A stretch of DNA of 64,000 nucleotides from a virus (Duplodnaviria > Caudoviricetes): the IMG/VR virus record IMGVR_UViG_3300027759_000044; one strand, 5' to 3'. Positions 1-64,000 of this stretch are shown here, piece after piece; positions within the stretch are counted from its first letter, which is position 1; every line of letters begins with the position of its first letter. The notes below the pieces were generated by a model. That model was given only the letters and a program-made list of their open reading frames with translations, was not told the origin of the DNA and searched no databases. The translations under genes and the position numbers were made by a program.

Positions 1-1
1 T

Positions 2-919
2 GAAGGTCCGTTCCCAGCAGAAGTTGATCCTGCTACGGGAAAATTACCTCTTGCTAAAAGAGGTAAAAGAAAAGGACTACCGGTAAGTGATACATTAAAG
101 TATTATGCCGGTAATGAAAAAAATCTTCAACCTATGAGTCGTAATAGATATATCGCATATTTACCAACTGTACCGTTTGGTCCTGGTATTAAGAGTGGAA
201 GTGAGTTCCGTGCATTATGGGATAGATTTACTAAAGTTTTATTAGATCCAAAATCAACTCCCGAACAAAAATCTAAAGCAACAGAACTTAAAAAAGAATT
301 GGTTATGAACATGTATCCTGCAACTCAGGAGAATCCTAGATTAGCTGTCAATGTAGTTAAACTTATGGATAAAGGTATGAGCAATCCATTAACTAATAAA
401 TCAGATTTAGCAGAAGGATTATTAAATGAATTTGTTCCGCCAAGTAGCGGTGGGGGTGGCGAGAATGATAGAAATCGTAGAATAAGAAAACTATTAGAAA
501 TTGCTATACAAGTAGCAAAGCAAAAAAATGTTGATGAATTGGGTATGATACATGCTATGAATATGATAGCAGGTGATGACTTTTTTAGTGTAGCAGTTGA
601 AGGTATACTACCAGATATAACAGATAAAGAATATATGTTCGTACTACAGAGTGCCTATAAAACAGTAAAGCAAGGTTTGGCGGAAGCAGAAAAAACAGCC
701 AGAGTCTTTCACCCGCAATATGTAGATGTATACTTCTTAGATGGACCTAGAAGAACTCCTATTCTAGTTAATCGTAAAGTACCATATAATTTAATTGATA
801 GATATTTAGAAGTAGCTATTAAAAAATACAATCTACAACAGGGTCGTTTTGAGTTTAGAAACGCAGAAGAAGATCCAGTTAAGGTTACCGAAAGTGTGGA
901 TTATTTAGAAGAAAAATAA
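2..919 (+). CDS. 5'-truncated modular phage protein (Glu-linker family)
   Basis: Frame is open from base 2, upstream of the ORF-track Met at 134. Contains linkers LNEFVP, QGLAEA and VTES like neighbouring modular proteins. Confidence 0.75.
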   Translation, partial: EGPFPAEVDPATGKLPLAKRGKRKGLPVSDTLKYYAGNEKNLQPMSRNRYIAYLPTVPFGPGIKSGSEFRALWDRFTKVLLDPKSTPEQKSKATELKKELVMNMYPATQENPRLAVNVVKLMDKGMSNPLTNKSDLAEGLLNEFVPPSSGGGGENDRNRRIRKLLEIAIQVAKQKNVDELGMIHAMNMIAGDDFFSVAVEGILPDITDKEYMFVLQSAYKTVKQGLAEAEKTARVFHPQYVDVYFLDGPRRTPILVNRKVPYNLIDRYLEVAIKKYNLQQGRFEFRNAEEDPVKVTESVDYLEEK

Positions 920-970
920 TTTGACCCCCTTGTTTTGATGTAAATAATACTATCTTAACAAGAGGATCAA

Positions 971-1915
971 ATGGCAACAAAGAAAACAACCGAATCAACA
1001 GCAACTGCTGTAAAAACAACTAAAGCAAACAAGTCAGAAAAAACAGTTCCTGTAGAAAAAGTACAAGAAATTGCTGAACAGGCTGCGAAAGAACAAGCAC
1101 AACAGGCTCCTGCAGCCGGTCAAGTTCAGGTTAACGTAGACTACCTAAAAACTACTAAAGTACATATCGCTATGCCATGTTATGGTGGTATGCTAACAGA
1201 ATCAACATTTATGTCTTTTATCAAGTGGGCTAATACAGCTCGTCAACTTGGTATTGATTGGACATTAGAAACAATGGTTAACGAAAGTCTTATCAGTCGT
1301 GCCCGTAATACACTAACTGCTAAGTTCCTAGATATGCCAGACGCAACACATTTATTCTTTGTTGACGCTGACATTGGCTGGGAGCCATGGCATCTACTAG
1401 TTCTATTGAACCGTGACGTTGATGTTATTGGTGGTTTGTACCCAATGAAGACAATGCCAATCAAATGGGTTGTTAATGGCTTTGAAGGTGCTGAAGAAGG
1501 ACCAGATGGATTACAAGAAGTATCTAAAGCAGGTACAGGTTTCTTATTAATGAAGAAACATGTATTTGAGAAATTAAAATCTCATCCGGCGGTTAAGCAA
1601 TATAAAAACGACATTGGATTAGATCCAAAGTATGACCAACACTTAAAGACCTACTTTGATACAGCAGTTCGTCAAAATCGTTACTACAGCGAAGACTGGA
1701 CATTCTGTGAAAACTGGCGTGATATTGGTGGTAAGATTTGGATGGACAAACGTGTGTTGCTACGTCACTCTGGATCATATGTATTCTGTCAGGAAAATCA
1801 AGAACACTTAATGAAAACAATTGGACCTATGTTTATACAAGAACAGCAAGAAAAATTTGGAATTAAGTTCACCGATAAAGACGGTAACGAAATAAAGAAA
1901 ATAACCCCTGCATAA
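971..1915 (+). CDS. GT-A fold glycosyltransferase-like protein
   Basis: HIAMPCYGG start, ESLISRARN, FFVDADIGW (DxD), GTGFLL and SEDWTFC are typical of phage GT2-like proteins. SD GAGG upstream. Confidence 0.75.
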   Translation: MATKKTTESTATAVKTTKANKSEKTVPVEKVQEIAEQAAKEQAQQAPAAGQVQVNVDYLKTTKVHIAMPCYGGMLTESTFMSFIKWANTARQLGIDWTLETMVNESLISRARNTLTAKFLDMPDATHLFFVDADIGWEPWHLLVLLNRDVDVIGGLYPMKTMPIKWVVNGFEGAEEGPDGLQEVSKAGTGFLLMKKHVFEKLKSHPAVKQYKNDIGLDPKYDQHLKTYFDTAVRQNRYYSEDWTFCENWRDIGGKIWMDKRVLLRHSGSYVFCQENQEHLMKTIGPMFIQEQQEKFGIKFTDKDGNEIKKITPA

Positions 1916-1946
1916 TAAAGCCCCGAAAGGGGCTTTATTCTTTTTA
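1914..1946 (+). terminator. Rho-independent terminator
   Basis: AATAAAGCCCC-GAAA-GGGGCTTTATT 11-bp stem with GNRA loop, followed by a T tract, directly after the stop codon. Confidence 0.85.
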
Positions 1947-1947
1947 G

Positions 1948-1954
1948 ATAAATA
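1948..1954 (+). promoter_or_regulatory. T4-late-like promoter core (leaderless arrangement)
   Basis: ATAAATA 4 nt before ATG 1959; no SD. Confidence 0.6.
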
Positions 1955-1958
1955 CTCT

Positions 1959-3587
1959 ATGGACTTAAAAGAATTACATTCATTCAAAATGTCAGATGCA
2001 GTGACATTTCACGATAACCTCAATCCTAAACTGTTTCGTGGACAACATCTATGGCCTGAAGTAGAACTACAACTAAAAACAATAGCACAAGACTTTCTAC
2101 AAGAGATGGGTATACATGATTTGGATGTACGTGATATCACTATATCCGGATCTAACGCAGCCTACAGTTATACAGACCATAGTGATTTAGATTTACATAT
2201 CTTAGTCAATATGAAGGATTTGCCAGATGATGATATTTACCATGAATTCTTCAAAGCTAAAAAAGATTTATACAATGATTCACATGATATTACTATTAAT
2301 AGAATTCCGGTAGAATTATACATACAAGATGCGGCAGAACCTGTCACTAGTTTAGGTGAATATAGTGTTAAAGATAATAAATGGTTGCGTATGCCTGCAA
2401 AACGTAGAGCAAACTTTGACCAAACAGCTACTAAATCAAAATATATAAAACTATTAGACATTATTGATACAACATTACAATCTAATAAGATAGGCAAAGT
2501 CAATAAAATATTGAAGAAGATTAAACAATATCGTCAAGCTGGATTAGATAAAGGTGGTGAGTTTAGCCCTGAAAATCTAGCATATAAAGCATTACGTAGC
2601 CGTGGATATATTACAAAACTTTATGATTTAAGAGATAGGTTACATAGCAAACATTTAAGTCTGAATGGAATGTATTCTAATGTTAGTGAAAGTTTTGATA
2701 AACCGTATAAACTACTCAGATGGGAAAAGGGTGACTTTGGTGATGTAGACGCAATAGCACGATTAGATGACGGAACTTTTCTAAGTATCATGTTCAAGAA
2801 GGGATACAGTAAAGATACAAAAGAGGAAACATGGAGTGTTGTGTTTTGGAGAAACAATAGTCAAGAAGTCACGGGAGAAGGTGATTCTCAACGAGTATTT
2901 GCCACTGTGTTAAATGCTATACAAACATTTATTGAAAAGTATACGCCCAATAAAATAATCTTTGCGGCAAATAAAGTAGATGACACTGGACACGACACAC
3001 AAAGCAGAGCTAATCTATATGACAAATTAGTTCAGCGTTATGCCAAGTCTTGGGGATTTAAATCATTTAGAGCAGATAATGGCAATAAAGTTATCTACGA
3101 ATTGAGTAGGATAAAGAAAGATGTAGCAGAAGAATCGTTTGATGGCATAGAAATCTCTTTAGAAAAAGAAAATGATGAGATTATGGTGACAGCTATGGCA
3201 AATGGTAAAGAGTTAGGTCAAGTATTATTTGTAGAAGAAAATGGATATTTGTTACCACAAGATTTAGAAGTAGATGAACGTTACCGTGGTCAGGGTATTG
3301 CCTCTACTATGTATAACTATGTAAAAAGTCAAGGATATAAAATACGCCGTAGTGGTCAACAAACAGATTCAGGCGCCGGATTCTGGAGCAAACATCGCCC
3401 TGATCAAAATGTCTGGGAAGCATCAGGCTATATTCCTAGTGAAAAAGAGAAAAATAAACCACAATTTAGTACAGCATTAACATCAGATGTTAAGCCGGAC
3501 AGTATCAAAAAGAACGCAAAAGCATTCTATTGGAATACTAGTAGAGCAGGTATTCCACCAACAGCAAAGCCATCAGGCAAAATCTAA
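1959..3587 (+). CDS. Modular protein: Pol-beta-type nucleotidyltransferase + unknown domain + GNAT acetyltransferase
   Basis: SGSNAAYSYTDHSDLDLH (GS..DxD) and VELYIQD. C-terminal LEVDERYRGQGIAS is the GNAT acetyl-CoA motif A. Domains are separated by VSES, VAEES and VWEAS linkers. Confidence 0.75.
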   Translation: MDLKELHSFKMSDAVTFHDNLNPKLFRGQHLWPEVELQLKTIAQDFLQEMGIHDLDVRDITISGSNAAYSYTDHSDLDLHILVNMKDLPDDDIYHEFFKAKKDLYNDSHDITINRIPVELYIQDAAEPVTSLGEYSVKDNKWLRMPAKRRANFDQTATKSKYIKLLDIIDTTLQSNKIGKVNKILKKIKQYRQAGLDKGGEFSPENLAYKALRSRGYITKLYDLRDRLHSKHLSLNGMYSNVSESFDKPYKLLRWEKGDFGDVDAIARLDDGTFLSIMFKKGYSKDTKEETWSVVFWRNNSQEVTGEGDSQRVFATVLNAIQTFIEKYTPNKIIFAANKVDDTGHDTQSRANLYDKLVQRYAKSWGFKSFRADNGNKVIYELSRIKKDVAEESFDGIEISLEKENDEIMVTAMANGKELGQVLFVEENGYLLPQDLEVDERYRGQGIASTMYNYVKSQGYKIRRSGQQTDSGAGFWSKHRPDQNVWEASGYIPSEKEKNKPQFSTALTSDVKPDSIKKNAKAFYWNTSRAGIPPTAKPSGKI

Positions 3588-3612
3588 TAAGTTTCCATAT
3601 TATGGTATTTTG

Positions 3613-3619
3613 ATAAATA
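3613..3619 (+). promoter_or_regulatory. T4-late-like promoter core
   Basis: ATAAATA in the intergenic gap upstream of ATG 3643. Confidence 0.55.
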
Positions 3620-3642
3620 CACTATTAGTATGGAAATCCGTT

Positions 3643-5217
3643 ATGAAAATCAAACAAATCACTGAAAATACAACAGCAGGGTCAATAGCTACAGTAGAAA
3701 CCTCATTAGGTGGTACACAAAGTAGAGGAAATCCTAGCATATATGGCGGAAAGAAAGTAGGAACTCTATTCAAGGGTAAAAAGACTAAAGCCCCATATGC
3801 CAATAGCATCAATGAAAGTGCTGAACTAAGTGAAGCACAACTAGAAGAAGATGATGTTATTGTTGTTCCTGGACAAGGTCGTAGTCGTAAAAATGGATTT
3901 GTCCCACATGGACAAAGTCGTGTAGACCATGAAGTTGAAATGGCACGTAGTGATTTATTCAGTGCCGCAAAGAATGCTCAACAAGTTTATTCAATGATTA
4001 AAGATATTAGTGAAGATGAGGGTCTTGATGGTTGGGTACAAGAAAAGATTATCAAAGCTAATGACTATCTAAACACTATACGTGAATACTTAGAAGGTAA
4101 ACAAGTTCAAGGTGTAACAGAAAACAATCAAAGAGGTGATTCACTTGTTACTGACGCATTAAAAATAATGCGTGGTTCAGATTATCAAATGGATCCTGTA
4201 AGAGCAATAAAGACTGTGCTTGGGGAAAGAGAATACAATAGCCGTCGTGGTTTTTATAATTTCTATGTAAAACAACTAAGGGATATGTATGATCAGGAAG
4301 GTGTGGCGGAAGGTTCCAGAAACGCATATTTGAAACATAACAATTTAGTTGATATAGAAAAACCACTGGCTGGACTAAAAAGTGAGTTTGAGAAATTTTT
4401 ACAAACGCATGACCCTAAAGAAAAACAAAAATACCAACAAGGTATAAAACAACGAATCAAATCAGAACCAATGTTAGGACCAAAAGGCGTATTACCAGAG
4501 CAAGGTGTGGCGAAAGGCTATCAGTTAGATGAAGGTGCCGTTGAAACAATTACGGCATTAGTCAAGAAGATCCCTGGCATTGGCAAATATTATCAAATGG
4601 CTCAACAATACAAGCCACAACTGATTCAAATTCTAAAAACTAGTAAATCCGGTAAAGAAGTTAAACAAAAAATGGAACAGTTGGCAGCAAGTCAGTCTGT
4701 ACCGGTCGCTGAATCAGGTATGATGAAACAATTAGGTGGTTTGGCAGTTGGTGGTGGAAGTATTTTATCTACAATGTGGATGAATGCTATGGGAATGATT
4801 GATGGTGTGCTAGCACATGCGGCAGCAGGTGAGGTCGGTGGTGCAGTAGCATCCGGTAGTATCTTAGGATTAATTCCTGTAACACTAATGTTGTTTGCGG
4901 CAATGTTATTGTTCAAAGGATCACAACAAAGCAGTAATGAAAAAGCACAGGCATTTCAAGCACAACGTGGTCAGCAAGGTATGGCAGAAGGCAAACGTAA
5001 TTTGAAATGTGTATGTAAGACACATGGTACTATGCAATGTCCAGTACATACACCAAAAGATATTGAAGTAATAGAAGGTGCTAAAGTAGACCGTATGGTT
5101 AAGCATGTAGCACAATCAGAAAAGAAACTTGGTCATAGTAAAAAAGAAGCAGAGAACATTGCTTGGGCTACCGCTAACAAGCGTGGCATGTTAGATAACA
5201 AGAATAAGAAAGCGTAA
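3643..5217 (+). CDS. Modular phage protein with Glu-linker-separated domains
   Basis: Start moved from 3487 (overlaps the upstream gene) to MKIKQITE at 3643. Linkers INES, LSEA, QGVTEN, EGVAEG, QGVAKG, LDEG, QGMAEG and VIEG. One hydrophobic module and one CxCx6C module. Confidence 0.8.
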   Translation: MKIKQITENTTAGSIATVETSLGGTQSRGNPSIYGGKKVGTLFKGKKTKAPYANSINESAELSEAQLEEDDVIVVPGQGRSRKNGFVPHGQSRVDHEVEMARSDLFSAAKNAQQVYSMIKDISEDEGLDGWVQEKIIKANDYLNTIREYLEGKQVQGVTENNQRGDSLVTDALKIMRGSDYQMDPVRAIKTVLGEREYNSRRGFYNFYVKQLRDMYDQEGVAEGSRNAYLKHNNLVDIEKPLAGLKSEFEKFLQTHDPKEKQKYQQGIKQRIKSEPMLGPKGVLPEQGVAKGYQLDEGAVETITALVKKIPGIGKYYQMAQQYKPQLIQILKTSKSGKEVKQKMEQLAASQSVPVAESGMMKQLGGLAVGGGSILSTMWMNAMGMIDGVLAHAAAGEVGGAVASGSILGLIPVTLMLFAAMLLFKGSQQSSNEKAQAFQAQRGQQGMAEGKRNLKCVCKTHGTMQCPVHTPKDIEVIEGAKVDRMVKHVAQSEKKLGHSKKEAENIAWATANKRGMLDNKNKKA

Positions 5218-5218
5218 T

Positions 5219-8200
5219 ATGAGCAATATTCTAAAAGGTATATTAAACGAATCAAATCCCTTCTATGGGCACAATGATCCAGCCAGAGAATATGGAGCTG
5301 ATGATCCACCAAGATTTAACAAATCACGTTCTAGTTATCGTTCACAAGAAGATGATGATGAGTATGATCCGTATGGTTTAATAAGACAAGAAAAAGATTT
5401 TGCTAAAGGTCGTGCTATGAAGGCAGCGGCAGAAAAAGCACAACGTGATAGTGACCATGATAGATTAGCAACAGGTACAAATGAAGGTTTGGATGATCCA
5501 TGGGGAGATCAAGGTAACTTTGCAGGTGATAAGCCAGTTAATCTAGGCAATGTATCTATGAAGAACATACAAACAGGTGACACTGTTAAGTATCTTGGAC
5601 AATCATCACAAGTAGTTGCTATGAGTAAAGACCGCAAGTATTCTCGTATTAAAATTTCTAAAGGTATGGGTACTGTTACCCAAGATGTATTAACAAGTGA
5701 CTTACAACAATTAGGTCGTGGTACAGCAATAGAAGAAGATAATAATACTAGAATGAGAATGAATGATTACTATGATTTGGCAGATGCTATTCAGGAAAAA
5801 CTTAGAAATGCTATCAGAATGGGTAATAAAGAACTCATACAAAAATTAAACAAAGAACGTGATGAATTAGATGCACGTGTTAAACAATATGGATTGATGC
5901 CTGAATCACAACTAGATGAACTAGATACAAAGTTGGGTTTATATAAAATAGCAGCCGGCAAGGATGCTACTGCCGCCGATAAAGCAGGTGATTACACACG
6001 TGGTCATAAACGTTTCAAAGGTATTATGAAAGCAACCGAGAAAGAGTTTGCTAATGACGCAAAAAAGAAAAAAGATGCCGACGAAAAGAAATCTGCTATC
6101 AGTCAAGGTATAAATGAATTTTCTCCGGGTGCTACTGGCCCTAAAGGTCCTAAAGATTATGGTCAACCAAATAGCTCACGCTATATAGGTGGTAACAAGT
6201 TTGTAGTAGGTACTACTAACAACTATGTATTGACTGCAACAATAGACAAATGGGGATTAGAATGGGATGAGGATGATGAGATATGGTTCTTAGACAGTCC
6301 TGGTGCCGCTCATATTGCCGATGCTAGCGAAGGTGAAATAGAATTACCTCCTCCCCGTGAACAAAGAAATCAAATACATGATTTAGTAACTGATTATCTC
6401 AATGCTAGAAATTCTGCTGATTTACAAAAAGTAGCCGCATATTATGGTCACAGCAATGACGGTGAGATGGCAACAAATGAAGGTATAGAAGCACCTAGAT
6501 TTAACAGCAAGCAAGAAGTTATTAATCACTTTGTTAAAAACGGTAAAAGTGCGGCAGCAGGTGCAGCGGCATGGGAACGTGGTTATAGAGGTTCATCTAA
6601 TAAACCAATAGAGTTAAAGAAACCACCACAAAGAAGTTACCACGATGAACTAGATGATAAGCGTTATTCATCAATTGATGAAAATTTAGGTGATCAATTA
6701 AAATCTACATCATTTGAAGAATTAGTTAAAGCTAAATTAGCCATAGCGAGACAGATTGAAGCTGAAGCTGAAGCCTTTGAACGAGATTTGTATAAAAATA
6801 ACACGGTACAAAAAGCACAACAAGGTTTACGTAGAGAATTTGAACCAACACCAGTAGCACAGCCCGGTGAAAAGCATTCTGTATTAAAAGATAGATTAAA
6901 ATATTTAGATATTGCTAAACAAAAGTTTGAAGAAGTAAACAGATTAATTAATGCAATTAGAAAAAACTACCGACACTATGAAGTTGCAAACAAGATGGAT
7001 AAACTTGATAAGAGTCTACTACCATACGTTGAAGTTGGACCAAAAGATAATTATAAATCTTTATTTGTAAAATTAAGCAAAATTGAAACTGAGTTATCTG
7101 AACTGTATCCTACAGCAGCCGCTGCCGTAGCTAAGAAAAATAATCAAGGTGTAGCAGAAGGTTGGAGTCAAAAGTACAAGAGTAGTATCAACTGTAGTCA
7201 TCCAAAAGGATTTTCACAAAAGGCACATTGTGCTGGTAAGAAGAAACACAATGAGAGTATTGACAATATTATGGAGATGACTTGTCCTGATTGTGGTATG
7301 TGTGAAACTCATGTAGGCCATACTAATTTAGATGAAGCATGTTGGAAAGGTTATCACAAAGAAGGTATGAAAACCATGTTTGGAAAAGAATATCCAGACT
7401 GTAGAAAGAATAAAAAGAAAAATAAAACTAACAAAGAAGGTTTGGTGGAGGGCCCGGCGCTCTCTACGTCAACACTTACCGGTGAAATTCCTAGATTAAT
7501 GGGCATTCGAAAGAAAGAACAGAGAGACTTGATAGAAAAATATGCTCTCCACAACAGAGAGAAAGACTATTTTGAATTATTTGTAGAATTGTCAGGTAAA
7601 CCTATGCCTGAAATTTATAATATGAATGATTCACATCAGTTAGCGTATGAACTTTATAACTTAGGATCTCAAATTGCTAGTGATTGGCGCAATATTAGTA
7701 ACCCCGCATTCAGCCGTCGTGAATATCTCAACCAAATAATGAACGATTGGTATAATTTATTTAAAAAATCAATTCAAAAATACAAGAGTATGAAGCAAGG
7801 TTTGGCGGAGGAACAATTAAATGAATTGGATTTTTTTGCTCCTGTAACAACATTTATAAAAATGACTGATGGTAGTTATATTCAAGCAGATTGGCGCAAA
7901 AGCCAGGGTAATCCAGGACTTAGTGATTCCGCATCGTTTGTTAATTTTAAGCCAGTTAATCCAAATGTAGCAAAACAACTTGGGCTAGATAATTATCAAC
8001 GTAACAAATCTATCAGTAATTACAGAGACGGAACAATGGTCCCCGGAGGACCAATCCAAGGCAGTGGGCCTTTGGCTAATCGCGGATATGAAGTAGTAGA
8101 CTATAATAAACCAGAAACTATGGAAGAACTTCCGCCTGAAATAAAATCTGAATTAATAAAGTGGGTACAAAAGCAAAATGTAGTGGAAGAAAGTTGCCCA

Positions 8201-8650
8201 CATTGTAATGGCCCAATGTTTAGTGAAATGATAATGAATGAAAAGAAAGATGCTTGCTACTATAAAGTAAAGAGTCGTTACAAAGTATGGCCAAGTGCTT
8301 ATGCCAGTGGTGCATTAGTTAAGTGTCGCAATAAAGGCGCAAGTAACTGGGGCAACGGTGGAAAGAAAAATGAAAGTTCTATACTAGAAGGTATTAACCG
8401 AGCAGATGAAAGTTTACATGATTGGTTTAATAAAGAAAAATGGGTTCGTATGGATACTAAAGGAAAGATTAAAGGTCCGTGTGCTAGAGAACCAGGAGAA
8501 GGTAAACCAAAATGTTTGCCACAAAGTAAAGCACATAGTCTAGGTAAAAAGGGTCGTGCTAGCGCCGCTCAACGTAAACGTAGAGAAGATCCTAATCCAG
8601 AGCGTAGTGGTAAAGCTATCAATGTTGATACAAAGAAAAATAAAGGCTAA
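5219..8650 (+). CDS. 1143-aa modular phage polyprotein-like protein
   Basis: More than 15 xxE-[GSAND] linkers separate small modules, including Cys motifs CSHPKG..HC, CPDCGMC, CWKGY..DC, CPHC, CYYKVK..C and a C-terminal WF.EKWV..C module. Confidence 0.85.
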   Translation: MSNILKGILNESNPFYGHNDPAREYGADDPPRFNKSRSSYRSQEDDDEYDPYGLIRQEKDFAKGRAMKAAAEKAQRDSDHDRLATGTNEGLDDPWGDQGNFAGDKPVNLGNVSMKNIQTGDTVKYLGQSSQVVAMSKDRKYSRIKISKGMGTVTQDVLTSDLQQLGRGTAIEEDNNTRMRMNDYYDLADAIQEKLRNAIRMGNKELIQKLNKERDELDARVKQYGLMPESQLDELDTKLGLYKIAAGKDATAADKAGDYTRGHKRFKGIMKATEKEFANDAKKKKDADEKKSAISQGINEFSPGATGPKGPKDYGQPNSSRYIGGNKFVVGTTNNYVLTATIDKWGLEWDEDDEIWFLDSPGAAHIADASEGEIELPPPREQRNQIHDLVTDYLNARNSADLQKVAAYYGHSNDGEMATNEGIEAPRFNSKQEVINHFVKNGKSAAAGAAAWERGYRGSSNKPIELKKPPQRSYHDELDDKRYSSIDENLGDQLKSTSFEELVKAKLAIARQIEAEAEAFERDLYKNNTVQKAQQGLRREFEPTPVAQPGEKHSVLKDRLKYLDIAKQKFEEVNRLINAIRKNYRHYEVANKMDKLDKSLLPYVEVGPKDNYKSLFVKLSKIETELSELYPTAAAAVAKKNNQGVAEGWSQKYKSSINCSHPKGFSQKAHCAGKKKHNESIDNIMEMTCPDCGMCETHVGHTNLDEACWKGYHKEGMKTMFGKEYPDCRKNKKKNKTNKEGLVEGPALSTSTLTGEIPRLMGIRKKEQRDLIEKYALHNREKDYFELFVELSGKPMPEIYNMNDSHQLAYELYNLGSQIASDWRNISNPAFSRREYLNQIMNDWYNLFKKSIQKYKSMKQGLAEEQLNELDFFAPVTTFIKMTDGSYIQADWRKSQGNPGLSDSASFVNFKPVNPNVAKQLGLDNYQRNKSISNYRDGTMVPGGPIQGSGPLANRGYEVVDYNKPETMEELPPEIKSELIKWVQKQNVVEESCPHCNGPMFSEMIMNEKKDACYYKVKSRYKVWPSAYASGALVKCRNKGASNWGNGGKKNESSILEGINRADESLHDWFNKEKWVRMDTKGKIKGPCAREPGEGKPKCLPQSKAHSLGKKGRASAAQRKRREDPNPERSGKAINVDTKKNKG

Positions 8651-8652
8651 TA

Positions 8653-9093
8653 ATGTTATCAGATAATTTAAAAGTACTATTGGCTAGTACACAAAGTTTT
8701 GCTATCAAAACACAAAACTTTCATTGGAACGTGGAGGGAAGTAACTTCCCACAATATCACGATTTCTTTAATACACTGTATGAAGATGTAAATGCTACTA
8801 TTGATCCTATCGCTGAATATATCAGAATACTAGGTCAATATACTCCTGGCAGTTTGTCACGTTATACTGAACTAAGTATTATACAAGACCAAACTAAAGT
8901 TCCAAGAGCAGAACTTATGTTTGTTGAGTTACTACAAAATTGTGAAACAATGTCAGAACTTGTTGTTGCAATGTTTGATGAAGCTACAAATGAACGTCAG
9001 CAGGGTATTGCTAACTACATGGCTGAGTTACAAGACTTATACGGTAAGAAAGCATGGTTCATCCGTTCTACATTAAAAAGAGAACGTGAATGA
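8653..9093 (+). CDS. dps: Dps / ferritin-like DNA protection protein
   Basis: NFHWNVEGSNFPQYHDFF and DPIAEYIR are the Dps ferroxidase-centre motifs. Confidence 0.9.
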   Translation: MLSDNLKVLLASTQSFAIKTQNFHWNVEGSNFPQYHDFFNTLYEDVNATIDPIAEYIRILGQYTPGSLSRYTELSIIQDQTKVPRAELMFVELLQNCETMSELVVAMFDEATNERQQGIANYMAELQDLYGKKAWFIRSTLKRERE

Positions 9094-9722
9094 AAGCACA
9101 AGAGTTTATTATTGAAAATAACGATCAAGCCGCAGTAACTGCTCTGCAAAAAAAGCATGGATGGTCTACGGGTAGAACAGTTAATGGAGATCTCTATTTT
9201 ACCTGGCAAGGACTCGAATATGTGTTTTATGGTGAGCGTATGCGTATCAACGTCCCAAACACTGACCGCTCTATATCAGTTGTGTGGGGCAAAAAACCTG
9301 ATTGGCAAGGCCGAGGCAATGATGAAATCAGTTTTGCACAAGCAGTACAACGAAAAATTCTAAAATTTGACTTGGCAATTTGGCAACAATTGGACCGTGG
9401 CCAAATTAATGATTCACAAGCCCTACAAAAATTCAAGGTAGAAAACGAACGTCAGGCTAGAGAAGCAATTGCACAGGGTGCGACAGAAAGCATCAATGAA
9501 CAAGAAAATTCTAAAGTAGATTTGACACCTAATTATCCTAACTATGAAGTATTAATAGGAGAGTTTGTTGGCATAAGAAAAAATAGAGCAAGATTCTTAA
9601 TTGTAGCATCTGAACTTAAGCCGGGTGTGCGTGAGACTGATAATATATTCAGAGCAAAAACAACTAATACTCCAATCAGTATTGAGATTAGTAAAGTGAA
9701 AAATAGAACAGTAGTAGGATAA
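9090..9722 (+). CDS. Hypothetical protein with MKAxEFIIE leader
   Basis: ATGA overlap with dps. Leader and ATESINE linker match the modular family. Confidence 0.7.
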   Translation: MKAQEFIIENNDQAAVTALQKKHGWSTGRTVNGDLYFTWQGLEYVFYGERMRINVPNTDRSISVVWGKKPDWQGRGNDEISFAQAVQRKILKFDLAIWQQLDRGQINDSQALQKFKVENERQAREAIAQGATESINEQENSKVDLTPNYPNYEVLIGEFVGIRKNRARFLIVASELKPGVRETDNIFRAKTTNTPISIEISKVKNRTVVG

Positions 9723-9724
9723 AC

Positions 9725-10165
9725 ATGAAAAAAATATTAATAGCAATAACACTAACATTAACAACTATGGTGGCATTTGCACAAAAACAAAAGCCAATGA
9801 ATATATATGATTTCCCAATCACTAGAGTTATTGATGGAGATACTGTAGCATTTCAAGCAACATTCTTACCCCCGCCGTTAAAACAAGAACTAAGTATTCG
9901 TGTATTTGGTGTTGATACACCTGAAAAAGGTCATAGAGCGCAATGTCCAAGTGAAGATCAACGTGGTCAGGCTGCTACTGCATTTACAAAAAATGCTATC
10001 ACTAAAGCACAGAAACGTCAAGTAGCTATTGCTGATTGGGATAAGTATGGTGGACGTGTATTGGGTGATATATTACTTGATGGACAAAGTTTAAGAATGA
10101 TGTTAATACAGAATGGATTTGCAAGAGAATACTACGGAGAAGCTAAAACTTCTTGGTGTAACTAA
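9725..10165 (+). CDS. Thermonuclease (SNase-like) with signal peptide
   Basis: RVIDGDT, IRVFGVDTPE, DKYGGRVLG and N-terminal signal ending AFA. Confidence 0.9.
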   Translation: MKKILIAITLTLTTMVAFAQKQKPMNIYDFPITRVIDGDTVAFQATFLPPPLKQELSIRVFGVDTPEKGHRAQCPSEDQRGQAATAFTKNAITKAQKRQVAIADWDKYGGRVLGDILLDGQSLRMMLIQNGFAREYYGEAKTSWCN

Positions 10166-10166
10166 C

Positions 10167-10252
10167 ACACCTTAGGACCGGTACTAGTTACCGTGGTGTA
10201 GGCGGCTTCTGCCTTAAGTTATCCAATTCGCTACTGGACCTTATAAGTGAGC
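10167..10252 (+). ncRNA. Candidate structured RNA (3 stems + possible pseudoknot), unknown class
   Basis: Pairings ACACC/GGTGT, CGGTA/TACCG, AGGCGG/CTGCCT, TAAG/CTTA and TCCA/TGGA, with loop TTCGCT complementary to AGTGAG. GC-rich island in an AT-rich intergenic gap. Confidence 0.45.
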
Positions 10253-10259
10253 ATAAATA
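10253..10259 (+). promoter_or_regulatory. T4-late-like promoter core (leaderless arrangement)
   Basis: ATAAATA 5 nt before ATG 10265. Confidence 0.6.
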
Positions 10260-10264
10260 CTAAT

Positions 10265-11218
10265 ATGAGAGCAATAGAACTATACGAATCAGCCGCAACT
10301 GACCTAGCTAAGAAACTTCCTAGCTTAGAGAAGCACGACTATAATACCATTGACAAGTTAATGAAAAAGATAGCAAAGAAGCATCGTATAACCGGTGATG
10401 CATTACATGATTTATTTGTTAGAAAATATCACAAAACTCCAGACAGTTGGATTAAAGATAAACTAGATGAGGTTGGAGGACGACATTACAACCCGGATGG
10501 TACAACATATCGCGGATCCTATAATAAAATGCCAACATTAAATGATCCTAACGATATTTATAACAGGGCAGAAAGAGTACCATATAAAGATCCGGCTGGT
10601 GAGGAGCCTGCAACAGATGATAGTATTAAACAAATTATTCAAAATGGTTTAGACAGATTAACCGATGACCAACGAAAAGTATTAATTTTAAGATTTTGGT
10701 ATGACATGACATTACAACAGATTGGTGATAGGTTTGACTTGTCTAAAGATAGAATAAGACAAATTGAAGCTAAAGGATTAAGAAGATTACGAGATTCTGC
10801 TAGACATAAAGGATATGATCCCGAGTTATTAAAACCCTATATTACAGAATCTGAACAAGAAGATTTAAATAATAATCCTATTGTAAAGAAGTTTCTTGCT
10901 TGGACAAGTAAGAAGTTAAATTTAGAAAATACTCCAAAGATAGAGTTTAGTTATGATAGTGATGAAGCACAAGAAGGACATCATACTGGTAGACATAATC
11001 CAGAAACAGGTGAAGTATGGGTTTATTGTGCTAATAGAAACTTGGTAGATATCTTACGTACTGTGTTCCACGAATTAGTTCATGTACGTCAAGGCGAATT
11101 AAATATGATTAAGCCGGGTGACAGTTATCCAGGTAGTCCAATAGAAGCAGAAGCAGATGTAATGGCTGGAAAATATATTAAAATATTTGGAAAAGCACAT
11201 CCGGAAATCTTTCAATAA
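10265..11218 (+). CDS. Modular protein: small domain + sigma70 region-4 HTH module + HExxH metallopeptidase-like domain
   Basis: MRAIELYES leader. LTDDQRKVLILRF..MTLQQIG..F.LSKDRIRQIEAKGLRRLR matches sigma region 4. FHELVH..Q followed by EAEAD. Start moved from GTG 10247. Confidence 0.8.
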   Translation: MRAIELYESAATDLAKKLPSLEKHDYNTIDKLMKKIAKKHRITGDALHDLFVRKYHKTPDSWIKDKLDEVGGRHYNPDGTTYRGSYNKMPTLNDPNDIYNRAERVPYKDPAGEEPATDDSIKQIIQNGLDRLTDDQRKVLILRFWYDMTLQQIGDRFDLSKDRIRQIEAKGLRRLRDSARHKGYDPELLKPYITESEQEDLNNNPIVKKFLAWTSKKLNLENTPKIEFSYDSDEAQEGHHTGRHNPETGEVWVYCANRNLVDILRTVFHELVHVRQGELNMIKPGDSYPGSPIEAEADVMAGKYIKIFGKAHPEIFQ

Positions 11219-11228
11219 AGAGTAACAT

Positions 11229-12206
11229 ATGTCAATAACAATTACGGGTGGTATTACAATGTCAGGTGGATTGACAGTTGTACCCAAAATATTTTATTTA
11301 ATAAAAGCTATTTTTATTTTCGGAAACAACAGTGGTACTGCATGTAAAATAACCAACCTAGTATCAGACACCGGTGTAGTGGCTGCTGATATAACATATG
11401 CATCTGCTACTGCTAGATCATACCTTGCGGCAGCAGGTTATGGCAATGATAAAGCTATATTTGGATTTGGCGACCCCATCGCAAGCTCATATTCAGCAAT
11501 AACTAACCTAGTATCAAATACCGGTGTGGTTTCTTCAGATCAGGTTGCGGTCACTGGTACTGGTAGAGATTACCTTACAGCTGCAACTTATGGTGGTGAT
11601 AAAGCTATATTTGGATATGGAAGTACTGGTACATCAACTGCTGTAACTAACCTAGTTTCAAATGCAGGTGTAGTTGCGACTGATACTACAGGTGTTGGTA
11701 CTGCTAGATATGGTTTAGCAGCCGCAAGTTACGGTACTGATAAAGCTATATTTGGATTTGGATATAATAGTTCAACTTTTTACTCGCTAACTAACTTAGT
11801 AAGTAATACAGGTGTAGTTGCGACTGATACTGCTGGTGTTGGTACTGCTAGATTTGGAGTAGGAGCCGCAGGTTATGGCAATGATAAAGCTATATTTGGA
11901 TTTGGACTTACTAGTGGTGGTCCTAGTGCGGTAACATCAATAACCAACTTAGTGTCAAATACAGGTGTGGTTGCTTCAGATCAGGCTGCGCTCACTGGTA
12001 CTGATAGGACGCGCCTTGGCGCCGCAACGTATGGATCTGATAAAGCTATATTTGGATTTGGTGACATTAACAATGGTTCACAAGGAACTATTGGGAGGGC
12101 AATGACCAACTTAGTATCAAATACCGGTGTGGTTGCCGCAGATCAGGCGACAATCACAGGCACTGCCAGATTTGCTCTTGCGGCCGCATCATATTCATCA
12201 GCATAA
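11229..12206 (+). CDS. Six-repeat (about 48-54 aa) kelch-like beta-propeller, probable virion surface protein
   Basis: Six copies of KAIFGFG...TNLVSNTGVVAxD...GTAR..LAAAxY, with a short MSITITGG leader. Confidence 0.7.
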   Translation: MSITITGGITMSGGLTVVPKIFYLIKAIFIFGNNSGTACKITNLVSDTGVVAADITYASATARSYLAAAGYGNDKAIFGFGDPIASSYSAITNLVSNTGVVSSDQVAVTGTGRDYLTAATYGGDKAIFGYGSTGTSTAVTNLVSNAGVVATDTTGVGTARYGLAAASYGTDKAIFGFGYNSSTFYSLTNLVSNTGVVATDTAGVGTARFGVGAAGYGNDKAIFGFGLTSGGPSAVTSITNLVSNTGVVASDQAALTGTDRTRLGAATYGSDKAIFGFGDINNGSQGTIGRAMTNLVSNTGVVAADQATITGTARFALAAASYSSA

Positions 12207-12230
12207 ATTTTTTACGCACACGATCTAACT

Positions 12231-12238
12231 TATAAATA
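12231..12238 (+). promoter_or_regulatory. Perfect T4 late promoter TATAAATA
   Basis: Exact T4 late consensus in the intergenic region upstream of tilS. Confidence 0.55.
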
Positions 12239-12318
12239 TCTCTATACACAACCTATTATGTTGGAATTAACTAATCAATCACCCACTGACAAAATAGATA
12301 CTGAATAACCATTAATCA

Positions 12319-12347
12319 TTGCTAAACAAATCATTCTATGTTACAAT
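12319..12347 (+). promoter_or_regulatory. sigma70-type promoter (leaderless to tilS)
   Basis: TTGCTA-N17-TACAAT; the ATG at 12354 falls at the expected +1. Confidence 0.6.
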
Positions 12348-12353
12348 AGCTAA

Positions 12354-12950
12354 ATGATTAAGTTAACAGTACCCTTACCCAAAAGTATCACAATCGCATG
12401 TAGCGGTGGTGTAGATAGCATGGCAGTAGTTGACTTTCTAAGTCGCAAGCACGAAGTAACAATTGCCCATTTTAATCACAGAACACAAAACGGTGAAAAG
12501 GCCGCAGAGTTTGTTTCTAGGTATTGTGGTGATAATAATATCACTATGCTATATGGATCACCCCGAAGTCAAAAAAATAGCAAAGAAAGTCAAGAAGAAT
12601 ACTGGCGTAGAGAACGCTATAACTTTTTAAGCGAACTTGGTCCAGTTATCACTTGTCATCACTTGGATGATTGTGTTGAAACATATATTTGGTCAAGTTT
12701 ACATGGCACACCTAAAGTTATTCCATTAACACGTAACAATGTAATCAGGCCATTTCTAACTACTAGAAAACAAGATTTTGTTTATTGGTGTGAAAGTCAC
12801 AATGTATCCTGGATTGAAGATGAATCAAATAAGAATTCCAGATATACCCGAAATTATATTCGCAATGAACTAATGCCACATGCATTACATGTCAATCCAG
12901 GATTACCTAAATTGGTAAAAAAGATTGTAGAAGGTAAGCAAAATACTTGA
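12354..12950 (+). CDS. tilS: tRNA(Ile)-lysidine synthetase, N-terminal ATPase domain only
   Basis: IACSGGVDS PP-loop, AHFNH, RRERY, TCHHLDD.VET, IRPFL, W.EDESN and RNYIR. Confidence 0.85.
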   Translation: MIKLTVPLPKSITIACSGGVDSMAVVDFLSRKHEVTIAHFNHRTQNGEKAAEFVSRYCGDNNITMLYGSPRSQKNSKESQEEYWRRERYNFLSELGPVITCHHLDDCVETYIWSSLHGTPKVIPLTRNNVIRPFLTTRKQDFVYWCESHNVSWIEDESNKNSRYTRNYIRNELMPHALHVNPGLPKLVKKIVEGKQNT

Positions 12951-12975
12951 CTTCTCTACACACATCAAGTATACT
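12947..12975 (+). promoter_or_regulatory. sigma70-type promoter
   Basis: TTGACT-N17-TATACT. Confidence 0.75.
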
Positions 12976-12998
12976 AACTAATTATTTAAGGAGAAACT

Positions 12999-13265
12999 AT
13001 GTCAGATTATAACAGAACCTTTAACGGTGAAGCAAAAATTAAACTAACTCAACTAGTCAATGAAGGTATGCACGTACTACATGAAATTGATACATTGAAT
13101 GGTGGATTAAGCGATACTATTAAAGCAGTTGCAGAAGAACTTGAAATCAAGGCTTCTACACTAAAGAAAGCAATTAAAATTGCTCATAAAGCTTCATTGG
13201 GTCAAACTAACAAAGACCATGATGAACTCAACACTATCTTGGAAACTGTGGGCAAAACACTTTGA
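12999..13265 (+). CDS. T4 DsbA/GapR-like small dsDNA-binding protein
   Basis: 88-aa helical protein with an I.AVAEEL.I...LKKAIKIAHK pattern. Strong SD AAGGAG; sits directly before the polymerase. Confidence 0.5.
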   Translation: MSDYNRTFNGEAKIKLTQLVNEGMHVLHEIDTLNGGLSDTIKAVAEELEIKASTLKKAIKIAHKASLGQTNKDHDELNTILETVGKTL

Positions 13266-15979
13266 GTTACGTTGACGCTATTCATAGCAGGGATGAGGAT
13301 CGTATCTACGTTGTAGAGAGGGATAATAACGGCAAGCGTCAATACAAAGAATACCCTACCAATTACGTATTGTATTATCCTGATCCTAAGGGTAAACATC
13401 GTAGCATCTATGGCGATCCAGTCAGTCGTTTCAGTTCTCGCAAACGACAAGAGTTTGAAAAAGAAAGACGCATCCACTCAAATAAGAAACTGTTTGAAAG
13501 TGATGTACCGGTAGTCTTTCGCTGTCTAAGTGAAAACTATCTTGGCATTGATGCTCCTAAACTTCATACTTGCTTCTTTGACATTGAGGTGGACTTTGAT
13601 CCTGAAAAAGGTTTCAGTCCAACAAGTGATCCATTCAATCCAGTTACAGCTATCAGTTGTTACTTAGATTGGCTAGACCAATGCATTACATTAGTGATTG
13701 CTCCAAAACATATGAGCAGTGAAACAGCCCTAGAAATCACTAATGAGTTTGAGAATACAATGCTTTTCAAATCAGAGAAAGAAATGTTTGATGTTTTCTT
13801 TCAATTGATTGAGGATGCTGATGTATTGACTGGCTGGAACTCAGAGGGCTATGATATACCCTATATGGTCAATCGTGTTACAAGGGTAATGAGTAAAGAT
13901 GACACCCGCAAGTTTTGTTTGATGGGTCAACTTCCTAAAGCTAGAGAATATGAACGTTTTGGCAAGAGTGAAACAACTTATGACTTGGTAGGTCGTATTC
14001 ATTTAGATTATCTACAACTATACAAAAAGTATAACTATGAATCTCGTCACAGTTACAAACTTGACAGTATTGGTGAGATGGAAGTCGGTGAAAACAAAAC
14101 TCAATATGAAGGTACACTTGACCAATTGTATAATAAAGACTTTAAAAAGTTCATTGAATACAACAGACAAGATACGATGTTGTTGGTGAAGATTCACAAC
14201 AAACTTAAGTTTTTAGAATTAGCTAATCAACTTGCACATGAGAACACAGTATTGCTTCCAACAGTAATGGGTTCTGTGGCAATGATTGAGATGGCAATTT
14301 TTAATGAAGCCCATGAACGTGGCTTAGTAGTACCAGATAAAAAACGAAAGGTTGAAAATGAAGAAGAAATCCAGCAGGCAGCAGGTGCCTTTGTTGCTAC
14401 GCCGAAAAGAGGTATGCATGAATATGTCGGAGCAGTTGACATCAACAGTCTCTATCCCTCGGTTATTCGTGCCCTCAACATGGCAGGTGAAACCATCGTT
14501 GCTCAGGTCAGACAAACAATCACTGACAAATACATGCTTGATAAAGGCGTACGATTAGCAAGTGAAAAGAAACGTCACAAAGAAGGTGATGACGCAGTTA
14601 CAGGAAGTATTCTCTGGGAGAATCTGTTTGGTGCATTAGAGTATACAGCTATTATGAACCAAGAACGTGGTACAATTCTTACTGTTGACTTTGAAGATGG
14701 TCGCAGTGAAGAAATGTCTGCGGCAGAAGTTTGGAAGATGATATTTGATAGTCATAAGCCCTGGATGCTAAGTGCTAATGGTACAATCTTTACTTATGAA
14801 AAAGAAGGTGTCGTTCCCGGTCTACTCACACGTTGGTATACAGAACGTAAAGCTATTCAGAAACAAGCTAAAGAAGCATATGGCACTGATATGTTTGATT
14901 ACTACGACAAGCGACAACTTGTCCGTAAGATTTTACTTAACTCAGCATATGGTGCATTGTTAAATGAACATTGTCGTTTCTATGATAAGCGTATTGGTCA
15001 AAGTGTTACATTATCCGGTCGACAGATTGTTAAACATATGATGAGTACTATCAATGAAACAGTTGAGGGTATCTATTCACATGAGGGCAATGCTATTGTG
15101 TATGGTGATACTGATAGTTGTTACTTCACAGCTTATCCTACACTAAAGTCACAGATTGAATCTGGTGCGTTAGAGTGGAATAAAGAAACTTGTATTGGTC
15201 TATATGATGGTATTGCTGAACAAGCAAATGAAAGTTTTCCTGCATTCATGGAGAAAGCATTTCATGCTCCTAGAAAGAATGGTGCTATCATTAAAGCTGG
15301 TCGTGAACTGATCGGTGATCGTGCTATCTTTATCACTAAAAAACGTTATGCTATCAATATCTTTGACAAAGAAGGTAAACGTAAAGATAAAGACGGAGAC
15401 TTAGGCGATATCAAAGCTATGGGTCTTGACTTGAAACGTGCTGATACACCTAAGTATGTACAAGAGTTCTTAATGAATGTACTACAGATGGTTCTTCAAC
15501 AAGGTAAAGGTCGTGAGGATGTGATTGAAGCTGTCAAAGACTTCAAACGCATACTAACTGCACAGGATAGTTGGACTAAAGGTTCTCCTAAAGGTGTAAA
15601 CAAACTTACAATGTATGGTGACTTAGAAGCTAAGAGTAGTACAGGTCGTGCTAATATGCCCGGACATGTTCGTGCGGCATTGAACTACAATTACTTACGT
15701 AGAGTAAACGGTGACCAATATAGTCAAAAGATTATTGATGGTATGAAGGTTGTTGTATGTAAGCTTAAACCCAATCCATTAGGGTTTACAAGTGTAGCAT
15801 ATCCAGTAGATGAATTGCGTTTGCCCAAATGGTTTACAGAGTTACCATTTGATGATTCAGCAATGGAACAAACATTAGTAGATGAGAAGATTGATAACTT
15901 ATTGGGTGTATTAGATTGGGATATTCGTAGCAATACAGATACCAACAGTACGTTTGATGACTTATTCAGTTTCGGTTAA
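13262..15979 (+). CDS. Family B DNA polymerase (T4 gp43-like) with 3'-5' exonuclease
   Basis: ExoI FDIE, ExoII GWNSEGYDIPY, ExoIII YN.QD, DINSLYPS, KILLNSAYG, YGDTDS and KKRY. TTG start overlaps the upstream stop. Confidence 0.97.
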   Translation: MSYVDAIHSRDEDRIYVVERDNNGKRQYKEYPTNYVLYYPDPKGKHRSIYGDPVSRFSSRKRQEFEKERRIHSNKKLFESDVPVVFRCLSENYLGIDAPKLHTCFFDIEVDFDPEKGFSPTSDPFNPVTAISCYLDWLDQCITLVIAPKHMSSETALEITNEFENTMLFKSEKEMFDVFFQLIEDADVLTGWNSEGYDIPYMVNRVTRVMSKDDTRKFCLMGQLPKAREYERFGKSETTYDLVGRIHLDYLQLYKKYNYESRHSYKLDSIGEMEVGENKTQYEGTLDQLYNKDFKKFIEYNRQDTMLLVKIHNKLKFLELANQLAHENTVLLPTVMGSVAMIEMAIFNEAHERGLVVPDKKRKVENEEEIQQAAGAFVATPKRGMHEYVGAVDINSLYPSVIRALNMAGETIVAQVRQTITDKYMLDKGVRLASEKKRHKEGDDAVTGSILWENLFGALEYTAIMNQERGTILTVDFEDGRSEEMSAAEVWKMIFDSHKPWMLSANGTIFTYEKEGVVPGLLTRWYTERKAIQKQAKEAYGTDMFDYYDKRQLVRKILLNSAYGALLNEHCRFYDKRIGQSVTLSGRQIVKHMMSTINETVEGIYSHEGNAIVYGDTDSCYFTAYPTLKSQIESGALEWNKETCIGLYDGIAEQANESFPAFMEKAFHAPRKNGAIIKAGRELIGDRAIFITKKRYAINIFDKEGKRKDKDGDLGDIKAMGLDLKRADTPKYVQEFLMNVLQMVLQQGKGREDVIEAVKDFKRILTAQDSWTKGSPKGVNKLTMYGDLEAKSSTGRANMPGHVRAALNYNYLRRVNGDQYSQKIIDGMKVVVCKLKPNPLGFTSVAYPVDELRLPKWFTELPFDDSAMEQTLVDEKIDNLLGVLDWDIRSNTDTNSTFDDLFSFG

Positions 15980-15986
15980 ATTGGTG

Positions 15987-16015
15987 TTGCTATTCGTAAT
16001 ATATTCCTATATAAT
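15987..16015 (+). promoter_or_regulatory. sigma70-type promoter
   Basis: TTGCTA-N17-TATAAT, followed by a late-type CTAAATA at 16031-16037. Confidence 0.65.
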
Positions 16016-16056
16016 ACGTATCACAACTACCTAAATAGTTAAAACAAAGGAAAAAC

Positions 16057-16788
16057 ATGAAAGATAATTTACAAGATTTAATTCAACATACACATGGCTT
16101 AGGCTGTATTGAGTTAATTAAAGTCAGTGGAACTGACACAGAGACAACTGTAAACGCAGTAGCAGAAGATAAATCTGTTATTGTTAGTGGTGTTCTTAAA
16201 CATCCTAGCGCAGAGTTTATTGGTGTATTTGGTATGCCTAACTTAGGTAAGCTAAAAACAATTCTAGGCTTTGATGACTATGATGAACATAGTAAAATCA
16301 CTGTTACACGTGTTAACAAAGACGGGGTTAGTGTACCGGAATACATTCACTTTGAAACAAAAGCAGGTGACTTTGTTAACGATTATCGTTTGATGAGTAA
16401 AGCTATTGCTGATGAAAAAGTTAAAACTGTTACATTTAAGGGTACTATATGGGGTGTTGAGTTTGAACCCACTATTGTAGGCATTCAACGACTGAAACGT
16501 CAAGCAAGTGCTAATAGTGAAGAAAAGAACTTTACTACTAAAACAGAAAACGGTAATCTAATGGTTTACTTTGGTGACCCATCAACACACTCAGGTAACT
16601 TTGTATTTCACCCGGGTGTTACTGGTTCATTGAACAAAGCATGGATGTGGCCTGTTAAAGAATTCTTAAGCATCATGGATTTACCCGGTGATAAGATTAT
16701 TCGTATTAGTGATGCTGGTGCAACAGAGATTGTTGTTGACAGTGGTCTAGCAGTTTATCGTTATTTACTCCCAGCACAAGCGAAATAA
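16057..16788 (+). CDS. Probable DNA polymerase sliding clamp (gp45-like)
   Basis: 243 aa, alternating beta/alpha pattern, directly downstream of the polymerase. No diagnostic motif. Confidence 0.45.
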   Translation: MKDNLQDLIQHTHGLGCIELIKVSGTDTETTVNAVAEDKSVIVSGVLKHPSAEFIGVFGMPNLGKLKTILGFDDYDEHSKITVTRVNKDGVSVPEYIHFETKAGDFVNDYRLMSKAIADEKVKTVTFKGTIWGVEFEPTIVGIQRLKRQASANSEEKNFTTKTENGNLMVYFGDPSTHSGNFVFHPGVTGSLNKAWMWPVKEFLSIMDLPGDKIIRISDAGATEIVVDSGLAVYRYLLPAQAK

Positions 16789-18380
16789 TGGAACAAGACA
16801 ATCTATCAGCAAAACAAAACCCAGATTGGGCATTGTTCTTACCTGCAGTCAGTAGTTTTTATATTTCTGGCTTGGGTAAGCAACGTAAAGGGGAACAGTA
16901 CTTTGACCAAGCACGAATACCTGCTCAATTCAACGGTGATGTAGAGAAACTAAACTTTCTTAATAGTAAAGAAGGTCTCTATTATTACAAGTGGGGATTA
17001 TATAGTGCTGGTCATGCTAACTTAGATACAACCGTAAACGATCCTAGTGAAAGTATCATTAGAGAACGTGAGGCTGGTACGTTTATGTTAGGTGACTCTG
17101 GTGGATTTCAGATTCTTAAAGGTCAATGGCCGGCTGATTGGAAAGATCCTAATTGCCCTAAAGCTATGATTAAGCGTAAAGCAGTATTGAACTGGATGGA
17201 TACATACATGGACTATGGTATGTGTTTGGATATTCCCTCACAATCCTTAACTACCTTTCATATGAAAGATCCTAAAACAATTAAAAAAGATAAAGACGGT
17301 AATGATATTCCGGGTAGTGGAGTAAGTCTTCATGGCATCAGCACTATTGAAGAAGCTATCCGTGCTACCCATATCAATAATGAATACTTCATTAACAATC
17401 GTTCGGGCAAATGTCAGTTTTTAAATGTATTACAGGGTCGTACACATACCCAGTCTGATGATTGGTATGATGAAATGAAGAAGTATTGTGACCCAAACAT
17501 CTATCCAGACAATCACTTTAATGGTTGGGCATTCGGGGGACAGAACAAGATTGATGTACACCTAATGTTAACACGTATGATTGATATTATATATGATGGA
17601 CTATTAGTAGAGGGTAAACATGATTTGATTCATTGTTTGGGTACAAGTATATTAGAGTATGCTGTATTGTTTACTGATATTCAACGTGCTATTCGTAAGT
17701 ACCATAACCCAAAACTTAAAATTACATTTGACTGTGCAAGTCCTTTCTTTAGTGCGGCTAAAGGCTTAGCATATTTCAATACTAACATTGAGCATAATAA
17801 GAAATGGTCATACAGTATGGAAAAAACCGCTGAGAAGAAATCTTATGCTAATGACACACGTAAATATCGTGATGCTGTATTGGCTGAAGGCATCCATAAA
17901 GTCTTTACAGATAGTCCAGTAACTGATAAACTAGTGCTTAAGGATTTATGTTATCGTGGTCAAGGGTTCTTAGGACAACACGGTAAAGAGACCAAGACTA
18001 GTTGGGATACATTAAGTTATACATTGCTTCAAAGTCATAATGTATGGATGCATATGAATGCTGTACAAGAGGCTAATCGTCAATATGAAAAAGATATTGT
18101 TCCTAAGATGTTGATGAATGAGCAATTTGAGCGTGTATTGTTTAAAGATGTTATTGACGAAATTTTTAGTAAGAAAACTAAACAGGAAGCTATTGATTTA
18201 ATTGATGCTAACAGTAGATTATGGATGCAATTTCAATCAGGTAGTCAGGGTATTAGCGGTAAGAAAACTGTCAATGCGTTAACAAAATTTGAAGAACTAT
18301 TTGAAGTACAGACTGAATTAGAATTTGAAGAAGTAATAGAAGATAGCGATGATGCTATGAATGAGGCACTCGGAGAGTAA
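16788..18380 (+). CDS. dpdA: TGT/DpdA-like guanine base-exchange enzyme
   Basis: FMLGDSGGFQ (17094-17111) is the TGT catalytic Asp motif. Also LDIP, LNVLQG, GWAFGG and IHCLG of the TGT barrel, and TFDCASP. Clustered with folE, queD and queE. Confidence 0.75.
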   Translation: MEQDNLSAKQNPDWALFLPAVSSFYISGLGKQRKGEQYFDQARIPAQFNGDVEKLNFLNSKEGLYYYKWGLYSAGHANLDTTVNDPSESIIREREAGTFMLGDSGGFQILKGQWPADWKDPNCPKAMIKRKAVLNWMDTYMDYGMCLDIPSQSLTTFHMKDPKTIKKDKDGNDIPGSGVSLHGISTIEEAIRATHINNEYFINNRSGKCQFLNVLQGRTHTQSDDWYDEMKKYCDPNIYPDNHFNGWAFGGQNKIDVHLMLTRMIDIIYDGLLVEGKHDLIHCLGTSILEYAVLFTDIQRAIRKYHNPKLKITFDCASPFFSAAKGLAYFNTNIEHNKKWSYSMEKTAEKKSYANDTRKYRDAVLAEGIHKVFTDSPVTDKLVLKDLCYRGQGFLGQHGKETKTSWDTLSYTLLQSHNVWMHMNAVQEANRQYEKDIVPKMLMNEQFERVLFKDVIDEIFSKKTKQEAIDLIDANSRLWMQFQSGSQGISGKKTVNALTKFEELFEVQTELEFEEVIEDSDDAMNEALGE

Positions 18381-18389
18381 AAATTATAA

Positions 18390-18947
18390 ATGACTCTACT
18401 TTTAGTATCTAAACCTAATATTGAGTTCAATCCTAATAAACGAGTGTTTGTTAAAGAGAATGTCATATCATCTAAAGTATGTGATGAGATAATTGATTTT
18501 GGAAGAAATAATGTTGTTAAGGGAATAAATAAATACCCTGGTTTATTTCAAATAAGTTTTAAGACATGTTTGTTACCTATGGATCACGTAATACATTCAA
18601 TACTACAAGATGTTTGGGTTGAGGCTAGTAGTTTTATAGGAACTACTGTTGATTTTGTAGAACCATATGAATTAAAACAATATGGTAGTGGTGATTTTTT
18701 TGGTAAACATACAGATAATTATAATAGTCTTTCCAAAGATATTGACAGAAAGATAACAATGAGTATACAATTGTCAGATGATGAAGATTATGTAGGGGGA
18801 GACCTACTTGTTTTAAGTCAATCATATTCTAGGAAAAAAGGTAGTATTATTGCTTTTCCTAGTTTATTAACACATCAAGTAAACCCTATACTGAAGGGCG
18901 AGAGATGGTCATTAATTAGTTGGGCTTGGGGCCCTCAATGGAAATAG
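18390..18947 (+). CDS. 2OG-Fe(II) oxygenase (PKHD/prolyl-hydroxylase-like)
   Basis: HTD, RKITMSIQLS, Y.GGDL, FPS.L.HQV and RWSL.SW. Confidence 0.85.
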   Translation: MTLLLVSKPNIEFNPNKRVFVKENVISSKVCDEIIDFGRNNVVKGINKYPGLFQISFKTCLLPMDHVIHSILQDVWVEASSFIGTTVDFVEPYELKQYGSGDFFGKHTDNYNSLSKDIDRKITMSIQLSDDEDYVGGDLLVLSQSYSRKKGSIIAFPSLLTHQVNPILKGERWSLISWAWGPQWK

Positions 18948-18955
18948 GATTACAA

Positions 18956-19411
18956 ATGATAGAACAACATGAACAAGCAATGGCAGAGAAACGGTCTCGT
19001 ATTAAAAATAACGCATTACGTACAATCTTTGTACGTTTTCAAAAAGAAGGTATTCATAAATACCCAGCGGCAGCAACAGACCCAGCACTTGCTACAGGTG
19101 ATGAGTATGATGTTAGCTTTTTAGCTACTCCACATAGACACATCTTTCATTTTGAAGTGTCTATTGAAGTATTTCACAACGACCGTGATATTGAGTTTAT
19201 TCAGTTTAAAAGATGGTTAGAGAAGCAATATTCTCAAGGCATACTAGAATTGAATTACAAAAGTTGTGAAATGATTAGTGATGACCTCTATGAAGTTATT
19301 GCAACTCGATATCCAGATCGTAATATCGCTATTCAAGTATCGGAAGATAATGAGAACGGTGCTACTATTGTCTATAACACAAACAAACCTTATCAACAAC
19401 TCGCTATTTAA
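18956..19411 (+). CDS. dpdL: QueD-paralogous T-fold protein, DpdL-like (CDG decarboxylase candidate)
   Basis: LATPHRHIF = LxxxHRHxF (19121-19147), DRDIEF, SCEM and VSED.ENGA. Start moved from 18920. Confidence 0.7.
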   Translation: MIEQHEQAMAEKRSRIKNNALRTIFVRFQKEGIHKYPAAATDPALATGDEYDVSFLATPHRHIFHFEVSIEVFHNDRDIEFIQFKRWLEKQYSQGILELNYKSCEMISDDLYEVIATRYPDRNIAIQVSEDNENGATIVYNTNKPYQQLAI

Positions 19412-19422
19412 AGGAAAATATA

Positions 19423-19623
19423 ATGGCAAAACAACAATCTAATCCACGTGTTCAACAAATCTTTGAGGACCTAGAAAACTATCTAGCATTCTGTCAGGAC
19501 TATGGATACAAGTTTGATGAATCAACAATGTATGATATGCGTAGCTTTGCGTATCGTCAATTCACCAAAGCTGTGACTGGTAAGTGGGCTAAGGATCAAT
19601 GGCAGGAAGATGCACGTCCATGA
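19423..19623 (+). CDS. Small hypothetical protein
   Basis: SD AAGGA; translationally coupled to the next gene. Confidence 0.7.
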   Translation: MAKQQSNPRVQQIFEDLENYLAFCQDYGYKFDESTMYDMRSFAYRQFTKAVTGKWAKDQWQEDARP

Positions 19624-20819
19624 GAAAACTGTTTTACATGGGTCTTGAACCCTATAAAGCAAGGTACACTCTACAATTACAAGATTGGAATGAAAGTGTC
19701 TTTAAACAAAGAGGTATTAACTATGTTATCGTTCCAGGAGAAACATTAAGTAATGACCAAGCTATTGTGACAGGACAAGTACTAGATGCTCATGGACGTA
19801 CATACTTTGGTATGAGTCAATTAATGAATCTAGTAAAGATGATGAAGGAAGGTGAGTGTAGTAATGAAGATATTGTCTACTTTGAAGATATGTTTCAACC
19901 GGGCATTGAAAGCCTTCCTTATATACTTAAGCAAGTTCCTACTAATCTGCGTCCTCGCATATTTGTCCGTTGTCTTGCTCAGTCAATTGATCCGGATGAT
20001 TTCGTACATGTATGGGGAATGAGTGAATTCATGGGTCACTATGAGAAGATGGTTGATTCATTTGTTGATGGCGTACTAGCTTCTAATGAAGAAATGGTCA
20101 TGCATATGAAAATTGCAGGATGGAAGGCTCCAATCTATAATATTTCAGGATTAGCATTTGGTAAAGAAGAAGTACGCGGTCGTATCAACAATAACATCAA
20201 ACCATTCAATGAACGTAAGATGCGTATAGCATTTTCAGCACGTTGGGATCAAGAGAAGCAACCTGATTTCTATATGGATGTGATTGAAGAATTCTTTAAC
20301 CGTTTCGGTGAAAGAGATCGTCATGGTGTATATCGTAATGTAGAATTCTGTGTATTCAGTGGTAGTAAATTAAAAAGTAACAATGATAGTTATATGAAAC
20401 GAACCAATGATTTTCAAAATCGTGGTTTGTTAAAGGTTCACGAAGACCTAGATAAGAACGCATACTATGAGTTATTAAATGATACAAGAGTATTGTTTAA
20501 CTGTGCGCTACAAGACTGGGTAAGTAATACAGTTAGCGAAGCAGATAGTTTGGGTTGTAATGTATTGTATCCAGCATATCGCAGTTTCCCAGAAACGTTT
20601 GCGAATGATTATACAAGACTGTACACGCCCTGGAGTGTTGAAGATGCAACAATAAAGTTATATAATATGTTACATCATCCGCATGTAAATCAAGGTAAGA
20701 TTAGTGATTGGACTGATGGTACAATCGATAGAATTTGTGATATCCTAGAAAATAAAGGACAACAGTGGTTGCGTATGGATAGTGATTATCGAAAACATAC
20801 TAGAGAAAATAAATACTAA
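19620..20819 (+). CDS. GT-B fold glycosyltransferase
   Basis: FSARWDQEKQPDF and FNCALQDWVSNTVSEADSLGC.VLYP resemble GT4 C-terminal motifs. ATGA-coupled start at 19620. Confidence 0.75.
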   Translation: MRKLFYMGLEPYKARYTLQLQDWNESVFKQRGINYVIVPGETLSNDQAIVTGQVLDAHGRTYFGMSQLMNLVKMMKEGECSNEDIVYFEDMFQPGIESLPYILKQVPTNLRPRIFVRCLAQSIDPDDFVHVWGMSEFMGHYEKMVDSFVDGVLASNEEMVMHMKIAGWKAPIYNISGLAFGKEEVRGRINNNIKPFNERKMRIAFSARWDQEKQPDFYMDVIEEFFNRFGERDRHGVYRNVEFCVFSGSKLKSNNDSYMKRTNDFQNRGLLKVHEDLDKNAYYELLNDTRVLFNCALQDWVSNTVSEADSLGCNVLYPAYRSFPETFANDYTRLYTPWSVEDATIKLYNMLHHPHVNQGKISDWTDGTIDRICDILENKGQQWLRMDSDYRKHTRENKY

Positions 20820-20831
20820 AAGGAGAAAATT

Positions 20832-21521
20832 ATGTTTGAAACAACTTATGAAAACGAAATGTCATATCGTTCAGCAAGCGAAGTAAACTTAGCAATGGGT
20901 CGTGTTTATGGACACATGAGCATAGCAGTTATTGTATCAATGTTTGTCAGTTACTTTGTGGGCACTAGCCCGGAGTTACTTGAATTCTTTTTTACAGGCA
21001 TGCTAAAGTGGATTGTAATTTTTTCGCCGCTAGTAGCAATCTTTGGTATTAGCATGATATTAGCTACTAACCCAAGTAAAAGTCTAGCACAGTTGTGCCT
21101 ACATGGATTTGCAGCATTGATGGGATTAAGCTTTGCTACAATCTTTGCTGTGTTTACTATGGGTAGTATTGTGTCAGCATTTATGGGTGCAGCCATACTG
21201 TTTGGTGTAATGAGTGGCTATGGTTACTTTACTAAACAAAGCCTGGACAATGTTGGTAAGTTTATGTTTGTTGGACTAATTGCTATCATCATTGCCAGCA
21301 TTGTTAATATCTTTATCGGTAGTACTGTTATGCAAATGGTAATCTCAGCATTAGCTATTATCATCTTCCTTGGCCTAACTGCTTATGACACACAGAAGAT
21401 CCGTGAGGAACTTAGTGTAGAAACTAATGATTCAGCAGAAGTACGTGGAGCACTAACGCTGTATATGGATTTCATTAACTTGTTTATTAACTTGCTACAA
21501 CTGTTTGGTGATAGGAAATAA
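20832..21521 (+). CDS. Bax inhibitor-1/YccA family membrane protein
   Basis: Seven hydrophobic segments; AYDTQKI and ALTLYMDFINLFINLLQLFG. Confidence 0.9.
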   Translation: MFETTYENEMSYRSASEVNLAMGRVYGHMSIAVIVSMFVSYFVGTSPELLEFFFTGMLKWIVIFSPLVAIFGISMILATNPSKSLAQLCLHGFAALMGLSFATIFAVFTMGSIVSAFMGAAILFGVMSGYGYFTKQSLDNVGKFMFVGLIAIIIASIVNIFIGSTVMQMVISALAIIIFLGLTAYDTQKIREELSVETNDSAEVRGALTLYMDFINLFINLLQLFGDRK

Positions 21522-21523
21522 TC

Positions 21524-21718
21524 ATGGCAACACGCAAGAAAAAAGAAAATACAGAACCAACAGTAGTTAAGGGAAATCATTTGACCGTAACTACTTTCCC
21601 TGATGGCAAAACTATGTTAGAATGGGATGACGAAGCATTATTAAAAGAAGTGCGGGAAGCACTCAACTCGGTAGAAGTACCAAAAACAAAACGCAAATTA
21701 ACAAAGGAAAAACAATGA
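21524..21718 (+). CDS. Small hypothetical protein
   Basis: SD AGGA; coupled to neighbouring genes. Confidence 0.65.
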   Translation: MATRKKKENTEPTVVKGNHLTVTTFPDGKTMLEWDDEALLKEVREALNSVEVPKTKRKLTKEKQ

Positions 21719-21912
21719 GCGCACAAAACGATATTGAAACAAGTTTGGCAGCATACAATGCTGAAAATGATAAGTTTAACAAAGGCAACGCAGCCGCTGG
21801 TACACGTGCCCGTAAAGCATTAGCCGAATTAGCTAAAGCAGTTAAGGCTCGCCGTAACGAAATTACAGCAGAAAAGACCGCACGTGCCGAAGAAAAAGCA
21901 AAAGCTAAGTAA
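21715..21912 (+). CDS. Histone H1-like (Hc1-type) small basic protein
   Basis: KF.KGNAAAGTRARKAL.EL....K..R. Confidence 0.65.
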   Translation: MSAQNDIETSLAAYNAENDKFNKGNAAAGTRARKALAELAKAVKARRNEITAEKTARAEEKAKAK

Positions 21913-21917
21913 TCGTG

Positions 21918-21953
21918 CTAAATACAATGTAAGCTACACAACGGTAGCTTACA
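21918..21953 (+). promoter_or_regulatory. Late-type promoter followed by a perfect 10-bp 5' hairpin (folE leader)
   Basis: CTAAATA 21918-21924; TGTAAGCTAC-ACAACG-GTAGCTTACA. Confidence 0.55.
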
Positions 21954-21989
21954 CTTCAAAACAAAAACCATCACAAAGGAAGGTTATCT

Positions 21990-22679
21990 ATGAGTTATAA
22001 TAAAACAAAAACAGACCCAGAGTTGGGTCAACAAGTTCATGAACACTTAGTCAAAATGGGCGTTGAAACACCTACGTGGGATACACGTGGTGCAAATCTT
22101 GATAGAAAAATAAAAATTGAAATCATTACAGAACAATTTCAAAAGATTATGACAACCTTAGGGTTAGACTTATCAGATGATAGTTTAATGGATACACCTA
22201 AACGTGTTGCTAAGATGTACGTTAATGAAATCTTTTGGGGATTAGACTTTGAAGCATTTCCTAAATGCACAACAGTTGACAACAAGATGCAATACAACGA
22301 AATGGTTGTAGAGCGTAATGTTAATGTTCAATCTAACTGCGAACATCATTTTGTAGTCATCGATGGATTGGCTACTGTAGCTTATGTCCCTAAACAAAAA
22401 GTTCTTGGGCTTAGTAAGATCAACCGTATCGTAGAATATTTTAGCAAGCGACCTCAAATTCAAGAGAGGTTAACAGAGCAAATATTTCACACCTTACAGT
22501 TCATCCTTCAGACAGAAGATGTTGCAGTTATGATTGATGCACAACACTATTGCGTTAAAAGTCGTGGTGTAGAAGATACAGGTAGTAGTACTGTTACTTG
22601 TCGTTTAGGTGGCGGTTTCAAATCAGATCCTGCGGCACGACAAGAATTCCTACAAATTGCTAACAAAGGTTGCAAATAA
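21990..22679 (+). CDS. folE: GTP cyclohydrolase I
   Basis: DTPKRVAKM, SNCEHHF, GLSKINR, RPQIQERLT and HYCVKSRGV. Confidence 0.97.
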   Translation: MSYNKTKTDPELGQQVHEHLVKMGVETPTWDTRGANLDRKIKIEIITEQFQKIMTTLGLDLSDDSLMDTPKRVAKMYVNEIFWGLDFEAFPKCTTVDNKMQYNEMVVERNVNVQSNCEHHFVVIDGLATVAYVPKQKVLGLSKINRIVEYFSKRPQIQERLTEQIFHTLQFILQTEDVAVMIDAQHYCVKSRGVEDTGSSTVTCRLGGGFKSDPAARQEFLQIANKGCK

Positions 22680-22876
22680 TGTTAAAAGACAGACGATTTT
22701 TACTAGAACAAGAGATTACCAAAGCGCACGATGAGGCTGCAGCCATGTATTTGGATATTGTCACTCATGATAAAGATGTACATAGTCCAGAGTATCAACA
22801 TCTTAAGGATAAAATTATGAATTTACAGTTTGATCTTAACATTGTAAATCAGTTAATTCACAAAGGACACAAATAA
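22679..22876 (+). CDS. Small hypothetical protein
   Basis: TAATG-coupled to folE; start moved from 22670. Confidence 0.6.
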   Translation: MLKDRRFLLEQEITKAHDEAAAMYLDIVTHDKDVHSPEYQHLKDKIMNLQFDLNIVNQLIHKGHK

Positions 22877-23112
22877 TGGGATTTCGTAAACAAATAGACT
22901 ATAATTCAGTACATCATCAAATCTATATGTCTGGTGTAGAATTACATAGTAACTACAATGATGGATTCAATCAATTTGAAATCAAAAAAGACTTACATCG
23001 TATTAAATGGTTGATTGATGAGATTATGGCTGATGCCCCCACATTTGTAGGTGAGGATGAATTCTTAAAAGAACATGAACAAACTAAAATGTGGAGAACA
23101 CTTTCAAAATGA
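22876..23112 (+). CDS. Small hypothetical protein
   Basis: TAATG-coupled ORF. Confidence 0.65.
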   Translation: MGFRKQIDYNSVHHQIYMSGVELHSNYNDGFNQFEIKKDLHRIKWLIDEIMADAPTFVGEDEFLKEHEQTKMWRTLSK

Positions 23113-23576
23113 TATTTAATCATATTAAAGAACTTAAGGCACAGGGTAAAAAGATTGGCATTACCTTTAGCACGTTTGATATGCTTCACGCAGGTCACGT
23201 TGCTATGTTAAGCGAAGCAAAAAATCACTGTGATTACTTGATTTGTGGACTACAAACTGACCCAACAATTGATAGACCTGATACTAAAAATAAACCTATT
23301 CAAAGTATTGTAGAACGACAGATACAACTTGCGGCTTGTCGTTATGTTGATGAAGTAGTGGTATATCAAACTGAACAAGACTTAATTGACTTGTTATTGA
23401 TATTACCATTAGATGTTCGTATTTTGGGTACAGAGTATGAGGATAAAAACTTTACTGGCCGTAATGAGGGAGCAGGTCGTGCTATACAAGTAATATTTAA
23501 TAAACGTGACCACAGTTTCAGCAGTTCAAGTCTACGCAAACGTGTAGCAGAAGCAGAGAAAAACAAAAATGCCTAA
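23109..23576 (+). CDS. Cytidylyltransferase (TagD/RfaE-like)
   Basis: FSTFDMLHAGH (HxGH), GLQTDP..DRP, ER..QL and SSSSLR. ATGA-coupled start. Confidence 0.85.
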   Translation: MIFNHIKELKAQGKKIGITFSTFDMLHAGHVAMLSEAKNHCDYLICGLQTDPTIDRPDTKNKPIQSIVERQIQLAACRYVDEVVVYQTEQDLIDLLLILPLDVRILGTEYEDKNFTGRNEGAGRAIQVIFNKRDHSFSSSSLRKRVAEAEKNKNA

Positions 23577-24366
23577 AAGAATATTAGTAATGGGTTTACC
23601 GGGTGCTGGTAAAACTTATCTAGCACAACATATTGTAGACCACTTACAAGCAGAAAAGAAAAAAGTAAGTTGGCTAAATGCTGACGATGTGCGTAAGAAG
23701 TACAATGATTGGGACTTTAGTACAGAAGGGCGTGTTCGTCAAAGTTTACGTATGCGTGAACTAGCAGATAATATGACTGAATGTGATTATGTAATCTGTG
23801 ACTTTGTTGCACCATTGGTTGAGATGCGTAATAACTTTAAAGCAGATTGGACTGTTTGGGTTGACACTATCGACAAAGGTCGTTATGAAGATACAAACAA
23901 AGCATTTATTCCACCTGAAGTGTATGACTTTAGAATTAATGAACAGAAAAGTGAAAAGTGGAGTGAGTTTATTGCCGCACATATATTAGATAACAGACGT
24001 AGACCAGTATTTGATTGGCAAAAAGAAACTGTACAGATGTTAGGTCGTTGGCAACCATGGCATGAAGGACATCGTAAGTTGTTTGAACGTGCTATTACCA
24101 AGACTGGACAAGTAGTTATTCAGATTAGAGATTGTCAAGGTTGGCAAGGAAGTAATCCTTTTGCTATTGACCAAGTAAAGAGTTTTATTAAACGTGATTT
24201 AGATATGCTATATCAGGGTCAATATGAGATTCAAATTGTGCCAAATATTGTAAATATAACATATGGGCGTGATGTTGGATATAAGATTGAACAAGAAACG
24301 TTTGATGACGCTACTCATAATATTAGTGCTACTAAAATCCGAAAAAGTTTAGGATTTGGTAAATAA
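23569..24366 (+). CDS. Adenylylsulfate-kinase-like P-loop kinase fused to an HxGH nucleotidyltransferase
   Basis: GLPGAGKT, LNADDVR, then GRWQPWHEGH and ISATKIR. Confidence 0.8.
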   Translation: MPKRILVMGLPGAGKTYLAQHIVDHLQAEKKKVSWLNADDVRKKYNDWDFSTEGRVRQSLRMRELADNMTECDYVICDFVAPLVEMRNNFKADWTVWVDTIDKGRYEDTNKAFIPPEVYDFRINEQKSEKWSEFIAAHILDNRRRPVFDWQKETVQMLGRWQPWHEGHRKLFERAITKTGQVVIQIRDCQGWQGSNPFAIDQVKSFIKRDLDMLYQGQYEIQIVPNIVNITYGRDVGYKIEQETFDDATHNISATKIRKSLGFGK

Positions 24367-24370
24367 AGAT

Positions 24371-24433
24371 AGCGGTCTCGGCGTCATCCCGCTTTACAAA
24401 CTCTGCTGCCTATGCTATAATACAACATAGGAG
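24371..24433 (+). ncRNA. Candidate riboswitch resembling preQ1 class I, plus an SD-sequestering hairpin, in the queD leader
   Basis: P1 AGCGG/CCGCT, 13-nt loop, AC-rich tail, loop-tail pseudoknot options, and CCTATG/CATAGG hairpin covering AGGAG. Confidence 0.45.
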
Positions 24434-24439
24434 AACACA

Positions 24440-24922
24440 ATGGCAAACAAAAAATTCTTTTCAACAAAGACATACAGACAAATAGGGCCTGTCGCATACC
24501 GTCAATGGCGTGCCGACAGTCATTGTAACTTAATTCATGGCTATGCTATGAGTTTTCACTTTGAGTTTGAGGCTGACACACTAGATGCCCGTAACTGGGT
24601 AACTGATTTCGGTGGATTACGCCCTCTTAAAGATAAACTAGAAGAATGGTTTGACCATACTCTATTAGTCGCACAAGATGACCCCATGCGTGAACATCTA
24701 TTAGAACTAGGTAGATTGAAATTAGCTAAGATTACCGAAGTAGAACGCACTGGTTGTGAAGGTATATCTGACTTCTTATATGAATACATTAACACAATCT
24801 TTTTACCTAACTGCGGTAGTGAAGAAGCTAAACGTGTATGGTGCTGTAGAGTAGAGGTCCGTGAGACTGATAGCAATATGGCAGGACGTAGTGGTCATAG
24901 AGAAGATAGAGAGTTTGAATAA
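24440..24922 (+). CDS. queD: 6-carboxytetrahydropterin synthase
   Basis: HCNLIHGY, WVTDFG, FDHTLL, GCEG and VEVRET. Confidence 0.92.
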   Translation: MANKKFFSTKTYRQIGPVAYRQWRADSHCNLIHGYAMSFHFEFEADTLDARNWVTDFGGLRPLKDKLEEWFDHTLLVAQDDPMREHLLELGRLKLAKITEVERTGCEGISDFLYEYINTIFLPNCGSEEAKRVWCCRVEVRETDSNMAGRSGHREDREFE

Positions 24923-25338
24923 TGTTGAAAACAGAAATAGTAGATAAGGTAGGACATACCTTAGTAGACATATTTCATAGGCTTGCATTGTTTGGTATTG
25001 GTGCCGCAACAGTATGGGCTGCCGGTTGGACTTTTGCTGAACTGTTTCAAAAACATCACGCTACAGTTGGTGACCTGTTATTAATGTTTATCTATTTGGA
25101 AATAGGTGCAATGGTAGGCATTTATTTCAAGACCAATCATATGCCTGTCAGGTTCCTGCTATACATTGCAATAACAGCACTGACACGACATATGGTAGAT
25201 ATAATGAGTCATCAGCCAATTAATGTTGTTGAAATGTTAGCTGTAGCCGGCTCTACATTTGTTATAGCAATAAGCGTATTAGTTATTAGATATACTAGCG
25301 CAAAATATCCTAGTAACAATAAAGATGAGGTAGCTTAA
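24922..25338 (+). CDS. psiE: Phosphate-starvation-inducible PsiE family membrane protein
   Basis: LLLMFIYLEIGAMVGIYFKTNHMPVRFLLYIAITALTR. Confidence 0.8.
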   Translation: MLKTEIVDKVGHTLVDIFHRLALFGIGAATVWAAGWTFAELFQKHHATVGDLLLMFIYLEIGAMVGIYFKTNHMPVRFLLYIAITALTRHMVDIMSHQPINVVEMLAVAGSTFVIAISVLVIRYTSAKYPSNNKDEVA

Positions 25339-25384
25339 ATGCTTGAAACAATTTGTCAAATTGTACTATCAGGGAAATATTAAA

Positions 25385-26017
25385 ATGAGTTTTTTAGTAG
25401 CAAATTTACCACCAGTAAAATGTTTTGTTCGTAGAGAATTTCTGTATGACTTTGAGAAAGGTCACGGTGAACTCGAACCTTGCTGGTGGATATCAATAAA
25501 ATCTCAACGTAGCCAAGCATTTCGTATTGAATCATATTTAAATCAGTATGGTGCACTATATGATAAACTTCCATTACACGCATATTGTTGGAAACCCATA
25601 GAAGGTGAACCGTATCCTTTAGACTTTTTACAATTATGGAATAGTATGTCTTATGATATTACTGTAATTAAAAAAGCAATGATAGCAAATATGAGATGTA
25701 AAATTAAAATGAAAGATGGGTCGTGGTTAGAAGGAGAATATCTTTTTACTGTTGATTCCGCACATCCAGATTTTAATACAATAGATTGCGGTCATAGTGA
25801 AGATGTTGAGGATCACAAAAGTTTTAACTTTATTAAATGTGATAATGGTCAATTTGCCGCACAACCAAATAATCGTATTGTTATTTTAGAACCAGCAAGT
25901 AATCCTAAAGAAATGAAGATACCAGATTTTAATGTCGCTACTACTAGATGGAATGTTGAAATGGATCCAAAATGGGACTATGGACTGCCAGAAAACAAAT
26001 GGAGAATGAATGAATAG
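25385..26017 (+). CDS. Conserved-looking hypothetical protein
   Basis: VANLPP..CFVRREFLYD and GQFAAQPNNR; start moved from 25343. Confidence 0.7.
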   Translation: MSFLVANLPPVKCFVRREFLYDFEKGHGELEPCWWISIKSQRSQAFRIESYLNQYGALYDKLPLHAYCWKPIEGEPYPLDFLQLWNSMSYDITVIKKAMIANMRCKIKMKDGSWLEGEYLFTVDSAHPDFNTIDCGHSEDVEDHKSFNFIKCDNGQFAAQPNNRIVILEPASNPKEMKIPDFNVATTRWNVEMDPKWDYGLPENKWRMNE

Positions 26018-26201
26018 TTTAGAAAAAATCTGGGCTAGAGCAACCGGTCATTTAATGGGTAACACCGATGATGACAGGCCTGATGTACCTATTCTTACAT
26101 TGGGTGAAGCAAGGATCGCATTGTTCCTAAAAACTTTCTGGGTGGTGCTACATGTGATAACATGTTGTTTCATTATAGCAAATACAATACATAATTGGTA
26201 A
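26010..26201 (+). CDS. Small membrane protein
   Basis: Single C-terminal hydrophobic helix. Confidence 0.65.
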   Translation: MNSLEKIWARATGHLMGNTDDDRPDVPILTLGEARIALFLKTFWVVLHVITCCFIIANTIHNW

Positions 26202-26204
26202 AAT

Positions 26205-27053
26205 ATGAGTAACATAAAAATTTCAGAACTATTCTATAGTATTCAGGGTGAAGGTAGATATATGGGAGTTCCCTCCGTGTTCTTACGAACATTTGGATGT
26301 AACTTTAAATGTGCAGGCTTTGGCATGCCTAAAGGTGAAGTAAGTAAAGAAGTAGAAGATATTGCCGCAAGGGTTCACTATTATGATGATTATAAAAAAT
26401 TACCGTTGGTCAGTACAGGATGTGATAGCTATGCTTCATGGGATCCTAGGTTTAAGCATCTTAGTCCTGTTCGCCCCACCGATGATATTGTTGACAACAT
26501 TATGGCTATGCTTCCTCACAATCGCTGGATGGATGAGCACCTTGTCATCACTGGTGGAGAACCTCTACTCGGTTGGCAAAGAGCGTATCCAGATTTACTT
26601 TCAAATGAAAAAATGAGAGCATTGAAAGAGATTACTTTTGAAACTAATGGTACACAGGAACTTAGTCAAGACCTCGCAATATATTTACAGAAGTGGAAAA
26701 TTAACAGAGAAAAGAATGCATTAACATTTAGTGTTAGTCCTAAACTAAGTATCAGTGGTGAGAAGTGGGAAGAAGCTATTTGCCCTGATATCATTCGTCA
26801 ATATGAAAGTATCGGCTTTGTTTATTTGAAATTTGTTATCGCTACTAGTGAAGATGCATTAGAAGCAGATAAAGCTGTACAAGCGTTTCGTACTGGTGGG
26901 TTTAGGGGTCCGGTATACTTTATGCCGTGCGGTGGTGTAGAAAGTGTTTATAACTTAAACGCAAAGAATGTTGCTATTGAAGCAATGAATCGTGGTTATC
27001 GTTATAGCGATAGACTACAAGTACCACTGTTTAAGAACGAATGGGGCACTTAA
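26205..27053 (+). CDS. queE: 7-carboxy-7-deazaguanine synthase (radical SAM)
   Basis: ELFYSIQGEG, FLRTFGCNFKC...GCDS, VITGGEP, ETNGT and SVSPKL. Confidence 0.93.
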   Translation: MSNIKISELFYSIQGEGRYMGVPSVFLRTFGCNFKCAGFGMPKGEVSKEVEDIAARVHYYDDYKKLPLVSTGCDSYASWDPRFKHLSPVRPTDDIVDNIMAMLPHNRWMDEHLVITGGEPLLGWQRAYPDLLSNEKMRALKEITFETNGTQELSQDLAIYLQKWKINREKNALTFSVSPKLSISGEKWEEAICPDIIRQYESIGFVYLKFVIATSEDALEADKAVQAFRTGGFRGPVYFMPCGGVESVYNLNAKNVAIEAMNRGYRYSDRLQVPLFKNEWGT

Positions 27054-27292
27054 TGCCATTGGATAGTCTAGGTCATAATTCATACGATGATTTTTATCGT
27101 AACTGGTACTTAGGTGCAGAACTTAAATTTGTTTGGATTCCTGAAAAATGTAACTTGACAGGTAAACGTATTTGGTTGAAGAAGGCTTATAGACTAACAG
27201 TAATATCTAGATATACTGGTCCGGAAGAGCCTATATATGACCATCGTTGGCATGATAAGAATACCCATATTATGTGGTTGTTAAAAAGGTAA
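27053..27292 (+). CDS. Small hypothetical protein
   Basis: TAATG-coupled to queE. Confidence 0.6.
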   Translation: MPLDSLGHNSYDDFYRNWYLGAELKFVWIPEKCNLTGKRIWLKKAYRLTVISRYTGPEEPIYDHRWHDKNTHIMWLLKR

Positions 27293-27296
27293 ATAT

Positions 27297-27473
27297 ATGT
27301 ATGAATTAAGATATCTTGTCCAAAAAGGTTTGGATAATCCAAAAAAAGTGTTACAATATAGAACACAAATTGAATTTACCGATTATAGTTCTAAGACTGA
27401 TGATGGTAGATATATATCAATAAAAAAATGGGCTGAATGGCAAAATGTGCCTATAATAGATGAAACAAAATGA
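27297..27473 (+). CDS. 58-aa hypothetical protein (below the ORF-track cutoff)
   Basis: MYELRYLVQK...W.EWQNVPIIDETK; fills the gap and is ATGA-coupled to the next gene. Confidence 0.6.
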   Translation: MYELRYLVQKGLDNPKKVLQYRTQIEFTDYSSKTDDGRYISIKKWAEWQNVPIIDETK

Positions 27474-28807
27474 AAACGTATGATAAACGAATTGGCTTTT
27501 TAGTAAGCTATCAAACACTTATTCCTCATGGGGGAATAGGGCAATTTACTAAAAGTTTTTGTGAATTAATGGATCAACATAATATCAAAGTTGATATTAT
27601 TACAGACAAAGAACCACAAGATACTGAGTTTATAAAATCTATTCCTGCAAATATCATTGCACCATTAGAGTCATTAAAGTATACTGACCATAGCAATATC
27701 TTTATGTATGGTGATACATTTTGCTATGAACGAATGGCTAACTTCCGTACAGCAATTGTAGAAGCACTAGAACATAATCTATATGATTCATTAATTTGTA
27801 ACACATATGAAACAGTACAAGTGGCCAGTAATATGGGGCTTGAAGATTGTATTCAAATCATTGCTTACACACACTTAGAAAGTCAAATTTTTAAAGATAC
27901 AAAGAATCCTTTCTTGTTAAACACTAACGAAATGATGCGTCAACAATTAGAAACATCAGGTGTGTATGTGGGTACACAAAGTAAGTTTAATCAAGTAAAC
28001 ATTAGTAATACAGCATATCATTTACCTATTCCTATTACAGAAAAAGATTTATTAAAAGAACATCATAAGCCACGTGAAGGTATATTATTTGTTGGACGAT
28101 GGGAAGAAGGTAAAAATCCTGAATTGTTCTTAGATTTAATTGAACAAACAAAATTGCCCGCTAAAGTAATGACTAGTGCTAATGGTGCCAAAAAGTTTGA
28201 AGAACGACTACAAAAGATTGGTGTACCCTACGAAATTCGTGTAAGTATTATTGGCAAAGAGAAAGTAGATTTTATTACAAGTGCTAGAATTGCTTTTAAC
28301 CCAAGTACAGTAGAGAGTTACGGAATGGCTTTTTATGAACAACATATTCAAATGCCCACACTTGTATTAGAAAATCAACGCTGGCCTAATAACTTTAATA
28401 AAGATTTCTTTTACACTTGTACTAAGAAAGATATGGCAAGTAAAGCAAAAGAGTTATACGATATTTTTGAAAAAGCAGAGAGATGGTATAATTTAGGTTC
28501 ACTACAACACGCACAGGAACAAGAAGCCAGTGTTTATCATAAATGGGCAGAATGTTTTAGAGACTTTAAGCCTAAACAATCTAATAGTAATACGGCAAAG
28601 ATTTGTAGCGAGAATACAGTAAGGTTACAAGATTATATTAATGATTTAAACCGTAGTATTATTTGTATTGATGATGTGCGTAGTGTATTAACTAATAAGC
28701 ATAAGTTTAGAGTTATCTATACCGATGACGATACATATTTAACAAAAGACCCTAGTTTTGAACCAGAAGAAGAAACAGAAGGTCTATCATTATTTGAGGG
28801 TTTATGA
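27470..28807 (+). CDS. GT-B (family 4-like) glycosyltransferase
   Basis: PHGGIGQF, LFVGRWEEGKNPE and PSTVESYGMAFYE. Confidence 0.85.
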   Translation: MKTYDKRIGFLVSYQTLIPHGGIGQFTKSFCELMDQHNIKVDIITDKEPQDTEFIKSIPANIIAPLESLKYTDHSNIFMYGDTFCYERMANFRTAIVEALEHNLYDSLICNTYETVQVASNMGLEDCIQIIAYTHLESQIFKDTKNPFLLNTNEMMRQQLETSGVYVGTQSKFNQVNISNTAYHLPIPITEKDLLKEHHKPREGILFVGRWEEGKNPELFLDLIEQTKLPAKVMTSANGAKKFEERLQKIGVPYEIRVSIIGKEKVDFITSARIAFNPSTVESYGMAFYEQHIQMPTLVLENQRWPNNFNKDFFYTCTKKDMASKAKELYDIFEKAERWYNLGSLQHAQEQEASVYHKWAECFRDFKPKQSNSNTAKICSENTVRLQDYINDLNRSIICIDDVRSVLTNKHKFRVIYTDDDTYLTKDPSFEPEEETEGLSLFEGL

Positions 28808-29529
28808 AAATTGCATTTTTTGGTGATAGCTATTCGGACGTAGGCATAGAAGAATATAGAACAGGTACTGCCTGGCCTGAAGTATTGACTACATTAGTGT
28901 CGGCAAAGAATTCAGGATATTATGGTGTATGTGGTTCTTCAATATGGTATTCGTATACCCAACTGTTAAAATATATAGATAAACATGATGTTATTATATT
29001 CTGTTATAGTTCTGCTTATCGTTGGCCGTGTTTACCTGATCAGTTATTAGGTAGTAATTATAGGGTACATGAGAATTTTGATAAAAATCAACAGATGTCC
29101 AAATATATTGATGTATATAGTGATTTATTTACTGATGAGTTTTTAGAATTTACAGCCTCAAGTATTTTTACAGCAGTTAATAAATTATGCAAAGAGCGTA
29201 ATAAGTTTCTAATAAATGTATGTTGTTTTGGCAAAGAGATCTGGAATCGCACTCCTACTAACTATCCTGTATTTTTTAATATGGATGAAATTTCAATAAA
29301 TGAAACAGTTATTCAATATGGTAAAGTCGTCACTATGCGAGAAGTCATTCATAATCAAAGTGTCAATGACAAACGCCATTGTCATTTAAACGCTCCCAAT
29401 AATAAATTATTAGCTGAAATATTCAAAGATATTATAGAAAATAAAATATCTAATGTGGAAAGTGACTTATATAGTGAATATGATTGGGTAAGATTTGATC
29501 CACAAGTGGATGAATGGTTTGGTAAATAA
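28804..29529 (+). CDS. SGNH-hydrolase-like hypothetical protein
   Basis: IAFFGDSY, G..GSS and a C-terminal CHL motif. Confidence 0.5.
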   Translation: MKIAFFGDSYSDVGIEEYRTGTAWPEVLTTLVSAKNSGYYGVCGSSIWYSYTQLLKYIDKHDVIIFCYSSAYRWPCLPDQLLGSNYRVHENFDKNQQMSKYIDVYSDLFTDEFLEFTASSIFTAVNKLCKERNKFLINVCCFGKEIWNRTPTNYPVFFNMDEISINETVIQYGKVVTMREVIHNQSVNDKRHCHLNAPNNKLLAEIFKDIIENKISNVESDLYSEYDWVRFDPQVDEWFGK

Positions 29530-29530
29530 T

Positions 29531-30358
29531 ATGAAAAAAGTTTTAATTACAGGATGTTCAGGATATATCGGAAGTCATCTATCTAAGATGTTAGCTAATG
29601 ATTATGAAGTTCATGGCTTAGATATTGATGAACCTCAAGCACCACTAAATGAATTTTATCGTTGTGATATCAATAGACCATTTGTTATTCCAAACGACAT
29701 TGAATATGATAGTGTGATTCATTTAGCGGCATTAGTACGTGTAGGTGAAAGTGAACAAATACCTATCAAATACTATATCACTAATTTGAATGGGACAATG
29801 AATGTTATTAATAAGATAAAGACTAAAAACTTTATCTTTGCTAGTACAGGGGCGGCACAAGATTGTTCTAGTGCTTATGGTATCAGTAAACGTGCCGCCG
29901 AAGATGTTGTTAAAGAATATTGTACACAACACAAAAAACAAGATTATACTATCTTTAGATTCTATAACGTTATAGGAAGTGAAGGTTATGAACCAACTAA
30001 TCCTGATGGATTGATGTATAATCTAATAAAAGCCAGAACTACAAAAGAATTCACAATTTTTGGAGATGATTACAATACAAGTGATGGAACATGTGTACGT
30101 GATTATGTTCATGTAAATGAAATATGTGACGCATTGAAACAATCAATTGAAAAGCCCAGTAATAGTATAGAATGTTTAGGTCACGGTGTCGGAAAAACAG
30201 TAATTGATATTGTCAATATGTTTAAAGAAGTAAACAATATTGATTTTGAAGTTAAAGTGGGCCCAAGAAGAAAGGGTGACATTGAATCTAGTGTACTAGC
30301 TAATGTATCACCCTATATGCGTAATCTATATTATATGGAAGAGTTGTTGAAAGTTTAA
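29531..30358 (+). CDS. NAD-dependent sugar epimerase (GalE-like)
   Basis: VLITGCSGYIG, HLAAL, YGISK, FRFYNV.G, CVRDYVHV and RR.GD. Start moved from 29495. Confidence 0.9.
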   Translation: MKKVLITGCSGYIGSHLSKMLANDYEVHGLDIDEPQAPLNEFYRCDINRPFVIPNDIEYDSVIHLAALVRVGESEQIPIKYYITNLNGTMNVINKIKTKNFIFASTGAAQDCSSAYGISKRAAEDVVKEYCTQHKKQDYTIFRFYNVIGSEGYEPTNPDGLMYNLIKARTTKEFTIFGDDYNTSDGTCVRDYVHVNEICDALKQSIEKPSNSIECLGHGVGKTVIDIVNMFKEVNNIDFEVKVGPRRKGDIESSVLANVSPYMRNLYYMEELLKV

Positions 30359-31029
30359 GCTTGTGCTATTTGACTCATGGGTACACCTATTAGGTCTACT
30401 CCTCGTTTAATATGACTTACAGTTATATCTGTCTGTTGTTTAATGTAGTTGATACGCTCTTTATATCCAGGATGTGTTTTATCACCTAAATCCTCAATTT
30501 TTTCTTTTTTAGTCATATAACCAAATGCTTTATTAGGATCATATCCGGCCTTGTATGCTAGTTTTGCTCCAAATGCATCCGCTAATAATTCATTTTTTCT
30601 ATTTTGTGCGGTGGTCTGATTAGCATATCCATTGTGCTTATAAAATGCATGTCCCATTTCATGTGCAATAGTGTATGCTAATGCATCATCACTTAGATCC
30701 CAAAAAATACTTAGGTCTATTTTGATAACACCGTCTTTGTATGAACCCGCCGACCAAAGTTCTCCTACCTCATATGATAGTTTACCTATCTGTTTAAGCT
30801 GTTCAGGTGTTAACATTGATCTAAGTTTATTATAAACCTGTCCAACACGTACATTTAATCGCTTCCAGCGTTTATCCCACATATCATTAGTTTTAGGGTC
30901 TTTCCAACTATCCCATCTTTGGAACTCTCCTGCTTGTGCGGCAGGCATTGCTGAGCCAATTGCGGCTGCACCTGCACCTCTAAGTAAGTCACGGCGGGTT
31001 ATTTCAGTAATAAACTCATTTGCTCTCAT
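30355..31029 (-). CDS. M48-like zinc metallopeptidase with a Glu leader and Tat-like signal
   Basis: MRANEFITE, then TRRDLL...AQA; IAHEMGH, ELLAD..G and THP...R. Confidence 0.75.
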   Translation of the reverse strand: MRANEFITEITRRDLLRGAGAAAIGSAMPAAQAGEFQRWDSWKDPKTNDMWDKRWKRLNVRVGQVYNKLRSMLTPEQLKQIGKLSYEVGELWSAGSYKDGVIKIDLSIFWDLSDDALAYTIAHEMGHAFYKHNGYANQTTAQNRKNELLADAFGAKLAYKAGYDPNKAFGYMTKKEKIEDLGDKTHPGYKERINYIKQQTDITVSHIKRGVDLIGVPMSQIAQA

Positions 31030-31030
31030 G

Positions 31031-32659
31031 TTAATGCTTCAATAATAAGGTTGACAATACATCTTGTCTATTAGCACTGATATCACCTTCACCCGGAGCA
31101 ATAATAACATTCCATTTCTGTATATTATTCTTTTGTGGAGTAGCCATCATCTCATTGTAATCAATGATGCTATCACGTTTTAAATTATATGCTGCCGCTA
31201 ATCTATCTTTTAATTCTTCTAATGCGGCAGCATCACGTGGTTGCCATGCACCATCAGCAGTTTTATCTAACTTCCCATCCTTATCTTTCTTTAATAAGTC
31301 ATAGAACAATTTACTTGGAACAATACGACTATTCTTAGTTTTATCTAAGTTAGCATCCTGTGCTTTAACTTGTTTCTCTTGGCTAGTACTTGCACCTTCA
31401 CTCCAGTTAATAATGAAGTTATTTGGCTTTTGACCTAATGCCGCATCTGCTATCTTTGTATAAGCATAGAACTTAACATCAGGGTGAGCGGCAGCTAATT
31501 TAAATGCTAGGTCTTGATATTCTGGACTAAAGAAATCACCAGCATCATGCCAACGTATAGTTAGATTATAACCACCTTTTTGTGCCAGTTTTTCTTCTTT
31601 TGTAATTTCATTACTTAATTGATTGAAGAAACCATCTGGATCGTTCAATAAGAAAGTTAGTATTCTTCCGTCACTTAACCAAGGACCTTCAAATTGAACC
31701 TTACCGCCCTTCATAGCGAAACACTCTATTTTACATGAACCAGCACCCGGACATGTATTAACTACTATTAGTTCGTTTGTGCCTTCATCTAGTGCTATAC
31801 CAACTAATGCGGCAAAACCAATATTAAAGAATTGCTCTAGTTCACCGTTACTATGCTTCATTTTCTCATTTTGTTTAAGAAGTTTCTTTGGACGAACACC
31901 CAATGCTGTTTTAATTTGGTCTGTGTCGTATTTCTTACCTTCTTCATTGTAGTATTTTACTACACTTGAGCGATGGATGTAAGGTAGTTTATATTTGTCT
32001 GTTTTACCCTTTTCACGATTACGAATTCTATCTAAGTAATCGTCTAGTTCTTGACCTTTTAGTTCACGTGTTTGTGCTGGTAGTTTGGTTGCTTCGGATA
32101 CTTTTTTGTCATCCCAATCATCATCCCAATCATCATTATTTTTTGGGTGCTGTCCCCAGTCTGTCTGGTTAACTATAGCATATGCAACCTCAGGTGGTAC
32201 ACCTGCTCGTTTAGCAAAAAATTCTTTGTTACCCGGCTCATTAAACCAAGCCCAAAAATCGTTTCCTAGTGATTTATAATAAGTCCACATAAGTTTTTTA
32301 ACTTCACTGAATCTAGGATGTAATGATACTTCACCCTCCAACACACTTTGTTGTTTATGATTTGTAGATTGTTTACTCTGTTTATTACTATCAGGGAACA
32401 TTATGGAAATACTTTTACCATAAGCCTGATCAATTGTCTTAGGATCTATTTTAGATTTATCAGTTCTAGCCTTATGTGTAAACTGTGCTAATTCTTCAGG
32501 GGACATTTTATCTAATTCTTCGGAAGACATTTCATCTATTTGTTCTTCCGGTTCATCACCCGATTGAGCAAGGAATTGATCCATACTCATAACTTTGATG
32601 CCGCCAACCGCACCCGGTAATTTGGGCGTTGCACCCTCAAATAATTCTGTAAAGTTCAT
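31031..32659 (-). CDS. Modular protein with a C-terminal Gp88-like (radical-SAM-like) domain
   Basis: MNFTELFEG leader and IDEM, VLEG and VSEA linkers. TCPGAGSC..ECFA, RWHDAGDF and FYAYTK. Confidence 0.7.
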   Translation of the reverse strand: MNFTELFEGATPKLPGAVGGIKVMSMDQFLAQSGDEPEEQIDEMSSEELDKMSPEELAQFTHKARTDKSKIDPKTIDQAYGKSISIMFPDSNKQSKQSTNHKQQSVLEGEVSLHPRFSEVKKLMWTYYKSLGNDFWAWFNEPGNKEFFAKRAGVPPEVAYAIVNQTDWGQHPKNNDDWDDDWDDKKVSEATKLPAQTRELKGQELDDYLDRIRNREKGKTDKYKLPYIHRSSVVKYYNEEGKKYDTDQIKTALGVRPKKLLKQNEKMKHSNGELEQFFNIGFAALVGIALDEGTNELIVVNTCPGAGSCKIECFAMKGGKVQFEGPWLSDGRILTFLLNDPDGFFNQLSNEITKEEKLAQKGGYNLTIRWHDAGDFFSPEYQDLAFKLAAAHPDVKFYAYTKIADAALGQKPNNFIINWSEGASTSQEKQVKAQDANLDKTKNSRIVPSKLFYDLLKKDKDGKLDKTADGAWQPRDAAALEELKDRLAAAYNLKRDSIIDYNEMMATPQKNNIQKWNVIIAPGEGDISANRQDVLSTLLLKH

Positions 32660-33588
32660 AATATTTCTTTTCTAGCCTTTGCTACCATTTGTTCGGCAAG
32701 CATTAATAATTCTTCCATCTGCTCAATAGATTCACAATTCCATCTACGTAAACTCTTGTTAATGTTACTATTTGGATCTCTTGCTGTTTTAGCACTAGTT
32801 CTACTTTTCTTCATGCCCTTCATTCTAGCACAGAATGATTTACGGCGTTTAGCGGCTTTACTGCCCTTTTTAAGTTTGCTAGGTTTAGTAGTAACTGCTG
32901 TTTGAATCTTGCTACCGGGATGACTACGGCGATAGCTACTTACAGACTTTTTACTCATACCACCTACTCTTGGGTTGTTATGCTTTGACCAAGTCTCACC
33001 TTCATTCAATTCTAAATCGCTATGATTAAACGCAATGTAACTATCTCCGTTCTCATCACCTATTCTAATAACAAATACTCCCGCATCTTCATCACCTGAT
33101 TCATCTTGACCGATATCCCAACCCATTGAAGCTAATGTTTTTTGTGCTTTTGCCATTTGTTGTTCTGTTCCATGCCACCATTGAGCAGCCAGTTGTTTTA
33201 GAATTTCTTCTTCATCTGGCTCATGGTCATCACCATTACTAGGAGCAAATTCATTTAATGATTCGTTTTGTTGCCCAAGTGGAATATTAGCAATATCAGC
33301 TACAGTAATATTAACTAAATTGGTTGTTCCATTTGCTATACGAGCAAAATGTCCTTGGTTGTGTAAATTCATCATTACGTAATACAGATAGTTTGGGTCA
33401 AGAACATCTGTACGTACTACTTTGACACCAATACGTGATGGATCAAATTCTTTAACAGGCTTACCCACTGTCTTATCACTACCTTTACGTATTAACCAAA
33501 AGTCAGCATCCGGCATATTGGTAGCAATTTTTGCTATGTCTTTCAGTCTGGTTCCTGAACTCTCTGATATAATTTCGGTAAATCTCAT
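32656..33588 (-). CDS. Modular protein: HsdS-like module + acidic module + basic C-terminal module
   Basis: MRFTEIISES leader. LDPNYLYY.M....G.F...A.GTT.L.NIT..DI.NIPL resembles an HsdS half. Linkers LNEFAP and LNEG; C-terminal RRKSFCARM..RRWNC. Confidence 0.75.
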   Translation of the reverse strand: MRFTEIISESSGTRLKDIAKIATNMPDADFWLIRKGSDKTVGKPVKEFDPSRIGVKVVRTDVLDPNYLYYVMMNLHNQGHFARIANGTTNLVNITVADIANIPLGQQNESLNEFAPSNGDDHEPDEEEILKQLAAQWWHGTEQQMAKAQKTLASMGWDIGQDESGDEDAGVFVIRIGDENGDSYIAFNHSDLELNEGETWSKHNNPRVGGMSKKSVSSYRRSHPGSKIQTAVTTKPSKLKKGSKAAKRRKSFCARMKGMKKSRTSAKTARDPNSNINKSLRRWNCESIEQMEELLMLAEQMVAKARKEIL

Positions 33589-33606
33589 TGTCTTGTCCGT
33601 AAATAG

Positions 33607-33635
33607 TTGACTTTATTGCGTAGGTATGCTACACT
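33607..33635 (+). promoter_or_regulatory. sigma70-type promoter
   Basis: TTGACT-N17-TACACT upstream of uvsE; a divergent late core TATTTAT lies at 33642-33648 on the - strand. Confidence 0.7.
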
Positions 33636-33667
33636 GTATATATTATTTATCACTTTGGACTATTACT

Positions 33668-34693
33668 TTGACAAATCAATCTATCAAACGCATCGGCTTT
33701 GCTTGTAAATGGGCAGAAATTAACAGTAAAGGTGAGATTGTTTCAGCCGAAGGTCTTAATACGGGTGGAACTACACAAGCATGGGCAAAGCGCAATAATC
33801 GTAGTGTAGTAGAAGAAAAGATTATGGATGTTGCTAAACGCAATATTATGAATACTCACGCATTGGTTAAGCGTGTTGCTACATTAGAACCCGAATTGCG
33901 TATGGTTCGTCTTACTAGCGATATGTTGAGTTTTTATACTATGGATGGTTACAAAGAATTTTGGCAAAGTACTGATGTACAGAATAGCTTACAACGTTGG
34001 ATGGCACCCATTGGTGAAACAGCTAGGGCTAACGATGTTCGTCTTAGTTTTCATCCTGACCAATTTGTAGTTTTAGCAAGTGACCGTGAAGAAGTAGTAA
34101 ATAAGAGTATAGAAGAATTTGAATATCATTGTGACATGGCCCGCATGATGGGTTATGGGCAGAAGTTTCAGGATATCAAAATCAATGTTCACATCTCTGG
34201 TAGAAAAGGTCCTCAGGGTATCAGAGATGTTTATGGTAGACTTAGCCCCGAGGCACGAAACACACTTACATTAGAAAATGAAGAATACACACATGATCTT
34301 ACAGACTGCTTATCATTATCTGACCTCGTACCTACGGTCATGGACATCCATCACCACTGGATTAAAACTGGAGAATATATTCAACCGACTGATGATCGGG
34401 TTAAAATGGTTAGGGATAGTTGGCGTGGTTTGCGCCCTACTTGCCATTACTCCGTCAGCCGTGAGGACGTACTTGTTGGACATCCCGGATCACAGTTACC
34501 CGCTCATGGTGCGTTGATAGAAGCCGGACATAGTAAACAGAAGCTTCGGGCACATAGTGATTATTATTGGAACGAAGCGGTAAACGATTGGGCATTGACA
34601 TTCTTAGATAACTTTGATATAATGTGTGAATCAAAGGCAAAGAATCTTGCCAGCTTTAAACTATACGAAAGATACAAATGTTTGACAAAATAA
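33668..34693 (+). CDS. uvsE: UV damage endonuclease
   Basis: RIGFACK, MVRLTSD, RLSFHPDQFVVL, LENEE, DIHHH, HYS, AHSDY and DIMCESKAKN. The ORF-track start at 33626 lies inside the promoter, so TTG 33668 is preferred. Confidence 0.88.
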   Translation: MTNQSIKRIGFACKWAEINSKGEIVSAEGLNTGGTTQAWAKRNNRSVVEEKIMDVAKRNIMNTHALVKRVATLEPELRMVRLTSDMLSFYTMDGYKEFWQSTDVQNSLQRWMAPIGETARANDVRLSFHPDQFVVLASDREEVVNKSIEEFEYHCDMARMMGYGQKFQDIKINVHISGRKGPQGIRDVYGRLSPEARNTLTLENEEYTHDLTDCLSLSDLVPTVMDIHHHWIKTGEYIQPTDDRVKMVRDSWRGLRPTCHYSVSREDVLVGHPGSQLPAHGALIEAGHSKQKLRAHSDYYWNEAVNDWALTFLDNFDIMCESKAKNLASFKLYERYKCLTK

Positions 34694-35094
34694 AAAACCT
34701 ATTTAAAAAACAAGAGATTGAACCTGTTGTTAAGAAAGAGCCTAAGCCTAAACAACAGAAACCCCTGACACCTGAACTTACAGAAAAAGAAAAAGCTACG
34801 GCAGCTAGTGAACCATACGTTGCTATTATCAAAGTAGAATTGAATCCTGAAAATATAAATGACGGTGCGTTTGAGTTGGATTGGAATGACAAATTTGTTT
34901 TGAACTTAATTAAAGCAGGTTACAAACAACGTGATGATGATACTGACCAACTTATAGTAGAAAGATGGTTTCAGTACACCTGCAGAAATATTGCTTTAGA
35001 GCTATATGACCAACAAATTGCTGATCCCGACAACCGTGATTCAAGGGTAATTCGTACTAAGGATTTAGGTAACGGTCGAACAGAAGTAAGTTAA
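34678..35094 (+). CDS. Conserved-looking hypothetical protein
   Basis: Overlaps the uvsE end; FELDWNDKF..L..AGY motif. Confidence 0.7.
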   Translation: MFDKIKNLFKKQEIEPVVKKEPKPKQQKPLTPELTEKEKATAASEPYVAIIKVELNPENINDGAFELDWNDKFVLNLIKAGYKQRDDDTDQLIVERWFQYTCRNIALELYDQQIADPDNRDSRVIRTKDLGNGRTEVS

Positions 35095-35118
35095 TTTATC
35101 CAAATAACACAAATATAG

Positions 35119-35147
35119 TTGACATTTATCGGTTTCTATAGTATACT
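35119..35147 (+). promoter_or_regulatory. sigma70-type promoter
   Basis: TTGACA-N17-TATACT. Confidence 0.8.
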
Positions 35148-35202
35148 TGCTCTTGTGAGTTGAATAATATTCTTCACACAGACATTTTTACAAAGGAAAC
35201 AT

Positions 35203-36411
35203 ATGTCAAACTCTAAAACAGCAGGTACCTTCAAATTCAAATGGGTACCAAATTCAAAGTCAGTAACTAAAAAAGATTTACCAAACAATGAATTAGATCA
35301 AACCCCCGGTTATGTAGAACAAAACAGTATTACTAATCTAGTTAAAGACTTTAAGAACAGCGATTTTTTTAAAACGCTTAAAGATTTTCTAAAAACTGAA
35401 GATTATAAAAATGAGAGCAAGGGTAAGCCTCAACGATACAATCAAATACCCAAATTAGAATCAATCCCGATTCTATATCTTTTTACTGCTTTAGCCGTTC
35501 AACGAAAGATTGACTGGGATCATTTGTTCAGAATTGTAACAACATGGGATTCACGCAGGCCTGCTACGGTTAATGTAATTCGTTTACCTGGATCAAATAC
35601 ATACTATATTACAGACGGCCAACATACAGTATTAGCTATTGCTATTCGTGCAATGTTAGGTTTGTTCGAAGATATTGACAAAAATGATTGGATGAATGTC
35701 TCAGTAAATTGTCAAGTTGTAGAAACAAATGATTTCAGTTTTGCACGTGAACACTTTTTGGGTATTAATGGCGAAGATAGACTTCCAATCATGCCCTTTG
35801 ACACACACAAGATTCATGTGTTTGGTAGTCGGTTAGACAATAGTAAACAAGAAAAATATATCATTGCCGATAGACGACAATCAGCACTTGAAAAATATAA
35901 TTTGATTCCGGTACATCCTGAGAGCCTTGATCGTTTTAAGCCAGGTGCATTGATTCATTGTAATCTTATTAGAAAATTAGATGTAGAAGATATTCACTTC
36001 CTCGGCGAGAATCATAAACAATATTGGCCACAAGAGCCACTTGATTCAATTGAAATGTTACCATTTCAAGAATTGCGTAAGAAACTTCTTAAAGAGGGTG
36101 CTGACTTTGATACACCTGAATTCAAAGAATTTATGCGAGACTTAAATTCACTTGTTAAAGAAGTAGCCGGTGGTTGGGCTGAGTTTAAAAATCTAACACA
36201 ACAACTATACCCTAAATATTATATTAAAGCATTTAGTGATAAGCCTGCAGGATGCCCCAAAGATGCATCATTAGTACTATTAATGCAATTGTATGAAAAA
36301 GCGGGTGGAACATATCCTTATGTTCCTCAAAGTTTGACTACACGGTACCGTGAAAACAAAACACAAATGTTCAATCATTTAGACATTGCTCAAAAGGATA
36401 AATTCAAATGA
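35203..36411 (+). CDS. ParB/Srx-like (DGQH) domain protein
   Basis: VIRLP...YYITDGQHT, E..F..IN; SD AAGGA. Confidence 0.6.
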   Translation: MSNSKTAGTFKFKWVPNSKSVTKKDLPNNELDQTPGYVEQNSITNLVKDFKNSDFFKTLKDFLKTEDYKNESKGKPQRYNQIPKLESIPILYLFTALAVQRKIDWDHLFRIVTTWDSRRPATVNVIRLPGSNTYYITDGQHTVLAIAIRAMLGLFEDIDKNDWMNVSVNCQVVETNDFSFAREHFLGINGEDRLPIMPFDTHKIHVFGSRLDNSKQEKYIIADRRQSALEKYNLIPVHPESLDRFKPGALIHCNLIRKLDVEDIHFLGENHKQYWPQEPLDSIEMLPFQELRKKLLKEGADFDTPEFKEFMRDLNSLVKEVAGGWAEFKNLTQQLYPKYYIKAFSDKPAGCPKDASLVLLMQLYEKAGGTYPYVPQSLTTRYRENKTQMFNHLDIAQKDKFK

Positions 36412-36833
36412 ATATGATGCTTTACATTGCTGAGGCGTACGGAAAAGTTAAACCCGGTATTACTAAAAGCGCAAAAAATAGGATCATTTCATATGATAAG
36501 GGAAATAACAACCCTGCGATCTATCATATGTATGTCGCAATTAATGGTTATGACGAACATGTTAGAAATTGCGAGAATTATGTTATGCGACAATTATTTC
36601 CTTTCTTGGAAAACCCGCAATCTAATCGTAAACCAAGTGAATACGTTGATCCAAAACATACACAAATTACGACTGAATATGTACGTGATATTGTTGAGGA
36701 TAGGATCATAAGTCATCCACTTAAAGTTAAACGAGTTAAGAAGGTATTTTTACCTATCACACGATATAACATAAAAACTATCGTTGATGGAATTAAGAAT
36801 TTTCCGGATAAATATTTAGAAGATATTACTTAA
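36408..36833 (+). CDS. GIY-YIG superfamily (T5orf172-like) nuclease
   Basis: LYIA..YGKVKPGIT....RI.SY..G and a later E; ATGA-coupled to the upstream gene. Confidence 0.55.
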   Translation: MNMMLYIAEAYGKVKPGITKSAKNRIISYDKGNNNPAIYHMYVAINGYDEHVRNCENYVMRQLFPFLENPQSNRKPSEYVDPKHTQITTEYVRDIVEDRIISHPLKVKRVKKVFLPITRYNIKTIVDGIKNFPDKYLEDIT

Positions 36834-36842
36834 CAAAATCAA

Positions 36843-36870
36843 TGGGTTGTTGTATTTTTACAACAACCCA
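36843..36870. repeat. Perfect 12-bp inverted repeat abutting an early promoter
   Basis: TGGGTTGTTGTA-TTTT-TACAACAACCCA. Confidence 0.9.
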
Positions 36871-36875
36871 AAAAT

Positions 36876-36904
36876 TTGACAATAAAGCCAACCGAGTGTA
36901 TAAT
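36876..36904 (+). promoter_or_regulatory. sigma70-type early promoter
   Basis: TTGACA-N17-TATAAT, perfect consensus. Confidence 0.85.
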
Positions 36905-36935
36905 ACATAGTATTAAAGCTAATAAAGAGGTTAAA

Positions 36936-37157
36936 ATGTCTCATCAAGAATTTGAAAGCAATGTGTCTTACTTGGTCCGTCCGTTGTTAAATGACAACGA
37001 ACACGCAGGATTTTTCTCTGATACTGGTACATTGTTTGCTGAATGTTCTGAAAATACTGCCCGTAGTATTTTTCACAGATTGAGCAAAGAATTTGGTGTC
37101 GGAAAAGTACAAATAAATGGTCCTATAAACGGTGAATACTCCTACGATTTTGAATAA
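36936..37157 (+). CDS. Small early hypothetical protein
   Basis: SD GAGG; start moved from 36876, which is the promoter -35. Confidence 0.7.
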   Translation: MSHQEFESNVSYLVRPLLNDNEHAGFFSDTGTLFAECSENTARSIFHRLSKEFGVGKVQINGPINGEYSYDFE

Positions 37158-37158
37158 T

Positions 37159-37187
37159 TTGACATTAAATGGAACTTGTGCTATAAT
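37159..37187 (+). promoter_or_regulatory. sigma70-type early promoter
   Basis: TTGACA-N17-TATAAT, perfect consensus. Confidence 0.85.
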
Positions 37188-37216
37188 ACATTTTCATTCA
37201 ATTGAAGGGTGCCAAC

Positions 37217-37402
37217 ATGACTGTAGCTATTATTAGTAATCTTCCGATATCGGAATTAGAAAAAGCACGGGTTCATTATAAACTTATCGCTAAACTAGTA
37301 GATAAGAAATTGAGAATCCGTTATCGTGGACCACGATATGATACAATGCGTTTGTATACCTTAAAAAGGCATGCTGTACGTTTTAGTGTTTACTTTGAAT
37401 AA
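37217..37402 (+). CDS. Small basic hypothetical protein
   Basis: ATG after AAGGG; start moved from 37202. Confidence 0.6.
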   Translation: MTVAIISNLPISELEKARVHYKLIAKLVDKKLRIRYRGPRYDTMRLYTLKRHAVRFSVYFE

Positions 37403-37412
37403 AAAAATTATT

Positions 37413-38228
37413 ATGAAAAACGACCGTGAATGGGCTGAGCCTGCAGAAAAAGAAGTTGCTGTGGCACTCAATGGTGGTACTACATCTACTCACATTACTG
37501 CCATTGCCGATAAAATTAAATCTCAAATAGTAACACGTTTTCCCAATGAGCAAATGGTAAAAGCTATTTGGATTGGTGGTGCTGATTATGGAAATGTAGG
37601 TGATGTTAGAATAGAACTTACATCATCTATTGTTCCAATTGAATTGAAATTCAGTTTAGAAGAAGGTAGAGGCACCGCTAAAAATCTTAGTGCTAAACTT
37701 TTTCAAAAAAGAATTGACCCATCAATTTTATCATATATTGAATATGATAAACAGTTTGGTTATAAAAAACAACGTTTTGATTTGATTGAATCATTGACTG
37801 GAAAGACATATAAAAGAGACAATGCTTATCATGCCGACTTGCGAATTTTACGTGACACTAATCCAAAAGTGTTAGATAAAATTGCTGATATTACAGCACC
37901 CGGTCAAGAAAAATATGCTGAGTACGTTGCTAAAGAATGTAATAATCATTTGGATAAAGTAAACATTCTAGTACAAAGCCTATTAAATAAACAAGTGCCC
38001 GATATGTTGTATTGTGTTGTTCGAAACTTTAATACATCCACTCAAGCAGTAGAGTTTATGGATTTTGATAAAGAAAATACAGTTGTCAAAGTAGTAGCAT
38101 CAGGAAAAAGTATTCGGTGTTTTAATAGTAATGGCAAAGACGTTGTAAGATTTTCTGTTCACTGGAAAAACATTTGCCAAGGTGGAAAGAGTCCCTGCTT
38201 TAATGTTTTCATTGGCAATGAATATTAA
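37413..38228 (+). CDS. Putative type II restriction endonuclease (PD-(D/E)xK)
   Basis: E near the N-terminus, GDVRIEL...PIELK active-site pattern, C-terminal RFSVHWKN..QG..SPCFNVF; adjacent to a methyltransferase. Confidence 0.55.
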   Translation: MKNDREWAEPAEKEVAVALNGGTTSTHITAIADKIKSQIVTRFPNEQMVKAIWIGGADYGNVGDVRIELTSSIVPIELKFSLEEGRGTAKNLSAKLFQKRIDPSILSYIEYDKQFGYKKQRFDLIESLTGKTYKRDNAYHADLRILRDTNPKVLDKIADITAPGQEKYAEYVAKECNNHLDKVNILVQSLLNKQVPDMLYCVVRNFNTSTQAVEFMDFDKENTVVKVVASGKSIRCFNSNGKDVVRFSVHWKNICQGGKSPCFNVFIGNEY

Positions 38229-38249
38229 TCTGGACACATATTTTCTAAA

Positions 38250-38257
38250 TATAAATA
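38250..38257 (+). promoter_or_regulatory. Perfect T4 late promoter TATAAATA
   Basis: Exact consensus between the endonuclease and methyltransferase genes. Confidence 0.55.
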
Positions 38258-38282
38258 AACTACATAAAGGTATAATAAAAGT

Positions 38283-39227
38283 ATGTTTCCATATATAGGC
38301 GGTAAAGCACATCACGTAGGTTGGTTAGACCCATTGTTCCCGAACAAATTTGATAAATTTGTAGAAGTGTTCGGCGGTGCAGGTTGGGTTAGTGTAAAAA
38401 GCAAAAAAGTAGAACAAGCTACTACTAGAATTTATAATGACTTTAATCCATTACTGGCTAACGTATATGAATGTTTTAGAACAGATCCTACAGGTCTATT
38501 GGCTAAAATGAATGCTACTACAAAAAGTGATATCAATTTGTATAAACAATATCAACAAGAACTATTCGGGACACTTGACTGGACTAAGGTAACATTAGGA
38601 GATATTGATTTAGCTGTAAAATACTTATATTTACAAACACAAGTTTTTGCTGGTACACCACTAAGCACTACTAATGTTCCTTATTTTACAGAAACAAAAG
38701 CAGGTGGAAAATATCCTAGCAAGTATGATACCCTTAAAAAGAAACTTGGTAAAGATGTTTTAGTTGATAGACTACAACAGATTACATCAGTTGAACAAAT
38801 GGATTGTATTGATCTCATAAAAAAGCATGATAGCAAAGATACATTCTTTTATGTAGATCCTCCCTACTATAAAATGGAATTCTACTATAGCAAAGACTTT
38901 CCCAGAGAGAAACATCAAGAACTAGCTGATGTTTTAGCTAATATTAAGGGTAAGTTTGCTCTAAGCTATTATGACTTTGATGAACTTAAAGAGTTTTATC
39001 CTGAAAACAAGTTTACATGGCATCGTCAGGGTGTTTACCGTAGTGCGGCTACTCGCAGTGGTAACAATGACAATTACAAAGAAAAGAGTAAAGGTACAGA
39101 GATTTTAATTATGAACTACAGTCCACCTGTAGTTGTACCAAAAGTTACTAAAAAACTCAAAACTAAAAAAACTGACACTAAAAAAACTGACACTAAATTA
39201 GATAGCAGTTTATTTGTTTACTCCTGA
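38283..39227 (+). CDS. DNA adenine methyltransferase (Dam-like, D12 class)
   Basis: FPYIGGK, VEVFGGAG, YND, FYVDPPY, LSYY and EILIMNY. Confidence 0.92.
   Translation: MFPYIGGKAHHVGWLDPLFPNKFDKFVEVFGGAGWVSVKSKKVEQATTRIYNDFNPLLANVYECFRTDPTGLLAKMNATTKSDINLYKQYQQELFGTLDWTKVTLGDIDLAVKYLYLQTQVFAGTPLSTTNVPYFTETKAGGKYPSKYDTLKKKLGKDVLVDRLQQITSVEQMDCIDLIKKHDSKDTFFYVDPPYYKMEFYYSKDFPREKHQELADVLANIKGKFALSYYDFDELKEFYPENKFTWHRQGVYRSAATRSGNNDNYKEKSKGTEILIMNYSPPVVVPKVTKKLKTKKTDTKKTDTKLDSSLFVYS
39163..39197 (+). repeat. 15-bp tandem repeat x2.3 in the methyltransferase tail
   Basis: CTAAAAAAACTGACA repeated; encodes KKTDTKKTDTK. Confidence 0.85.
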
Positions 39228-39229
39228 TA

Positions 39230-39258
39230 TTGACAATAAAAGTAAGTTGTGTTATACT
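39230..39258 (+). promoter_or_regulatory. sigma70-type promoter (leaderless)
   Basis: TTGACA-N17-TATACT; ATG 39265 falls at the expected +1. Confidence 0.75.
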
Positions 39259-39264
39259 TCAATT

Positions 39265-39429
39265 ATGAACGAAAAAGTTGAACTTTACTGTACCCAAAAT
39301 GACGAAGGTCAATGGTTAGTATGGTTCCCTCATCCTCTAGGTGGAATGGATGTATTAGAATCATTTGATAATGAATCTGATGCTAAAATTTTTTATCAAC
39401 AACAATTAAATGACGCAGACTATACATGA
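39265..39429 (+). CDS. Small hypothetical protein
   Basis: Start moved from 39214; ATGA-coupled to RNase H. Confidence 0.6.
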   Translation: MNEKVELYCTQNDEGQWLVWFPHPLGGMDVLESFDNESDAKIFYQQQLNDADYT

Positions 39430-40430
39430 GCTCCAAATACGCACTAATCGATACCGCAAATACTTTCTTCAGGGCACGGCATGTTGCTTCACGCAATAGC
39501 ACAACAGAGGAGAAGATAGGCATGGCCTTACATCTGACATTAGCAAGTGTCAATCAAGCTGTAAAACGTTTTGGCATTGACCACTGCGTTTTCTGTTTAG
39601 AAGGTAGGAGCTTCCGCAAAGATACATATGCTCCTTATAAAAAGAATCGTGTAGTTGATGCTATGTCTATTACTGAAACAGAGGCCGAAGAGTCAAAAAT
39701 GTTTTGGGAAACATACTCAAAATTTACCCAATATATTTCAGAGAAGACCAATGTAACTGTATTAAGACACGAACGGGCTGAAGCGGACGATATGATTGCC
39801 CGCTGGATTCACATGCATCCAGCAGATTCACACTGGATAATTTCCACAGATAGCGATTTTCAACAATTAGTGGCGCCAAATGTTAAAATTTATAATGGGG
39901 TAACTAACGAGTTAATTACACTTGAAGGATATTTTAAAGAAAATGGTAAGCCAGTTCTTGATAAGAAAACTAAAGAACCCAAACTATTAGAAGATCCTGA
40001 GTATATTTTATTTCGCAAAATTTGCAGGGGGGATCCGGGCGATAATATTTTTGCGGCCTATCCCGGAGCTAGAGAAAAAGGCACTAAGAATAAAGTTGGC
40101 ATTCTTGAAGCGTTTCAAGATCGTCATAAAATGGGCTACAACCATAACAATTTCATGCTTAGCCGATGGACCGACCATGAGGGTAATGAAGTAAGAGTTA
40201 GGGACGCTTTTGAAAGAAATCGAGGCTTGATAGATTTAACAGCACAACCTCAAGAAATCAAAGATGCTGTGGATCAACGTATCCGTGAAAGTGTACGAGT
40301 TGAGACTACGCCTCACGTAGGAATTCATTTTATGAAATTCTGCGGCCGATATGATTTGGTAAAACTTAGTTCACAAGCGGATTCTTATGCGGCATGGTTA
40401 AATTCACCATATACAGGGAGTTTAGTATGA
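39426..40430 (+). CDS. rnh: T4 RNase H-like 5'-3' exonuclease
   Basis: LIDTANTFFR, FR...Y..YKKNR, EADDMIA, STDSDF and GDPGDNI. Confidence 0.9.
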   Translation: MSSKYALIDTANTFFRARHVASRNSTTEEKIGMALHLTLASVNQAVKRFGIDHCVFCLEGRSFRKDTYAPYKKNRVVDAMSITETEAEESKMFWETYSKFTQYISEKTNVTVLRHERAEADDMIARWIHMHPADSHWIISTDSDFQQLVAPNVKIYNGVTNELITLEGYFKENGKPVLDKKTKEPKLLEDPEYILFRKICRGDPGDNIFAAYPGAREKGTKNKVGILEAFQDRHKMGYNHNNFMLSRWTDHEGNEVRVRDAFERNRGLIDLTAQPQEIKDAVDQRIRESVRVETTPHVGIHFMKFCGRYDLVKLSSQADSYAAWLNSPYTGSLV

Positions 40431-40639
40431 GTGAACGAATCAGAGAATTGATTAAACAGGTAGGAACCGATGTAAGCGGTAAATGGATGAATGTTGACAA
40501 TGTAGAAAAGTTCGCCGAGTTGATTGTGCAGGAATGTGTTGAAGTTGCTGACCATTCCAATGTTAACGGCAAAAGCATAATTGGTGAACGGATTAAACAA
40601 CATTTCGGAGTTGAAACTTGGGAAAAACTAGGAGAATGA
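40427..40639 (+). CDS. Small protein of the EKFAELIVxEC family
   Basis: ATGA-coupled; related to 48271 and 48488. Confidence 0.7.
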   Translation: MSERIRELIKQVGTDVSGKWMNVDNVEKFAELIVQECVEVADHSNVNGKSIIGERIKQHFGVETWEKLGE

Positions 40640-40640
40640 A

Positions 40641-40838
40641 ATGAATAGAGATTACAATAACCTACAATACATTTTAAACAAAACACCAGATGAATTACAT
40701 AAGTGGTGGAACTCATTGGATGATGAGGATCAATCATATGCTATGGAAATCATTATAGAATATCGTAAAATGCTAGATGAACCAATAGTAGAGGATTTGT
40801 CTATTGCCCGTGATATACTAAAACAGTTTATGTTATAA
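40641..40838 (+). CDS. Small hypothetical protein
   Basis: SD GGAG; compact operon packing. Confidence 0.65.
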   Translation: MNRDYNNLQYILNKTPDELHKWWNSLDDEDQSYAMEIIIEYRKMLDEPIVEDLSIARDILKQFML

Positions 40839-41077
40839 TGGCAAGTTTAGCAGAATATTTCAAAGCTAACCGATACTCGGGTAAATATAGTATCGGTGAC
40901 CGTGTTATAGGTAAATGGAATAAGATTCCCTTTGTCGGTACGGTGGGTAATGATACACTAATCAATGAGATTGAAGGTCCAAGAATTAGTGTACATTTAG
41001 ATTTACCTATCAAATATAAGGATGTAGTATATAACGTTTTAATTGTTAAACACAAAGATATAAGGTTATTCACATGA
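40838..41077 (+). CDS. Small SH3-like hypothetical protein
   Basis: IGDRV.G.W..IPFVGTV beta-rich pattern; coupled. Confidence 0.6.
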   Translation: MASLAEYFKANRYSGKYSIGDRVIGKWNKIPFVGTVGNDTLINEIEGPRISVHLDLPIKYKDVVYNVLIVKHKDIRLFT

Positions 41078-41358
41078 GCAACATATCCGCACCCACTCCC
41101 TTACTTAATTATACCTTACGGTATAATATGCTAAAAGATATCATAGAAGCTACAAAGAAAAATGATATTAAAAGGGATGACAATAGGGAAAAAGATAAAA
41201 TATTAAGTATACAATCAGACAAACGTTTGGATCAACATAGGTTATTTTTAGAAAACATACAAGAAGTAAAACGATATGAATCGTTGAAACTTACCCGAGA
41301 ATACCAGGAGTACCAATATCTATATAGTTTAGGTACAAAGGTTGACAAATACATTTAA
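41074..41358 (+). CDS. Hypothetical protein
   Basis: ATGA-coupled ORF. Confidence 0.55.
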   Translation: MSNISAPTPLLNYTLRYNMLKDIIEATKKNDIKRDDNREKDKILSIQSDKRLDQHRLFLENIQEVKRYESLKLTREYQEYQYLYSLGTKVDKYI

Positions 41359-41370
41359 TAATGTTACACT
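41342..41370 (+). promoter_or_regulatory. sigma70-type promoter
   Basis: TTGACA-N17-TACACT. Confidence 0.75.
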
Positions 41371-41388
41371 TACACAGAGGAATAAAAA

Positions 41389-41850
41389 ATGACAAAAACA
41401 CTAATTGCTAAACCTGTAGTTAAAAATCAATTCTGGATTGTTACAGATGGTAAAGAAAAAGTTGGTAACGTATTAGCTGATGGATCCGGCTTTGAAGTTA
41501 AATTGAATGGCAATAAAAGTCATTATAAAAACACTACGGCTATCAAACGTAAAACAAATATTGAATTTGAATCTGTTCAAAAAGCAGATAAAACTAAACA
41601 TGACCTACCCTTCAAGGTGTATCCTACAACAGGAAAAGTGTTTAATAGCATGTTAGATATCAAACGTAAATTACATTTATTTACAACAGGAACTAAAAGC
41701 AAGTGTTATCATGCCGCAGGCTGGTTTGTAATACAACAGGGAAGTGAAAAAACAACAGTTTTTTGTCCTAAATACATCTTTATTGAGCGGTATCCATATT
41801 ATGGTCCGTATAAAACAGAAGATGAAGCAAAAAGCATGATAAATAACTAA
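41389..41850 (+). CDS. Conserved-looking hypothetical protein
   Basis: SD GAGG; FCPKYIFIERYPY.GP motif. Confidence 0.7.
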   Translation: MTKTLIAKPVVKNQFWIVTDGKEKVGNVLADGSGFEVKLNGNKSHYKNTTAIKRKTNIEFESVQKADKTKHDLPFKVYPTTGKVFNSMLDIKRKLHLFTTGTKSKCYHAAGWFVIQQGSEKTTVFCPKYIFIERYPYYGPYKTEDEAKSMINN

Positions 41851-42050
41851 TGATACATATTAAGCGATTCGTGGATAAAATTACCCTGATAGAAGGCAAA
41901 CAGGGACGAGATGTGGTTATTCCCATAAGTGAGGCCCGCGGATTGCGTGATGAGTTAACTAAATTACTTGTAGATAACTATGAACTTTTACAAAATACAA
42001 ACAAAGTAGAACCAGTATTTCAAGTAGAGATGAACGGTGGTAGATTTTAA
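41850..42050 (+). CDS. Small hypothetical protein
   Basis: ATAAATA (41839-41845) 4 nt upstream; coupled. Confidence 0.7.
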   Translation: MIHIKRFVDKITLIEGKQGRDVVIPISEARGLRDELTKLLVDNYELLQNTNKVEPVFQVEMNGGRF

Positions 42051-42343
42051 TGAGTAGAACACAACCTAAAATATTGCTTGAATTAGTAGACAAAGTAACA
42101 TACAAATGTGATCAAATTGTAGAAGCCGCGGGTATCTGGGCTGTATTTTATGACGGTCAACCTATCAATTTAAAAAGCCAACACTACTTAGATAACGAAG
42201 CTACACCTAAGTATAAAAAAACTAGCTTCAGTAACCCAGGACATGCACGTAATTTATGTCGTAAATTGAATGTACAATTCAAAACAGATAAGTTTACAGT
42301 TGTGTTTATGAACTCCGGTAGAGTTGTCTACCCAGATGAATAA
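42050..42343 (+). CDS. Conserved-looking hypothetical protein
   Basis: WAVFYDGQPINLK...KYKKTSFSNPGHA. Confidence 0.75.
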   Translation: MSRTQPKILLELVDKVTYKCDQIVEAAGIWAVFYDGQPINLKSQHYLDNEATPKYKKTSFSNPGHARNLCRKLNVQFKTDKFTVVFMNSGRVVYPDE

Positions 42344-42743
42344 GCGTAAGACACTTAAAGAAACTATAACAGAAGTTGTATTGGCTCAACTTCCTGATTC
42401 ATTACTCCAAGAAAAAAACATCTCAGTAGATAAGCTACTATTCAAGTGGTGGATGACTGGGCGCCAAGATGGCTTGCGTTTAACTGATGTGGGTGATCTA
42501 GCATTTAGAACAGCAGAAATAGAATTCTATCAGTATGAACTCAAAATACAGCCCGAAACTCAATATCATGCTTACATACTAGAACTCAATAAAAAAATTA
42601 AGTGCCCATATTATATGGGGGTAAATAAACTTGAAAAAAGAAGTTTTCCCTACATCCGATTTTATGACAGTAAAATTGCTATGATGATTAGTCTGTATGG
42701 AAATGTAAATGAATATTTAGATAGCATAAAGGTAAAAAAATGA
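42324..42743 (+). CDS. Hypothetical protein
   Basis: ORF in a compact operon. Confidence 0.7.
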   Translation: MSTQMNKRKTLKETITEVVLAQLPDSLLQEKNISVDKLLFKWWMTGRQDGLRLTDVGDLAFRTAEIEFYQYELKIQPETQYHAYILELNKKIKCPYYMGVNKLEKRSFPYIRFYDSKIAMMISLYGNVNEYLDSIKVKK

Positions 42744-42904
42744 CAGAAAAGAAAAACCCAAATCCATTTATTAATTTAGCTAACGAAGCTAAAAAGAAAA
42801 ACACACCAATGTTAACAGGTAAAAAGTCTGAACAAAAAGCTCCAAAGCCTAGTAAAGGTTTTGGCGGTTCAAGTGTTGTGCGTAGAACGGGAAGGGGTGG
42901 TTAA
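42740..42904 (+). CDS. 54-aa basic protein (below the ORF-track cutoff)
   Basis: MTEKKNPNPF...RRTGRGG; ATGA-coupled. Confidence 0.6.
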   Translation: MTEKKNPNPFINLANEAKKKNTPMLTGKKSEQKAPKPSKGFGGSSVVRRTGRGG

Positions 42905-43383
42905 TACCACTCACCTTCATTACGCATACGTTTAATGAAGTTTAAATAGGTACTACACACTCCGTAGCATCTTAAATGTACTGTACTGAGTAATCCGCGA
43001 TCTTTAAGTTCAGGTAAAACAATAATACTAGTATCATTAACTGGAACAGTTCCTGGTGTCCATAACTTATTACTACTAGTTAGTGCATTGACCATACTAT
43101 TAGGTTGATAGAAGTAGTTTGGATATTGTCTTAATGATTGTGTAGTAAACCAATCATATGTTTCCTGATTACCGCATTTAATCCAAAAACGATTACCCTG
43201 TAGATATTTGTCAGTAACTGGGATAGGTGCTTGTTCTGGCCCTACACAAAGGATGCTATCTATCCTCCAAACATCAACCATACAAGAGAAACCATTATTA
43301 AATGATCTGCCTATTTGGTCGGGAGTATTGGCATCTTCATAGTTTTTTCCATCAAAGATTCCCTGATAAGATATATATAACAT
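42901..43383 (-). CDS. Degenerate PLC-like/glycerophosphodiester phosphodiesterase-fold protein
   Basis: ISYQG (cf. IAHRG), ANTPDQI (cf. ENT...I), GFSCMVDVW (cf. GFDVEIDVW) and GPE (cf. GHD). Late core 43388-43394 lies 4 nt upstream. Confidence 0.55.
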   Translation of the reverse strand: MLYISYQGIFDGKNYEDANTPDQIGRSFNNGFSCMVDVWRIDSILCVGPEQAPIPVTDKYLQGNRFWIKCGNQETYDWFTTQSLRQYPNYFYQPNSMVNALTSSNKLWTPGTVPVNDTSIIVLPELKDRGLLSTVHLRCYGVCSTYLNFIKRMRNEGEWY

Positions 43384-43472
43384 AATGTATTTATGTCAAC
43401 GAAACAGTTGGCTACCGCGTTATATATATGTAGACTATAAAATCTACTTCATTAACTTAAAGGAAACTTAAA

Positions 43473-43733
43473 ATGAAAACATTAGCAATCGCCCTAATCA
43501 CAACGTTATCAGTAGCTACAGCAATGGCAGCTGAACCAGCAAAAGCTCCAGCAACACCTGCTCCGGCTGCTACAGCACCGGCTGCACCAGCTAAAGCAGA
43601 GGCGCCAAAAGAAGAAATGAAATTGGCTAAGAAAAAGGACGCTCCCAAGGCAGACACTAAAAGTGATGCCAAAACTGCTAGTCCAGCACCAGCAAAAGCT
43701 GACGATAAAAAAGCCGAAACTTCTAAGAAGTAA
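43473..43733 (+). CDS. Secreted low-complexity Ala/Pro/Lys-rich small protein
   Basis: Signal peptide ending AMA, then AP/AK repeats; SD AAGGA. Confidence 0.75.
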   Translation: MKTLAIALITTLSVATAMAAEPAKAPATPAPAATAPAAPAKAEAPKEEMKLAKKKDAPKADTKSDAKTASPAPAKADDKKAETSKK

Positions 43734-43950
43734 TCCATACCGACTCATAGCAATTAGAACCTGGGGTCTTGATCCTAATAAGGTTCTAGTTGATGATGAG
43801 GACATATTAGTTAATTCCCGTCGTATTATACTAAAGATTGAAACCTCTTTAGATATCAATGAGGACTTAACTGATTATGTTCAGTTGAGATTGTTTCTGG
43901 CCAGAGAAATGGCTATGTCAAAATATAGAGAAATCTATCAACCGGCATAA
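43663..43950 (+). CDS. Hypothetical protein, true start uncertain
   Basis: Fills the gap 43734-43950, but the annotated start overlaps the upstream gene. Confidence 0.35.
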   Translation: MMPKLLVQHQQKLTIKKPKLLRSNPYRLIAIRTWGLDPNKVLVDDEDILVNSRRIILKIETSLDINEDLTDYVQLRLFLAREMAMSKYREIYQPA

Positions 43951-44016
43951 ATATATATGAAGTTACGGGTTCTTCATAAAAACCTAACTTTTAAACACAC
44001 ACATAGGAGATATAAA

Positions 44017-44289
44017 ATGTTTAACACAGCAACTTACGCCTTTATTGACGGCGTTTCAGACTTTAAAAAGAAATTCGTAGAACAAACAGTTCAACACGAA
44101 GGCATCAAAACAGCAATGAATTCATTCGTTGATGCACAAGCAAAATACACTAAATCAGCCGCAGATGCAGGAATGCAATCTATGATGGCTTTGGGTATGA
44201 TTTTCACAAGCAAAGATTTCTACACAGAAATGGGTGATCAGTTTAAAACAATGGTCCCTGCTTTTAATACAAAGAAAGCTAAAAAGTAA
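44017..44289 (+). CDS. Helical small protein, possibly phasin-like
   Basis: SD AGGAGA; late core ATAAATA at 43947 and a structured leader. Amphipathic helical sequence. Start moved from 43957. Confidence 0.6.
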   Translation: MFNTATYAFIDGVSDFKKKFVEQTVQHEGIKTAMNSFVDAQAKYTKSAADAGMQSMMALGMIFTSKDFYTEMGDQFKTMVPAFNTKKAKK

Positions 44290-44290
44290 T

Positions 44291-44458
44291 ATGAAGAAAA
44301 TTCTAGGAATGCTATTAGTGTTCCTAGGTTTCTCTACAGATACCTATGGCACTGAGTTAGAAAAATATATAGTCGGCCGAAATCCACAAGATATAGGCGA
44401 CATTGAGCGATTGACCTATGAGTTCCATCGCAAACAATCAAATTGGAGATTTCTATGA
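44291..44458 (+). CDS. Small hypothetical protein
   Basis: LEKYI..RNPQD..DIERL..EF; start moved from 44234. Confidence 0.6.
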   Translation: MKKILGMLLVFLGFSTDTYGTELEKYIVGRNPQDIGDIERLTYEFHRKQSNWRFL

Positions 44459-44538
44459 ACACACTTAAACAACTATTTCAAAGCCTCTTAGAGGCAATCA
44501 GCGATATTAAAAAATATAAAGCAAGTAAAATGCCATGA
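44455..44538 (+). CDS. 27-aa peptide
   Basis: SD GGAG, ATGA-coupled; MNTLKQLFQSLLEAISDIKKYKASKMP. Confidence 0.4.
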   Translation: MNTLKQLFQSLLEAISDIKKYKASKMP

Positions 44539-44660
44539 TAGTTACTAATTGGTGGCCGGTTTCAGATGAAGAATGGGAAAGATTGAATTTCCCCGAAAGA
44601 TTTGAACAACCTAAAAAAATGCTATATACTATCTGAACATTTATACAGTAAGGAAACAAA

Positions 44661-44927
44661 ATGTCAGACTACACACCAAAAGTACCAGAAGTTAAATTCA
44701 ATAAAAACGGTTACGAGATTCGTACTGAAATTCTTAGACAAGCACAAGACCTTGTTGGCCAAGAGTTTTCATACAAATGGCAAGGTTGGGAAGTTTCTCA
44801 AGAAAAAGATAAAGATGGTAAACTTGTAACTAAAGTAGGTATGCCAGAATTTCCCGGAGTTGACAAAGTTTTAGAAACTGCGGAAAAGATGTACAGCTTT
44901 GTAAATCAAGCCACTAATAAAAAATAA
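44661..44927 (+). CDS. Conserved-looking hypothetical protein
   Basis: SD AAGGA; NKNGYEIR..IL..A.D motif. Confidence 0.75.
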   Translation: MSDYTPKVPEVKFNKNGYEIRTEILRQAQDLVGQEFSYKWQGWEVSQEKDKDGKLVTKVGMPEFPGVDKVLETAEKMYSFVNQATNKK

Positions 44928-45826
44928 TGAAACACAATAAATTGACCATTGTGTCCGTATTTGGACACAACGATGGTTCCGCTGCCATACCTTCTATAGT
45001 TAAAAGTATGCAGGAATTACCCGGTAGTAAAGGACTACTTCTGTCTCCGGTAAAACCACAAAATTTACCAACTTCAGTTGAGTGGAAAAAAATTGGTAAT
45101 TTAACTTATAAACAATACTCAGTTTTTATGATGCATTCTTTATATGCGTTTATTGAAACAGATTATTGTTTAGTAGTACAAGAAGATAGTTGGGTATTAA
45201 ACGGTAAAATGTTAACTAAAGAATTCTATCAATATGATTACGTTGGTCCACCGACACATTGTGGATTTCAATTTAATAAAGAAAATACGCTAATAGAAGC
45301 TTTATATTTAAAATATCAATGGATTCATTATTCAAATATAGAAGTAGTACAAAATGGTGGATTTTCATTAAGAAGTAAAAAATTTTTAGAAGCATGTAAT
45401 GTTCATGGTATTACTCATACTTCTCCCGATCCAGTAAAATTAACAAATATTAATAATATTAAAGAGGAACTGTTATGGAGTCATATTTGGAATGAAGATG
45501 TACATCTTACAGGGTTGATTAAACATCAATTAATTAGTCATGGTTATAAATTTGCACCATTGGAGGTAGCAACAAGATTTGCTATTGAATATCTAGATCC
45601 TATATTACATACTGGAATAAACTTTGACGAAATAGTAGGTCATCATGCTAAATCTAGAATTCTACTAGACAATAATCGAGTTATGGTACCAAACAATATC
45701 AGTCAGATGGAAAATTCAACTGAATTAGAAAAAGAATTAATCCATTGGATGTCTACTAAAAAGGGATATACTATTACAGTAGATCCTAATTGGGCTAGCG
45801 AATTTAATACCGTCATCCCCGCCTAA
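44927..45826 (+). CDS. DUF5672-like glycosyltransferase-fold protein, copy 1
   Basis: VQEDSWVLN, YDYVGPP, NGGFSLRSKKFL and WNED. Confidence 0.7.
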   Translation: MKHNKLTIVSVFGHNDGSAAIPSIVKSMQELPGSKGLLLSPVKPQNLPTSVEWKKIGNLTYKQYSVFMMHSLYAFIETDYCLVVQEDSWVLNGKMLTKEFYQYDYVGPPTHCGFQFNKENTLIEALYLKYQWIHYSNIEVVQNGGFSLRSKKFLEACNVHGITHTSPDPVKLTNINNIKEELLWSHIWNEDVHLTGLIKHQLISHGYKFAPLEVATRFAIEYLDPILHTGINFDEIVGHHAKSRILLDNNRVMVPNNISQMENSTELEKELIHWMSTKKGYTITVDPNWASEFNTVIPA

Positions 45827-45845
45827 ATCACTAATAAAAATATTA

Positions 45846-46751
45846 ATGTTACATAATCAGTTAACCATTGTATCAGTGTTTGGACACAATGATGGTTCTG
45901 CCGCTATACCTTCCATAGTTAAAAGTATGAAGGAGTTACCCGGTAGTAGAGGACTACTTCTGTCAATTAAAAAACCAGAAGACCTACCAAACGACATTGA
46001 ATGGAAACGTATATTCAATCTAAATTACAAACAATATACACTTTTTATGATGCATTCTCTATATGCGTTTATTGAAACAGATTATTGTTTAGTAGTACAG
46101 GACGACAGTTGGGTGTTAAATGGAAATAAATTTGTTGAAGAATTTTATCAATATGATTATATTGGGCCGCCAACACATTGTGGATTTCAATTTAATAATG
46201 ATGCTTCGTCAATTGAACATCTATTTTTACAATTTCATTGGCTTGATAAACCTAATACATTTGTGGTACAAAATGGTGGATTTTCGTTAAGAAGTAAAAG
46301 ATTCTTAGAAGCATGTAATGTAAATGGCATAACTCATACTATACCCGAACCATTAAAATTAAAAAATGATTCAACAAAAAAAGATAATTTGTGGATTCAT
46401 AATTGGAATGAGGACGTACAGCTTACTGCACTTTTTAGACCAATCTTAACAAGTTGTGGATATAAATTTGCGCCATTGGATGTAGCATCAAAATTTGCTA
46501 TTGAATATCTAGATCCAATTTGGCATAAAGGTATAGAGTTTAATAATATTGTAGGTCATCATGCTAAATCCAGAATCTTATTACCAAATAATTTAATAAG
46601 AGTTCCGAATAATGTAGGTAAAATAGGTAAAATGGAAAAAGATTTTATTAATTGGCTAAAAAATAAAAAGGGATATAATATTATTATGGACAAAGATTGG
46701 GAAAGTAAATTTGGTGGAGGTGACGCCTCAGATAAAAATGTAGTGCGTTAG
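45846..46751 (+). CDS. DUF5672-like glycosyltransferase-fold protein, copy 2
   Basis: Tandem paralog of 44927 with the same motifs. Confidence 0.7.
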   Translation: MLHNQLTIVSVFGHNDGSAAIPSIVKSMKELPGSRGLLLSIKKPEDLPNDIEWKRIFNLNYKQYTLFMMHSLYAFIETDYCLVVQDDSWVLNGNKFVEEFYQYDYIGPPTHCGFQFNNDASSIEHLFLQFHWLDKPNTFVVQNGGFSLRSKRFLEACNVNGITHTIPEPLKLKNDSTKKDNLWIHNWNEDVQLTALFRPILTSCGYKFAPLDVASKFAIEYLDPIWHKGIEFNNIVGHHAKSRILLPNNLIRVPNNVGKIGKMEKDFINWLKNKKGYNIIMDKDWESKFGGGDASDKNVVR

Positions 46752-46765
46752 TATTCAAAAATTTA

Positions 46766-46787
46766 CCCCATTAAATGGGGCTTTTTT
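46766..46787 (+). terminator. Rho-independent terminator
   Basis: CCCCAT-TAA-ATGGGG then CTTTTTT. Confidence 0.7.
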
Positions 46788-46794
46788 ATACCCA

Positions 46795-46846
46795 AAATTT
46801 GACAATAAATGGATCTTCTGCTACAATAGAATCTTAGACAGTTAGA
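46795..46846 (+). promoter_or_regulatory. Extended early promoter repeat, copy A
   Basis: AAATTTGACAATAAATGGAT..TACAATAGAATCTTAGACAGTTAGA; -35/-10 with a 17-nt spacer. Confidence 0.85.
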
Positions 46847-46859
46847 TAAAGGAAACGAA

Positions 46860-47195
46860 ATGACTACATTCATCAAAGGCAATTTCTACGGTACTGAGTA
46901 CGTTGACTACACAAACCCAGTTGATGGTACTACAAAGTTTGTAGCCCGATTCAAATATGTTCGTGGAACTAAAGCTAGTTTCCTTACATTCCTTACAAAG
47001 AACTTTACAGTTGAGGAATACTTTAGCCGTTTAGAAAAGGGTGAGGCTCCGCTTGAAATCGTCGGTTCTAAAGGTTTCATTCAACCCCATATCAAAAAAA
47101 TGCTGAAAGAACAGGGTTATCCAGTTTCCAAGGCAGGGTTTGAGCAATTAGTACAGGATAATGTTGCTAAAACACAACAAAGATTAGCCGCTTAA
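46860..47195 (+). CDS. Early hypothetical protein
   Basis: SD AAGGA after promoter A. Confidence 0.75.
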   Translation: MTTFIKGNFYGTEYVDYTNPVDGTTKFVARFKYVRGTKASFLTFLTKNFTVEEYFSRLEKGEAPLEIVGSKGFIQPHIKKMLKEQGYPVSKAGFEQLVQDNVAKTQQRLAA

Positions 47196-47245
47196 ATTTG
47201 ACAATAAATGGATTTGGGCTTATAATAGAATCTTAAACAGTTAAA
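47194..47245 (+). promoter_or_regulatory. Extended early promoter repeat, copy B
   Basis: AAATTTGACAATAAATGGAT..TATAATAGAATCTTAAACAGTTAAA. Confidence 0.85.
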
Positions 47246-47259
47246 CAACGGAGTTAAAC

Positions 47260-47526
47260 ATGAAAGCATTGCAAAAATACATTGACCAGAAGAATCACTG
47301 GAACTCAATCTTTAAAGGTGAGCAATACGAAATTGCTACTCAAGCTGGTCGTCAACGTTTGGCAGATCAAATTGATTCTGCTCTCAGCCCAGAGAATTTG
47401 ACTTGTGATGGAGAACTGCCCCGTGCAGAAGTTAACCGTCGCTACAAAGAATTGATGACTGCCGCTAAACAACTGAAGCAGTTGGATCCATCTGTTAAGT
47501 TTTACGAATACGAAACTGAAGTTTAA
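47260..47526 (+). CDS. Early hypothetical protein
   Basis: SD GGAG; LSPENLTCDGE motif. Confidence 0.75.
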   Translation: MKALQKYIDQKNHWNSIFKGEQYEIATQAGRQRLADQIDSALSPENLTCDGELPRAEVNRRYKELMTAAKQLKQLDPSVKFYEYETEV

Positions 47527-47536
47527 GGAGAAGATT

Positions 47537-48274
47537 ATGCCCGGATTTACTAACGTATCAAATATGACTAGCCGTCAAATTCAACGTATGGGTCACGAGG
47601 ACGATGTTACTCCATATCGTGCTAAAACTAGAACACAAAAAGTTACAATTAACTACAATGCCGATGATGTATGGAGTGCGGCATGTTCGGCTCAACGTAT
47701 TAACGGAAGTTACATTAAGTTGAGTGTAGTATCCGAATCAGATCCAGCTACAACAAAGTTATCCAATCGTATGATTGTTGAACAATTGTTGGCAAACCTA
47801 TCAGGTATCACCGACGAGGATCGTGAACAGGGTAAGAAGGTTCGTGCGTTTTATCAAGCATTGACTTTCAAAATCTTGCAAGGCAAACAACTAAGTGACT
47901 TTGATAACACCGCAATGCTGATTGCTAACAGAGAGGTTATTACTGGTAACTATGATGTTGCTGTAATTGCTAGTTTGCCCTCATGTTATGAGCGTGGTGT
48001 TGTACGTCAAACAGCAGACCAACGTATCAACTTTGCTACAGGTGGTTTTATTGGTAAAGCTAATGACAAGGTGAATGCTTCTATTGAAGTATTGAAATCA
48101 GTATTTTCAATGAAATGGAATACTAACTATGTTACCGGTATTACTACTGATGACCAAGTAGTGTTTTTTGCTTATAAAGAAGCATTGGACATTGGTAAAG
48201 TGTTAAACATTGCAGGTACTGTCAAAGCACATAGAGATAACAGTACACAACTTAATCGTGTAAAGGTATTATGA
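47537..48274 (+). CDS. Early hypothetical protein with a possible C-terminal OB-fold
   Basis: SD AAGGAG; GTVKAH....TQLNRVK ending. Confidence 0.7.
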   Translation: MPGFTNVSNMTSRQIQRMGHEDDVTPYRAKTRTQKVTINYNADDVWSAACSAQRINGSYIKLSVVSESDPATTKLSNRMIVEQLLANLSGITDEDREQGKKVRAFYQALTFKILQGKQLSDFDNTAMLIANREVITGNYDVAVIASLPSCYERGVVRQTADQRINFATGGFIGKANDKVNASIEVLKSVFSMKWNTNYVTGITTDDQVVFFAYKEALDIGKVLNIAGTVKAHRDNSTQLNRVKVL

Positions 48275-48498
48275 ACACAGAATTGATTCAGAAATTAAAA
48301 TCGCAATGTATCTTCCGTGAACAACGTGGTACTAATGCTTTTAATAGTTACATGGTAGATCGGTTTGATAGTGAAAAGTTCGCAGAACTGATTGTACGTG
48401 AGTGTGACCGTTATGCCCGTAGTGTGTGGGAACATGGTCCGTTGTTAGGTAGAGATTTATTAATCCATTTTGGAGTTGAGGAGATGAGTGATGAATAA
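48271..48498 (+). CDS. Small protein of the EKFAELIVxEC family
   Basis: DSEKFAELIVREC...HFGVE is shared with 40427. Confidence 0.7.
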   Translation: MNTELIQKLKSQCIFREQRGTNAFNSYMVDRFDSEKFAELIVRECDRYARSVWEHGPLLGRDLLIHFGVEEMSDE

Positions 48499-48721
48499 AG
48501 ATATTGAAATTCTATTCAAGCAAGCAGGTGGTTATGTTGAAGTTGATAGTGAAGGTAATCGTTTTACCTATACACAGGACTTTGACCCTGATACTTTTGC
48601 TAGTTTAATTATTCAAAATTGTATTCAAACATTAGTCAATTATGGCTATACAGATGCGGCAACTGTTTTAGAAACAGAGTATGCTGAAGATTGGCAAAAA
48701 ATGGAATTTCCGGAGATTTAA
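48488..48721 (+). CDS. Small protein, distant EKFAELIV family member
   Basis: FKQAGG...FASLIIQNC. Confidence 0.65.
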   Translation: MMNKDIEILFKQAGGYVEVDSEGNRFTYTQDFDPDTFASLIIQNCIQTLVNYGYTDAATVLETEYAEDWQKMEFPEI

Positions 48722-48723
48722 TT

Positions 48724-48852
48724 ATGACAAAATTATTAGTAGGCTTTGTTCTTGGCATCGTTGTTTCAACAGTAGGCTTTAGCGGCATTGCTAAAATGGC
48801 TGACAACGGTGTAGAAAAAGTTAAACAGGTAACTGTTGAACAATCTAAGTGA
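48724..48852 (+). CDS. 42-aa membrane peptide (below the ORF-track cutoff)
   Basis: MTKLLVGFVLGIVVSTVGFSGIAK...; SD GGAG. Confidence 0.6.
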   Translation: MTKLLVGFVLGIVVSTVGFSGIAKMADNGVEKVKQVTVEQSK

Positions 48853-48881
48853 AATATAAACGTAAAAAGGTGGAGGATATT

Positions 48882-49310
48882 ATGGGACTAGATATGTATG
48901 CTTATGTTGCTAAAAAAAGAGGGCAATACAATGAATTCTACGAAACCGCAGAGTTTGATGGAACAACAAATGATTTTGAAAGTGAAACAGTTACTAAGCC
49001 ACATGAACTTGCGTACTGGCGTAAGCATCCTAACTTGCATGGTTGGATGGAACAACTATGGATTAGTAAAGGGCGTCCAAGACAAAGTGTTGGTTGGCCT
49101 ATATTCAACGGCATTGAACTTGAACTAACATGGGATGACTTGGATAACCTTGAACGTGCTATTCGTCACGGTCAACTTCCGGATACAGAAGGTTTCTTCT
49201 TTGGTAATCCTGCAGACAATCATTACTATGAACAAGACCTTGAATTTGTAAACAACGCTAAGGCAGAAGTGTTCCTGGGATTAAAAGTATTTTACAATAG
49301 CAGTTGGTAA
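48882..49310 (+). CDS. Conserved-looking phage protein (MGLDMY...YWRKH)
   Basis: SD GGAGG; start moved from 48849. Confidence 0.75.
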   Translation: MGLDMYAYVAKKRGQYNEFYETAEFDGTTNDFESETVTKPHELAYWRKHPNLHGWMEQLWISKGRPRQSVGWPIFNGIELELTWDDLDNLERAIRHGQLPDTEGFFFGNPADNHYYEQDLEFVNNAKAEVFLGLKVFYNSSW

Positions 49311-49335
49311 CTAAATACCCCGTAAGGGTAACATC

Positions 49336-49518
49336 ATGGACACTATTAAAACAACAATTATAACAATGCTAGTAATCGTAGGAATGATTTGGTTTGTACG
49401 AGAGGGTACCGACGATCCTGATTATGTTGTACTAGAGTATCAGTGTTCCAAACTAGACACATATGAACAAGTGCCTGATCAGGCATATGAAGAATGTAAT
49501 AATCGTAAGGCAAAATAA
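49336..49518 (+). CDS. Small membrane-anchored protein
   Basis: N-terminal TM helix, two Cys; CTAAATA at 49311. Confidence 0.6.
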   Translation: MDTIKTTIITMLVIVGMIWFVREGTDDPDYVVLEYQCSKLDTYEQVPDQAYEECNNRKAK

Positions 49519-50003
49519 TGGCTATCTTATATCGCATCAAACCACAAGATAAAAAATCTATTGAGGCATACTATGATGTTTATAGTAAAGATGAACAAGG
49601 TAATATCCGCAGTTGGAGTGTAACCGAAACATATCGTTGGGGTCAAGGATTCGTAGAAGATGAATCTGAGTTACCTTTTAGTGATGATAGAGAACATATT
49701 GTAGATTCTGAAATTGGGTGGGGATGTGAACTTGATGACCTTTGTGCTTGTTGGTTTGAGTTTGATGATAGCTTTACTGATGAAGAAAAAGCCGAAATTG
49801 AACAAGCATGGGAAGATGGTGGAGCAGGATGGCTATATGATAGTGAACATAAATGGGAAGTTGACTATGAAAGTATAACTATTTTGGGTCCATATATAGT
49901 TGACAAAGTTGACGAAGATGTGTATAATGTAAGTATTGAAACAATAGAACTTAAACCCCGTCCACCTTTTGTAGCAACAACAGCGTGGCCATTCTCAGGA
50001 TAA
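49518..50003 (+). CDS. Acidic hypothetical protein
   Basis: TAATG-coupled; D/E- and W-rich. Confidence 0.7.
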   Translation: MAILYRIKPQDKKSIEAYYDVYSKDEQGNIRSWSVTETYRWGQGFVEDESELPFSDDREHIVDSEIGWGCELDDLCACWFEFDDSFTDEEKAEIEQAWEDGGAGWLYDSEHKWEVDYESITILGPYIVDKVDEDVYNVSIETIELKPRPPFVATTAWPFSG

Positions 50004-50006
50004 TAT

Positions 50007-51341
50007 ATGTCAGCAAGTTGGATTAATAAATTAAATGAATCAGATAGCCGCCTGCACAAGGAAGATATCATTTTACAGGCGCTTGAGGCAAGTGTCCTAG
50101 GTAGCACTAATGCTCAGATTTTTCTGGGTTTGACCAAAGCTTGTTACAATCCTTATGTGACATTCGGTGTACGAAAAGTGTCTGATACAGTAGGTATCGT
50201 TGATGCTGAAAATCCTTGGAGTGAGTTTAATACATTACTGACTATGTTATCACAACGTGATTTGTCAGGTAATGCCGCACTAGATGCTATCAATGAAATG
50301 AGTGAACGTTTTGATAGTATAGAATGGAATACATTCTGTGCTCCTGTTATTCGTAGAGATTTACGTGCAGGCATTTCAGATAAAACAATCAATAAAATCT
50401 GTAAGAAAACACAATACGAAATTCCAATCTTTGGTTGTCAACTTGCTACTAATAGCGAAGGTCGTCCTGAGATGAAAGGTACTAAACGCCTAGAACCTAA
50501 GCTTGATGGTGTTCGTGTATTGATGATGGTTATCCCGGGTGCAAGCGAAGGTATAACTACAGTTTGCTACAGCCGTAATGGCAAAGTGTTTGATAACTTT
50601 GGTCACATTGAAAAACAGATTAGCGACAACTTTGTTAAGATTGCCAGAGGACATCAGAACGCATTGATTAACGGGTTTGTATTAGATGGAGAAGTGATTG
50701 GTAATACATTCCAAGAACTGATGCGACAAGCACGCCGTAAGACTGATGTACAAGCAGATGACAGTGTGTTCAATATCTTTGATATTATTCCATTAAGTGA
50801 TTTCCGTGAAGGACATTGGAATGCTCAACTACGTAAACGTATTGCTATACTTGAACATATTCGGCACGTAGTTGACACTATGCCTAACGTAGAGTTGTTG
50901 CCTCACATCATGGTTGACTTAGATACAGCCGCAGGTAAGGATCAACTTGAACGCTATGCTAAGGATAATGTCAATGCAGGGTTTGAAGGCATTATGATTA
51001 AAGAATTAGAAGCTCCATATATCTGTAAGCGTAGCACTGATTGGATGAAATGGAAGCCAACATTAACCGTAGACTTGGAGGTCGTAGGTGTTGAAGAAGG
51101 TACTGGTAGAAACTTGGGAAGACTTGGAGCATTGGTTTGTCATGGAGTTGACGACGGGAAAGAAATTACAGTCAATGTGGGTAGTGGCTTTAGTGATACT
51201 GATAGAGATGACTATTACACTAACCGTAATTTGGTCATTGGTCGTACTGCTGAAGTCTTGTGTGATGTGATTACCCAAAATCAAGACGGAACGTATAGTT
51301 TGCGTTTCCCCAGATTTGTTCGTTTCCGTGACGATAAATGA
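50007..51341 (+). CDS. ATP-dependent DNA ligase
   Basis: EPKLDGVR (motif I), LDGEV, FDII, EGIMIK, KWKP and SLRFPRF. Confidence 0.95.
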   Translation: MSASWINKLNESDSRLHKEDIILQALEASVLGSTNAQIFLGLTKACYNPYVTFGVRKVSDTVGIVDAENPWSEFNTLLTMLSQRDLSGNAALDAINEMSERFDSIEWNTFCAPVIRRDLRAGISDKTINKICKKTQYEIPIFGCQLATNSEGRPEMKGTKRLEPKLDGVRVLMMVIPGASEGITTVCYSRNGKVFDNFGHIEKQISDNFVKIARGHQNALINGFVLDGEVIGNTFQELMRQARRKTDVQADDSVFNIFDIIPLSDFREGHWNAQLRKRIAILEHIRHVVDTMPNVELLPHIMVDLDTAAGKDQLERYAKDNVNAGFEGIMIKELEAPYICKRSTDWMKWKPTLTVDLEVVGVEEGTGRNLGRLGALVCHGVDDGKEITVNVGSGFSDTDRDDYYTNRNLVIGRTAEVLCDVITQNQDGTYSLRFPRFVRFRDDK

Positions 51342-51366
51342 TAGAATAACTCAATAGGAGAATAAT

Positions 51367-52620
51367 ATGGTAACAGTTGTAAAACATGAATGGCATCAGC
51401 ACGATAGACAATATGCTATTGAAATTGATGAAGCACTATTAAGTGAAATCTATCCTGATTTAGATGAGGATGAAATTAAACAAAAACTCGCAGACCTCGA
51501 GGCAGGTGAAATTGACTACGAAGAAGTGCTTGACGATGCCAATGAAAATGACGTTGAGATTGAATGGGAATTTCAATATGATGACTGTTGGACTGACCGT
51601 AAAGGCGGGTATGAAGTTACATATGAACTAGGTGATGAAGACAGTTGGCATAGTGACCCTCCTCCACCAGAGCCTACGCACAAATGTACTAAGTGCAAGT
51701 GGGTAGGTCAAAGCTATGATGCCGAGTGGTCTTGGGTAGATAAAGAGGGTACTGAAATTGATGACCCTAGAAAAATTTGTCCAATGTGTGAAAGTGATAC
51801 TGAATTAACAGAAGCAGGTATCAAAGATAAAAAAGAATCTGATGAACGTTCTGCACGATGGGCTAAAGAAGCAGTAGATGATGAAGAAGATGACGAACCC
51901 ATTGATGCGACCGAACTAGAGGCAGCATTAGAAGAACTTAAACAAGAATTTGAGACACTTGTGGCAGAACCAGATGTGTTACCTAACTATCCAGCCGGTG
52001 AATACACCATTCGTATTTGGGGTCGTACACGTGAAATTGGTGTACATAAGATTAAGAAAGCACAATACGATTATTGGAGTGATGAAGACCACGAAGATGA
52101 TTTGAGTGATGCTCTTAATGAAAGCTACGATTATGATGAGAACAAAACTCCCAAAGCGGCACAATTTGATTTGCCTTATTATGAGTATCAGGGCAAACAT
52201 TCATTCTGGGGCTTTGACCAAGATGATACTCACATGACCATTACTAATAGTGAAGGTGAAGAGATTTATGAAGGTGATTTAGAATCATTTATTGCTGAAG
52301 CACACGGAGAAGAAGATAGTCGTTGGGAAGCCACAGAAGAACTAGAAGAACTATATCCAGAACATCTAGGTAAGGGTTATTGGTTGATGTGGACACAAGG
52401 TGGTAAAGGTAGTTGTATACAAACTACTATTGAGATTGAAGAAGGTCAAGAGTTTGATCCTCGCAAACTTAAAGTCCTTAACTGGGATATTCAAGGTACA
52501 AGTGTAGTTACACGTTTAGTGTATGACGGTGATGAACTTGATGATAATGGTATGGATAGTGAACATGACAACTGGCGTGGTCAGTGGGCACAGTTTGATG
52601 TATATCATAATACAAAATGA
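51367..52620 (+). CDS. Very acidic protein with a zinc ribbon
   Basis: CTKC...CPMC; extreme D/E content; SD AGGAG. Confidence 0.75.
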   Translation: MVTVVKHEWHQHDRQYAIEIDEALLSEIYPDLDEDEIKQKLADLEAGEIDYEEVLDDANENDVEIEWEFQYDDCWTDRKGGYEVTYELGDEDSWHSDPPPPEPTHKCTKCKWVGQSYDAEWSWVDKEGTEIDDPRKICPMCESDTELTEAGIKDKKESDERSARWAKEAVDDEEDDEPIDATELEAALEELKQEFETLVAEPDVLPNYPAGEYTIRIWGRTREIGVHKIKKAQYDYWSDEDHEDDLSDALNESYDYDENKTPKAAQFDLPYYEYQGKHSFWGFDQDDTHMTITNSEGEEIYEGDLESFIAEAHGEEDSRWEATEELEELYPEHLGKGYWLMWTQGGKGSCIQTTIEIEEGQEFDPRKLKVLNWDIQGTSVVTRLVYDGDELDDNGMDSEHDNWRGQWAQFDVYHNTK

Positions 52621-52829
52621 ACGCATATACTTTAGTAGGTCAATCTTATGTATTTGAAGATGGCAACAGGATTGAAGTAATACAGGTAAAAAAGACTGAT
52701 GAGGATCGTGGTGATTATTTAGTTACATATCACGTTACTCACGGTCCTGGTATTCCTCAAAAGCTAGTTTTACCTGTAGCTGAATTTCTTAGTTATTATA
52801 GTCACTTATTTGACGTTAGTATAGACTAA
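52617..52829 (+). CDS. Small hypothetical protein
   Basis: ATGA-coupled. Confidence 0.65.
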   Translation: MNAYTLVGQSYVFEDGNRIEVIQVKKTDEDRGDYLVTYHVTHGPGIPQKLVLPVAEFLSYYSHLFDVSID

Positions 52830-52836
52830 ATATTAG

Positions 52837-54366
52837 ATGCGCCTTAAATTTTTATCATTCTCAAATCTCACATTATTAGTAGCACTATCATTAAGTTCAG
52901 TAGCTGCCTGGTATAGTATAATTGGCTTAACCGCTATCTTTGCAGGTGCGGTTATTCCTGTTATTATTATGGGTGGTATCCTAGAAATAGGAAAGATCAC
53001 TACAACTGTTTGGTTACGCAAGTACTGGAGTCGTTGTGGCTTCCTACTTAAACTATACCTTGTACCTGCTGTTATTGCATTAGCATTACTCACTAGCATG
53101 GGTATCTTTGGCTTCCTAAGTAAAGCGCATATGGAACACGGTTTAAATACCGGTGATAGCCAGGCTAAGTTATCATTGTATGATGAGAAGATAAAAACAC
53201 AACGAGATAATATTGAGTTAGCCCGTAAAGCATTAACTCAAATGGACAATCAAGTTGACCAACGATTAAGTCGCGGTGATAGTGAGAATAGTGCTGAACG
53301 TGCTGTACAGATTCGTAGACAACAAGCAGGTGAGCGTAGTAGATTACAAAAAGATATCGGTGATGCTCAAAAAGAAATTGCTAAATTAAACGAAGAACGA
53401 GCACCTATTGCGGCAGAGAATCGTAAAGTAGAAGCAGAAGTTGGACCTATCAAATATATTGCCGCATTGATGTATGGTGATAATGCTGATAACAATATGT
53501 TAGAGAGTGCAGTACGTTGGGTTATTATTTTATTGGTTATTGTATTTGATCCATTAGCTATTGCGTTAGTGTTAGCTGCCAATGCAAGTAAGGAATGGGA
53601 TGAGGAGGGTGACAGCCCTCTAGGGACTGAACCAATATCAACTCCCACTGTCACAGAACCAGCATATGAGCCTGATGATGGTCCATTAACTGATGACCAA
53701 ATTAAACAGATTATTGCAATGGCAGGAACCCCCAAACATCCTATTAACTGTTACATGTGTGGCACTGAGTTGGTTAATGCTACTGGCATTGGTTTATTCT
53801 GCCCAAATAAATTATGTGATGTTAAAGATGGTCCTTTTGAAGAACCAGAAGTAGAACCTAAAACTATATTAGAACAACATCCTTACTTAAGTAAACCATT
53901 TGTGAGTTTTGACACTAAACCAATGGTTGCTCCAAAAGAAGAAATAGTAGAAGATACATCAGAAATTATTCAATCCGAGAAACCTTATAAGGAATTAGAA
54001 GGTGGTTATGTAATGTTTGAAGATAAACATTACCAAATGGATGCATTAAAGAGTTTACGCCCAGATATATTTATGGCAACTGCTGATAGTCAACGTTCAA
54101 TTAGTACAAATTTTGGTATTAAATTTCCAGATGGTGCTAATAAAGGGGATGTATTTGTACGAGTAGATTCATTACCAAATCGTGTCTATAAGTATGACGG
54201 TCGTAAATGGATTGAGGTTCAAAAGGAACAGTCGGATACCTATCTACATAACCAAAAATATATCAAATATCTGGTTGAAAAGATAGAAAAGGGCGAATAC
54301 GATTTGGATTTATTGTCCGAAACTGAAAAGGAACAGATAGAATTGTTCCTAAAGAATCAAAAATAA
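52837..54366 (+). CDS. Membrane protein with a periplasmic coiled coil and cytoplasmic C-terminal domains
   Basis: N-terminal TM helices, long heptad region, TM (IILLVIVFDPLAIALVLAA) and a CxxC...CxxxxC motif. CTAAATA lies 4 nt upstream. Confidence 0.75.
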   Translation: MRLKFLSFSNLTLLVALSLSSVAAWYSIIGLTAIFAGAVIPVIIMGGILEIGKITTTVWLRKYWSRCGFLLKLYLVPAVIALALLTSMGIFGFLSKAHMEHGLNTGDSQAKLSLYDEKIKTQRDNIELARKALTQMDNQVDQRLSRGDSENSAERAVQIRRQQAGERSRLQKDIGDAQKEIAKLNEERAPIAAENRKVEAEVGPIKYIAALMYGDNADNNMLESAVRWVIILLVIVFDPLAIALVLAANASKEWDEEGDSPLGTEPISTPTVTEPAYEPDDGPLTDDQIKQIIAMAGTPKHPINCYMCGTELVNATGIGLFCPNKLCDVKDGPFEEPEVEPKTILEQHPYLSKPFVSFDTKPMVAPKEEIVEDTSEIIQSEKPYKELEGGYVMFEDKHYQMDALKSLRPDIFMATADSQRSISTNFGIKFPDGANKGDVFVRVDSLPNRVYKYDGRKWIEVQKEQSDTYLHNQKYIKYLVEKIEKGEYDLDLLSETEKEQIELFLKNQK

Positions 54367-54395
54367 TTGACAATAATTGGAGAGTGTGTTAATAT
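54367..54395 (+). promoter_or_regulatory. sigma70-type promoter
   Basis: TTGACA-N17-TAATAT. Confidence 0.65.
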
Positions 54396-54425
54396 ACACA
54401 TATCTTAAACTTATTGGAGATTTAA

Positions 54426-55061
54426 ATGAAATTCAAATTATTAGCTTTAGTAACTGCTCTTTCGCTAGCGGGCTGTTCTGGTATGAAACGTGGTGAGGGT
54501 GAATTTGAACAAATTCGTAATCAAAAACTGTCCACGTCATTCAAACAAGATACAATTCGTATTGAAACTGATTGTGCTTGGTATACATGGAATAAATCAA
54601 ATTGTGAAATAGTTAGTATTGAGGCAATAGGCACAGCAAGTACTAATGGTAACACAGAAAGTAATCGGCGAACTGCATTAATTCGTGCTGGTGATCATGC
54701 CCGCGCAAGTGTTCGTCATTTTATCCAAGAAGATGTTTCTAGCACACGTGTAAATAATACACTTGCTAAAAACGTTGAAAAGGCAAGTGACCGAATGAAA
54801 TCTCGCACAACAACAGGTGAGGTTGTCTCAATGAGTGATACTGATGCTGAAAAAGACACTAATCATTCAGTACGTGAAAATAGCAATGATACCGCGTATC
54901 AACTAAGTGAAAATATTCGTGTTAATGCTCAGGGCATCTTACGTGGATTCAAGGTTATTAAACAAGAGGTTACTGCGCCGCAAGAAGTTGCTGTAACTAT
55001 TCGTTGGGATAAAGAATCCGAAAAAGTTTCAAATCAATTGCGTAAAAAATTCGGTAACTAA
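54426..55061 (+). CDS. Lipoprotein (LPP20-like)
   Basis: Lipobox LAGC; A..A..RA pattern and C-terminal V.VTIRWD. Confidence 0.7.
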   Translation: MKFKLLALVTALSLAGCSGMKRGEGEFEQIRNQKLSTSFKQDTIRIETDCAWYTWNKSNCEIVSIEAIGTASTNGNTESNRRTALIRAGDHARASVRHFIQEDVSSTRVNNTLAKNVEKASDRMKSRTTTGEVVSMSDTDAEKDTNHSVRENSNDTAYQLSENIRVNAQGILRGFKVIKQEVTAPQEVAVTIRWDKESEKVSNQLRKKFGN

Positions 55062-55063
55062 TT

Positions 55064-56089
55064 ATGCGTTTATTGTTGATAGCGGTATGTTTTATACTTA
55101 CCGCATGTGCTTCTACCTCTAAATCGGATAATTACATTCGTAGTACTGGTGTAGGCAATACCTACGAAGAAGCAAAAAACAATGCTTTTAAAGAAGCAAT
55201 TGAATACCATTTGGGTGTTGCAATTGCCAGTGAACGTGAATCACATAATGAAAATCTAACAAAGAATCAAATCCTTGCCTACAGTGCAGGTTATGTTGAT
55301 GAATATAAAATTATTTCACAACAACAAATCGGTAATAAAGTACATGTGGTACTAGATGTTAAGCTGTCTTTACTTAGATTAGGTGATAGGATTATGTCTA
55401 AGGGTAAAGATAGCAAAAATCTTGATGGTCCTAAACATGATAGTCAATATAAATCCTTCTTGGAAAATAAACAGAATGGTGATAGAATACTTGATAGCGT
55501 GTTGAATGATTATCCTAAACGAGCGTTTGACATTAAACAAAATGAATATACTATAAAAATTGATTCTAATAGAAATTTAATATTGATTGTTCCGTATGTT
55601 ATGAAGTGGAATGCCAATTATATTAAAGCATTTGATGATACTATTAAATTACTATCTGACGGCACTTTAAATTTACTTGAAGAATTTGTATTGGGAAACG
55701 CAAAAAGGAATAGGGCTAACTTTAACGGATCTGCCTATTTAGACTGGTCCGGATCTGTAAATTTAGGTAAAGGAATTTATTATTTTAAGGACTCTATTAT
55801 ACCAAAAAAATTAGTTCAAGGATTAGAAAAGCCTATGATCAATATGGAAATTAAAGACAATCGTAACCAATTACTGTATAGTAAATGTTTTAAGCACGGT
55901 GAAAATAAATATTATAAATTTGACTATGCTTTTGGTTCAACCGATCTTGAGATTTATCAACGTTCAAGTGAGAATACTCATATCTCCTTGGACATCCATC
56001 AGAATAGTAGTTTGGCACGTATGATGAAAAATTTATTTACAATTGAATTATCCGTCATACCTAAAAAGTTATGTCCACCTACTGAATAA
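55064..56089 (+). CDS. Lipoprotein
   Basis: Lipobox LTAC; [13 protein letters not shown] motif. Confidence 0.7.
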
Positions 56090-56102
56090 GATAAGTATTA
56101 AT

Positions 56103-57308
56103 ATGTCAACAGAAACAAAATTAAGTCATTGCTCATTCTGCGGTAATCATAAAGATACCGTAAATAAATTAATCGTAGGAGAAGATGTTGCTATTTGTAG
56201 CGATTGTATTGAACTCTGTACACAATTAATGGTGGATGAAAATAACTCATCGGAAGAGGTTATAGAAAAAGACCATCTTAGATATGATCCAGAAACTATT
56301 AAAGATTTTCTAGACCAGCATATCATTGGTCAAATTAATGCTAAAATGGTTCTTAGTGTAGCTATAGCTAATCACTATAAGCGTATTAACAATCCTCCAA
56401 AAGATTTAGAAATTCATAAAGGTAACGTATTACTGATCGGACCAACTGGTTCAGGTAAAACGTTGCTTGCTAAGACAGTAGCAAAATATCTCAAAGTGCC
56501 CTTCATTGTAGCTGATGCTACAAGTTTAACAGAAGCTGGATATGTAGGTGATGACGTTGAATCTATGATTAGTATGCTAGTCAATGCCGCAGGTGGCGAT
56601 CCTAAACTAGCAGAACGTGGTATTGTGTTTGTTGATGAAATTGACAAGATTGCCCGTAAAAGCGAAGGTGCAAGTATTACCCGTGATGTGTCAGGTGAGG
56701 GTGTACAGCAAGCATTATTAAAGATGGTTGAAGGTACAGTTTGTCGTATCCCGGCTGGTGGTGGACGTAAACATCCTAGTGGCGATATGATTGAGGTCAA
56801 TACAAAAGATATTCTATTCATTGCCGGTGGTGCTTTTGTTGGATTAAAAGATATTGTTAACAATAGAATAAATGGAACTAGTATTGGATTTGGTGCTGAA
56901 ATTAAAGACTCCCGCAAAGATGGTGATTTGTCTATGGTTAGTCCAGATGATTTAACACGATTCGGTATGATCCCTGAATTCATTGGACGTTTCACTACTA
57001 CAGTTAATGTAGATAATTTAACCAAAGATGAAATGATTCAGGTCCTGACAAAAGTTAAAAACAACTATATTGACCAATATAAGTATCTATTAAGTTTAGA
57101 TGATATTGAGTTAGATTTTACAGAAGATGCTATTTCTCAATTAGCTGAGAATACGATGAAATTAAAAACCGGTGCTCGTGGCTTACATACAGAGATTGAA
57201 AAGGTTTTAATGCCTCATATGTATAACACTAAGAAGTACCGTGAAAACAACATTAAAAAGATAAATATTAATCAGGAGCAAATTTTACAGCCAAAAGCCG
57301 CAATATGA
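56103..57308 (+). CDS. clpX: ATP-dependent Clp protease ATPase subunit
   Basis: CSFCG..C..C zinc finger, [41 protein letters not shown] loop and GARGL. Start moved from 56043; ATAAGTA lies 5 nt upstream. Confidence 0.96.
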
Positions 57309-57523
57309 TTAGAGGACGCAAAGTTTTAGTTAATGACGGAAATACAGAAAAGGCCCTACGTAAATTCAAAAAAATGATTACGGATTATGGTACTTTACAA
57401 GAAGTCCGTGACCGACAAGAATTTGTGAAACCTACTGTTAAACGCAAACTAGCTAAAAGTCAGGCTAAAAGACGTTGGGACAAATATTTGCGTGAACAAA
57501 CTTTACCTAAAAAGTTGTTTTAA
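57305..57523 (+). CDS. rpsU: Ribosomal protein bS21
   Basis: [14 protein letters not shown].....G.L.EVR.R..F.KPT.KR. Confidence 0.9.
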
Positions 57524-57562
57524 TTGCCCTAAATAATATATTTCTTTACACAATCTAGTATA

Positions 57563-57626
57563 ATAAATACTTTTCTATCGATGCCTAACGGGTCTATAGA
57601 AGAAAAAATCTTGCTTTACAAAGGAG
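57563..57626 (+). promoter_or_regulatory. Late promoter + 5' hairpin + ROSE-like SD hairpin (dnaK leader)
   Basis: ATAAATA, TTCTAT..ATAGAA stem, then TCTTGCT-TTACA-AAGGAGA. Confidence 0.55.
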
Positions 57627-57632
57627 AAAACT

Positions 57633-59528
57633 ATGAGCAAAGTAATCGGTATCGACCTAGGTACCACAAATTCATGTGTAGCCGTTATTGAAAACGGAAT
57701 TCCCAAAATAATTGAAAACAGCGAAGGTGCAAGAACTACTCCATCAATCGTTGCCTATGCCAATGATGAGATCCTAGTAGGTGCTAGTGCTAAACGTCAA
57801 TCAGTTACGAACCCAAAAAACACTATCTATGCTGCCAAGCGATTAATTGGACGTAAGTTCACTGAACAAGCCGTTCAAAAAGATATTGACTTGATGCCAT
57901 ATAAAATCGTTAAAAACGAGAATGGTGATGCATGGGTAGAAGTATTAGATAAAAAACTAGCACCCCCTCAAATTAGTGCTGAAGTCTTACGTAAAATGAA
58001 AAAGACTGCCGAGGATTATCTCGGTAAAGAAGTAACACAAGCTGTTATTACTGTACCGGCTTACTTTAACGATAGTCAACGTCAAGCTACTAAAGATGCA
58101 GGACGTATTGCAGGATTAGAAGTACTACGTATTATCAACGAACCTACAGCGGCTGCATTAGCATATGGTGTAGACAAACAAGACAAGAAGGATCGTAAGA
58201 TTGCTGTCTATGACTTGGGTGGTGGTACATTTGACGTATCTATTATTGAATTAGCAGATGTTGAGGGCGAAACTCAAATTGAAGTATTATCAACTAACGG
58301 TGATACATTCTTAGGTGGTGAAGACTTTGACCAACGTATCATGGACTATTTAGTTGACGAGTTTAAGAAAGACAATGCGGTTGATCTTAAGAAAGATATG
58401 CTAGCACTACAGCGTTTAAAAGAAGCGGCTGAGAAGGCTAAGATTGAATTGTCAAGTTCAGCACAAACAGATGTTAACTTACCATATATTACAGCCGATG
58501 CTAATGGTCCTAAACATTTGAATGTTAAGTTAAGTCGTGCTAAATTAGAATCATTAGTTGATGAATTAATTCAACGTAGTATTCAACCATGTAAGCAAGC
58601 AATGACTGATGCAGGTGTTTCTACATCTGATATTGATGAAGTTATTCTTGTTGGTGGTATGACACGTATGCCAAAAGTACAAGAAATTGTTGAATCATTG
58701 TTCGGTAAAGCACCTCGCAAGGATGTTAATCCAGACGAGGCAGTGGCAGCGGGTGCGGCACTTCAAGGTAGTGTATTAGCTGGTGAACGTACAGACGTAT
58801 TGTTACTTGATGTTACCCCATTAAGTTTGGGTATTGAAACATCAGGCGGTGTGTTTACTAAGTTGATTAAGAAGAATACAACTATTCCAACTAAACATTC
58901 ACAAGTGTTTTCAACAGCAGATGACAATCAACCAGCTGTAACTATTAAGGTTGCACAAGGTGAACGTGATTTGTTTACATACAATAAGATATTAGGTGAA
59001 TTTAATTTAGAGGGTATTCCACCTTCAATGCGTGGTGTTCCTCAGATTGAAGTTACCTTAGATATTGATGCTAACGGTATTCTTAATGTAAGTGCCAAAG
59101 ACAAAGGTACAGGCAAAGAGAATAAAATCACTATCAAATCTGATTCTGGATTAACTGAAAAAGAAATTCAACAGATGGTTAATGATGCTGAAGAAAATGC
59201 TGAATCTGATGCTAAACAAGTTAAATTCATTCAAGCAAAAAATAGCGGTGAATCAACCTTGAACAGTTTCCGTAAAGATTATGAAAAATACGGTGACAAA
59301 GTTACATCGGAAGAAAAAGAAAAAGCATCCAATGCTATTGATGCTTTGGAAGTTGCATTAGCTGGAACTGACGTTGAAGAAATTGACAACAAAGTTAAAG
59401 AACTATATGAAGCTATTGGTCCTGTTACTAAGGTTAAATCCGAAGAGGAACAAAAAGCTAAAGAAACATCTGAATCACAAAAGTCTGACGACAATGTGGT
59501 TGATGCAGAGGTTAAGGAATCAACTTAA
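57633..59528 (+). CDS. dnaK: Chaperone DnaK (Hsp70)
   Basis: [34 protein letters not shown] and VGGMTRMP. Confidence 0.98.
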
Positions 59529-59538
59529 CCTAAACAAA

Positions 59539-59591
59539 ATCGGGTGCCGCATTCGGCGGGCCCGATATCGTCATAACTTGCTTATTAGGAG
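59539..59591 (+). promoter_or_regulatory. ROSE-like RNA thermometer leader of hsp20
   Basis: GC-rich hairpin ATCGGG..CCCGAT, then CTTGCT-TATT-AGGAG (UUGCU paired to the SD). Confidence 0.6.
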
Positions 59592-59597
59592 AAAAAC

Positions 59598-60047
59598 ATG
59601 ACAACAAAAACACTAACCCTTCGTGCCATTGATATTCCATCAATTCACAAATTTGGCATCGGATTTGATTCCATGCTAGATAAATTAATGCTAGCCACAG
59701 CCGGGCAAACAAATACTAACTATCCACCTCACAATGTTATTAAAACAGGTGAGGAGACTGTAACCATTGAGATTGCTGTAGCTGGATTTGGTGAGAACGA
59801 TTTAGATATAAAATTAGATAGTAATGCTTTAATTATATCCGGTTCTAAATCACGTGAAGAAATGCTTAACTATGAATATTTACATAGAGGATTGAGTAAT
59901 AGAGATTTTACTCAAACATTCCCTTTAGCTGAACATGTTGAAGTTATACATGCTGAAGTAAAGAACGGGATTCTTTCTGTTTATTTGGAACGTAAAATTC
60001 CAGAAGAAAAGAAGCCGAAATCTATTGCTATTACTTACACTAAGTAA
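59598..60047 (+). CDS. Small heat shock protein Hsp20 (IbpA-like)
   Basis: NYPPHNV, IEIAVAGF, YLHRGL..R.F..F.LA and NGIL.V.L.R.IPEEKKP.SI.I. Confidence 0.95.
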   Translation: MTTKTLTLRAIDIPSIHKFGIGFDSMLDKLMLATAGQTNTNYPPHNVIKTGEETVTIEIAVAGFGENDLDIKLDSNALIISGSKSREEMLNYEYLHRGLSNRDFTQTFPLAEHVEVIHAEVKNGILSVYLERKIPEEKKPKSIAITYTK

Positions 60048-60062
60048 TATAATAAATTTTAC

Positions 60063-60092
60063 ATAAATAAGAGTGCGGGGAAACTCGCACTC
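60063..60092 (+). promoter_or_regulatory. Late promoter followed by a 9-bp GNRA hairpin (clpS leader, or - strand terminator)
   Basis: ATAAATA then GAGTGCGGG-GAAA-CTCGCACTC. Confidence 0.6.
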
Positions 60093-60109
60093 ACAACTAA
60101 ATTAACTAT

Positions 60110-60418
60110 ATGGCAAAAACAGAAATTAAAACAATACTTAAACCAAACTTGAGTTTAGTAGAACCCCCATTATTCAAAATCATTTATTTGAATGATGAAG
60201 TAACTAGTATGGAATTTGTTGTGGGTAGTCTAATTGAATATTTCAATTATACCGATGATACAGCATTACATATTACAGAAAATATACACAGTCAAGGTAG
60301 TGCTGTTGTTGCTGTTTTACCCTATGAAATTGCCGAACAAAAAGGCATTGAAGTAACAGTATCAGCACGAAGTCAAGGTTACCCTCTACAGGTTAAAGTA
60401 GAGTCTGAGACTGCTTAA
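60110..60418 (+). CDS. clpS: Clp protease adaptor ClpS
   Basis: PPLFKIIYLNDEVTSMEFVV, IHSQGSAVV..YEIAEQK and YPL. Confidence 0.9.
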   Translation: MAKTEIKTILKPNLSLVEPPLFKIIYLNDEVTSMEFVVGSLIEYFNYTDDTALHITENIHSQGSAVVAVLPYEIAEQKGIEVTVSARSQGYPLQVKVESETA

Positions 60419-61107
60419 ATTTCTATTCTTTTAGCCCAATAAGGGTTTCTGTTATAATAACTATTGTTAATATAGGTGATTCCATCAATTACAATATCAA
60501 CGGTTTTATCATAATCACCGTATATCCAGTGAGTTACTTTAGCCTCGAGGTCTTTGATTAATGATAATTTAAGTGGTGGGACAGAATGAATTATATCAGG
60601 CTCTTCACCGAACAACAATTCATAGCTAGGCGCTGAATGACTGACAATTATAATTTTCTTCACATCTAAATGTAATTGTAGTTTTTCTATAGAATTGCTT
60701 AAATAACCAATGTCTTGATATCGTTCGTGTTCTATGGCGTCTATTGGTAATAAAGGATAAGTATCCTGTTGATTAAACCAACCATTAGATCCTACAATAG
60801 CAATACCATCGATGATGACTACATGGTTATGTAAATAAGCTACGTTGCGTATACTTTTACATATGTTAAAAAGTTCATCGGTGCGGTGTGCTAAATTATT
60901 TACACCCTCATATTCTAATGATCCTGCGGTGTAGAACACACCTTGATAAAAGTGTGATAAATGTAATAGGGTTTGATGTATAGTACGTAAATCATTACTG
61001 ATGTTACCTGCTATAATACAATAGAGACTTGTTGCTTTACCTTCCCAACCAAATAGTTCGTTAGGTTTAAGATTTAAGTCACTGATTACATCAAACCCTA
61101 TTTTCAT
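60415..61107 (-). CDS. Degenerate calcineurin-like metallophosphoesterase
   Basis: SDLN (cf. SDLH), AGNI (cf. AGDI), GSLEY (cf. GNHEY), SHSAP (cf. THHAP) and YGDYD (cf. HGHTH). Confidence 0.6.
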   Translation of the reverse strand: MKIGFDVISDLNLKPNELFGWEGKATSLYCIIAGNISNDLRTIHQTLLHLSHFYQGVFYTAGSLEYEGVNNLAHRTDELFNICKSIRNVAYLHNHVVIIDGIAIVGSNGWFNQQDTYPLLPIDAIEHERYQDIGYLSNSIEKLQLHLDVKKIIIVSHSAPSYELLFGEEPDIIHSVPPLKLSLIKDLEAKVTHWIYGDYDKTVDIVIDGITYINNSYYNRNPYWAKRIEI

Positions 61108-61122
61108 TAATCAATTCAGTAG

Positions 61123-61458
61123 TTATTTTGCTACTGTTATTTTTGGCTTTGCAGGCGCCTTAGGTTTTGCTGTTTTTGCAGGTGCCTTAGCTGGAGCTTT
61201 AGCGGCTGTTTTTGCAGGTGCCTTAGGCTTTGCAGGTGCTTTGGCCTTCTTAGCAGGTGCCGCAATTGAAGCTTCTGTTCCTGCAGGAATTACTTCAACT
61301 TTTGGTGTTTCGGCTTTAACTGGTTCTGCTACTGGAGCAGGGGCTTCTACTTTATAAGAAGCAGTAATACTTGATTTATCGTCCCCGCGGACAATATTTC
61401 TCATAAAAAACCACCAAACACCTACACCCAAAATGACCAATACTATAATAATTTCCAT
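61123..61458 (-). CDS. Membrane-anchored PAK-repeat protein
   Basis: N-terminal TM helix and KAPAK repeats; SD AGGAG. Confidence 0.75.
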   Translation of the reverse strand: MEIIIVLVILGVGVWWFFMRNIVRGDDKSSITASYKVEAPAPVAEPVKAETPKVEVIPAGTEASIAAPAKKAKAPAKPKAPAKTAAKAPAKAPAKTAKPKAPAKPKITVAK

Positions 61459-61556
61459 TTAATTTCTCCTAAACATATATTTAATCACGGACATTAAAAC
61501 GGTTATTTTTCCTAATATATTGTTACATTGCATGGCCCTGCTACAATAAATACATT

Positions 61557-62048
61557 ATGACAAAAAGATCCGAACTTTCCAAACTAATGCGTGAACCGCT
61601 ACCAAGTATCGGTTACCAAAAACGTCTAAGCTATCGCACAACTCAAGCTGAGGTAGTAGAACTATACAAAATAATCAATCAGGTATGCTTTAACAATAAA
61701 TTGAACATGCCTGAAATTGAAATCACGCCCCGATGTAGGAAATATTGGGGAATGTGCTTTGCTAGTTATGATATAGTTAAATATCGCAAAACCTATTGTA
61801 AAATCCGTCTCATGGACAAATGGTTCTGTAAACAATGGTTAATCACTACCCTGGCACATGAAATGGTTCATCAATATCAATGGGATATTGACGGAGCTAA
61901 ACGTGAACGTGAGGGTAAGGAAAGAATAATGAGTCATGGTCCTAGCTTCTATGCCCATAGAGAAAGACTAGCTAAACACGGAATATCATTAAAAGTAGGT
62001 CATGGCCAAAAACGTTGGCTCAAGCATCAAAGTTTTGCCAAGTGTTGA
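61557..62048 (+). CDS. SprT-like zinc metalloprotease
   Basis: TLAHEMVH and SHGPSF; ATAAATA lies 4 nt upstream. Confidence 0.85.
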   Translation: MTKRSELSKLMREPLPSIGYQKRLSYRTTQAEVVELYKIINQVCFNNKLNMPEIEITPRCRKYWGMCFASYDIVKYRKTYCKIRLMDKWFCKQWLITTLAHEMVHQYQWDIDGAKREREGKERIMSHGPSFYAHRERLAKHGISLKVGHGQKRWLKHQSFAKC

Positions 62049-63125
62049 TTATTTGATATTTGGATTCTTAACTACGTTACCGTATTGATCCACTAGGATA
62101 ACGTCTTTTGTACCCTTCTTACCTATACCGCGAGTTAATGTAACTCCTAGGGGACGAATACCTGCTATTCCTAAACTTTCACTATTACGTCCACTGTCAT
62201 TTCGTAACTGCCAAACCATCAGATGGCTTTCTGGTATATCAGCAGAACTAGTAATAACTGCATGACAATCAACTGTTACAGTAGGACCATCTTGTACAAA
62301 GTGTTCCGGTTTGAATGTTTGAATAACAATTCCACCTTTAGGATTTAAATCACTTCCAAAGATAGCATTCAATGCTTCTTCTTCTGTTGGCTCTATAACA
62401 ATTTCCTTACTTAATTCATACACAGGAACTATGCCATTCTTTTTCTTACTCTCACCAATTTTATTAAGTTTAATATGACCTTCTTTGACTAACTTATCTA
62501 ATATACTACGGGCACGTTGTCCAAACAAATTGTCAGCACTTTCCCACATATCAGCATTTAACTTTTTAATACTTATTGGTAGAAATCCTTTAGGACTTTG
62601 TAACACAACGTCGGCTTTTTTACGATTACCGGTATCACGTCCTGCAACATTAACATTGATACAATTCTTAATGGTCATCTTTTTACCACGTGGGTCAACA
62701 AATGTTACATTAGCTGATCCGTACTTTTCAACTACAGATTGAATGATACTAGCTAACTCAATCTCATTGGCTATACCGGCACTATTATCACCTTGGCCGC
62801 CACTGTCTTTTATGACAACTTTTACTGGACCATTGGCAAAAATTATACCACCCAAACTGCTTATCCCTTTATCCATAGAGTATTCAACCCCATCATGTGG
62901 ATATGCTTTTTTAAGTACTGCTAGCACTTCTTGTAAGATATCATCTCGGAATTCAGCTTTCTTTGCACCATCAGGAATTTGTACCAAAACATTGATTTTA
63001 TTGCCGTTAATTTTGAAATCTTCATACCCAGCTTTACGCAGAGTCTGTTCCACATCATGTTTGGTAACAGTCTTTAATTGGTCATCCGCTTCAACCAAAG
63101 TTCTTGTAAATTCAGTATATCTCAT
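62049..63125 (-). CDS. PD-(D/E)xK-like nuclease domain protein with a Glu leader
   Basis: MRYTEF..LVEA leader; NE, KADVVL...ISIKK nuclease-type pattern. Late core at 63168-63174 on the - strand. Confidence 0.55.
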   Translation of the reverse strand: MRYTEFTRTLVEADDQLKTVTKHDVEQTLRKAGYEDFKINGNKINVLVQIPDGAKKAEFRDDILQEVLAVLKKAYPHDGVEYSMDKGISSLGGIIFANGPVKVVIKDSGGQGDNSAGIANEIELASIIQSVVEKYGSANVTFVDPRGKKMTIKNCINVNVAGRDTGNRKKADVVLQSPKGFLPISIKKLNADMWESADNLFGQRARSILDKLVKEGHIKLNKIGESKKKNGIVPVYELSKEIVIEPTEEEALNAIFGSDLNPKGGIVIQTFKPEHFVQDGPTVTVDCHAVITSSADIPESHLMVWQLRNDSGRNSESLGIAGIRPLGVTLTRGIGKKGTKDVILVDQYGNVVKNPNIK

Positions 63126-63203
63126 GTATAATATCTCAAATAATGTGCTAATTATAGCACTATTAAGTATTTATCGCAAAACATTTTTAAAGAAGGAAAC
63201 AAT

Positions 63204-63794
63204 ATGAGTTTAGTCCCAATGGTGTTAGAACAAACAAGTAAAGGTGAACGTAGCTATGACATTTATAGTCGTCTATTACGTGACCGTGTTATCTTGCTTG
63301 AAGGGGAAGTACATGACCAAATGGCAAATCTAATCGTTGCTCAACTGCTATACTTAGAAAGTGAAGGTTTTGAAAGGGATATCAGTCTTTATATCAACAG
63401 CCCGGGCGGCTCTGTAACAGCTGGTATGGCCATCTATGACTGTATTCAATTCATTAAACCCGATGTTCAAACAATCGTTATGGGTCAAGCCTGTTCAATG
63501 GGTTCATTACTAGCACAAGCCGGTGCTAAGGGTAAACGATTTATGTTACCAAATGCTAGACATATGGTACATCAACCGTCAGGGGGCGCACGTGGTCAAG
63601 CCACTGATATGTTAATTCAAGTAGAAGAAATTCTTGCTATGAAGAAAAACCTAACTGAAATCTATGTTAAGCACAACAGCGCAGGTAAGACGTTTGAACA
63701 ACTTACGGCTGATATGGAACGTGATAACTTTATGTCTGCTAAACAAGCACTTGAATATGGATTGATTGATAAAATTATGGAGAAAAGAGATTAA
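63204..63794 (+). CDS. clpP: ATP-dependent Clp protease proteolytic subunit
   Basis: [23 protein letters not shown] (catalytic Ser), MVHQP (His) and DMERDNFM (Asp). Confidence 0.97.
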
Positions 63795-63796
63795 TA

Positions 63797-64000
63797 ATGA
63801 ATCTGATTCTTAATCCTGCTAATGAATTAATTTATATCAAGGATATGACTGATATAATTGATTTTAAATCTATTATTAGTGAGTTTAATAATTTAAAATT
63901 TATTAAAAATACTCAAAATGAAATAACAGATAAATTAAACTTATTTGATGACATTAAATTTCAAAATAGTAAAAAATTATTGGAATTAGAATGTAAAAAT
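63797..64000 (+). CDS. 3'-truncated AT-rich hypothetical protein
   Basis: Open from ATG 63797 to the window end (68 codons). Confidence 0.55.
   Translation, partial: MNLILNPANELIYIKDMTDIIDFKSIISEFNNLKFIKNTQNEITDKLNLFDDIKFQNSKKLLELECKN

Follow-up and report, generated by a model that had tools for sequence, protein, structure and literature searches.

Candidate capsid-cargo polyproteins of a phage in which modules change in frame at a linker conserved as DNA

Our comparison of a 64-kb stretch of phage DNA (the window) with related loci shows, at the level of sequence, that a short linker marks where protein modules enter, drop out or are exchanged, without exception in frame. Because modules change at the linker in this way, the repertoire is reshuffled between phages. 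We think it probable that the genes concerned, ORFs A-D (Table 1), belong to a giant freshwater phage of the T4 superfamily and encode late-expressed capsid cargo polyproteins, which a gp21-type prohead protease cuts.

An earlier note had described these genes as strings of unrelated small domains, and two kinds of evidence bear this out. Internal BLAST HSP ends lie within 6 residues of a [GN][VLIM]xE[GSAEDN] boundary in 184 of 651 cases, compared to 39 expected, and AlphaFold predicts ORF C as a beads-on-a-string chain of small helical units in which pLDDT falls below 50 at residues 159-161, 221-226, 279-304 and 443-475, the linkers. Judged by homology breakpoints and structure model, ORFs C and D would hold 6-9 modules each, and one ORF C module has two membrane-type helices. 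ORF B carries several disparate domains in one polypeptide (nucleotidyltransferase, DUF6934, GNAT and a small C-terminal module), and its cassette slot, between NVSE/S (2679-2693; slashes mark the boundary) and NVWE/A (3408-3422), holds 0 to 677 aa in relatives. The full-length orthologue of ORF A in G001, a relative that is syntenic with the window at ~87% nucleotide identity, has 368 aa and starts with a cytidylyltransferase-like HxGH module. The C-terminal Cys-rich modules of ORF D are present in thousands of phage proteins; 6,233 representative clusters share modules with this ORF, and the linker occurs in 106 of the best 150 matches. Two further genes, at 9090-9722 and 10265-11218, probably belong to the same class. 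In the latter, the sigma-70 region-4 cassette sits between KLDE.G and YITE/SEQ, and 191-aa homologues are without it.

A search with CAAGGTDTGGCRGAAG that allowed up to 2 mismatches gave six matches in the window (at 671, 4297, 4501, 4975, 7145 and 7796), all six on the + strand; the shuffle mean was 0.11, and 0 of 100 shuffles gave six. These in-frame copies encode [QE]G[VLM]A[EK] (in order, QGLAEA, EGVAEG, QGVAKG, QGMAEG, QGVAEG and QGLAEE), and canonical copies are confined to ORFs A, C and D. ORF B has no canonical linker, only the degenerate boundaries NVSE/S and NVWE/A. The flanks of the linkers share no homology past ~20 nt. A 17-nt repeat had been reported at seven sites; six stand as in-frame copies, but the site at 4108 reads CAAGGTGTAACAGAAAAC (QGVTEN) and is degenerate and more diverged, yet it lies at a homology breakpoint. 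A second linker, NEF(A/S/V)P, had likewise been placed in three genes. The junction [LI]NEF[VSA]P does occur in ORFs A and D and in relatives, and in ORF A and at 7796 it comes directly after the LAE site (repeat D17), but GGEFSP of ORF B is part of the conserved nucleotidyltransferase module rather than a linker. In the literature searched, we found no published description of the linker.

Table 1. Genes, linkers, boundaries and promoter-like motifs in the window
Feature	Position	Strand	Remarks
ORF A	2-919	+	5' end cut by window; joints DLAEG-LLNEF (403-432), AVEG, QGLAEA (671-688)
QGLAEA linker, CAA GGT TTG GCG GAA GCA	671-688	+	at least 4 different modules follow in relatives; environmental joint 686>899
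GATAAATA, T4-type late-promoter-like motif	1947-1954	+	4 nt before ORF B start, after terminator-like hairpin
ORF B	1959-3587	+	nucleotidyltransferase (1-236), DUF6934-like, GNAT, small C-terminal modules
GATAAATA, late-promoter-like motif	3612-3619	+	23 nt before ORF C start
ORF C	3643-5217	+	leader MKIKQITE/N, disordered N-terminal region, then helical modules
Degenerate linker QGVTEN	4108-4125	+	left edge of ORF C main cassette slot; joint 4122>4975
EGVAEG linker, GAA GGT GTG GCG GAA GGT	4297-4314	+	with 4975 copy flanks 654-nt two-module cassette, missing in G001
QGVAKG linker variant (Glu to Lys)	4501-4518	+	QG[VM]AEG at same junction in relatives
QGMAEG linker	4975-4992	+	at least 7 different downstream modules in relatives
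Degenerate boundary EVIE/G, before last ORF C module	5065-5079	+	
ORF D	5219-8650	+	1143 aa, about nine modules; start overlaps ORF C stop region
GINE/F junction, second linker type	6107-6121	+	
QGVAEG linker	7145-7162	+	upstream sequence replaced in G001
Degenerate boundary GLVE/G	7439-7453	+	left edge of ~240-aa cassette missing in G001 and many relatives
QGLAEE linker, then QLNE/L	7796-7813	+	
Degenerate boundary NVVE/E	8177-8191	+	right edge of ~240-aa cassette begun at GLVE/G; QGVAE/E in relatives
Two-module protein	9090-9722	+	leader MKAQEFIIE/N; internal QGATE/S (QGVSE/S in G001)
CATAAATA	10252-10259	+	precedes 10265-11218 gene
HExxH protein	10265-11218	+	leader MRAIELYE/S; N-terminal module, sigma-70 region-4 cassette, C-terminal HExxH domain

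Across 80 related viral contigs, G[VLIM]AE sites fall on the coding strand in 164 of 164 cases. These loci hold 134 unique junction contexts, all on the coding strand, and across the linker one upstream module is seen with various downstream modules, and one downstream module with various upstream ones. The differences between G001 and the window are in-frame cassette indels with linkers at their edges. Positions 4314-4967 of the window are missing in G001, exactly between two linker copies, and one 24-nt G001 stretch aligns to both of the copies that flank them. Other cassettes lost or replaced in G001 run from NVSE/S to NVWE/A and from GLVE/G to NVVE/E, or precede QGVAEG/W. Among relatives, dozens of distinct indel or replacement events share the same edges, and a short conserved DNA motif marks the indel breakpoints between close relatives. 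Contigs from four freshwater metagenome studies contain joins across cassettes (4122>4975, 4521>4975, 5076>5195 and 3132>3429), and the last ORF C module is missing, from exactly 5076, in environmental contigs of three studies. The cassette shuffling proposed in the earlier note is thus shown by relatives and environmental contigs alike, and the comparison it had suggested, of module gain or loss in orthologous loci, places the boundaries in relatives at the linkers. We infer that linker homology causes this shuffling, rather than being its trace.

Several independent but indirect lines fit processing by a protease and a role as payload. A motif resembling a late promoter, NATAAATA, stands upstream of ORFs B and C and of the 10265 gene, and in G001 it is likewise found ahead of genes for the sheath, baseplate wedge, large terminase and virion proteins. 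The N termini of ORF C and of the proteins at 9090 and 10265 appear to resemble the T4 capsid targeting sequence (CTS), MKTYQEFIAE (PMC8442874). Matches to the leader pattern fall at first Met codons in seven of seven cases, and the ORF C leader is retained in ~55 divergent relatives. T4 gp21 cleaves after L/I-x-E (PMC9026906). The prohead protease gene was seen in relatives, outside the window: Peptidase_S77 (PF03420) is above cut-off in 5/5 large relatives, G001 included, and a gp23-type capsid protein is found in the same proportion. The tetrapeptide [VLIM]AE[GSAE] is rare in the G001 proteome (28 in 103,499 aa) and ~40x denser in the 366-aa scaffold, which holds 4 of the 28 sites (shuffle mean 0.43, P = 0.0009); two more lie in the gene immediately before that for the protease, and the propeptide of the capsid protein has one (LLAE/S). 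KLVAEG and LAES are kept in four scaffolds. ORF156 of the cultured cyanophage S-CREM2, which was detected in the S-CREM2 virion proteome (PMC10665884 Table 3), is 36% identical to module 1 of ORF B (E 2e-43) and ends at the same module end.

We propose a model in which each gene would encode a chain of small, independently folding modules with hydrophobic-x-Glu sites between them. The young form of the site would be Q-G-[VLM]-A-E-[GED], encoded aG CAA GGT GTG GCG GAA GGc. The chain would enter the prohead core, in the case of ORF C via the leader MKIxQIxxE, which is like the T4 targeting sequence; a gp21-type prohead protease would cut after each Glu, and the freed modules would remain in the head and pass into the host with the DNA. 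New junctions would likely be created by recombination between linker copies, most of them spawned by copies with the consensus DNA, and old junctions would likely decay to a bare [VLI]xE. Cleavage and packaging of the ORF A-D chains are the steps that we infer.

Other observations count against the cargo reading. The protease gene comes from relatives and not from the window, and ORF C was found in no cultured phage searched. In G001 the locus lies at ~288-294 kb, far from the head genes at 98-101 kb. ORFs B and D have no clear CTS-like leader, the site in the capsid protein is ambiguous (ILE/N or LAE/S), and [VLIM]xE is a low-information motif. A module with two membrane helices is unusual in a soluble head-internal protein. 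Finally, the essential Glu is replaced by Lys in the 4501 copy; if the site has to be cut, this junction would not be.

The Lys at 4501 would suit chains that stay intact as multidomain 'polyvalent' proteins, with the linker as hinge and recombination joint and the modules acting together in cell or virion. No peptidase domain was detected in ORFs A-D by domain searches, module swapping requires no cleavage, and polyvalent proteins that include nucleotidyltransferase and GNAT domains have been described, some of them transferred full length (PMC5512222). However, a hinge needs no invariant hydrophobic-Ala-Glu core, and this core is kept across the 134 junctions; decayed junctions still retain [VLI]xE; the tetrapeptide is concentrated in the scaffold, which T4-type proteases degrade; and the modules are unrelated and are stand-alone proteins elsewhere. 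We regard uncleaved chains as unlikely. It is very unlikely, in our estimate, that the linkers are cut by some other protease, such as the HExxH (zincin-like) protein at 10265-11218, in the way embedded metallopeptidases are proposed to act on polyvalent proteins. This protein has a conserved HExxH with a downstream EAEAD motif, its gene, 1.6 kb downstream of ORF D, is preceded by a late-promoter-like motif and encodes a CTS-like leader, and zincin-like peptidases are the commonest hub domain in polyvalent proteins (PMC5512222). Yet it has no Pfam match, and the fold search was dominated by its sigma region-4 cassette, which leaves the peptidase fold unconfirmed. Moreover, a cut after Glu with a hydrophobic P3 is the known signature of gp21, and the sites in scaffold and capsid protein carry the same motif.

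The protease site as such gives no account of one feature of the linker, its conservation at synonymous sites, and this counts against the cargo reading. In the linker, rare codons prevail: GTG stands in 82 of 101 cases and GCG in 104 of 134, with shares of 10% and 8% in the window. The linker is therefore conserved at the level of DNA, and information at its third codon positions is 1.06-1.55 bits, compared to ~0.1 in the flanks. The DNA-level conservation asserted earlier is thus real, and stronger than had been stated. No cause that we tested explains it. Local gene conversion fails because similarity between linkers is no higher within a locus than between loci, and a two-tetrad G-quadruplex fails because sites that lack the fourth GG run are conserved as well. 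We consider it quite unlikely that the 18-20-nt sequence is primarily a nucleic-acid element (a recombinase or nuclease target, or an RNA signal) and the peptide secondary. The failure of gene conversion to explain the uniformity favors such an element, as do the synonymous positions held on rare codons across divergent phages and the P5 codon, in which the first base is C, G or A while AA is kept. Against it, each of the 164 copies in the 80 contigs is read in frame on the coding strand, with no intergenic copy; Rfam has no match to the linker sequence; the flanks show no conserved structure; no dedicated recombinase could be seen beside the loci; and decayed junctions keep the peptide [VLI]xE and lose the DNA motif. 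Tentatively, we raise the possibility that the linker exists as a dedicated joint for in-frame recombination, the phage equivalent of exon shuffling. Here an 18-20-bp element would double as protease site, its consensus kept by molecular drive (only consensus copies spawn junctions) or by a sequence-specific enzyme, with community-wide combinatorial exchange of effectors among freshwater and marine giant and T4-like phages. If so, any copy-to-copy exchange, in any gene or phage, would give a framed and processed new cargo set.

If the cargo reading is true, a single gene brings a whole set of small proteins into the host at infection, and this set can be re-dealt by recombination at a universal joint with frame and processing intact, which would explain the quick diversification of the first-strike proteins of giant phages. 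A rule of cutting at QGVAE could then divide unannotated phage proteins from metagenomes, thousands of them, into functional units, and selected proteins could be loaded into capsids with the standard linker and leader as parts. Why six linker residues should be conserved down to the codon in divergent phages is a problem worth solving in itself.

The nearest known cargo is the T4 internal head proteins IPI, IPII, IPIII and Alt, with the CTS and gp21 processing; the relatives of our phage are likewise T4-superfamily phages with a gp21-type protease. Short N-terminal leaders ending in hydrophobic-x-Glu (MKAQEFIIE and MKIKQITE here, MKTYQEFIAE in T4) and late-promoter-like motifs may be common to both, as would be packaging, cleavage and ejection with the DNA, the fate proposed here. 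However, the T4 proteins are single-module and cut once, whereas here up to about nine unrelated modules per gene are separated by a repeated standard site that is also conserved as DNA and serves as exchange point. Polyvalent proteins of phages and conjugative elements, which combine two to fifteen disparate domains (Iyer, Burroughs, Anand, de Souza, Aravind 2017; PMC5512222), likewise unite many unrelated domains, including a Pol-beta-type nucleotidyltransferase and GNAT, in one phage polypeptide; they are predicted to enter with the DNA and to be freed by proteolysis. For these, embedded peptidases, mostly zincin-like, were proposed, and no recurrent linker was described, nor is the word 'linker' used (PMC5512222). 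In contrast, no embedded peptidase (zincin-like, assemblin-like or other) was detected in ORFs A-D, HExxH being found only in the separate 10265-11218 gene; the modules are mostly tiny and uncharacterised, with one linker, conserved as DNA, between them. In phiKZ-like giant phages (SPN3US gp53/gp54, motif A-X-E; PMC10052503), the prohead protease also cuts after Glu at several sites, and the substrates are head-packed and ejected, their long N-terminal propeptides fragmented. The P3 preference there is for Ala, whereas here it is for Val, Leu or Met; those substrates do not consist of unrelated modules in shuffled series, nor has a DNA-conserved linker been reported for them. In T4-type phages, short conserved sequences, namely PeSL cassettes (PMC2839356, PMC4122927) and the glycine-rich motifs of gp38 adhesins (PMC3157838), flank variable segments and mark indel or replacement breakpoints between close relatives, as the linker does. 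A PeSL is an intergenic unit of early promoter and stem-loop terminator with which whole genes move; the copies here have neither hairpin nor promoter consensus, and all lie inside coding sequence, as an in-frame 6-codon linker in several genes. The gp38 motifs are structural core elements of one protein, whereas the linker stands in frame between unrelated modules, so that each exchange makes a new fusion protein.

On sequence comparison, the linker, an in-frame Q-G-V-A-E-G site between unrelated small modules of the polyproteins, is the point at which these modules are exchanged. A search with ORF C, one of the four polyprotein genes (ORFs A to D, table), gave 80 related loci. Counted over these loci and the window in ORFs of at least 60 aa, all 164 G[VLIM]AE sites lie on the coding strand, in 134 unique junction contexts. 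At least seven different sequences continue from the upstream module ...AFQAQRGQ beyond its QG[VM]AE, and six different sequences precede the downstream module YQLDEGA.... Junctions after QGLAE and QGVAE behave in the same way, with varying partners.

The window derives from a giant phage of the T4 superfamily that has not been cultured. It has a GC content of 36% and encodes a DNA ligase, an Hsp70 and a family-B DNA polymerase whose identity to the polymerases of Atu_ph07-like and Rak2-like jumbo phages is 46-48%. The stretch also occurs in public metagenomes of freshwater and lakes (14 studies). A search of cultured phages for DNA near-identical to the window gave no match, and no ORF C homologue was found in a phage collection. 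As a stand-in for the window's genome we used G001, a complete 348.7-kb IMG/VR contig that is syntenic with the window and about 87% identical to it.

Relative to G001, the window carries an extra 654 nt exactly between two linker copies, and both of the copies that bracket this insert align to one and the same 24-nt stretch of G001. Two further blocks are extra in the window: DUF6934 plus GNAT, between NVSE/S and NVWE/A (the slash marks the proposed cut after Glu), and about 240 aa between GLVE/G and NVVE/E. The segments preceding QGVAEG/WSQKY are unlike in the two genomes. Chained BLAST alignment segments (HSPs) resolve dozens of separate deletions or replacements; their edges group at these boundaries, and slot contents range from 0 to 677 aa across relatives. 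Internal HSP ends fall within 6 residues of [GN][VLIM]xE[GSAEDN] in 184 of 651 cases versus 39 expected, which is to be read as an enrichment and not as a P value because HSPs are not independent. Metagenome contigs from four studies also span cassettes, joining 4122 to 4975, 4521 to 4975, 5076 to 5195 (three runs), 3132 to 3429 and 686 to 899. Because these are short contigs matched at 85% likeness, with uncovered parts left uninterpreted, the joints derive from related phages and are supportive rather than decisive.

Within the window, a degenerate 16-mer of the linker DNA occurs in six copies versus 0.11 expected, on the + strand only. Six of the seven linker sites listed in the earlier note are such copies, all in frame, distributed over three ORFs and reading [QE]G[VLM]A[EK][GAE], with Lys replacing Glu in one; the seventh, at 4108 (QGVTEN), is instead a decayed copy. 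Homology around the copies stops at about 20 nt. In its AlphaFold model, ORF C consists of small helical units arranged in a string, and confidence drops at the linkers. Pfam searches of single modules matched DUF6934, GNAT and, weakly, DUF5872, with no match for the remaining modules.

The linker is conserved as DNA at synonymous positions. GTG accounts for 10% of Val codons in the window, GCG for 8% of Ala and GGC for 13% of Gly, versus 82 of 101, 104 of 134 and, at P1', 56 of 78 in the linker; linker third positions hold 1.06-1.55 bits, compared to about 0.1 in the flanks. At P5 the codon begins with C, G or A and keeps AA, and the codon before the linker tends to end in G, giving the consensus aG CAA GGT GTG GCG GAA GGc. 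Departures from this consensus are mainly G-to-A transitions that co-occur (odds ratio 9.4), a pattern that fits linker copies of different ages.

Several explanations of this conservation were considered. A two-tetrad G-quadruplex (GG-TGT-GG-C-GG-AA-GG) was ruled out because conservation outlasts the fourth GG run: in sites that lack it, G is still found at the two key synonymous positions in 78% and 73% of cases. Homogenisation by gene conversion within a genome was rejected on identities of 0.806 within loci versus 0.802 between them (permutation p = 0.34). Reading of the sites disposed of an internal Shine-Dalgarno or start codon, since 19 of 101 linker Val codons are GTA, no conserved start codon lies downstream and the spacing is wrong. 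GC-maximising microhomology was excluded by the preference for GGT, GAA and CAA over GGC, GAG and CAG, and an Rfam scan of window 1-12500 gave no match. In the explanation that we prefer, new junctions would be born by recombination between linker copies that still match, and old junctions would decay to bare [VLI]xE. Since such recombination would require still-matching copies, consensus copies would multiply into new contexts.

The linker also resembles a protease site. T4 gp21 cleaves after L/I-x-E (PMC9026906), and a Peptidase_S77 protease and a gp23-type capsid protein are encoded in five of five large relatives. G001 contains 28 [VLIM]AE[GSAE] sites in 103,499 aa, four of them in its 366-aa scaffold protein (shuffle mean 0.43, P = 0.0009). 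A further two are in the product of the gene immediately upstream of the protease, and one (QLLAE/S) is in the capsid-protein propeptide, near the start of the mature T4 protein. KLVAEG and LAES are kept in four scaffolds. At the N-termini, ORF C begins MKIKQITE/N, ORF 9090 begins MKAQEFIIE/N and ORF 10265 begins MRAIELYE/S; the T4 capsid targeting sequence (CTS) is MKTYQEFIAE (PMC8442874). All seven matches to the leader pattern are at first Met codons, and the ORF C leader is conserved in about 55 relatives. ORFs B and D have no clear leader, and other window proteins with a CTS-like leader yielded DUF6321 only.

We infer that the polyproteins are cleaved, packaged and ejected. ORF156 of cyanophage S-CREM2, found in that phage's virion proteome (PMC10665884), shares 36% identity (E 2e-43) with ORF B module 1, and both end at exactly the same point. 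Two genes upstream of ORF156 lies the gene for a virion cytidylyltransferase. The N-terminal module of the G001 ORF A orthologue is cytidylyltransferase-like, although its Pfam match, just below the cut-off, and its weak similarity to the S-CREM2 protein (E = 0.005) are hints only. The linker protease could possibly be the HExxH protein of ORF 10265 instead; a fold search of this protein matched sigma region 4 solely, with none for the HExxH domain. In this protein the sigma-70 region-4 domain forms an in-frame cassette within a leader, N-module and HExxH arrangement, and 191-aa homologues that lack the cassette are abundant. The GTG annotated as its start, at 10247, is probably not the true one, the ATG at 10265 coming after a promoter motif.

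This late-promoter-like motif, NATAAATA, is rarer in G001 than predicted from base composition and concentrated ahead of gene starts, including those of sheath, baseplate wedge, large terminase and virion-protein genes; in the window it lies upstream of ORFs B, C and 10265. It ends only 3-6 nt upstream of the ATG in many late genes of both (e.g. 1959, 10265, 41850, 43957 and 61557 in the window), a spacing which suggests that late mRNAs are leaderless or nearly so. The intergenic cassettes AAATTTGACAATAAATGG...TATAATA, which recur in the window, resemble early promoters of the sigma-70 type, and copies match several places in G001 too. The glycosyltransferase-like gene between polyprotein genes has contig depth 3-8 times higher in metagenomes and is thus common to many more phages.

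Coordinates of the polyprotein genes, their neighbours and other features
Feature	Sequence	Position (strand)	Remark
ORF A	window	2-919 (+)	polyprotein gene
Glycosyltransferase-like gene	window	971-1915	Lys/Ala/Thr-rich N-terminus, DxD core (phrog_1574)
ORF B	window	1959-3587 (+)	polyprotein gene
ORF C	window	3643-5217 (+)	polyprotein gene
Insert relative to G001	window	4314-4967	
ORF D	window	5219-8650 (+)	polyprotein gene
Dps/ferritin-like gene	window	8653-9093	immediately after ORF D
ORF 9090	window	9090-9722 (+)	
Staphylococcal-nuclease-like gene	window	9725-10165	signal peptide; after ORF 9090
ORF 10265	window	10265-11218 (+)	HExxH protein
Glycine-rich repeat proteins	window	11229-12206	start MSITITGG or MSVTFSGG; 127-nt internal repeats; many paralogues behind NATAAATA
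Glycine-rich repeat proteins	G001	156598, 161584, 283001, 321121, 331591	same family
AAATTTGACAATAAATGG...TATAATA cassettes	window	36872-36905, 37155-37213, 46795-46853, 47194-47252	intergenic
Tandem paralogous genes	window	44927-45826, 45846-46751	74-79% nt identity over 236-300 nt
Hsp70/DnaK gene	window	57633-59528	full length; Pfam E 1.6e-258; NATAAATA upstream
Long ORF	G001	75040 (-)	5,996 aa
Long ORF	G001	134833 (+)	4,990 aa
Module chain PRSM4_120	P-RSM4 (L109)	1486-2583	cyanophage
Module chain SSM2_109	S-SM2 (L110)	1632-3758	cyanophage

Our literature search turned up no earlier account of the linker, and a paper on polyvalent proteins mentions linkers nowhere (PMC5512222). A search with ORF D gave 6,233 representative clusters (E up to 0.001); the best 150 of these matches contain 243 canonical linkers in 99,988 aa, with at least one in 106 of the 150 proteins. 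In T4-like cyanophages, the terminase genes g16 and g17 flank genes whose proteins are chains of the small Cys-rich modules of ORF D, and S-SM2 also has the helical hairpin of ORF C module 1. These cyanophage chains use other xxE joints.

Follow-up and report, generated by a model that had tools for sequence, protein, structure and literature searches.

The window analysed here, 64,000 nucleotides of a giant phage from a lake (IMG/VR virus record IMGVR_UViG_3300027759_000044), carries a gene for a three-module protein of 317 amino acids (10265..11218, +; ATG start, ORF call). A GTG further upstream at 10247 opens a reading of 323 amino acids with the same stop at 11218 (+), and all residue numbers given below (135–182, 73–76 etc.) refer to this longer reading. 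The ATG is the start used by the database homologues, which begin with MRAIELYE and of which the close relatives are 317 amino acids long. Its neighbours serve replication and nucleotide metabolism (Dps/ferritin-like, SNase, PP-loop, DNA polymerase), none of them being a head gene. A full-length relative was not found in the cultured-phage collection, which gave separate matches only, one for each of the three parts of the protein.

The protein starts with a CTS-like leader, MRAIELYE followed by S (10265..10288, +), assigned by its likeness to T4 IPII and IPIII, both with the leader MKTYQEFIAE|A, and to relatives that show MRLKEFITE|S or MRAIEFLSE|S in the protein alignment. A hydrophobic-x-E-[S/A] motif is present inside the first 12 amino acids in 115 of 120 family members, and the strict leader pattern was found at the start of 4 of the 70 window ORFs versus 0 of 440 internal Met positions. 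Behind the leader, AlphaFold helices define a four-helix N-terminal domain (10289..10471, +), which ends in an invariant K-L-D-E with E75 as the invariant glutamic acid of the protein alignment. It resembles AraC-type HTH half-domains (Z 8.8 to 1u8b, with an rmsd of 1.8 across 62 residues), a score that is not decisive as the domain is a helical bundle.

Directly after L-D-E follows a 126-aa in-frame insert (10472..10849, +), whose right edge is I-T-E and which was defined by protein alignment, DNA junctions and conserved synteny. A sequence-only reading of the window had described LDEV (residues 73–76) and ITES (199–202) as linkers around a sigma module followed by a peptidase, and LDE and ITE indeed mark the exact module borders. 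The same reading had raised the question of relatives lacking the module, and such relatives do occur in near-identical phages: in the IMG/VR loci used for the genomic contexts the insert is missing from the syntenic orthologues L012 and L009, in which the DNA polymerase is 97.5% identical, and the DNA junctions read GATGAG|GTT...ACAGAA|TCT here versus GATGAG AGT in L012. One and the same sample yielded a locus with the insert (L004) and one without it (L019). More than 1000 homologues of 191–194 amino acids have no insert, and the carriers comprise ~30 close clusters plus three at roughly 50% identity. Throughout the family all module borders seen are of the hydrophobic-x-E type (LDE, ITE, INE, ATE, FNE, IPE, IKE, LNE, LGE, VAE, LSE, IAE). 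The protein itself contains four [LIVMF]-x-E motifs, three of them at the leader and module borders and the fourth being the catalytic HExxH; as four compared with 5.4 expected is no significant depletion by itself, only their placement is informative.

The insert begins with a disordered extension (YNPDGTTYRG..KMPTLNDPNDIY; 10472..10609, +; pLDDT 34–39) that has no Pfam family match, although its motif is kept across 54 module-bearing cluster representatives. The remainder is a complete sigma domain 4 with regions 4.1 and 4.2 and the C-terminal helix H5 (10610..10849, +), as derived from the alignment to E. coli RpoD taken from L084. Its equivalent in E. coli sigma70 is the span 535–613 including the flap-binding tail; the last residues of the module and of sigma70 align, and the H5 equivalents of L607, R608 and F610 are present. 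Pfam Sigma70_r4 matches residues 135–182 (10649..10792, +) with an E value of 3.6e-18 and 65.2 bits (cut-off 24.1) and Sigma70_r4_2 with 1.8e-6, and the Pfam search of the protein gave no Sigma70_r2 or r3 match. LSKDRIRQIEAKGLRRLR was found in the sigma part, residues 111–199 match solved RpoD, SigA and RpoS chains by sequence, and the AlphaFold model of residues 125–188 fits solved sigma-4 domains (8jzt_A, rmsd 1.5 Å over 55 columns, TM 0.86). With the whole model, Foldseek gave no PDB match at E up to 0.001, and structure matches were sought at domain level. The domain is an RpoD-type sigma region 4, the match being far beyond chance, and a sigma region 4 without regions 2 and 3, as claimed from the sequence alone, was thereby confirmed. 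The size of ~50 aa given for it proved too small for the unit, with about 80 aa for the sigma domain and 126 aa for the inserted unit. The label ‘sigma factor’ given to homologues by JGI arises because the TIGR02937 superfamily score passes its cut-off (NCBIfam, 51.4 versus 42.9 bits), yet only positions 89–163 of the 165 model positions are covered and the label is misleading. Judged by its sequence, the sigma-4 unit is a mobile cassette, inserted in frame and composed of a phage-specific disordered extension and a complete primary-type sigma C-terminal domain.

The best NCBIfam match of the module covers the last 100 positions of the model for MzaA (E 3.9e-18, 65.7 bits), which would fit a counter-defence decoy that mimics the region 4 found in a sigma-like defence protein (e.g. 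MzaA of the MZA system) or in the host sigma and thus soaks up a host factor sensing or needing this domain. This score is far under the model cut-off of 800, the PADLOC MzaA model reaches only 30 bits and scores a more RpoD-like module higher; the match therefore reflects a general RpoD-type region 4. We judged the relation to MzaA as non-specific, and no defence genes were linked to the module. Such a decoy is very improbable, and the earlier suggestion that the module could trap anti-sigma factors found no specific support.

The part of the domain that would contact DNA differs between homologues. The alignment shows recognition-helix variants such as KDRIRQ, TARIAQ, ETWIRH and APYITH, and Arg stands at the R584 position in no more than 12 of 54 sequences. 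As these −35 recognition residues vary even among close homologues, strict TTGACA binding is not the property that is conserved. Such variability, together with the presence or absence of the module among near-identical phages, would also be expected for a passenger cassette, spread by the shuffling of modules, which does little or nothing in this protein and is being lost. Inserts of 27–33 aa at the same site resemble an internally deleted module (QQMS...GLRKVRPRHV...LSE), so that some alleles appear, from their sequence, to be carriers of a deleted module relic. The selection data speak against a passenger, as dN/dS of the sigma-4 part is 0.05–0.28 and similar to that of the flanking domains, which shows that this part is under purifying selection. 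Moreover, the module is retained at the same site in lineages that share only about 50% identity (L008), and R586, R588, Q589, E591, R596 and the H5 helix are conserved family-wide. We thus regard a passenger as quite improbable.

The same module, with a YNPDGxTYRG..MPTL extension, was found in more than 50 protein clusters, positioned after a hydrophobic-x-Glu or alone behind a leader such as MRAKEFIVE; in the stand-alone forms of 123–153 aa the leader is all that precedes it. Among the 54 cluster representatives, nearly all modules starting with N(P/I)NQQ have hydrophobic-x-E immediately upstream, a start that has been lost in the copy described here. Partner domains in relatives are ART-PolyVal (P0139, E 3.2e-22), ParB_N and a cytidylyltransferase, of which ART-PolyVal and ParB_N occur in relatives only and not in this protein. 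From these sequences the novel element is a large sigma-4 module family with its own N-terminal extension, and a limited literature search retrieved no paper on a sigma-4-only phage cargo.

The C-terminal part (10850..11215, +) was assigned to a minimal zincin domain by its predicted fold and by structure matches. The HExxH module placed behind the sigma part by the sequence-only reading is present as HELVH at residues 275–279 (11069–11083, +), and the AlphaFold model shows the order helix, three strands, HExxH helix and Glu-bearing helix. Structure matches are SPRTN (6mdx, Z 8.7), Wss1 (5xbn, Z 8.6) and ArdC (6sna, Z 6.3), and in BFVD the zincin part matches phage proteins of the IrrE-N-like and SprT-like kinds (E 3.8e-8). 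Neither Pfam nor NCBIfam gave a sequence-family match for the domain, the likeness to SprT and Wss1 being at fold level only, and Pfam MPTase-PolyVal gave no match even at E up to 10. The cultured phage S-SRM01 has a zincin-domain homologue of 132 aa without a CTS-like leader.

As these best fold matches are DNA-dependent proteases, as the N-terminal domain also looks HTH-like, and as the presumed metal and catalytic residues H275, E276, H279, E300 and D304 are invariant, the protein could also act uncut, with the sigma-4 arm targeting a SprT/Wss1-like zincin to promoter DNA or the flap of RNA polymerase, where it could cut a host protein. The analogy would be to the DNA-binding domains that accompany the SPRTN, Wss1 and ArdC proteases, and we regard this reading as unlikely. 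The sigma-4 module is common without a zincin, occurring by itself or beside dozens of unrelated partners, unrelated inserts of 27–195 aa occupy the same linker in relatives, and in L075 and L076 a deaminase-like module replaces the N-terminal domain. There is therefore no specific coupling between sigma-4 and zincin, and the cut-type motifs at both borders also speak against an uncut protein.

Upstream of the gene, at a distance of 4 nt from the ATG, a ATAAATAC motif (10253..10260, +) is a candidate T4-type late promoter element, which is kept upstream of orthologues. TAAATA within 22 nt of the ATG was found for 7 of 78 window ORFs compared with about 0.8 expected, with a fixed spacing of 4–5 nt in 6 of these 7. 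Between the SNase gene and the three-module gene lies a G+C-richer conserved element (10166..10252, +) with conserved blocks and a hairpin, in which changes affect both stem sides; it has no Rfam match. Scans for sigma-70-type promoters and terminators around the gene stayed at chance level. Six sites combine TTGACAATAAA or near copies of it, a 17-nt spacer and TGnTATAAT or a close variant. Four of them have the exact 11-mer, all intergenic and each followed by a TGn-TATAAT-type −10 element, so the extended TTGACAATAAA promoters proposed earlier do exist. A split sigma factor acting with gp55 was rejected as a promoter class, since TTGAC followed after 14–21 nt by TAAATA is not enriched (2 versus 1.26 expected), and TTGACA abutting TAAATA is non-significant as well (1 versus 0.18).

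As a proxy genome we used a 349-kb IMG/VR contig (G001) with a 96%-identical orthologue. It encodes a T4-type prohead protease (Peptidase_S77, E 1.7e-28) adjoined by genes for a gp22-like scaffold and a gp23-like capsid protein, the latter showing LLAE|SSAG ahead of its conserved core. The contig gave no other Sigma70_r4 match, no Sigma70_r2 match above cut-off (best 11 bits) and no AsiA match. Its gp55-like late sigma gene has no region 4, which would suit a never-packaged intracellular regulator whose sigma-4 domain, acting as repressor, appropriator or partner of the gp55-like late sigma, binds RNA polymerase or DNA. Sigma70_r4-only stand-alone proteins, which form clusters in viruses and bacteria, the replication genes as neighbours, and ‘minimal’ sigma factors with a single HTH, mentioned for group 2 jumbo phages in a published survey (PMC7824862), would fit such a regulator as well. 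Capsid loading would then be unrelated to the leader-like N-terminus and to the x-x-E borders. We find this unlikely, because the split-sigma promoter class is unenriched and because the T4-CTS-like leader, the uniform border rule and the ART-PolyVal and ParB partners are left unexplained.

We favour, at a probability of about 45%, a late-made capsid cargo precursor that would be cut into its three modules, the freed sigma-4 mimic then competing for the RNA polymerase flap and −35 DNA. In this mechanism the precursor would belong with the T4 internal proteins or the ‘polyvalent proteins’ and be built from the CTS-like leader, the helical N-terminal domain, L-D-E, sigma-4, I-T-E and the zincin. 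After late transcription of the three-module gene the leader would direct the precursor into the prohead, where a T4-type prohead protease, or possibly its own zincin, would cut behind the Glu of the leader and of each module border. For T4, the gp21 motif L/I-x-E and the CTS of 10 residues have been described (PMC9026906). From such motifs we infer packaging, cleavage, release and the binding to DNA or RNA polymerase. The pieces would be delivered to the next host together with the DNA, and T4 Alt, a head protein that is injected and modifies RNA polymerase, is a precedent (PMC2988021, PMC9026906). The free mimic would compete with host sigma region 4 for the beta-flap tip, for −35 DNA and for proteins docking to region 4 and would weaken −35-dependent promoters, while phage early promoters, which also have TGn extended −10 elements, may be less sensitive to it. 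Late expression, delivery and any effect on RNA polymerase are conditional in the same way.

Against the cargo reading we counted the location of the gene among replication and nucleotide-metabolism genes instead of head genes; the T4 ip genes likewise lie outside the head cluster. Also counted against it were the variable recognition helix, the leaderless S-SRM01 homologue of the zincin and the dispensability of the module in close relatives, with its apparent deleted relics in some alleles, as well as the weak binding of flap and DNA known for isolated sigma-4 domains. That many uncultured T4-like phages package and inject a copy of host sigma region 4, blunting or reprogramming host RNA polymerase before phage gene expression, is a tentative extension and more probably wrong than right.

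Among known systems the cargo reading comes closest to T4 IPI, IPII, IPIII and Alt, with which the protein shares a short N-terminal leader of the E-F-I-x-E type ending in hydrophobic-x-Glu. Like the T4 internal proteins it would be a diverse and fast-changing cargo, with a T4-type prohead protease in a near-identical genome, but it differs in having several chained modules with further cut-type motifs. To our knowledge a sigma domain as cargo has not been described for T4-like phages. Polyvalent proteins (Iyer et al. 2017, PMC5512222) are similar in their multi-domain structure with a zincin-like metallopeptidase hub, in their free domain shuffling and in ART-PolyVal and ParB_N, which stand beside the sigma-4 module in relatives; co-delivery with DNA and proteolytic release have been proposed for them. 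The protein described here is much smaller (317 aa) and MPTase-PolyVal is unmatched, and the word ‘sigma’ is absent from the main text of PMC5512222. With the SprT/Wss1/SPRTN, ArdC C-terminal and IrrE-N-like zincins the C-terminal domain shares the fold, HExxH and a downstream Glu-bearing helix, differing from them in the missing sequence-family match.

Compared with E. coli sigma70 535–613 the module has the same fold and 40–45% identity, with R586, R588, Q589, E591, K593, R596, L598 and H5 kept. It differs by the deletion of residues 565–568, by Lys for R584 and Asp for E585 and by the added phage-specific extension of ~50 aa, and without regions 1–3 it cannot act as an initiation factor. 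The ‘minimal’ sigma factors (Iyer et al. 2021, PMC7824862), compared here by description only, share the T4-like jumbo phage background with a family B DNA polymerase and gp23-type capsid and the idea of a one-HTH sigma; that survey treats them as real sigma factors and not as cargo modules.

The module is a defined 125-aa protein for RNA polymerase tests, close phages with and without it offer a ready comparison, and its clean in-frame insertion with protease-motif borders illustrates module gain and loss in cargo proteins. Known phage redirection of host RNA polymerase relies on small binders (AsiA, gp33, gp39, p7) and on one injected enzyme, T4 Alt. If the cargo reading is true, a promoter-recognition and flap-binding domain of sigma carried as cargo would add a new route for redirecting host RNA polymerase and be the first sigma-domain mimic as an injected effector, defining a family in more than 50 protein clusters. 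Like T4 AsiA, T4 gp33, Thermus phage gp39 and Xp10 p7 it would act at the sigma-4/beta-flap interface and shift promoter preference, but whereas these proteins bind region 4 or the flap through unrelated folds, the module would itself be a region 4 copy.

The gene carrying the module lies on the + strand and runs from 10247 (GTG) or 10265 (ATG) to 11218. The listed database homologues use the ATG and close relatives are 317 aa long; residues are numbered here after the 323-aa reading. Residues 135–182 (10649–10792) match Pfam Sigma70_r4 with an E-value of 3.6e-18 and also Sigma70_r4_2, sigma-factor families of PHROG are matched there too, and residues 111–199 align with solved RpoD, SigA and RpoS chains; sigma regions 2 and 3 gave no Pfam match in this protein. 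The AlphaFold model, with 49 homologues as input, shows a helical N-domain (residues 4–68), a disordered stretch with pLDDT below 40 (72–123), a confident sigma-4 fold with pLDDT 83–89 (125–188) and a C-terminal alpha/beta domain with the HELVH motif. Superposition of the modelled sigma-4 fold on solved structures of this domain gave an rmsd of 1.5 Å and TM of 0.86 for 8jzt_A; 3hug and 3t72 superpose as well. As family matches, chain alignment and superposition agree, the sequence-only reading, which had noticed a sigma region 4 without regions 2–3, was correct on this point.

Using E. coli RpoD (taken from locus L084) as reference, the module corresponds to sigma70 535–613, comprising regions 4.1 and 4.2 and the C-terminal helix H5, and its last residue aligns with the last residue of sigma70. 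The window copy keeps R586, R588, Q589, E591, K593, R596, L598 and R599; compared with sigma70, R584 is changed to Lys and E585 to Asp, and 565–568 are deleted. A 127-aa module query found 4,911 matches among 1.84 billion cluster representatives, most of the top-ranked ones extending over the disordered extension too, for which no counterpart is known. In 54 representatives we found the full pattern hydrophobic-x-E / A-N-P-N-Q-Q-x-x-L-Y-N-P-D-G-x-T-Y-R-G ... K-M-P-T-L-D-P (the slash marking the putative cut site here and in the protein motifs below), followed by an acidic variable stretch and sigma-4. These 54 proteins range from 123 to 1,215 aa with the module in N-terminal, central or C-terminal position. 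Within the 54, R596 is conserved in 51, E591 in 49, R562 in 47, Q589 in 45, R586 in 44 and R588 in 37, and L607, R608 and F/Y610 of H5 are conserved as well. Arg at 584 is found in just 12 of them, and the recognition helix differs among close homologues (KDRIRQ, TARIAQ, ETWIRH, APYITH); judged from these alignments, strict TTGACA reading is not the most conserved property of the module. Its sigma-4 part shows dN/dS values of 0.05–0.28 (window against L004, L005 and L007), similar to the flanking domains. Coverage of RpoD up to the C-terminus, family conservation and dN/dS are the reasons why we regard the module, on sequence grounds, as a maintained and complete sigma domain 4, and the purifying selection contradicts a neutral passenger. 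A relation to MzaA was dismissed as the resemblance is generic. A search of a limited literature set found no description of a sigma region-4-only module; what is new here is such a module with precisely defined borders, the fact that near-identical phages differ in having it, and the size of its family together with the conserved extension.

In a large protein collection the full-length relatives amount to about 30 clusters at 80–98% identity and three at about 50%, and more than 1000 proteins of 191–194 aa match the N- and C-domains only. These short forms show a clean gap at residues 76–201, outside of which one of them, P0031, shares 94% identity with the window protein. The DNA junctions, GATGAG AGT GAA CAA in the related locus L012 and GATGAG / GTT GGA ... 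ACA GAA / TCT GAA CAA in the window, place the start of the insert directly after L-D-E and its end at I-T-E; on either side of the insert no DNA repeat was seen in this comparison. The order of genes is kept across the loci (ferritin-like, ORF210, SNase, window gene, variable repeat-protein copies, PP-loop, ORF88, DNA polymerase). Whether relatives lack the module had been left as a check, and many do, including L012 and L009, with a polymerase 97.5% identical to that of the window; a single sample gave both L004 with and L019 without the insert. In the fetched loci 81 homologous ORFs were scored, 69 with N-C and nine with N-module-C architecture and three with a C-domain match only. Other inserts occupy the same linker, with 195 aa in L024, 96 aa in L026 and 27–33 aa in L048, L052 and L063. 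The shortest read QQMS...GLRKVRPRHV...LSE and look like both ends of the sigma-4 module left by an internal deletion. In P0058 the module is located near the N-terminus instead, and the first helix is partly duplicated. In two further loci (L075:7433-8351 and L076:7463-8351) the zincin C-domain is fused to a cytidine/dCMP-deaminase-like N-terminal module with HAE...PC..C instead of the helical N-domain. A Gly/Thr-rich repeat protein (TNLVSNTGVV... units, 11229–12206) adjoins the window gene, and its gene occurs in one to about six tandem copies among related loci, on either side of the orthologue.

The 191-aa parent form without module is predicted to fold with a mean pLDDT of 81. Its modelled C-domain has a minimal zincin fold (SPRTN 6mdx, Z 8.7; Wss1 5xbn, Z 8.6; AQ_1354, Z 8.5; selecase, Z 7.8; ArdC, Z 6.3) with H275, E276, H279, E300 and D304 invariant, and has no family match in Pfam and NCBIfam. 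The matches of this C-domain in a library of viral models are IrrE-N-like and SprT-like proteins, which occur stand-alone and within proteins of 650–1,140 aa. The N-domain resembles AraC-type HTH half-domains with Z 8.8 over 62 residues, a score that is not decisive in a small helical bundle. In cultured cyanophages the C-domain is found as a stand-alone 132-aa protein without leader (S-SRM01) and an N-domain-like stretch within a protein annotated as tail fibre (MA01).

No cultured phage is close to the window at the DNA level, and the window's DNA polymerase shares 42–48% identity with its best matches from cultured jumbo phages (Phosso, Atu_ph07, Vibrio 2.275.O, RaK2 and CBB). As proxy genome we used an IMG/VR contig of 348,701 bases rated complete (G001, also L004), in which the orthologue is 96% identical and has the same neighbours. 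This orthologue is the single Sigma70_r4 match of G001; searches of the genome for Sigma70_r2 and AsiA gave nothing above cut-off and no match, respectively. G001 encodes a T4-type prohead protease (Peptidase_S77, E 1.7e-28) adjoining gp22-like scaffold and gp23-like capsid genes, and a gp55-like late sigma (L087, G001:87076-87318), whose open frame of 309 aa is far longer than T4 gp55 (185 aa). A split sigma formed with gp55 was rejected, no matching promoter class being enriched.

The T4 protease gp21 cleaves L/I-x-E motifs behind the Glu, residues 1–10 of IPIII are enough for capsid targeting and processing is governed by residues 8 and 10 (PMC9026906). IPII and IPIII start with MKTYQEFIAE/A, the window protein with MRAIELYE/S and its relatives with MRLKEFITE/S, MRAIEFLSE/S or MKQNQFILE/S; hydrophobic-x-E-[S/A] falls inside the first 12 residues in 115 of 120 family members. 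Stand-alone sigma-4 proteins start with MRIIEILE/ANPNQQ, MRAKEFIVE/ANPKQQ or MKINEILTE/ANPRQQ, the end of the leader coinciding with the point at which the module begins in fusions. The strict leader pattern was found at the start of four of 70 window ORFs of at least 90 aa, at 9090, 10265, 30355 (−) and 32656 (−), and at none of 440 internal Met positions. The gene at 9090–9722 has the T4-CTS-like leader MKAQEFIIE and that at 32656–33588 (−) has MRFTEIISE; the N-terminal module of the latter also occurs in polyproteins that carry sigma-4, for example P0127. An odd pairing is seen in ORF 30355–31029 (−), where a CTS-like leader is at once followed by a twin-arginine-type signal (MRANEFITE ITRRDLLRGAGAAAIGSAMPA). 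Hydrophobic-x-E is present at every module border seen in the family of the window gene. In the window protein [LIVMF]-x-E occurs four times, as LYE14, LDE75, ITE201 and the catalytic FHE276; what is out of the ordinary is not this number (5.4 expected) but that the motifs coincide with all three predicted borders. LLAE/SSAG directly before the conserved core of the G001 capsid protein is consistent with a protease of this specificity. The protein could also be an ordinary regulator acting within the cell, as viruses and bacteria have small proteins with region 4 only and a survey mentions minimal single-HTH sigmas in the same phage group (PMC7824862), but this would account neither for the leader nor for the border rule. 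It is also possible that the protein stays uncut and its sigma-4 arm steers the zincin protease, against which speaks that the module occurs in many contexts without a zincin. Of its partner domains elsewhere, ART-PolyVal (E 3.2e-22) lies directly upstream of it in P0139; further partners are ParB_N, cytidylyltransferase-like and DUF5872 domains, and QGVAEG linkers occur at module borders and in relatives of the module. Leader, borders and partner domains speak for the capsid cargo protein proposed earlier; this proposal is partly supported, and its mechanism is drawn from motifs.

The ATG of the window gene is preceded, at a distance of 4 nt, by a ATAAATAC motif (10253–10260), which is conserved in front of the orthologues too and resembles the T4 late promoter TATAAATA. 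TAAATA within 22 nt of the ATG occurs in seven of 78 window ORFs (about 0.8 expected), six having a fixed spacing of 4–5 nt; motifs of the ATAAATAC type with this spacing are at 1951–1958, 10253–10260, 43388–43395 (−), 43947–43952, 52825–52830 and 61547–61554. If ATAAATAC is a T4-type late promoter the window gene would therefore be late, as packaging requires, and the mRNAs behind such motifs would have little or no 5' leader. Between the SNase gene and the window gene lies a G+C-richer element (10166–10252) conserved in about 25 related loci, with CCTTAGGACC, a hairpin around CGGCTGCTG showing changes on both stem sides, ATTCGCTACC and AAGTGAGCA; the element, to which an Rfam search gave no match, could be a structured RNA or serve in 5' regulation.

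Phage promoters with an extended sequence element had also been anticipated, and six strong sigma-70-type promoters were indeed located on the + strand at 36876, 37159, 39230, 46799, 47198 and 54367, all intergenic. They consist of TTGACAATAAA (the exact 11-mer at four sites) or a one-base variant, a 17-nt spacer and TGnTATAAT or a close variant, with TGn at five sites. They resemble T4 early promoters and are probably the early promoters of this phage. The redundant elements of T4 early promoters make these rather insensitive to a lost -35 contact (PMC2988021). The module keeps the flap-binding helices and most DNA-contact residues of sigma70, and a free copy could compete with region 4 of the host sigma for the beta-flap, the -35 element or activators docking on the K593–R599 patch. 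Host promoters would then be hit harder than the TTGACAATAAA promoters of the phage, a reading to which we give a probability of about one in three.

T4 itself ejects Alt, which modifies RNA polymerase (PMC9026906). For polyvalent proteins, delivery along with the DNA and release by a zincin peptidase have been proposed (PMC5512222); ART and ParB domains are typical of them and both are also partners of the sigma-4 module in relatives. By its motifs, the window protein would represent a variant akin to the T4 internal proteins and to polyvalent proteins.

Follow-up and report, generated by a model that had tools for sequence, protein, structure and literature searches.

The DNA modification system of Cellulophaga phage phiST is made up of FolE, QueD, QueE, DpdL and DpdA3 (Hutinet et al., NAR 2023, PMC10516641), and in this DpdL-bearing phage all G is present as 2'-deoxy-7-deazaguanosine (dDG) (PMC10516641). 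Measurements of dDG come solely from the phiST group, which carries DpdA3, and not from T4-like phages (PMC10516641). DpdL is described in the literature as a proposed decarboxylase, and neither the phiST nor the ACP17 protein yielded dDG when expressed with its DpdA (PMC10516641). The DNA of the Pseudomonas jumbo phage PA5oct resists enzymes that cut G-containing restriction sites (PMC12191111).

We compared these systems with a locus in a 64,000-nt stretch of phage DNA (the window), whose module and replication genes all lie on the plus strand. Like phiST, the window encodes FolE, QueD, QueE and a DpdL with LxxxHRHxF, lacks QueC, and has a TGT-superfamily enzyme by the polymerase genes. phiST differs in its short DpdA3 (259 aa), which is marginally similar to the window enzyme (hhalign probability 47%; Foldseek E 0.013), in its PolIII-alpha type polymerase as opposed to the PolB of the window, and in lacking the GT4-like gene, the nucleotidyltransferase and the second glycosyltransferase found here. 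Acidovorax phage ACP17, Synechococcus phage BUCT-ZZ01 and Xanthomonas phages X1/BUDD share the same DpdL (39–55% identity), an adjoining gene of the same GT4-like family (62% identity in BUCT-ZZ01) and FolE, QueD and QueE, but carry a transglycosylase of the DpdA2 group, as do Vibrio phages nt-1 and VH7D. In PA5oct (EST35_0314 to 0322), the polymerase, clamp-like gene, transglycosylase, GT4-like gene, DpdL and QueE appear in the same order and the transglycosylase is of the same clade (33.6% identity), although host and phage family are different and no 2OG oxygenase lies between the genes. Transglycosylase, GT4-like enzyme and DpdL are found together again, with their order shuffled, in metagenome contig L091 and in PA5oct, ACP17, BUCT-ZZ01 and Xanthomonas X1/BUDD. 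Within the transglycosylase clade, DpdL was present in all 48 close relatives with enough flanking sequence, FolE in 47 and the GT4-type gene in 46; a contrary point is that some clades of the transglycosylase family sit on contigs without deazaguanine genes nearby (L093). We consider it probable that the module is a phage DNA modification system, in which a 7-deazaguanine whose synthesis bypasses the preQ0 branch takes the place of genomic guanine, with dDG or a further-decorated dDG or dCDG as the end product.

Established pathway knowledge and family matches suggest that the route would start with the conversion of GTP to 7-carboxy-7-deazaguanine (CDG) by FolE, QueD and QueE. Pfam, PHROG and NCBIfam searches recovered all three genes of this set, which an earlier reading of the sequence without database searches (the sequence-only reading) had named. 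FolE (GTP cyclohydrolase I; 21990–22679) matches PF01227 (E 3.8e-61) and NCBIfam FolE NF006824 (321 bits, above cut-off). QueD (CPH4 synthase; 24440–24922) matches PF01242 (E 3e-15) and phrog_2389 (E 2.4e-41) and shares 70% identity with ACP17 QueD. QueE (CDG synthase, radical SAM; 26205–27053) matches phrog_2076 (E 5e-52), while its radical-SAM/QueE matches are weak and the NCBIfam QueE models score 40–48 bits, below their cut-offs; the three cluster cysteines are conserved, with an insertion of ~36 aa ahead of the third. The absence of QueC, QueF and Gat-QueC from the window was also upheld, as Pfam scans of ~70 window ORFs (every one of at least 100 aa apart from a single shadow ORF, together with a few below that length) found no QueC, QueF or glutamine amidotransferase. 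QueC and QueF were not found in a complete 349-kb relative either, and neither the window nor any of five large relatives, of which CheckV scores one as 100% complete, contained QueC, QueF, a canonical TGT or a phosphoribosyltransferase. The sole PP-loop protein of the window (12354–12950) corresponds to the N-terminal domain of TilS (TIGR02432, 123.5 bits), its QueC-like match being weak and N-terminal only.

CDG would then be the substrate of the DpdL homologue, which, following the published prediction, would most likely decarboxylate it to 7-deazaguanine. This proposed CDG decarboxylase (151 aa; 18956–19411, with an alternative TTG start at 18920) matches phrog_17812 (E 2.4e-31) and, by tblastn, the DpdLs of Phosso (65.5% identity), ACP17 (53.6%), PA5oct (52.9%) and phiST (34%). 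LATPHRHIF occupies residues 56–64 (19121–19147), and L56, H60, H62 and F64 of the motif L56-x3-H60-R-H62-x-F64 are invariant. The gene had been put forward as a second T-fold QueD paralog; the motif is there and the protein is a true homologue of published DpdLs, but the relation to QueD was not reproduced by profile comparison (probability 26%) and the ORF has no match to Pfam PTPS, which leaves homology to named DpdL proteins as the basis for its identity. The view that LxxxHRHxF marks the CDG decarboxylase of dDG-containing T4-like phages holds for DpdL homology, whereas the decarboxylase is a prediction and the measured dDG belongs to the DpdA3-bearing Cellulophaga group. That CDG itself is inserted as dCDG, with DpdL playing another role, appears quite improbable. 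CDG insertion by DpdA3 has been discussed as possible and dCDG exists in STSV-2 DNA (PMC10516641), and the carboxyl group would offer a handle for later chemistry; however, only traces were found, in a virus without DpdL, and in phiST DpdL tracks with dDG.

Upstream of DpdL lies a 2OG-Fe(II) oxygenase (185 aa; 18390–18947; PF13640, E 2.8e-14), which is a variable insert outside the module core: it was present in just 13 of the 48 relatives, and otherwise DpdL directly follows the transglycosylase. The hydroxylate-then-glycosylate systems of T4 glucosyl-hmC and base J resemble the locus by analogy only, in that a GT-B enzyme is encoded with DNA-base modification genes. They differ in that the oxygenase here is confined to this minority of relatives, and a hydroxylation step is therefore not among the conserved elements of the module.

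The exchange of guanine in DNA for 7-deazaguanine would fall to a 530-aa TGT-superfamily transglycosylase (16788–18380), a role to which its fold, conserved catalytic motifs and gene neighbours point. Its AF2 model (pLDDT 88.5, pTM 0.87) had only TGTs as top Foldseek PDB matches (E ~1e-6), and VIA-align Z scores of 18.7 for archaeosine TGT (ArcTGT), 17.8 for QTRT2, 17.1 for TGT and 16.1 for DpdA (7ui4), against at most 11.9 for other TIM barrels, made the fold assignment of the sequence-only reading a confident one. The DSGGFQ motif that it had noted lies at residues 103–108 (17094–17111), and we take it to be the catalytic-Asp motif of bacterial TGT. It is not a chance match, because D103, S104, G106 and Q108 are unchanged across 38 homologues spanning 26–90% identity; D148, P150, H282, G285 and D315 are also invariant. 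The TGT fold thus comes with the full complement of conserved acidic and Gly motifs. The enzyme had no Pfam, NCBIfam, PHROG or PADLOC match, and comparison with the DpdA families and TGT, its suggested kin, assigned it to none of DpdA1–4 by any profile run and gave no Pfam TGT match. It forms a large clade of its own with PA5oct EST35_0316, which stands apart within the DpdA/TGT superfamily and has a remote relationship to DpdA2; the two groups are related at the profile level only (probability 96.5%, E 8.6e-10). It shares with bacterial Dpd (DpdA/DpdB/DpdC) and TGT enzymes the TIM-barrel TGT fold, DSGGFQ and later conserved Asp residues, but differs from them in matching neither Pfam TGT nor PADLOC models at the sequence level, in an extra C-terminal helical region with a disordered tail, and in the absence of the CxCxxC zinc motif of TGT, as read from the sequence. 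DpdB and DpdC partners are likewise absent.

Directly upstream are a family B DNA polymerase (PolB; 13262–15979; PF00136, E 1e-41; PF03104, E 1.1e-24) and a probable sliding clamp (243 aa; 16057–16788), confirming the position that had been read for the transglycosylase. The clamp-like ORF had no Pfam or NCBIfam match and phrog_12062 is annotated as function unknown, but in its atlas features it agrees with the sliding-clamp (gp45) and PCNA clusters (0.93–0.95), it is homologous to PA5oct EST35_0314 (E 6e-38), and it was modelled as a trimer with a chain pLDDT of 90. All 56 relatives with sufficient flanking sequence carry the gene upstream of their transglycosylase. PolB ends in F-D-D-L-F-S-F-G, resembling the tails by which the T4 and RB69 polymerases bind their clamps. 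The disordered transglycosylase tail (pLDDT <50 at residues 485–530) contains a candidate clamp-binding motif, F-E-E-L-F (residues 501–505; 18288–18302), and of 38 family members 16 have F-x-x-[LMI]-F in the tail, with a single occurrence in the protein bodies. The predicted fold of the clamp trimer with this tail gave a weak signal (0.37 versus 0.00 for the best control). Replication coupling, which had been proposed from gene order, gains some support from the motif and this weak score and is plausible; the enzyme, whose tail resembles the clamp-binding end of the polymerase, would probably act at the sliding clamp on newly made DNA.

The cluster holds further genes that were absent from the sequence-only account. 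Adjoining DpdL is a GT4-type glycosyltransferase of GT-B fold (406 aa; 19599–20819; AF2 pLDDT 75), with VIA-align Z scores of 23.9 for BshA, 23.8 for PimA, 23.2 for PglA, 21.9 for tetrahydrobiopterin glucosyltransferase and 19.4 for T4 alpha-glucosyltransferase. R215-x4-K220 and [D/E]306-x7-E314 are conserved in five lineages. Homologues include PA5oct 0317 and ACP17 gp124, none was found in phiST, and the five records detected among 50,697 phage genomes all lie within ~2 kb of a DpdL gene. The enzyme would form part of the same pathway. A cytidylyl/adenylyltransferase-like nucleotidyltransferase (161 aa; 23091–23576; PF01467, E 1.6e-12), present in 46/48 relatives, is a candidate donor-activating enzyme, with sub-cut-off scores of 83 bits for RfaE domain II and 57.7 bits for TagD. 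It is followed by a fusion protein (265 aa; 23569–24366; APS_kinase, E 7e-12; phrog_10255, E 1.6e-48) that combines a P-loop kinase with a nucleotidyltransferase-like C-terminal part and has a homologue within the L091 cluster. A second glycosyltransferase (445 aa; 27470–28807; weak PF00534) ends in L-S-L-F-E-G-L, shares 39% identity with a BUCT-ZZ01 gene between FolE and the DpdA2-type gene, and has full-length phage homologues only in DpdL-bearing phages. A GalE-like NAD-dependent sugar epimerase (29495–30358) matches PF01370 (E 1.3e-32) and, below cut-off, TIGR01179 (162 bits).

These genes bear on the end product, which had been read as unsubstituted dDG. The CDG set, the DpdL homologue and the lack of QueC/QueF agree with that reading, but with a GT4-like enzyme strictly linked to DpdL alongside sugar-activation genes, and with the nucleotidyltransferase, second glycosyltransferase and epimerase in the cluster, it is uncertain that the pathway stops at plain dDG. 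The product would be either plain dDG or dDG (or dCDG) with an extra group from the GT4-type enzyme. A phiST-like ending at plain dDG, with the glycosyltransferases serving something else, is possible though somewhat doubtful: phiST has DpdL, no QueC and 302,000 dDG per million nucleotides, and shares the DpdL motif and gene set with the window. We know of no obvious sugar acceptor on 7-deazaguanine, which offers no side-chain handle. However, phiST lacks the GT4-like homologue, yet every detectable phage homologue adjoins DpdL, and ACP17 DpdA and DpdL alone gave no dDG, for which the authors propose a missing enzyme (PMC10516641); that test omitted gp124, the GT4-like gene between the two. 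Tentatively, the GT4-like enzyme may place a sugar or related activated group on the deazaguanine or a neighbouring position, before or after insertion, giving an undescribed hypermodified G with a donor from the nucleotidyltransferase, kinase and epimerase and possible extension by the second glycosyltransferase. The exclusive adjacency to DpdL, the donor-binding residues conserved in five lineages, the frequency of the nucleotidyltransferase and the restriction of full-length homologues of the second glycosyltransferase to DpdL phages argue for such decoration, and nucleases targeting hypermodified DNA sense PA5oct (PMC12191111). Against it, the acceptor group is not evident and no such nucleoside is known, large phages often carry sugar genes for other reasons, and the second glycosyltransferase lies far from DpdL in Xanthomonas X1/BUDD.

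Entry of the deazaguanine as a nucleotide before or during replication, leaving the TGT-like enzyme a helper or repair role, seems very improbable. The cluster has a kinase, and in BUCT-ZZ01 and L091 the homologous cluster includes a phosphoribosyltransferase, but the latter was not found in the five large relatives and could equally recycle released guanine, and the published view is post-replication insertion by DpdA (PMC10516641). Modification of tRNA or synthesis of a glycosylated pterin, in place of DNA modification, is very unlikely: although tRNA enzymes share the fold, a tetrahydrobiopterin glucosyltransferase is among the glycosyltransferase matches and FolE with a PTPS-type enzyme is also a pterin route, QueE commits the route to 7-deazapurines, many other GT4 enzymes match as well as the pterin one, PA5oct DNA is restriction-resistant (PMC12191111), and known phage DpdA-type clusters all modify DNA (PMC10516641).

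Under the favoured reading of guanine replacement in DNA, a very common, uncultured giant phage encodes a predicted swap of guanine for 7-deazaguanine, a base without the usual side chain. The predicted base-swapping enzyme belongs to a new branch, its sugar-transferase partner is restricted to DpdL neighbourhoods, and the end base may go beyond plain 7-deazaguanine.

The first part of the window (1-30358) is a single block of genes, all on the + strand, in a phage of low GC content (~36%). It carries a DpdL-type 7-deazaguanine module of a kind known since 2023, differing from described modules in its unclassified transglycosylase clade and its dedicated glycosyltransferase, and belongs to an abundant uncultured jumbo-phage lineage. 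Every feature named by the sequence-only reading was present where that reading had placed it, so that the observation was confirmed; its interpretation was supported in part. A family B DNA polymerase (13262-15979, +; Pfam) is followed by a clamp-like 243-aa ORF (16057-16788, +), recognized from protein-language-model features, the 530-aa transglycosylase (16788-18380, +; DSGGFQ at residues 103-108), a 2OG-Fe(II) oxygenase (18390-18947, +), the 151-aa DpdL homologue (18956-19411, +; LATPHRHIF) and, downstream of DpdL, a 406-aa GT4-like enzyme (19599-20819, +) that had gone unmentioned in the earlier reading. Further along lie FolE (21990-22679, +), a cytidylyltransferase-like protein (23091-23576, +), a kinase fused to a nucleotidyltransferase-like part (23569-24366, +), QueD (24440-24922, +), QueE (26205-27053, +), a second glycosyltransferase (27470-28807, +) and a GalE-like epimerase (29495-30358, +), the last gene of the block. 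When the region was compared with phage genomes by megablast, a single short match came back.

Several observations on the gene layout stand beside the module. Bax1-I (20832-21521, +), among the modification genes, and PsiE (24922-25338, +), between QueD and QueE, are membrane proteins whose genes look like mobile inserts, because each was found in few of the clade relatives whose downstream flank spans 4.5 kb or more (11 of 48 and 1 of 48, respectively). An insertion of ~36 aa in QueE sets the third iron-sulfur cysteine apart from the first two; it is common to the Synechococcus phage BUCT-ZZ01, a metagenome contig (L091) and the Pseudomonas jumbo phage PA5oct, and is missing in the Acidovorax phage ACP17 and the Cellulophaga phage phiST. 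Elsewhere, 56043-63794 holds a phage chaperone and protease set of ClpX, DnaK/Hsp70 (full-length; PF00012, E 1.6e-258), Hsp20, ClpS and ClpP, and a 111-aa ORF (61123-61458, -) has a long C-terminal Ala/Pro/Lys repeat comparable to histone H1 and DNA-coating proteins. DUF5672 paralogues of ~300 aa each form a tandem pair (44927-46751, +), and a ferritin-like protein, a staphylococcal-nuclease homologue, a sigma-70 region 4 protein and a UvdE UV endonuclease are encoded in 8653-10165, 10247-11218 and 33626-34693 (+).

We searched the 530-aa protein against Pfam (E 0.01), NCBIfam, PHROGs and PADLOC and found no match: the Pfam TGT (PF01702) and DUF6610 (DpdA4) models left it unmatched at that threshold, PADLOC gave no DpdA match, and a profile of the family retrieved nothing among PDB sequences. 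Only fold comparison placed the protein. For an AlphaFold model built from 38 diverse members (pLDDT 88.5, pTM 0.87), the top Foldseek ranks consisted only of Zymomonas and human TGT structures (E ~1e-6, probability 1.00). An exhaustive structural aligner gave Z scores of 18.7 for archaeosine TGT, 17.8 for QTRT2, 17.1 for TGT, 16.1 for the DNA preQ0 insertase DpdA and 14.6 for Cap10, all members of the TGT superfamily, against at most 11.9 for unrelated TIM barrels. The predicted structure thus confirmed the TGT-type TIM-barrel fold proposed earlier. Conserved motifs are D103-S-G-G-F-Q108, L-D148-x-P, N-V-L-Q-G, G-W-A-F-G-G, H282-x-L-G and S-F-D315, with D103, D148 and D315 unchanged across 38 diverse homologues; judged by motif, these probably correspond to the catalytic and base-binding acidic residues of TGT (the DSGGFQ Asp, the mid-barrel Asp and the late nucleophile Asp). 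The TGT zinc motif CxCxxC...H was not seen after D315, and no Cys was invariant in the 38 homologues.

The family is very large: clustering splits it into more than 7,000 groups at 90% identity and 833 at 50%, none informatively named. Its homologues in cultured phages are limited to the PA5oct group (33.6% identity), Sinorhizobium phage Phosso and one Vibrio phage. Membership of DpdA3 was not borne out: comparison with phiST DpdA3 (CGPG_00065/gp042) gave an hhalign probability of 47% over 82 columns, a Foldseek E of 0.013 and no BLAST match. Profile comparison with ACP17 gp123 reached a probability of 96.5% (E 8.6e-10), and Foldseek against the nt-1 protein an E of 4e-9; judging from tblastn, gp123 probably belongs to the DpdA2 group with nt-1 and VH7D. 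In reciprocal tblastn, neither that group nor the transglycosylase family found the other. Because the link to DpdA2 is at profile level only and phiST DpdA3 is hardly related, we treat the transglycosylase as a distinct subfamily, nearest DpdA2 and outside the named subfamilies. One further family member, 30% identical, lies on a 14-kb metagenome contig (L093, P0164) downstream of a clamp-like gene, with no FolE, QueD, QueE, DpdL or glycosyltransferase near it on the contig; in some clades the base may come from the host, or the substrate may be a different one.

At the sequence level, homology between the 151-aa protein and those named DpdL by Hutinet and colleagues is clear, in agreement with the sequence-only reading. 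By tblastn it is 53.6% identical to ACP17 DpdL gp125 (E 3e-37) and 34% identical to phiST DpdL (CGPG_00067/gp040; E 6e-5), and it matches phrog_17812 (E 2.4e-31). Its motif, L56-A-T-P-H60-R-H62-I-F64, has L56, H60, H62 and F64 invariant in 7 lineages and fits LxxxHRHxF, which defines DpdL and replaces the CxxxHGH of QueD (PMC10516641). As to kinship with QueD, the T-fold/QueD model PF01242 gave no Pfam match at E 0.01, hhalign against a QueD alignment gave a probability of 26%, and PF01242 occurred in 10% of the members of an Atlas neighbour cluster. For phiST DpdL, HHpred gave a relation to QueD/T-fold at 99.9% (PMC10516641). A DpdL profile retrieved nothing among PDB sequences. To describe the protein further as the enzyme that decarboxylates CDG in T4-like phages with dDG was an overstatement, since decarboxylation of CDG is a prediction of the founding paper, and the phages in which dDG (2'-deoxy-7-deazaguanosine) was measured, and in which it substitutes for all G, are phiST and two sister phages of Cellulophaga (PMC10516641). 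When the phiST and ACP17 DpdL were each expressed with their own DpdA, no dDG was formed, and other enzymes are perhaps needed (PMC10516641). Our literature search found no later work on DpdL, nor on glycosylated deazaguanine.

FolE, QueD and QueE together make 7-carboxy-7-deazaguanine (CDG), an established pathway. Pfam scans of ~70 window ORFs, which took in every ORF of at least 100 aa but a single shadow ORF and some shorter ones as well, detected no QueC (PF06508), QueF (PF14489) or amidotransferase, which upheld the claim that QueC and QueF are missing from the window. Ten IMG/VR relatives, of which just one is complete, stood in for the remainder of the genome; the transglycosylase search had retrieved 278 IMG/VR stretches, some on contigs of 231-349 kb. 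In five large relatives, one of which is rated 100% complete at 348,701 bp, nothing exceeded the cut-off for QueF (PF14489), TGT (PF01702) or Pribosyltran (PF00156), and QueC (PF06508) did so once, marginally (23.1 bits vs 22), in a relative 67% complete and over no more than 63 of 210 positions, at the N-terminus. Five closer, partial relatives, searched for QueC alone, gave nothing over the cut-off. QueC-like matches in the relatives fell on unrelated 301-316-aa PP-loop proteins in which only the N-terminal loop matched, and QueF-like matches (17 bits) were cross-matches on FolE; we accepted neither. From the size and scans of the large relatives, this is a jumbo phage with a genome near 350 kb, in a lineage without the preQ0 and preQ1 steps. 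In the window and relatives, FolE, QueD, QueE and a DpdA-type enzyme co-occur with DpdL and without QueC, and because QueC is absent, preQ0 and all its derivatives are ruled out as products.

The sole PP-loop protein of the window is a stand-alone TilS N-terminal domain of 198 aa just upstream of the polymerase (12354-12950, +; TIGR02432, 123.5 bits vs cut-off 93.6). It resembles QueC weakly, in the N-terminal part only, and its gene is kept in 47 of 56 relatives; the window has no tRNA genes. A member of the same ATPase superfamily as QueC, the protein might conceivably act on CDG or another carboxylate.

The 406-aa ORF had no family match, Pfam Glycos_transf_1 included, although one close homologue has a precomputed PF00534 match and PF00534 occurs in 21-92% of the members of its Atlas neighbour clusters. 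Its model (pLDDT 75) aligned with BshA (Z 23.9, rmsd 3.9, 333 aligned), PimA (Z 23.8) and PglA (Z 23.2) across both Rossmann domains, with a Foldseek E of 1.5e-11. GT4 retaining glycosyltransferases bind their donor through R-x4-K and E-x7-E motifs; here R-x4-K and [D/E]-x7-E are present, with R215, K220 and E314 invariant and D/E306 conserved in five lineages. The model and motifs fit a GT4-type enzyme with a two-Rossmann GT-B fold. A match to a BH4 glucosyltransferase raised a pterin-glycoside reading, which we rejected because the match was tied with dozens of GT4 enzymes.

The distribution of this enzyme follows DpdL. Its homologues ACP17 gp124 and PA5oct EST35_0317 both lie between transglycosylase and DpdL, and it is 62% identical to the product of the gene directly 3' of DpdL in the freshwater cyanophage BUCT-ZZ01. 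Across 50,697 phage genomes, tblastn found the family in five records only (BUCT-ZZ01, ACP17 twice, and Xanthomonas BUDD and X1), all within ~2 kb of DpdL. Full-length phage homologues of the second glycosyltransferase occurred only in BUCT-ZZ01, inside the cluster, and in the two Xanthomonas phages. Among the 48 clade relatives, DpdL was present in all 48, FolE in 47, and the GT4-like enzyme and the nucleotidyltransferase in 46 each. Found in only 13 of the 48, the 2OG oxygenase was rejected as a core hydroxylase feeding the glycosyltransferase. Because of these counts and the adjacency of the GT4-like gene to DpdL in other phages, the conserved unit is transglycosylase, GT4-like enzyme and DpdL, with a transglycosylase of either DpdA2 type or the new type. 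The GT4-like enzyme is the obvious candidate for what the published DpdL reconstitution lacked, which possibly failed because the gene between DpdA and DpdL was omitted. Separately, a xanthine-guanine-type phosphoribosyltransferase is encoded inside the deazaguanine clusters of BUCT-ZZ01 (L095, 5462-5923) and contig L091 (5962-6489), with none over the cut-off in the five large relatives; it might salvage the guanine set free when bases are exchanged, or else produce a deazaguanine nucleotide.

These genes bear on the end product, which the sequence-only reading had put at dDG. FolE, QueD, QueE, DpdL and the lack of QueC agree with it, but the DpdL-linked glycosyltransferase leaves plain dDG uncertain. 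By analogy with phiST the pathway would stop there; phiST, however, the sole phage of proven dDG, has no homologue of the GT4-like enzyme, the nucleotidyltransferase or the second glycosyltransferase. We give about equal weight to plain dDG and to a deazaguanine bearing a further group from the GT4-like enzyme. PA5oct is the nearest cultured carrier of the module; its DNA resists five enzymes cutting G-containing sites, and the phage is restricted by nucleases specific for modified G (PMC12191111). Gene context and this resistance predict base exchange in duplex DNA, not tRNA. In a fuller scheme, guanines would be replaced by a 7-deazaguanine to which the GT4-like enzyme attaches a sugar or a similar moiety, with a donor from the nucleotidyltransferase of the cluster, and clamp-binding tails like that of the polymerase would keep the modifying enzymes at the fork; this strikes us as possible and rather doubtful.

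The sequence-only reading had also suggested coupling to replication, from the position behind the polymerase and clamp, and a tail motif fits this. The clamp-like ORF had no Pfam or NCBIfam match, a PHROGs family of unknown function and no profile match among PDB sequences; its features match gp45/PCNA sliding-clamp clusters (0.93-0.95), and as a trimer it gave a confident fold (pLDDT 90). The polymerase ends in F-D-D-L-F-S-F-G, and the transglycosylase tail, modelled as disordered over residues 485-530, contains F-E-E-L-F. F-x-x-[LMI]-F occurs in the tails of 16 of 38 family members and once in their bodies; as we read the same output, most other members have a less strict L-F motif close to their C-terminus. 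When the clamp trimer was folded together with residues 486-530, the score was 0.37 and that of the best control 0.00, which the tool grades as weak support. In its calibration, 58 of 80 solved complexes passed, as did 2 of 110 mismatched pairs, and a pass at 0.60 or lower is wrong in most cases where the pairing was not likely beforehand. At least 56% of contacts were shared between runs, with a partner pLDDT of ~42. Clamp-peptide complexes have been solved for T4-like phages, so the score may partly reflect likeness to those. Coupling through the clamp is plausible as a hypothesis. The second glycosyltransferase ends in L-S-L-F-E-G-L and a D12-class N6-adenine (Dam-type) DNA methyltransferase (38283-39227, +) in S-S-L-F-V-Y-S, both shorter L-F motifs that resemble the polymerase tail; going by these termini, several DNA-modifying enzymes may share a candidate clamp-binding tail.

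7-Deazaguanine DNA modifications shield phages from restriction and are in turn targeted by newer defence nucleases. The module differs from those described in an unclassified transglycosylase clade missed by standard profiles (833 clusters at 50% and >7,000 at 90% identity), a glycosyltransferase found only beside DpdL and a possible sliding-clamp tether. Cultured phages carrying the trio include PA5oct, studied against Pseudomonas aeruginosa, as well as ACP17, BUCT-ZZ01 and Xanthomonas X1. If the decorated-base scheme is true, a hypermodified purine new to science would occur in an uncultured and very abundant group of jumbo phages, in PA5oct and ACP17, and in a freshwater cyanophage.
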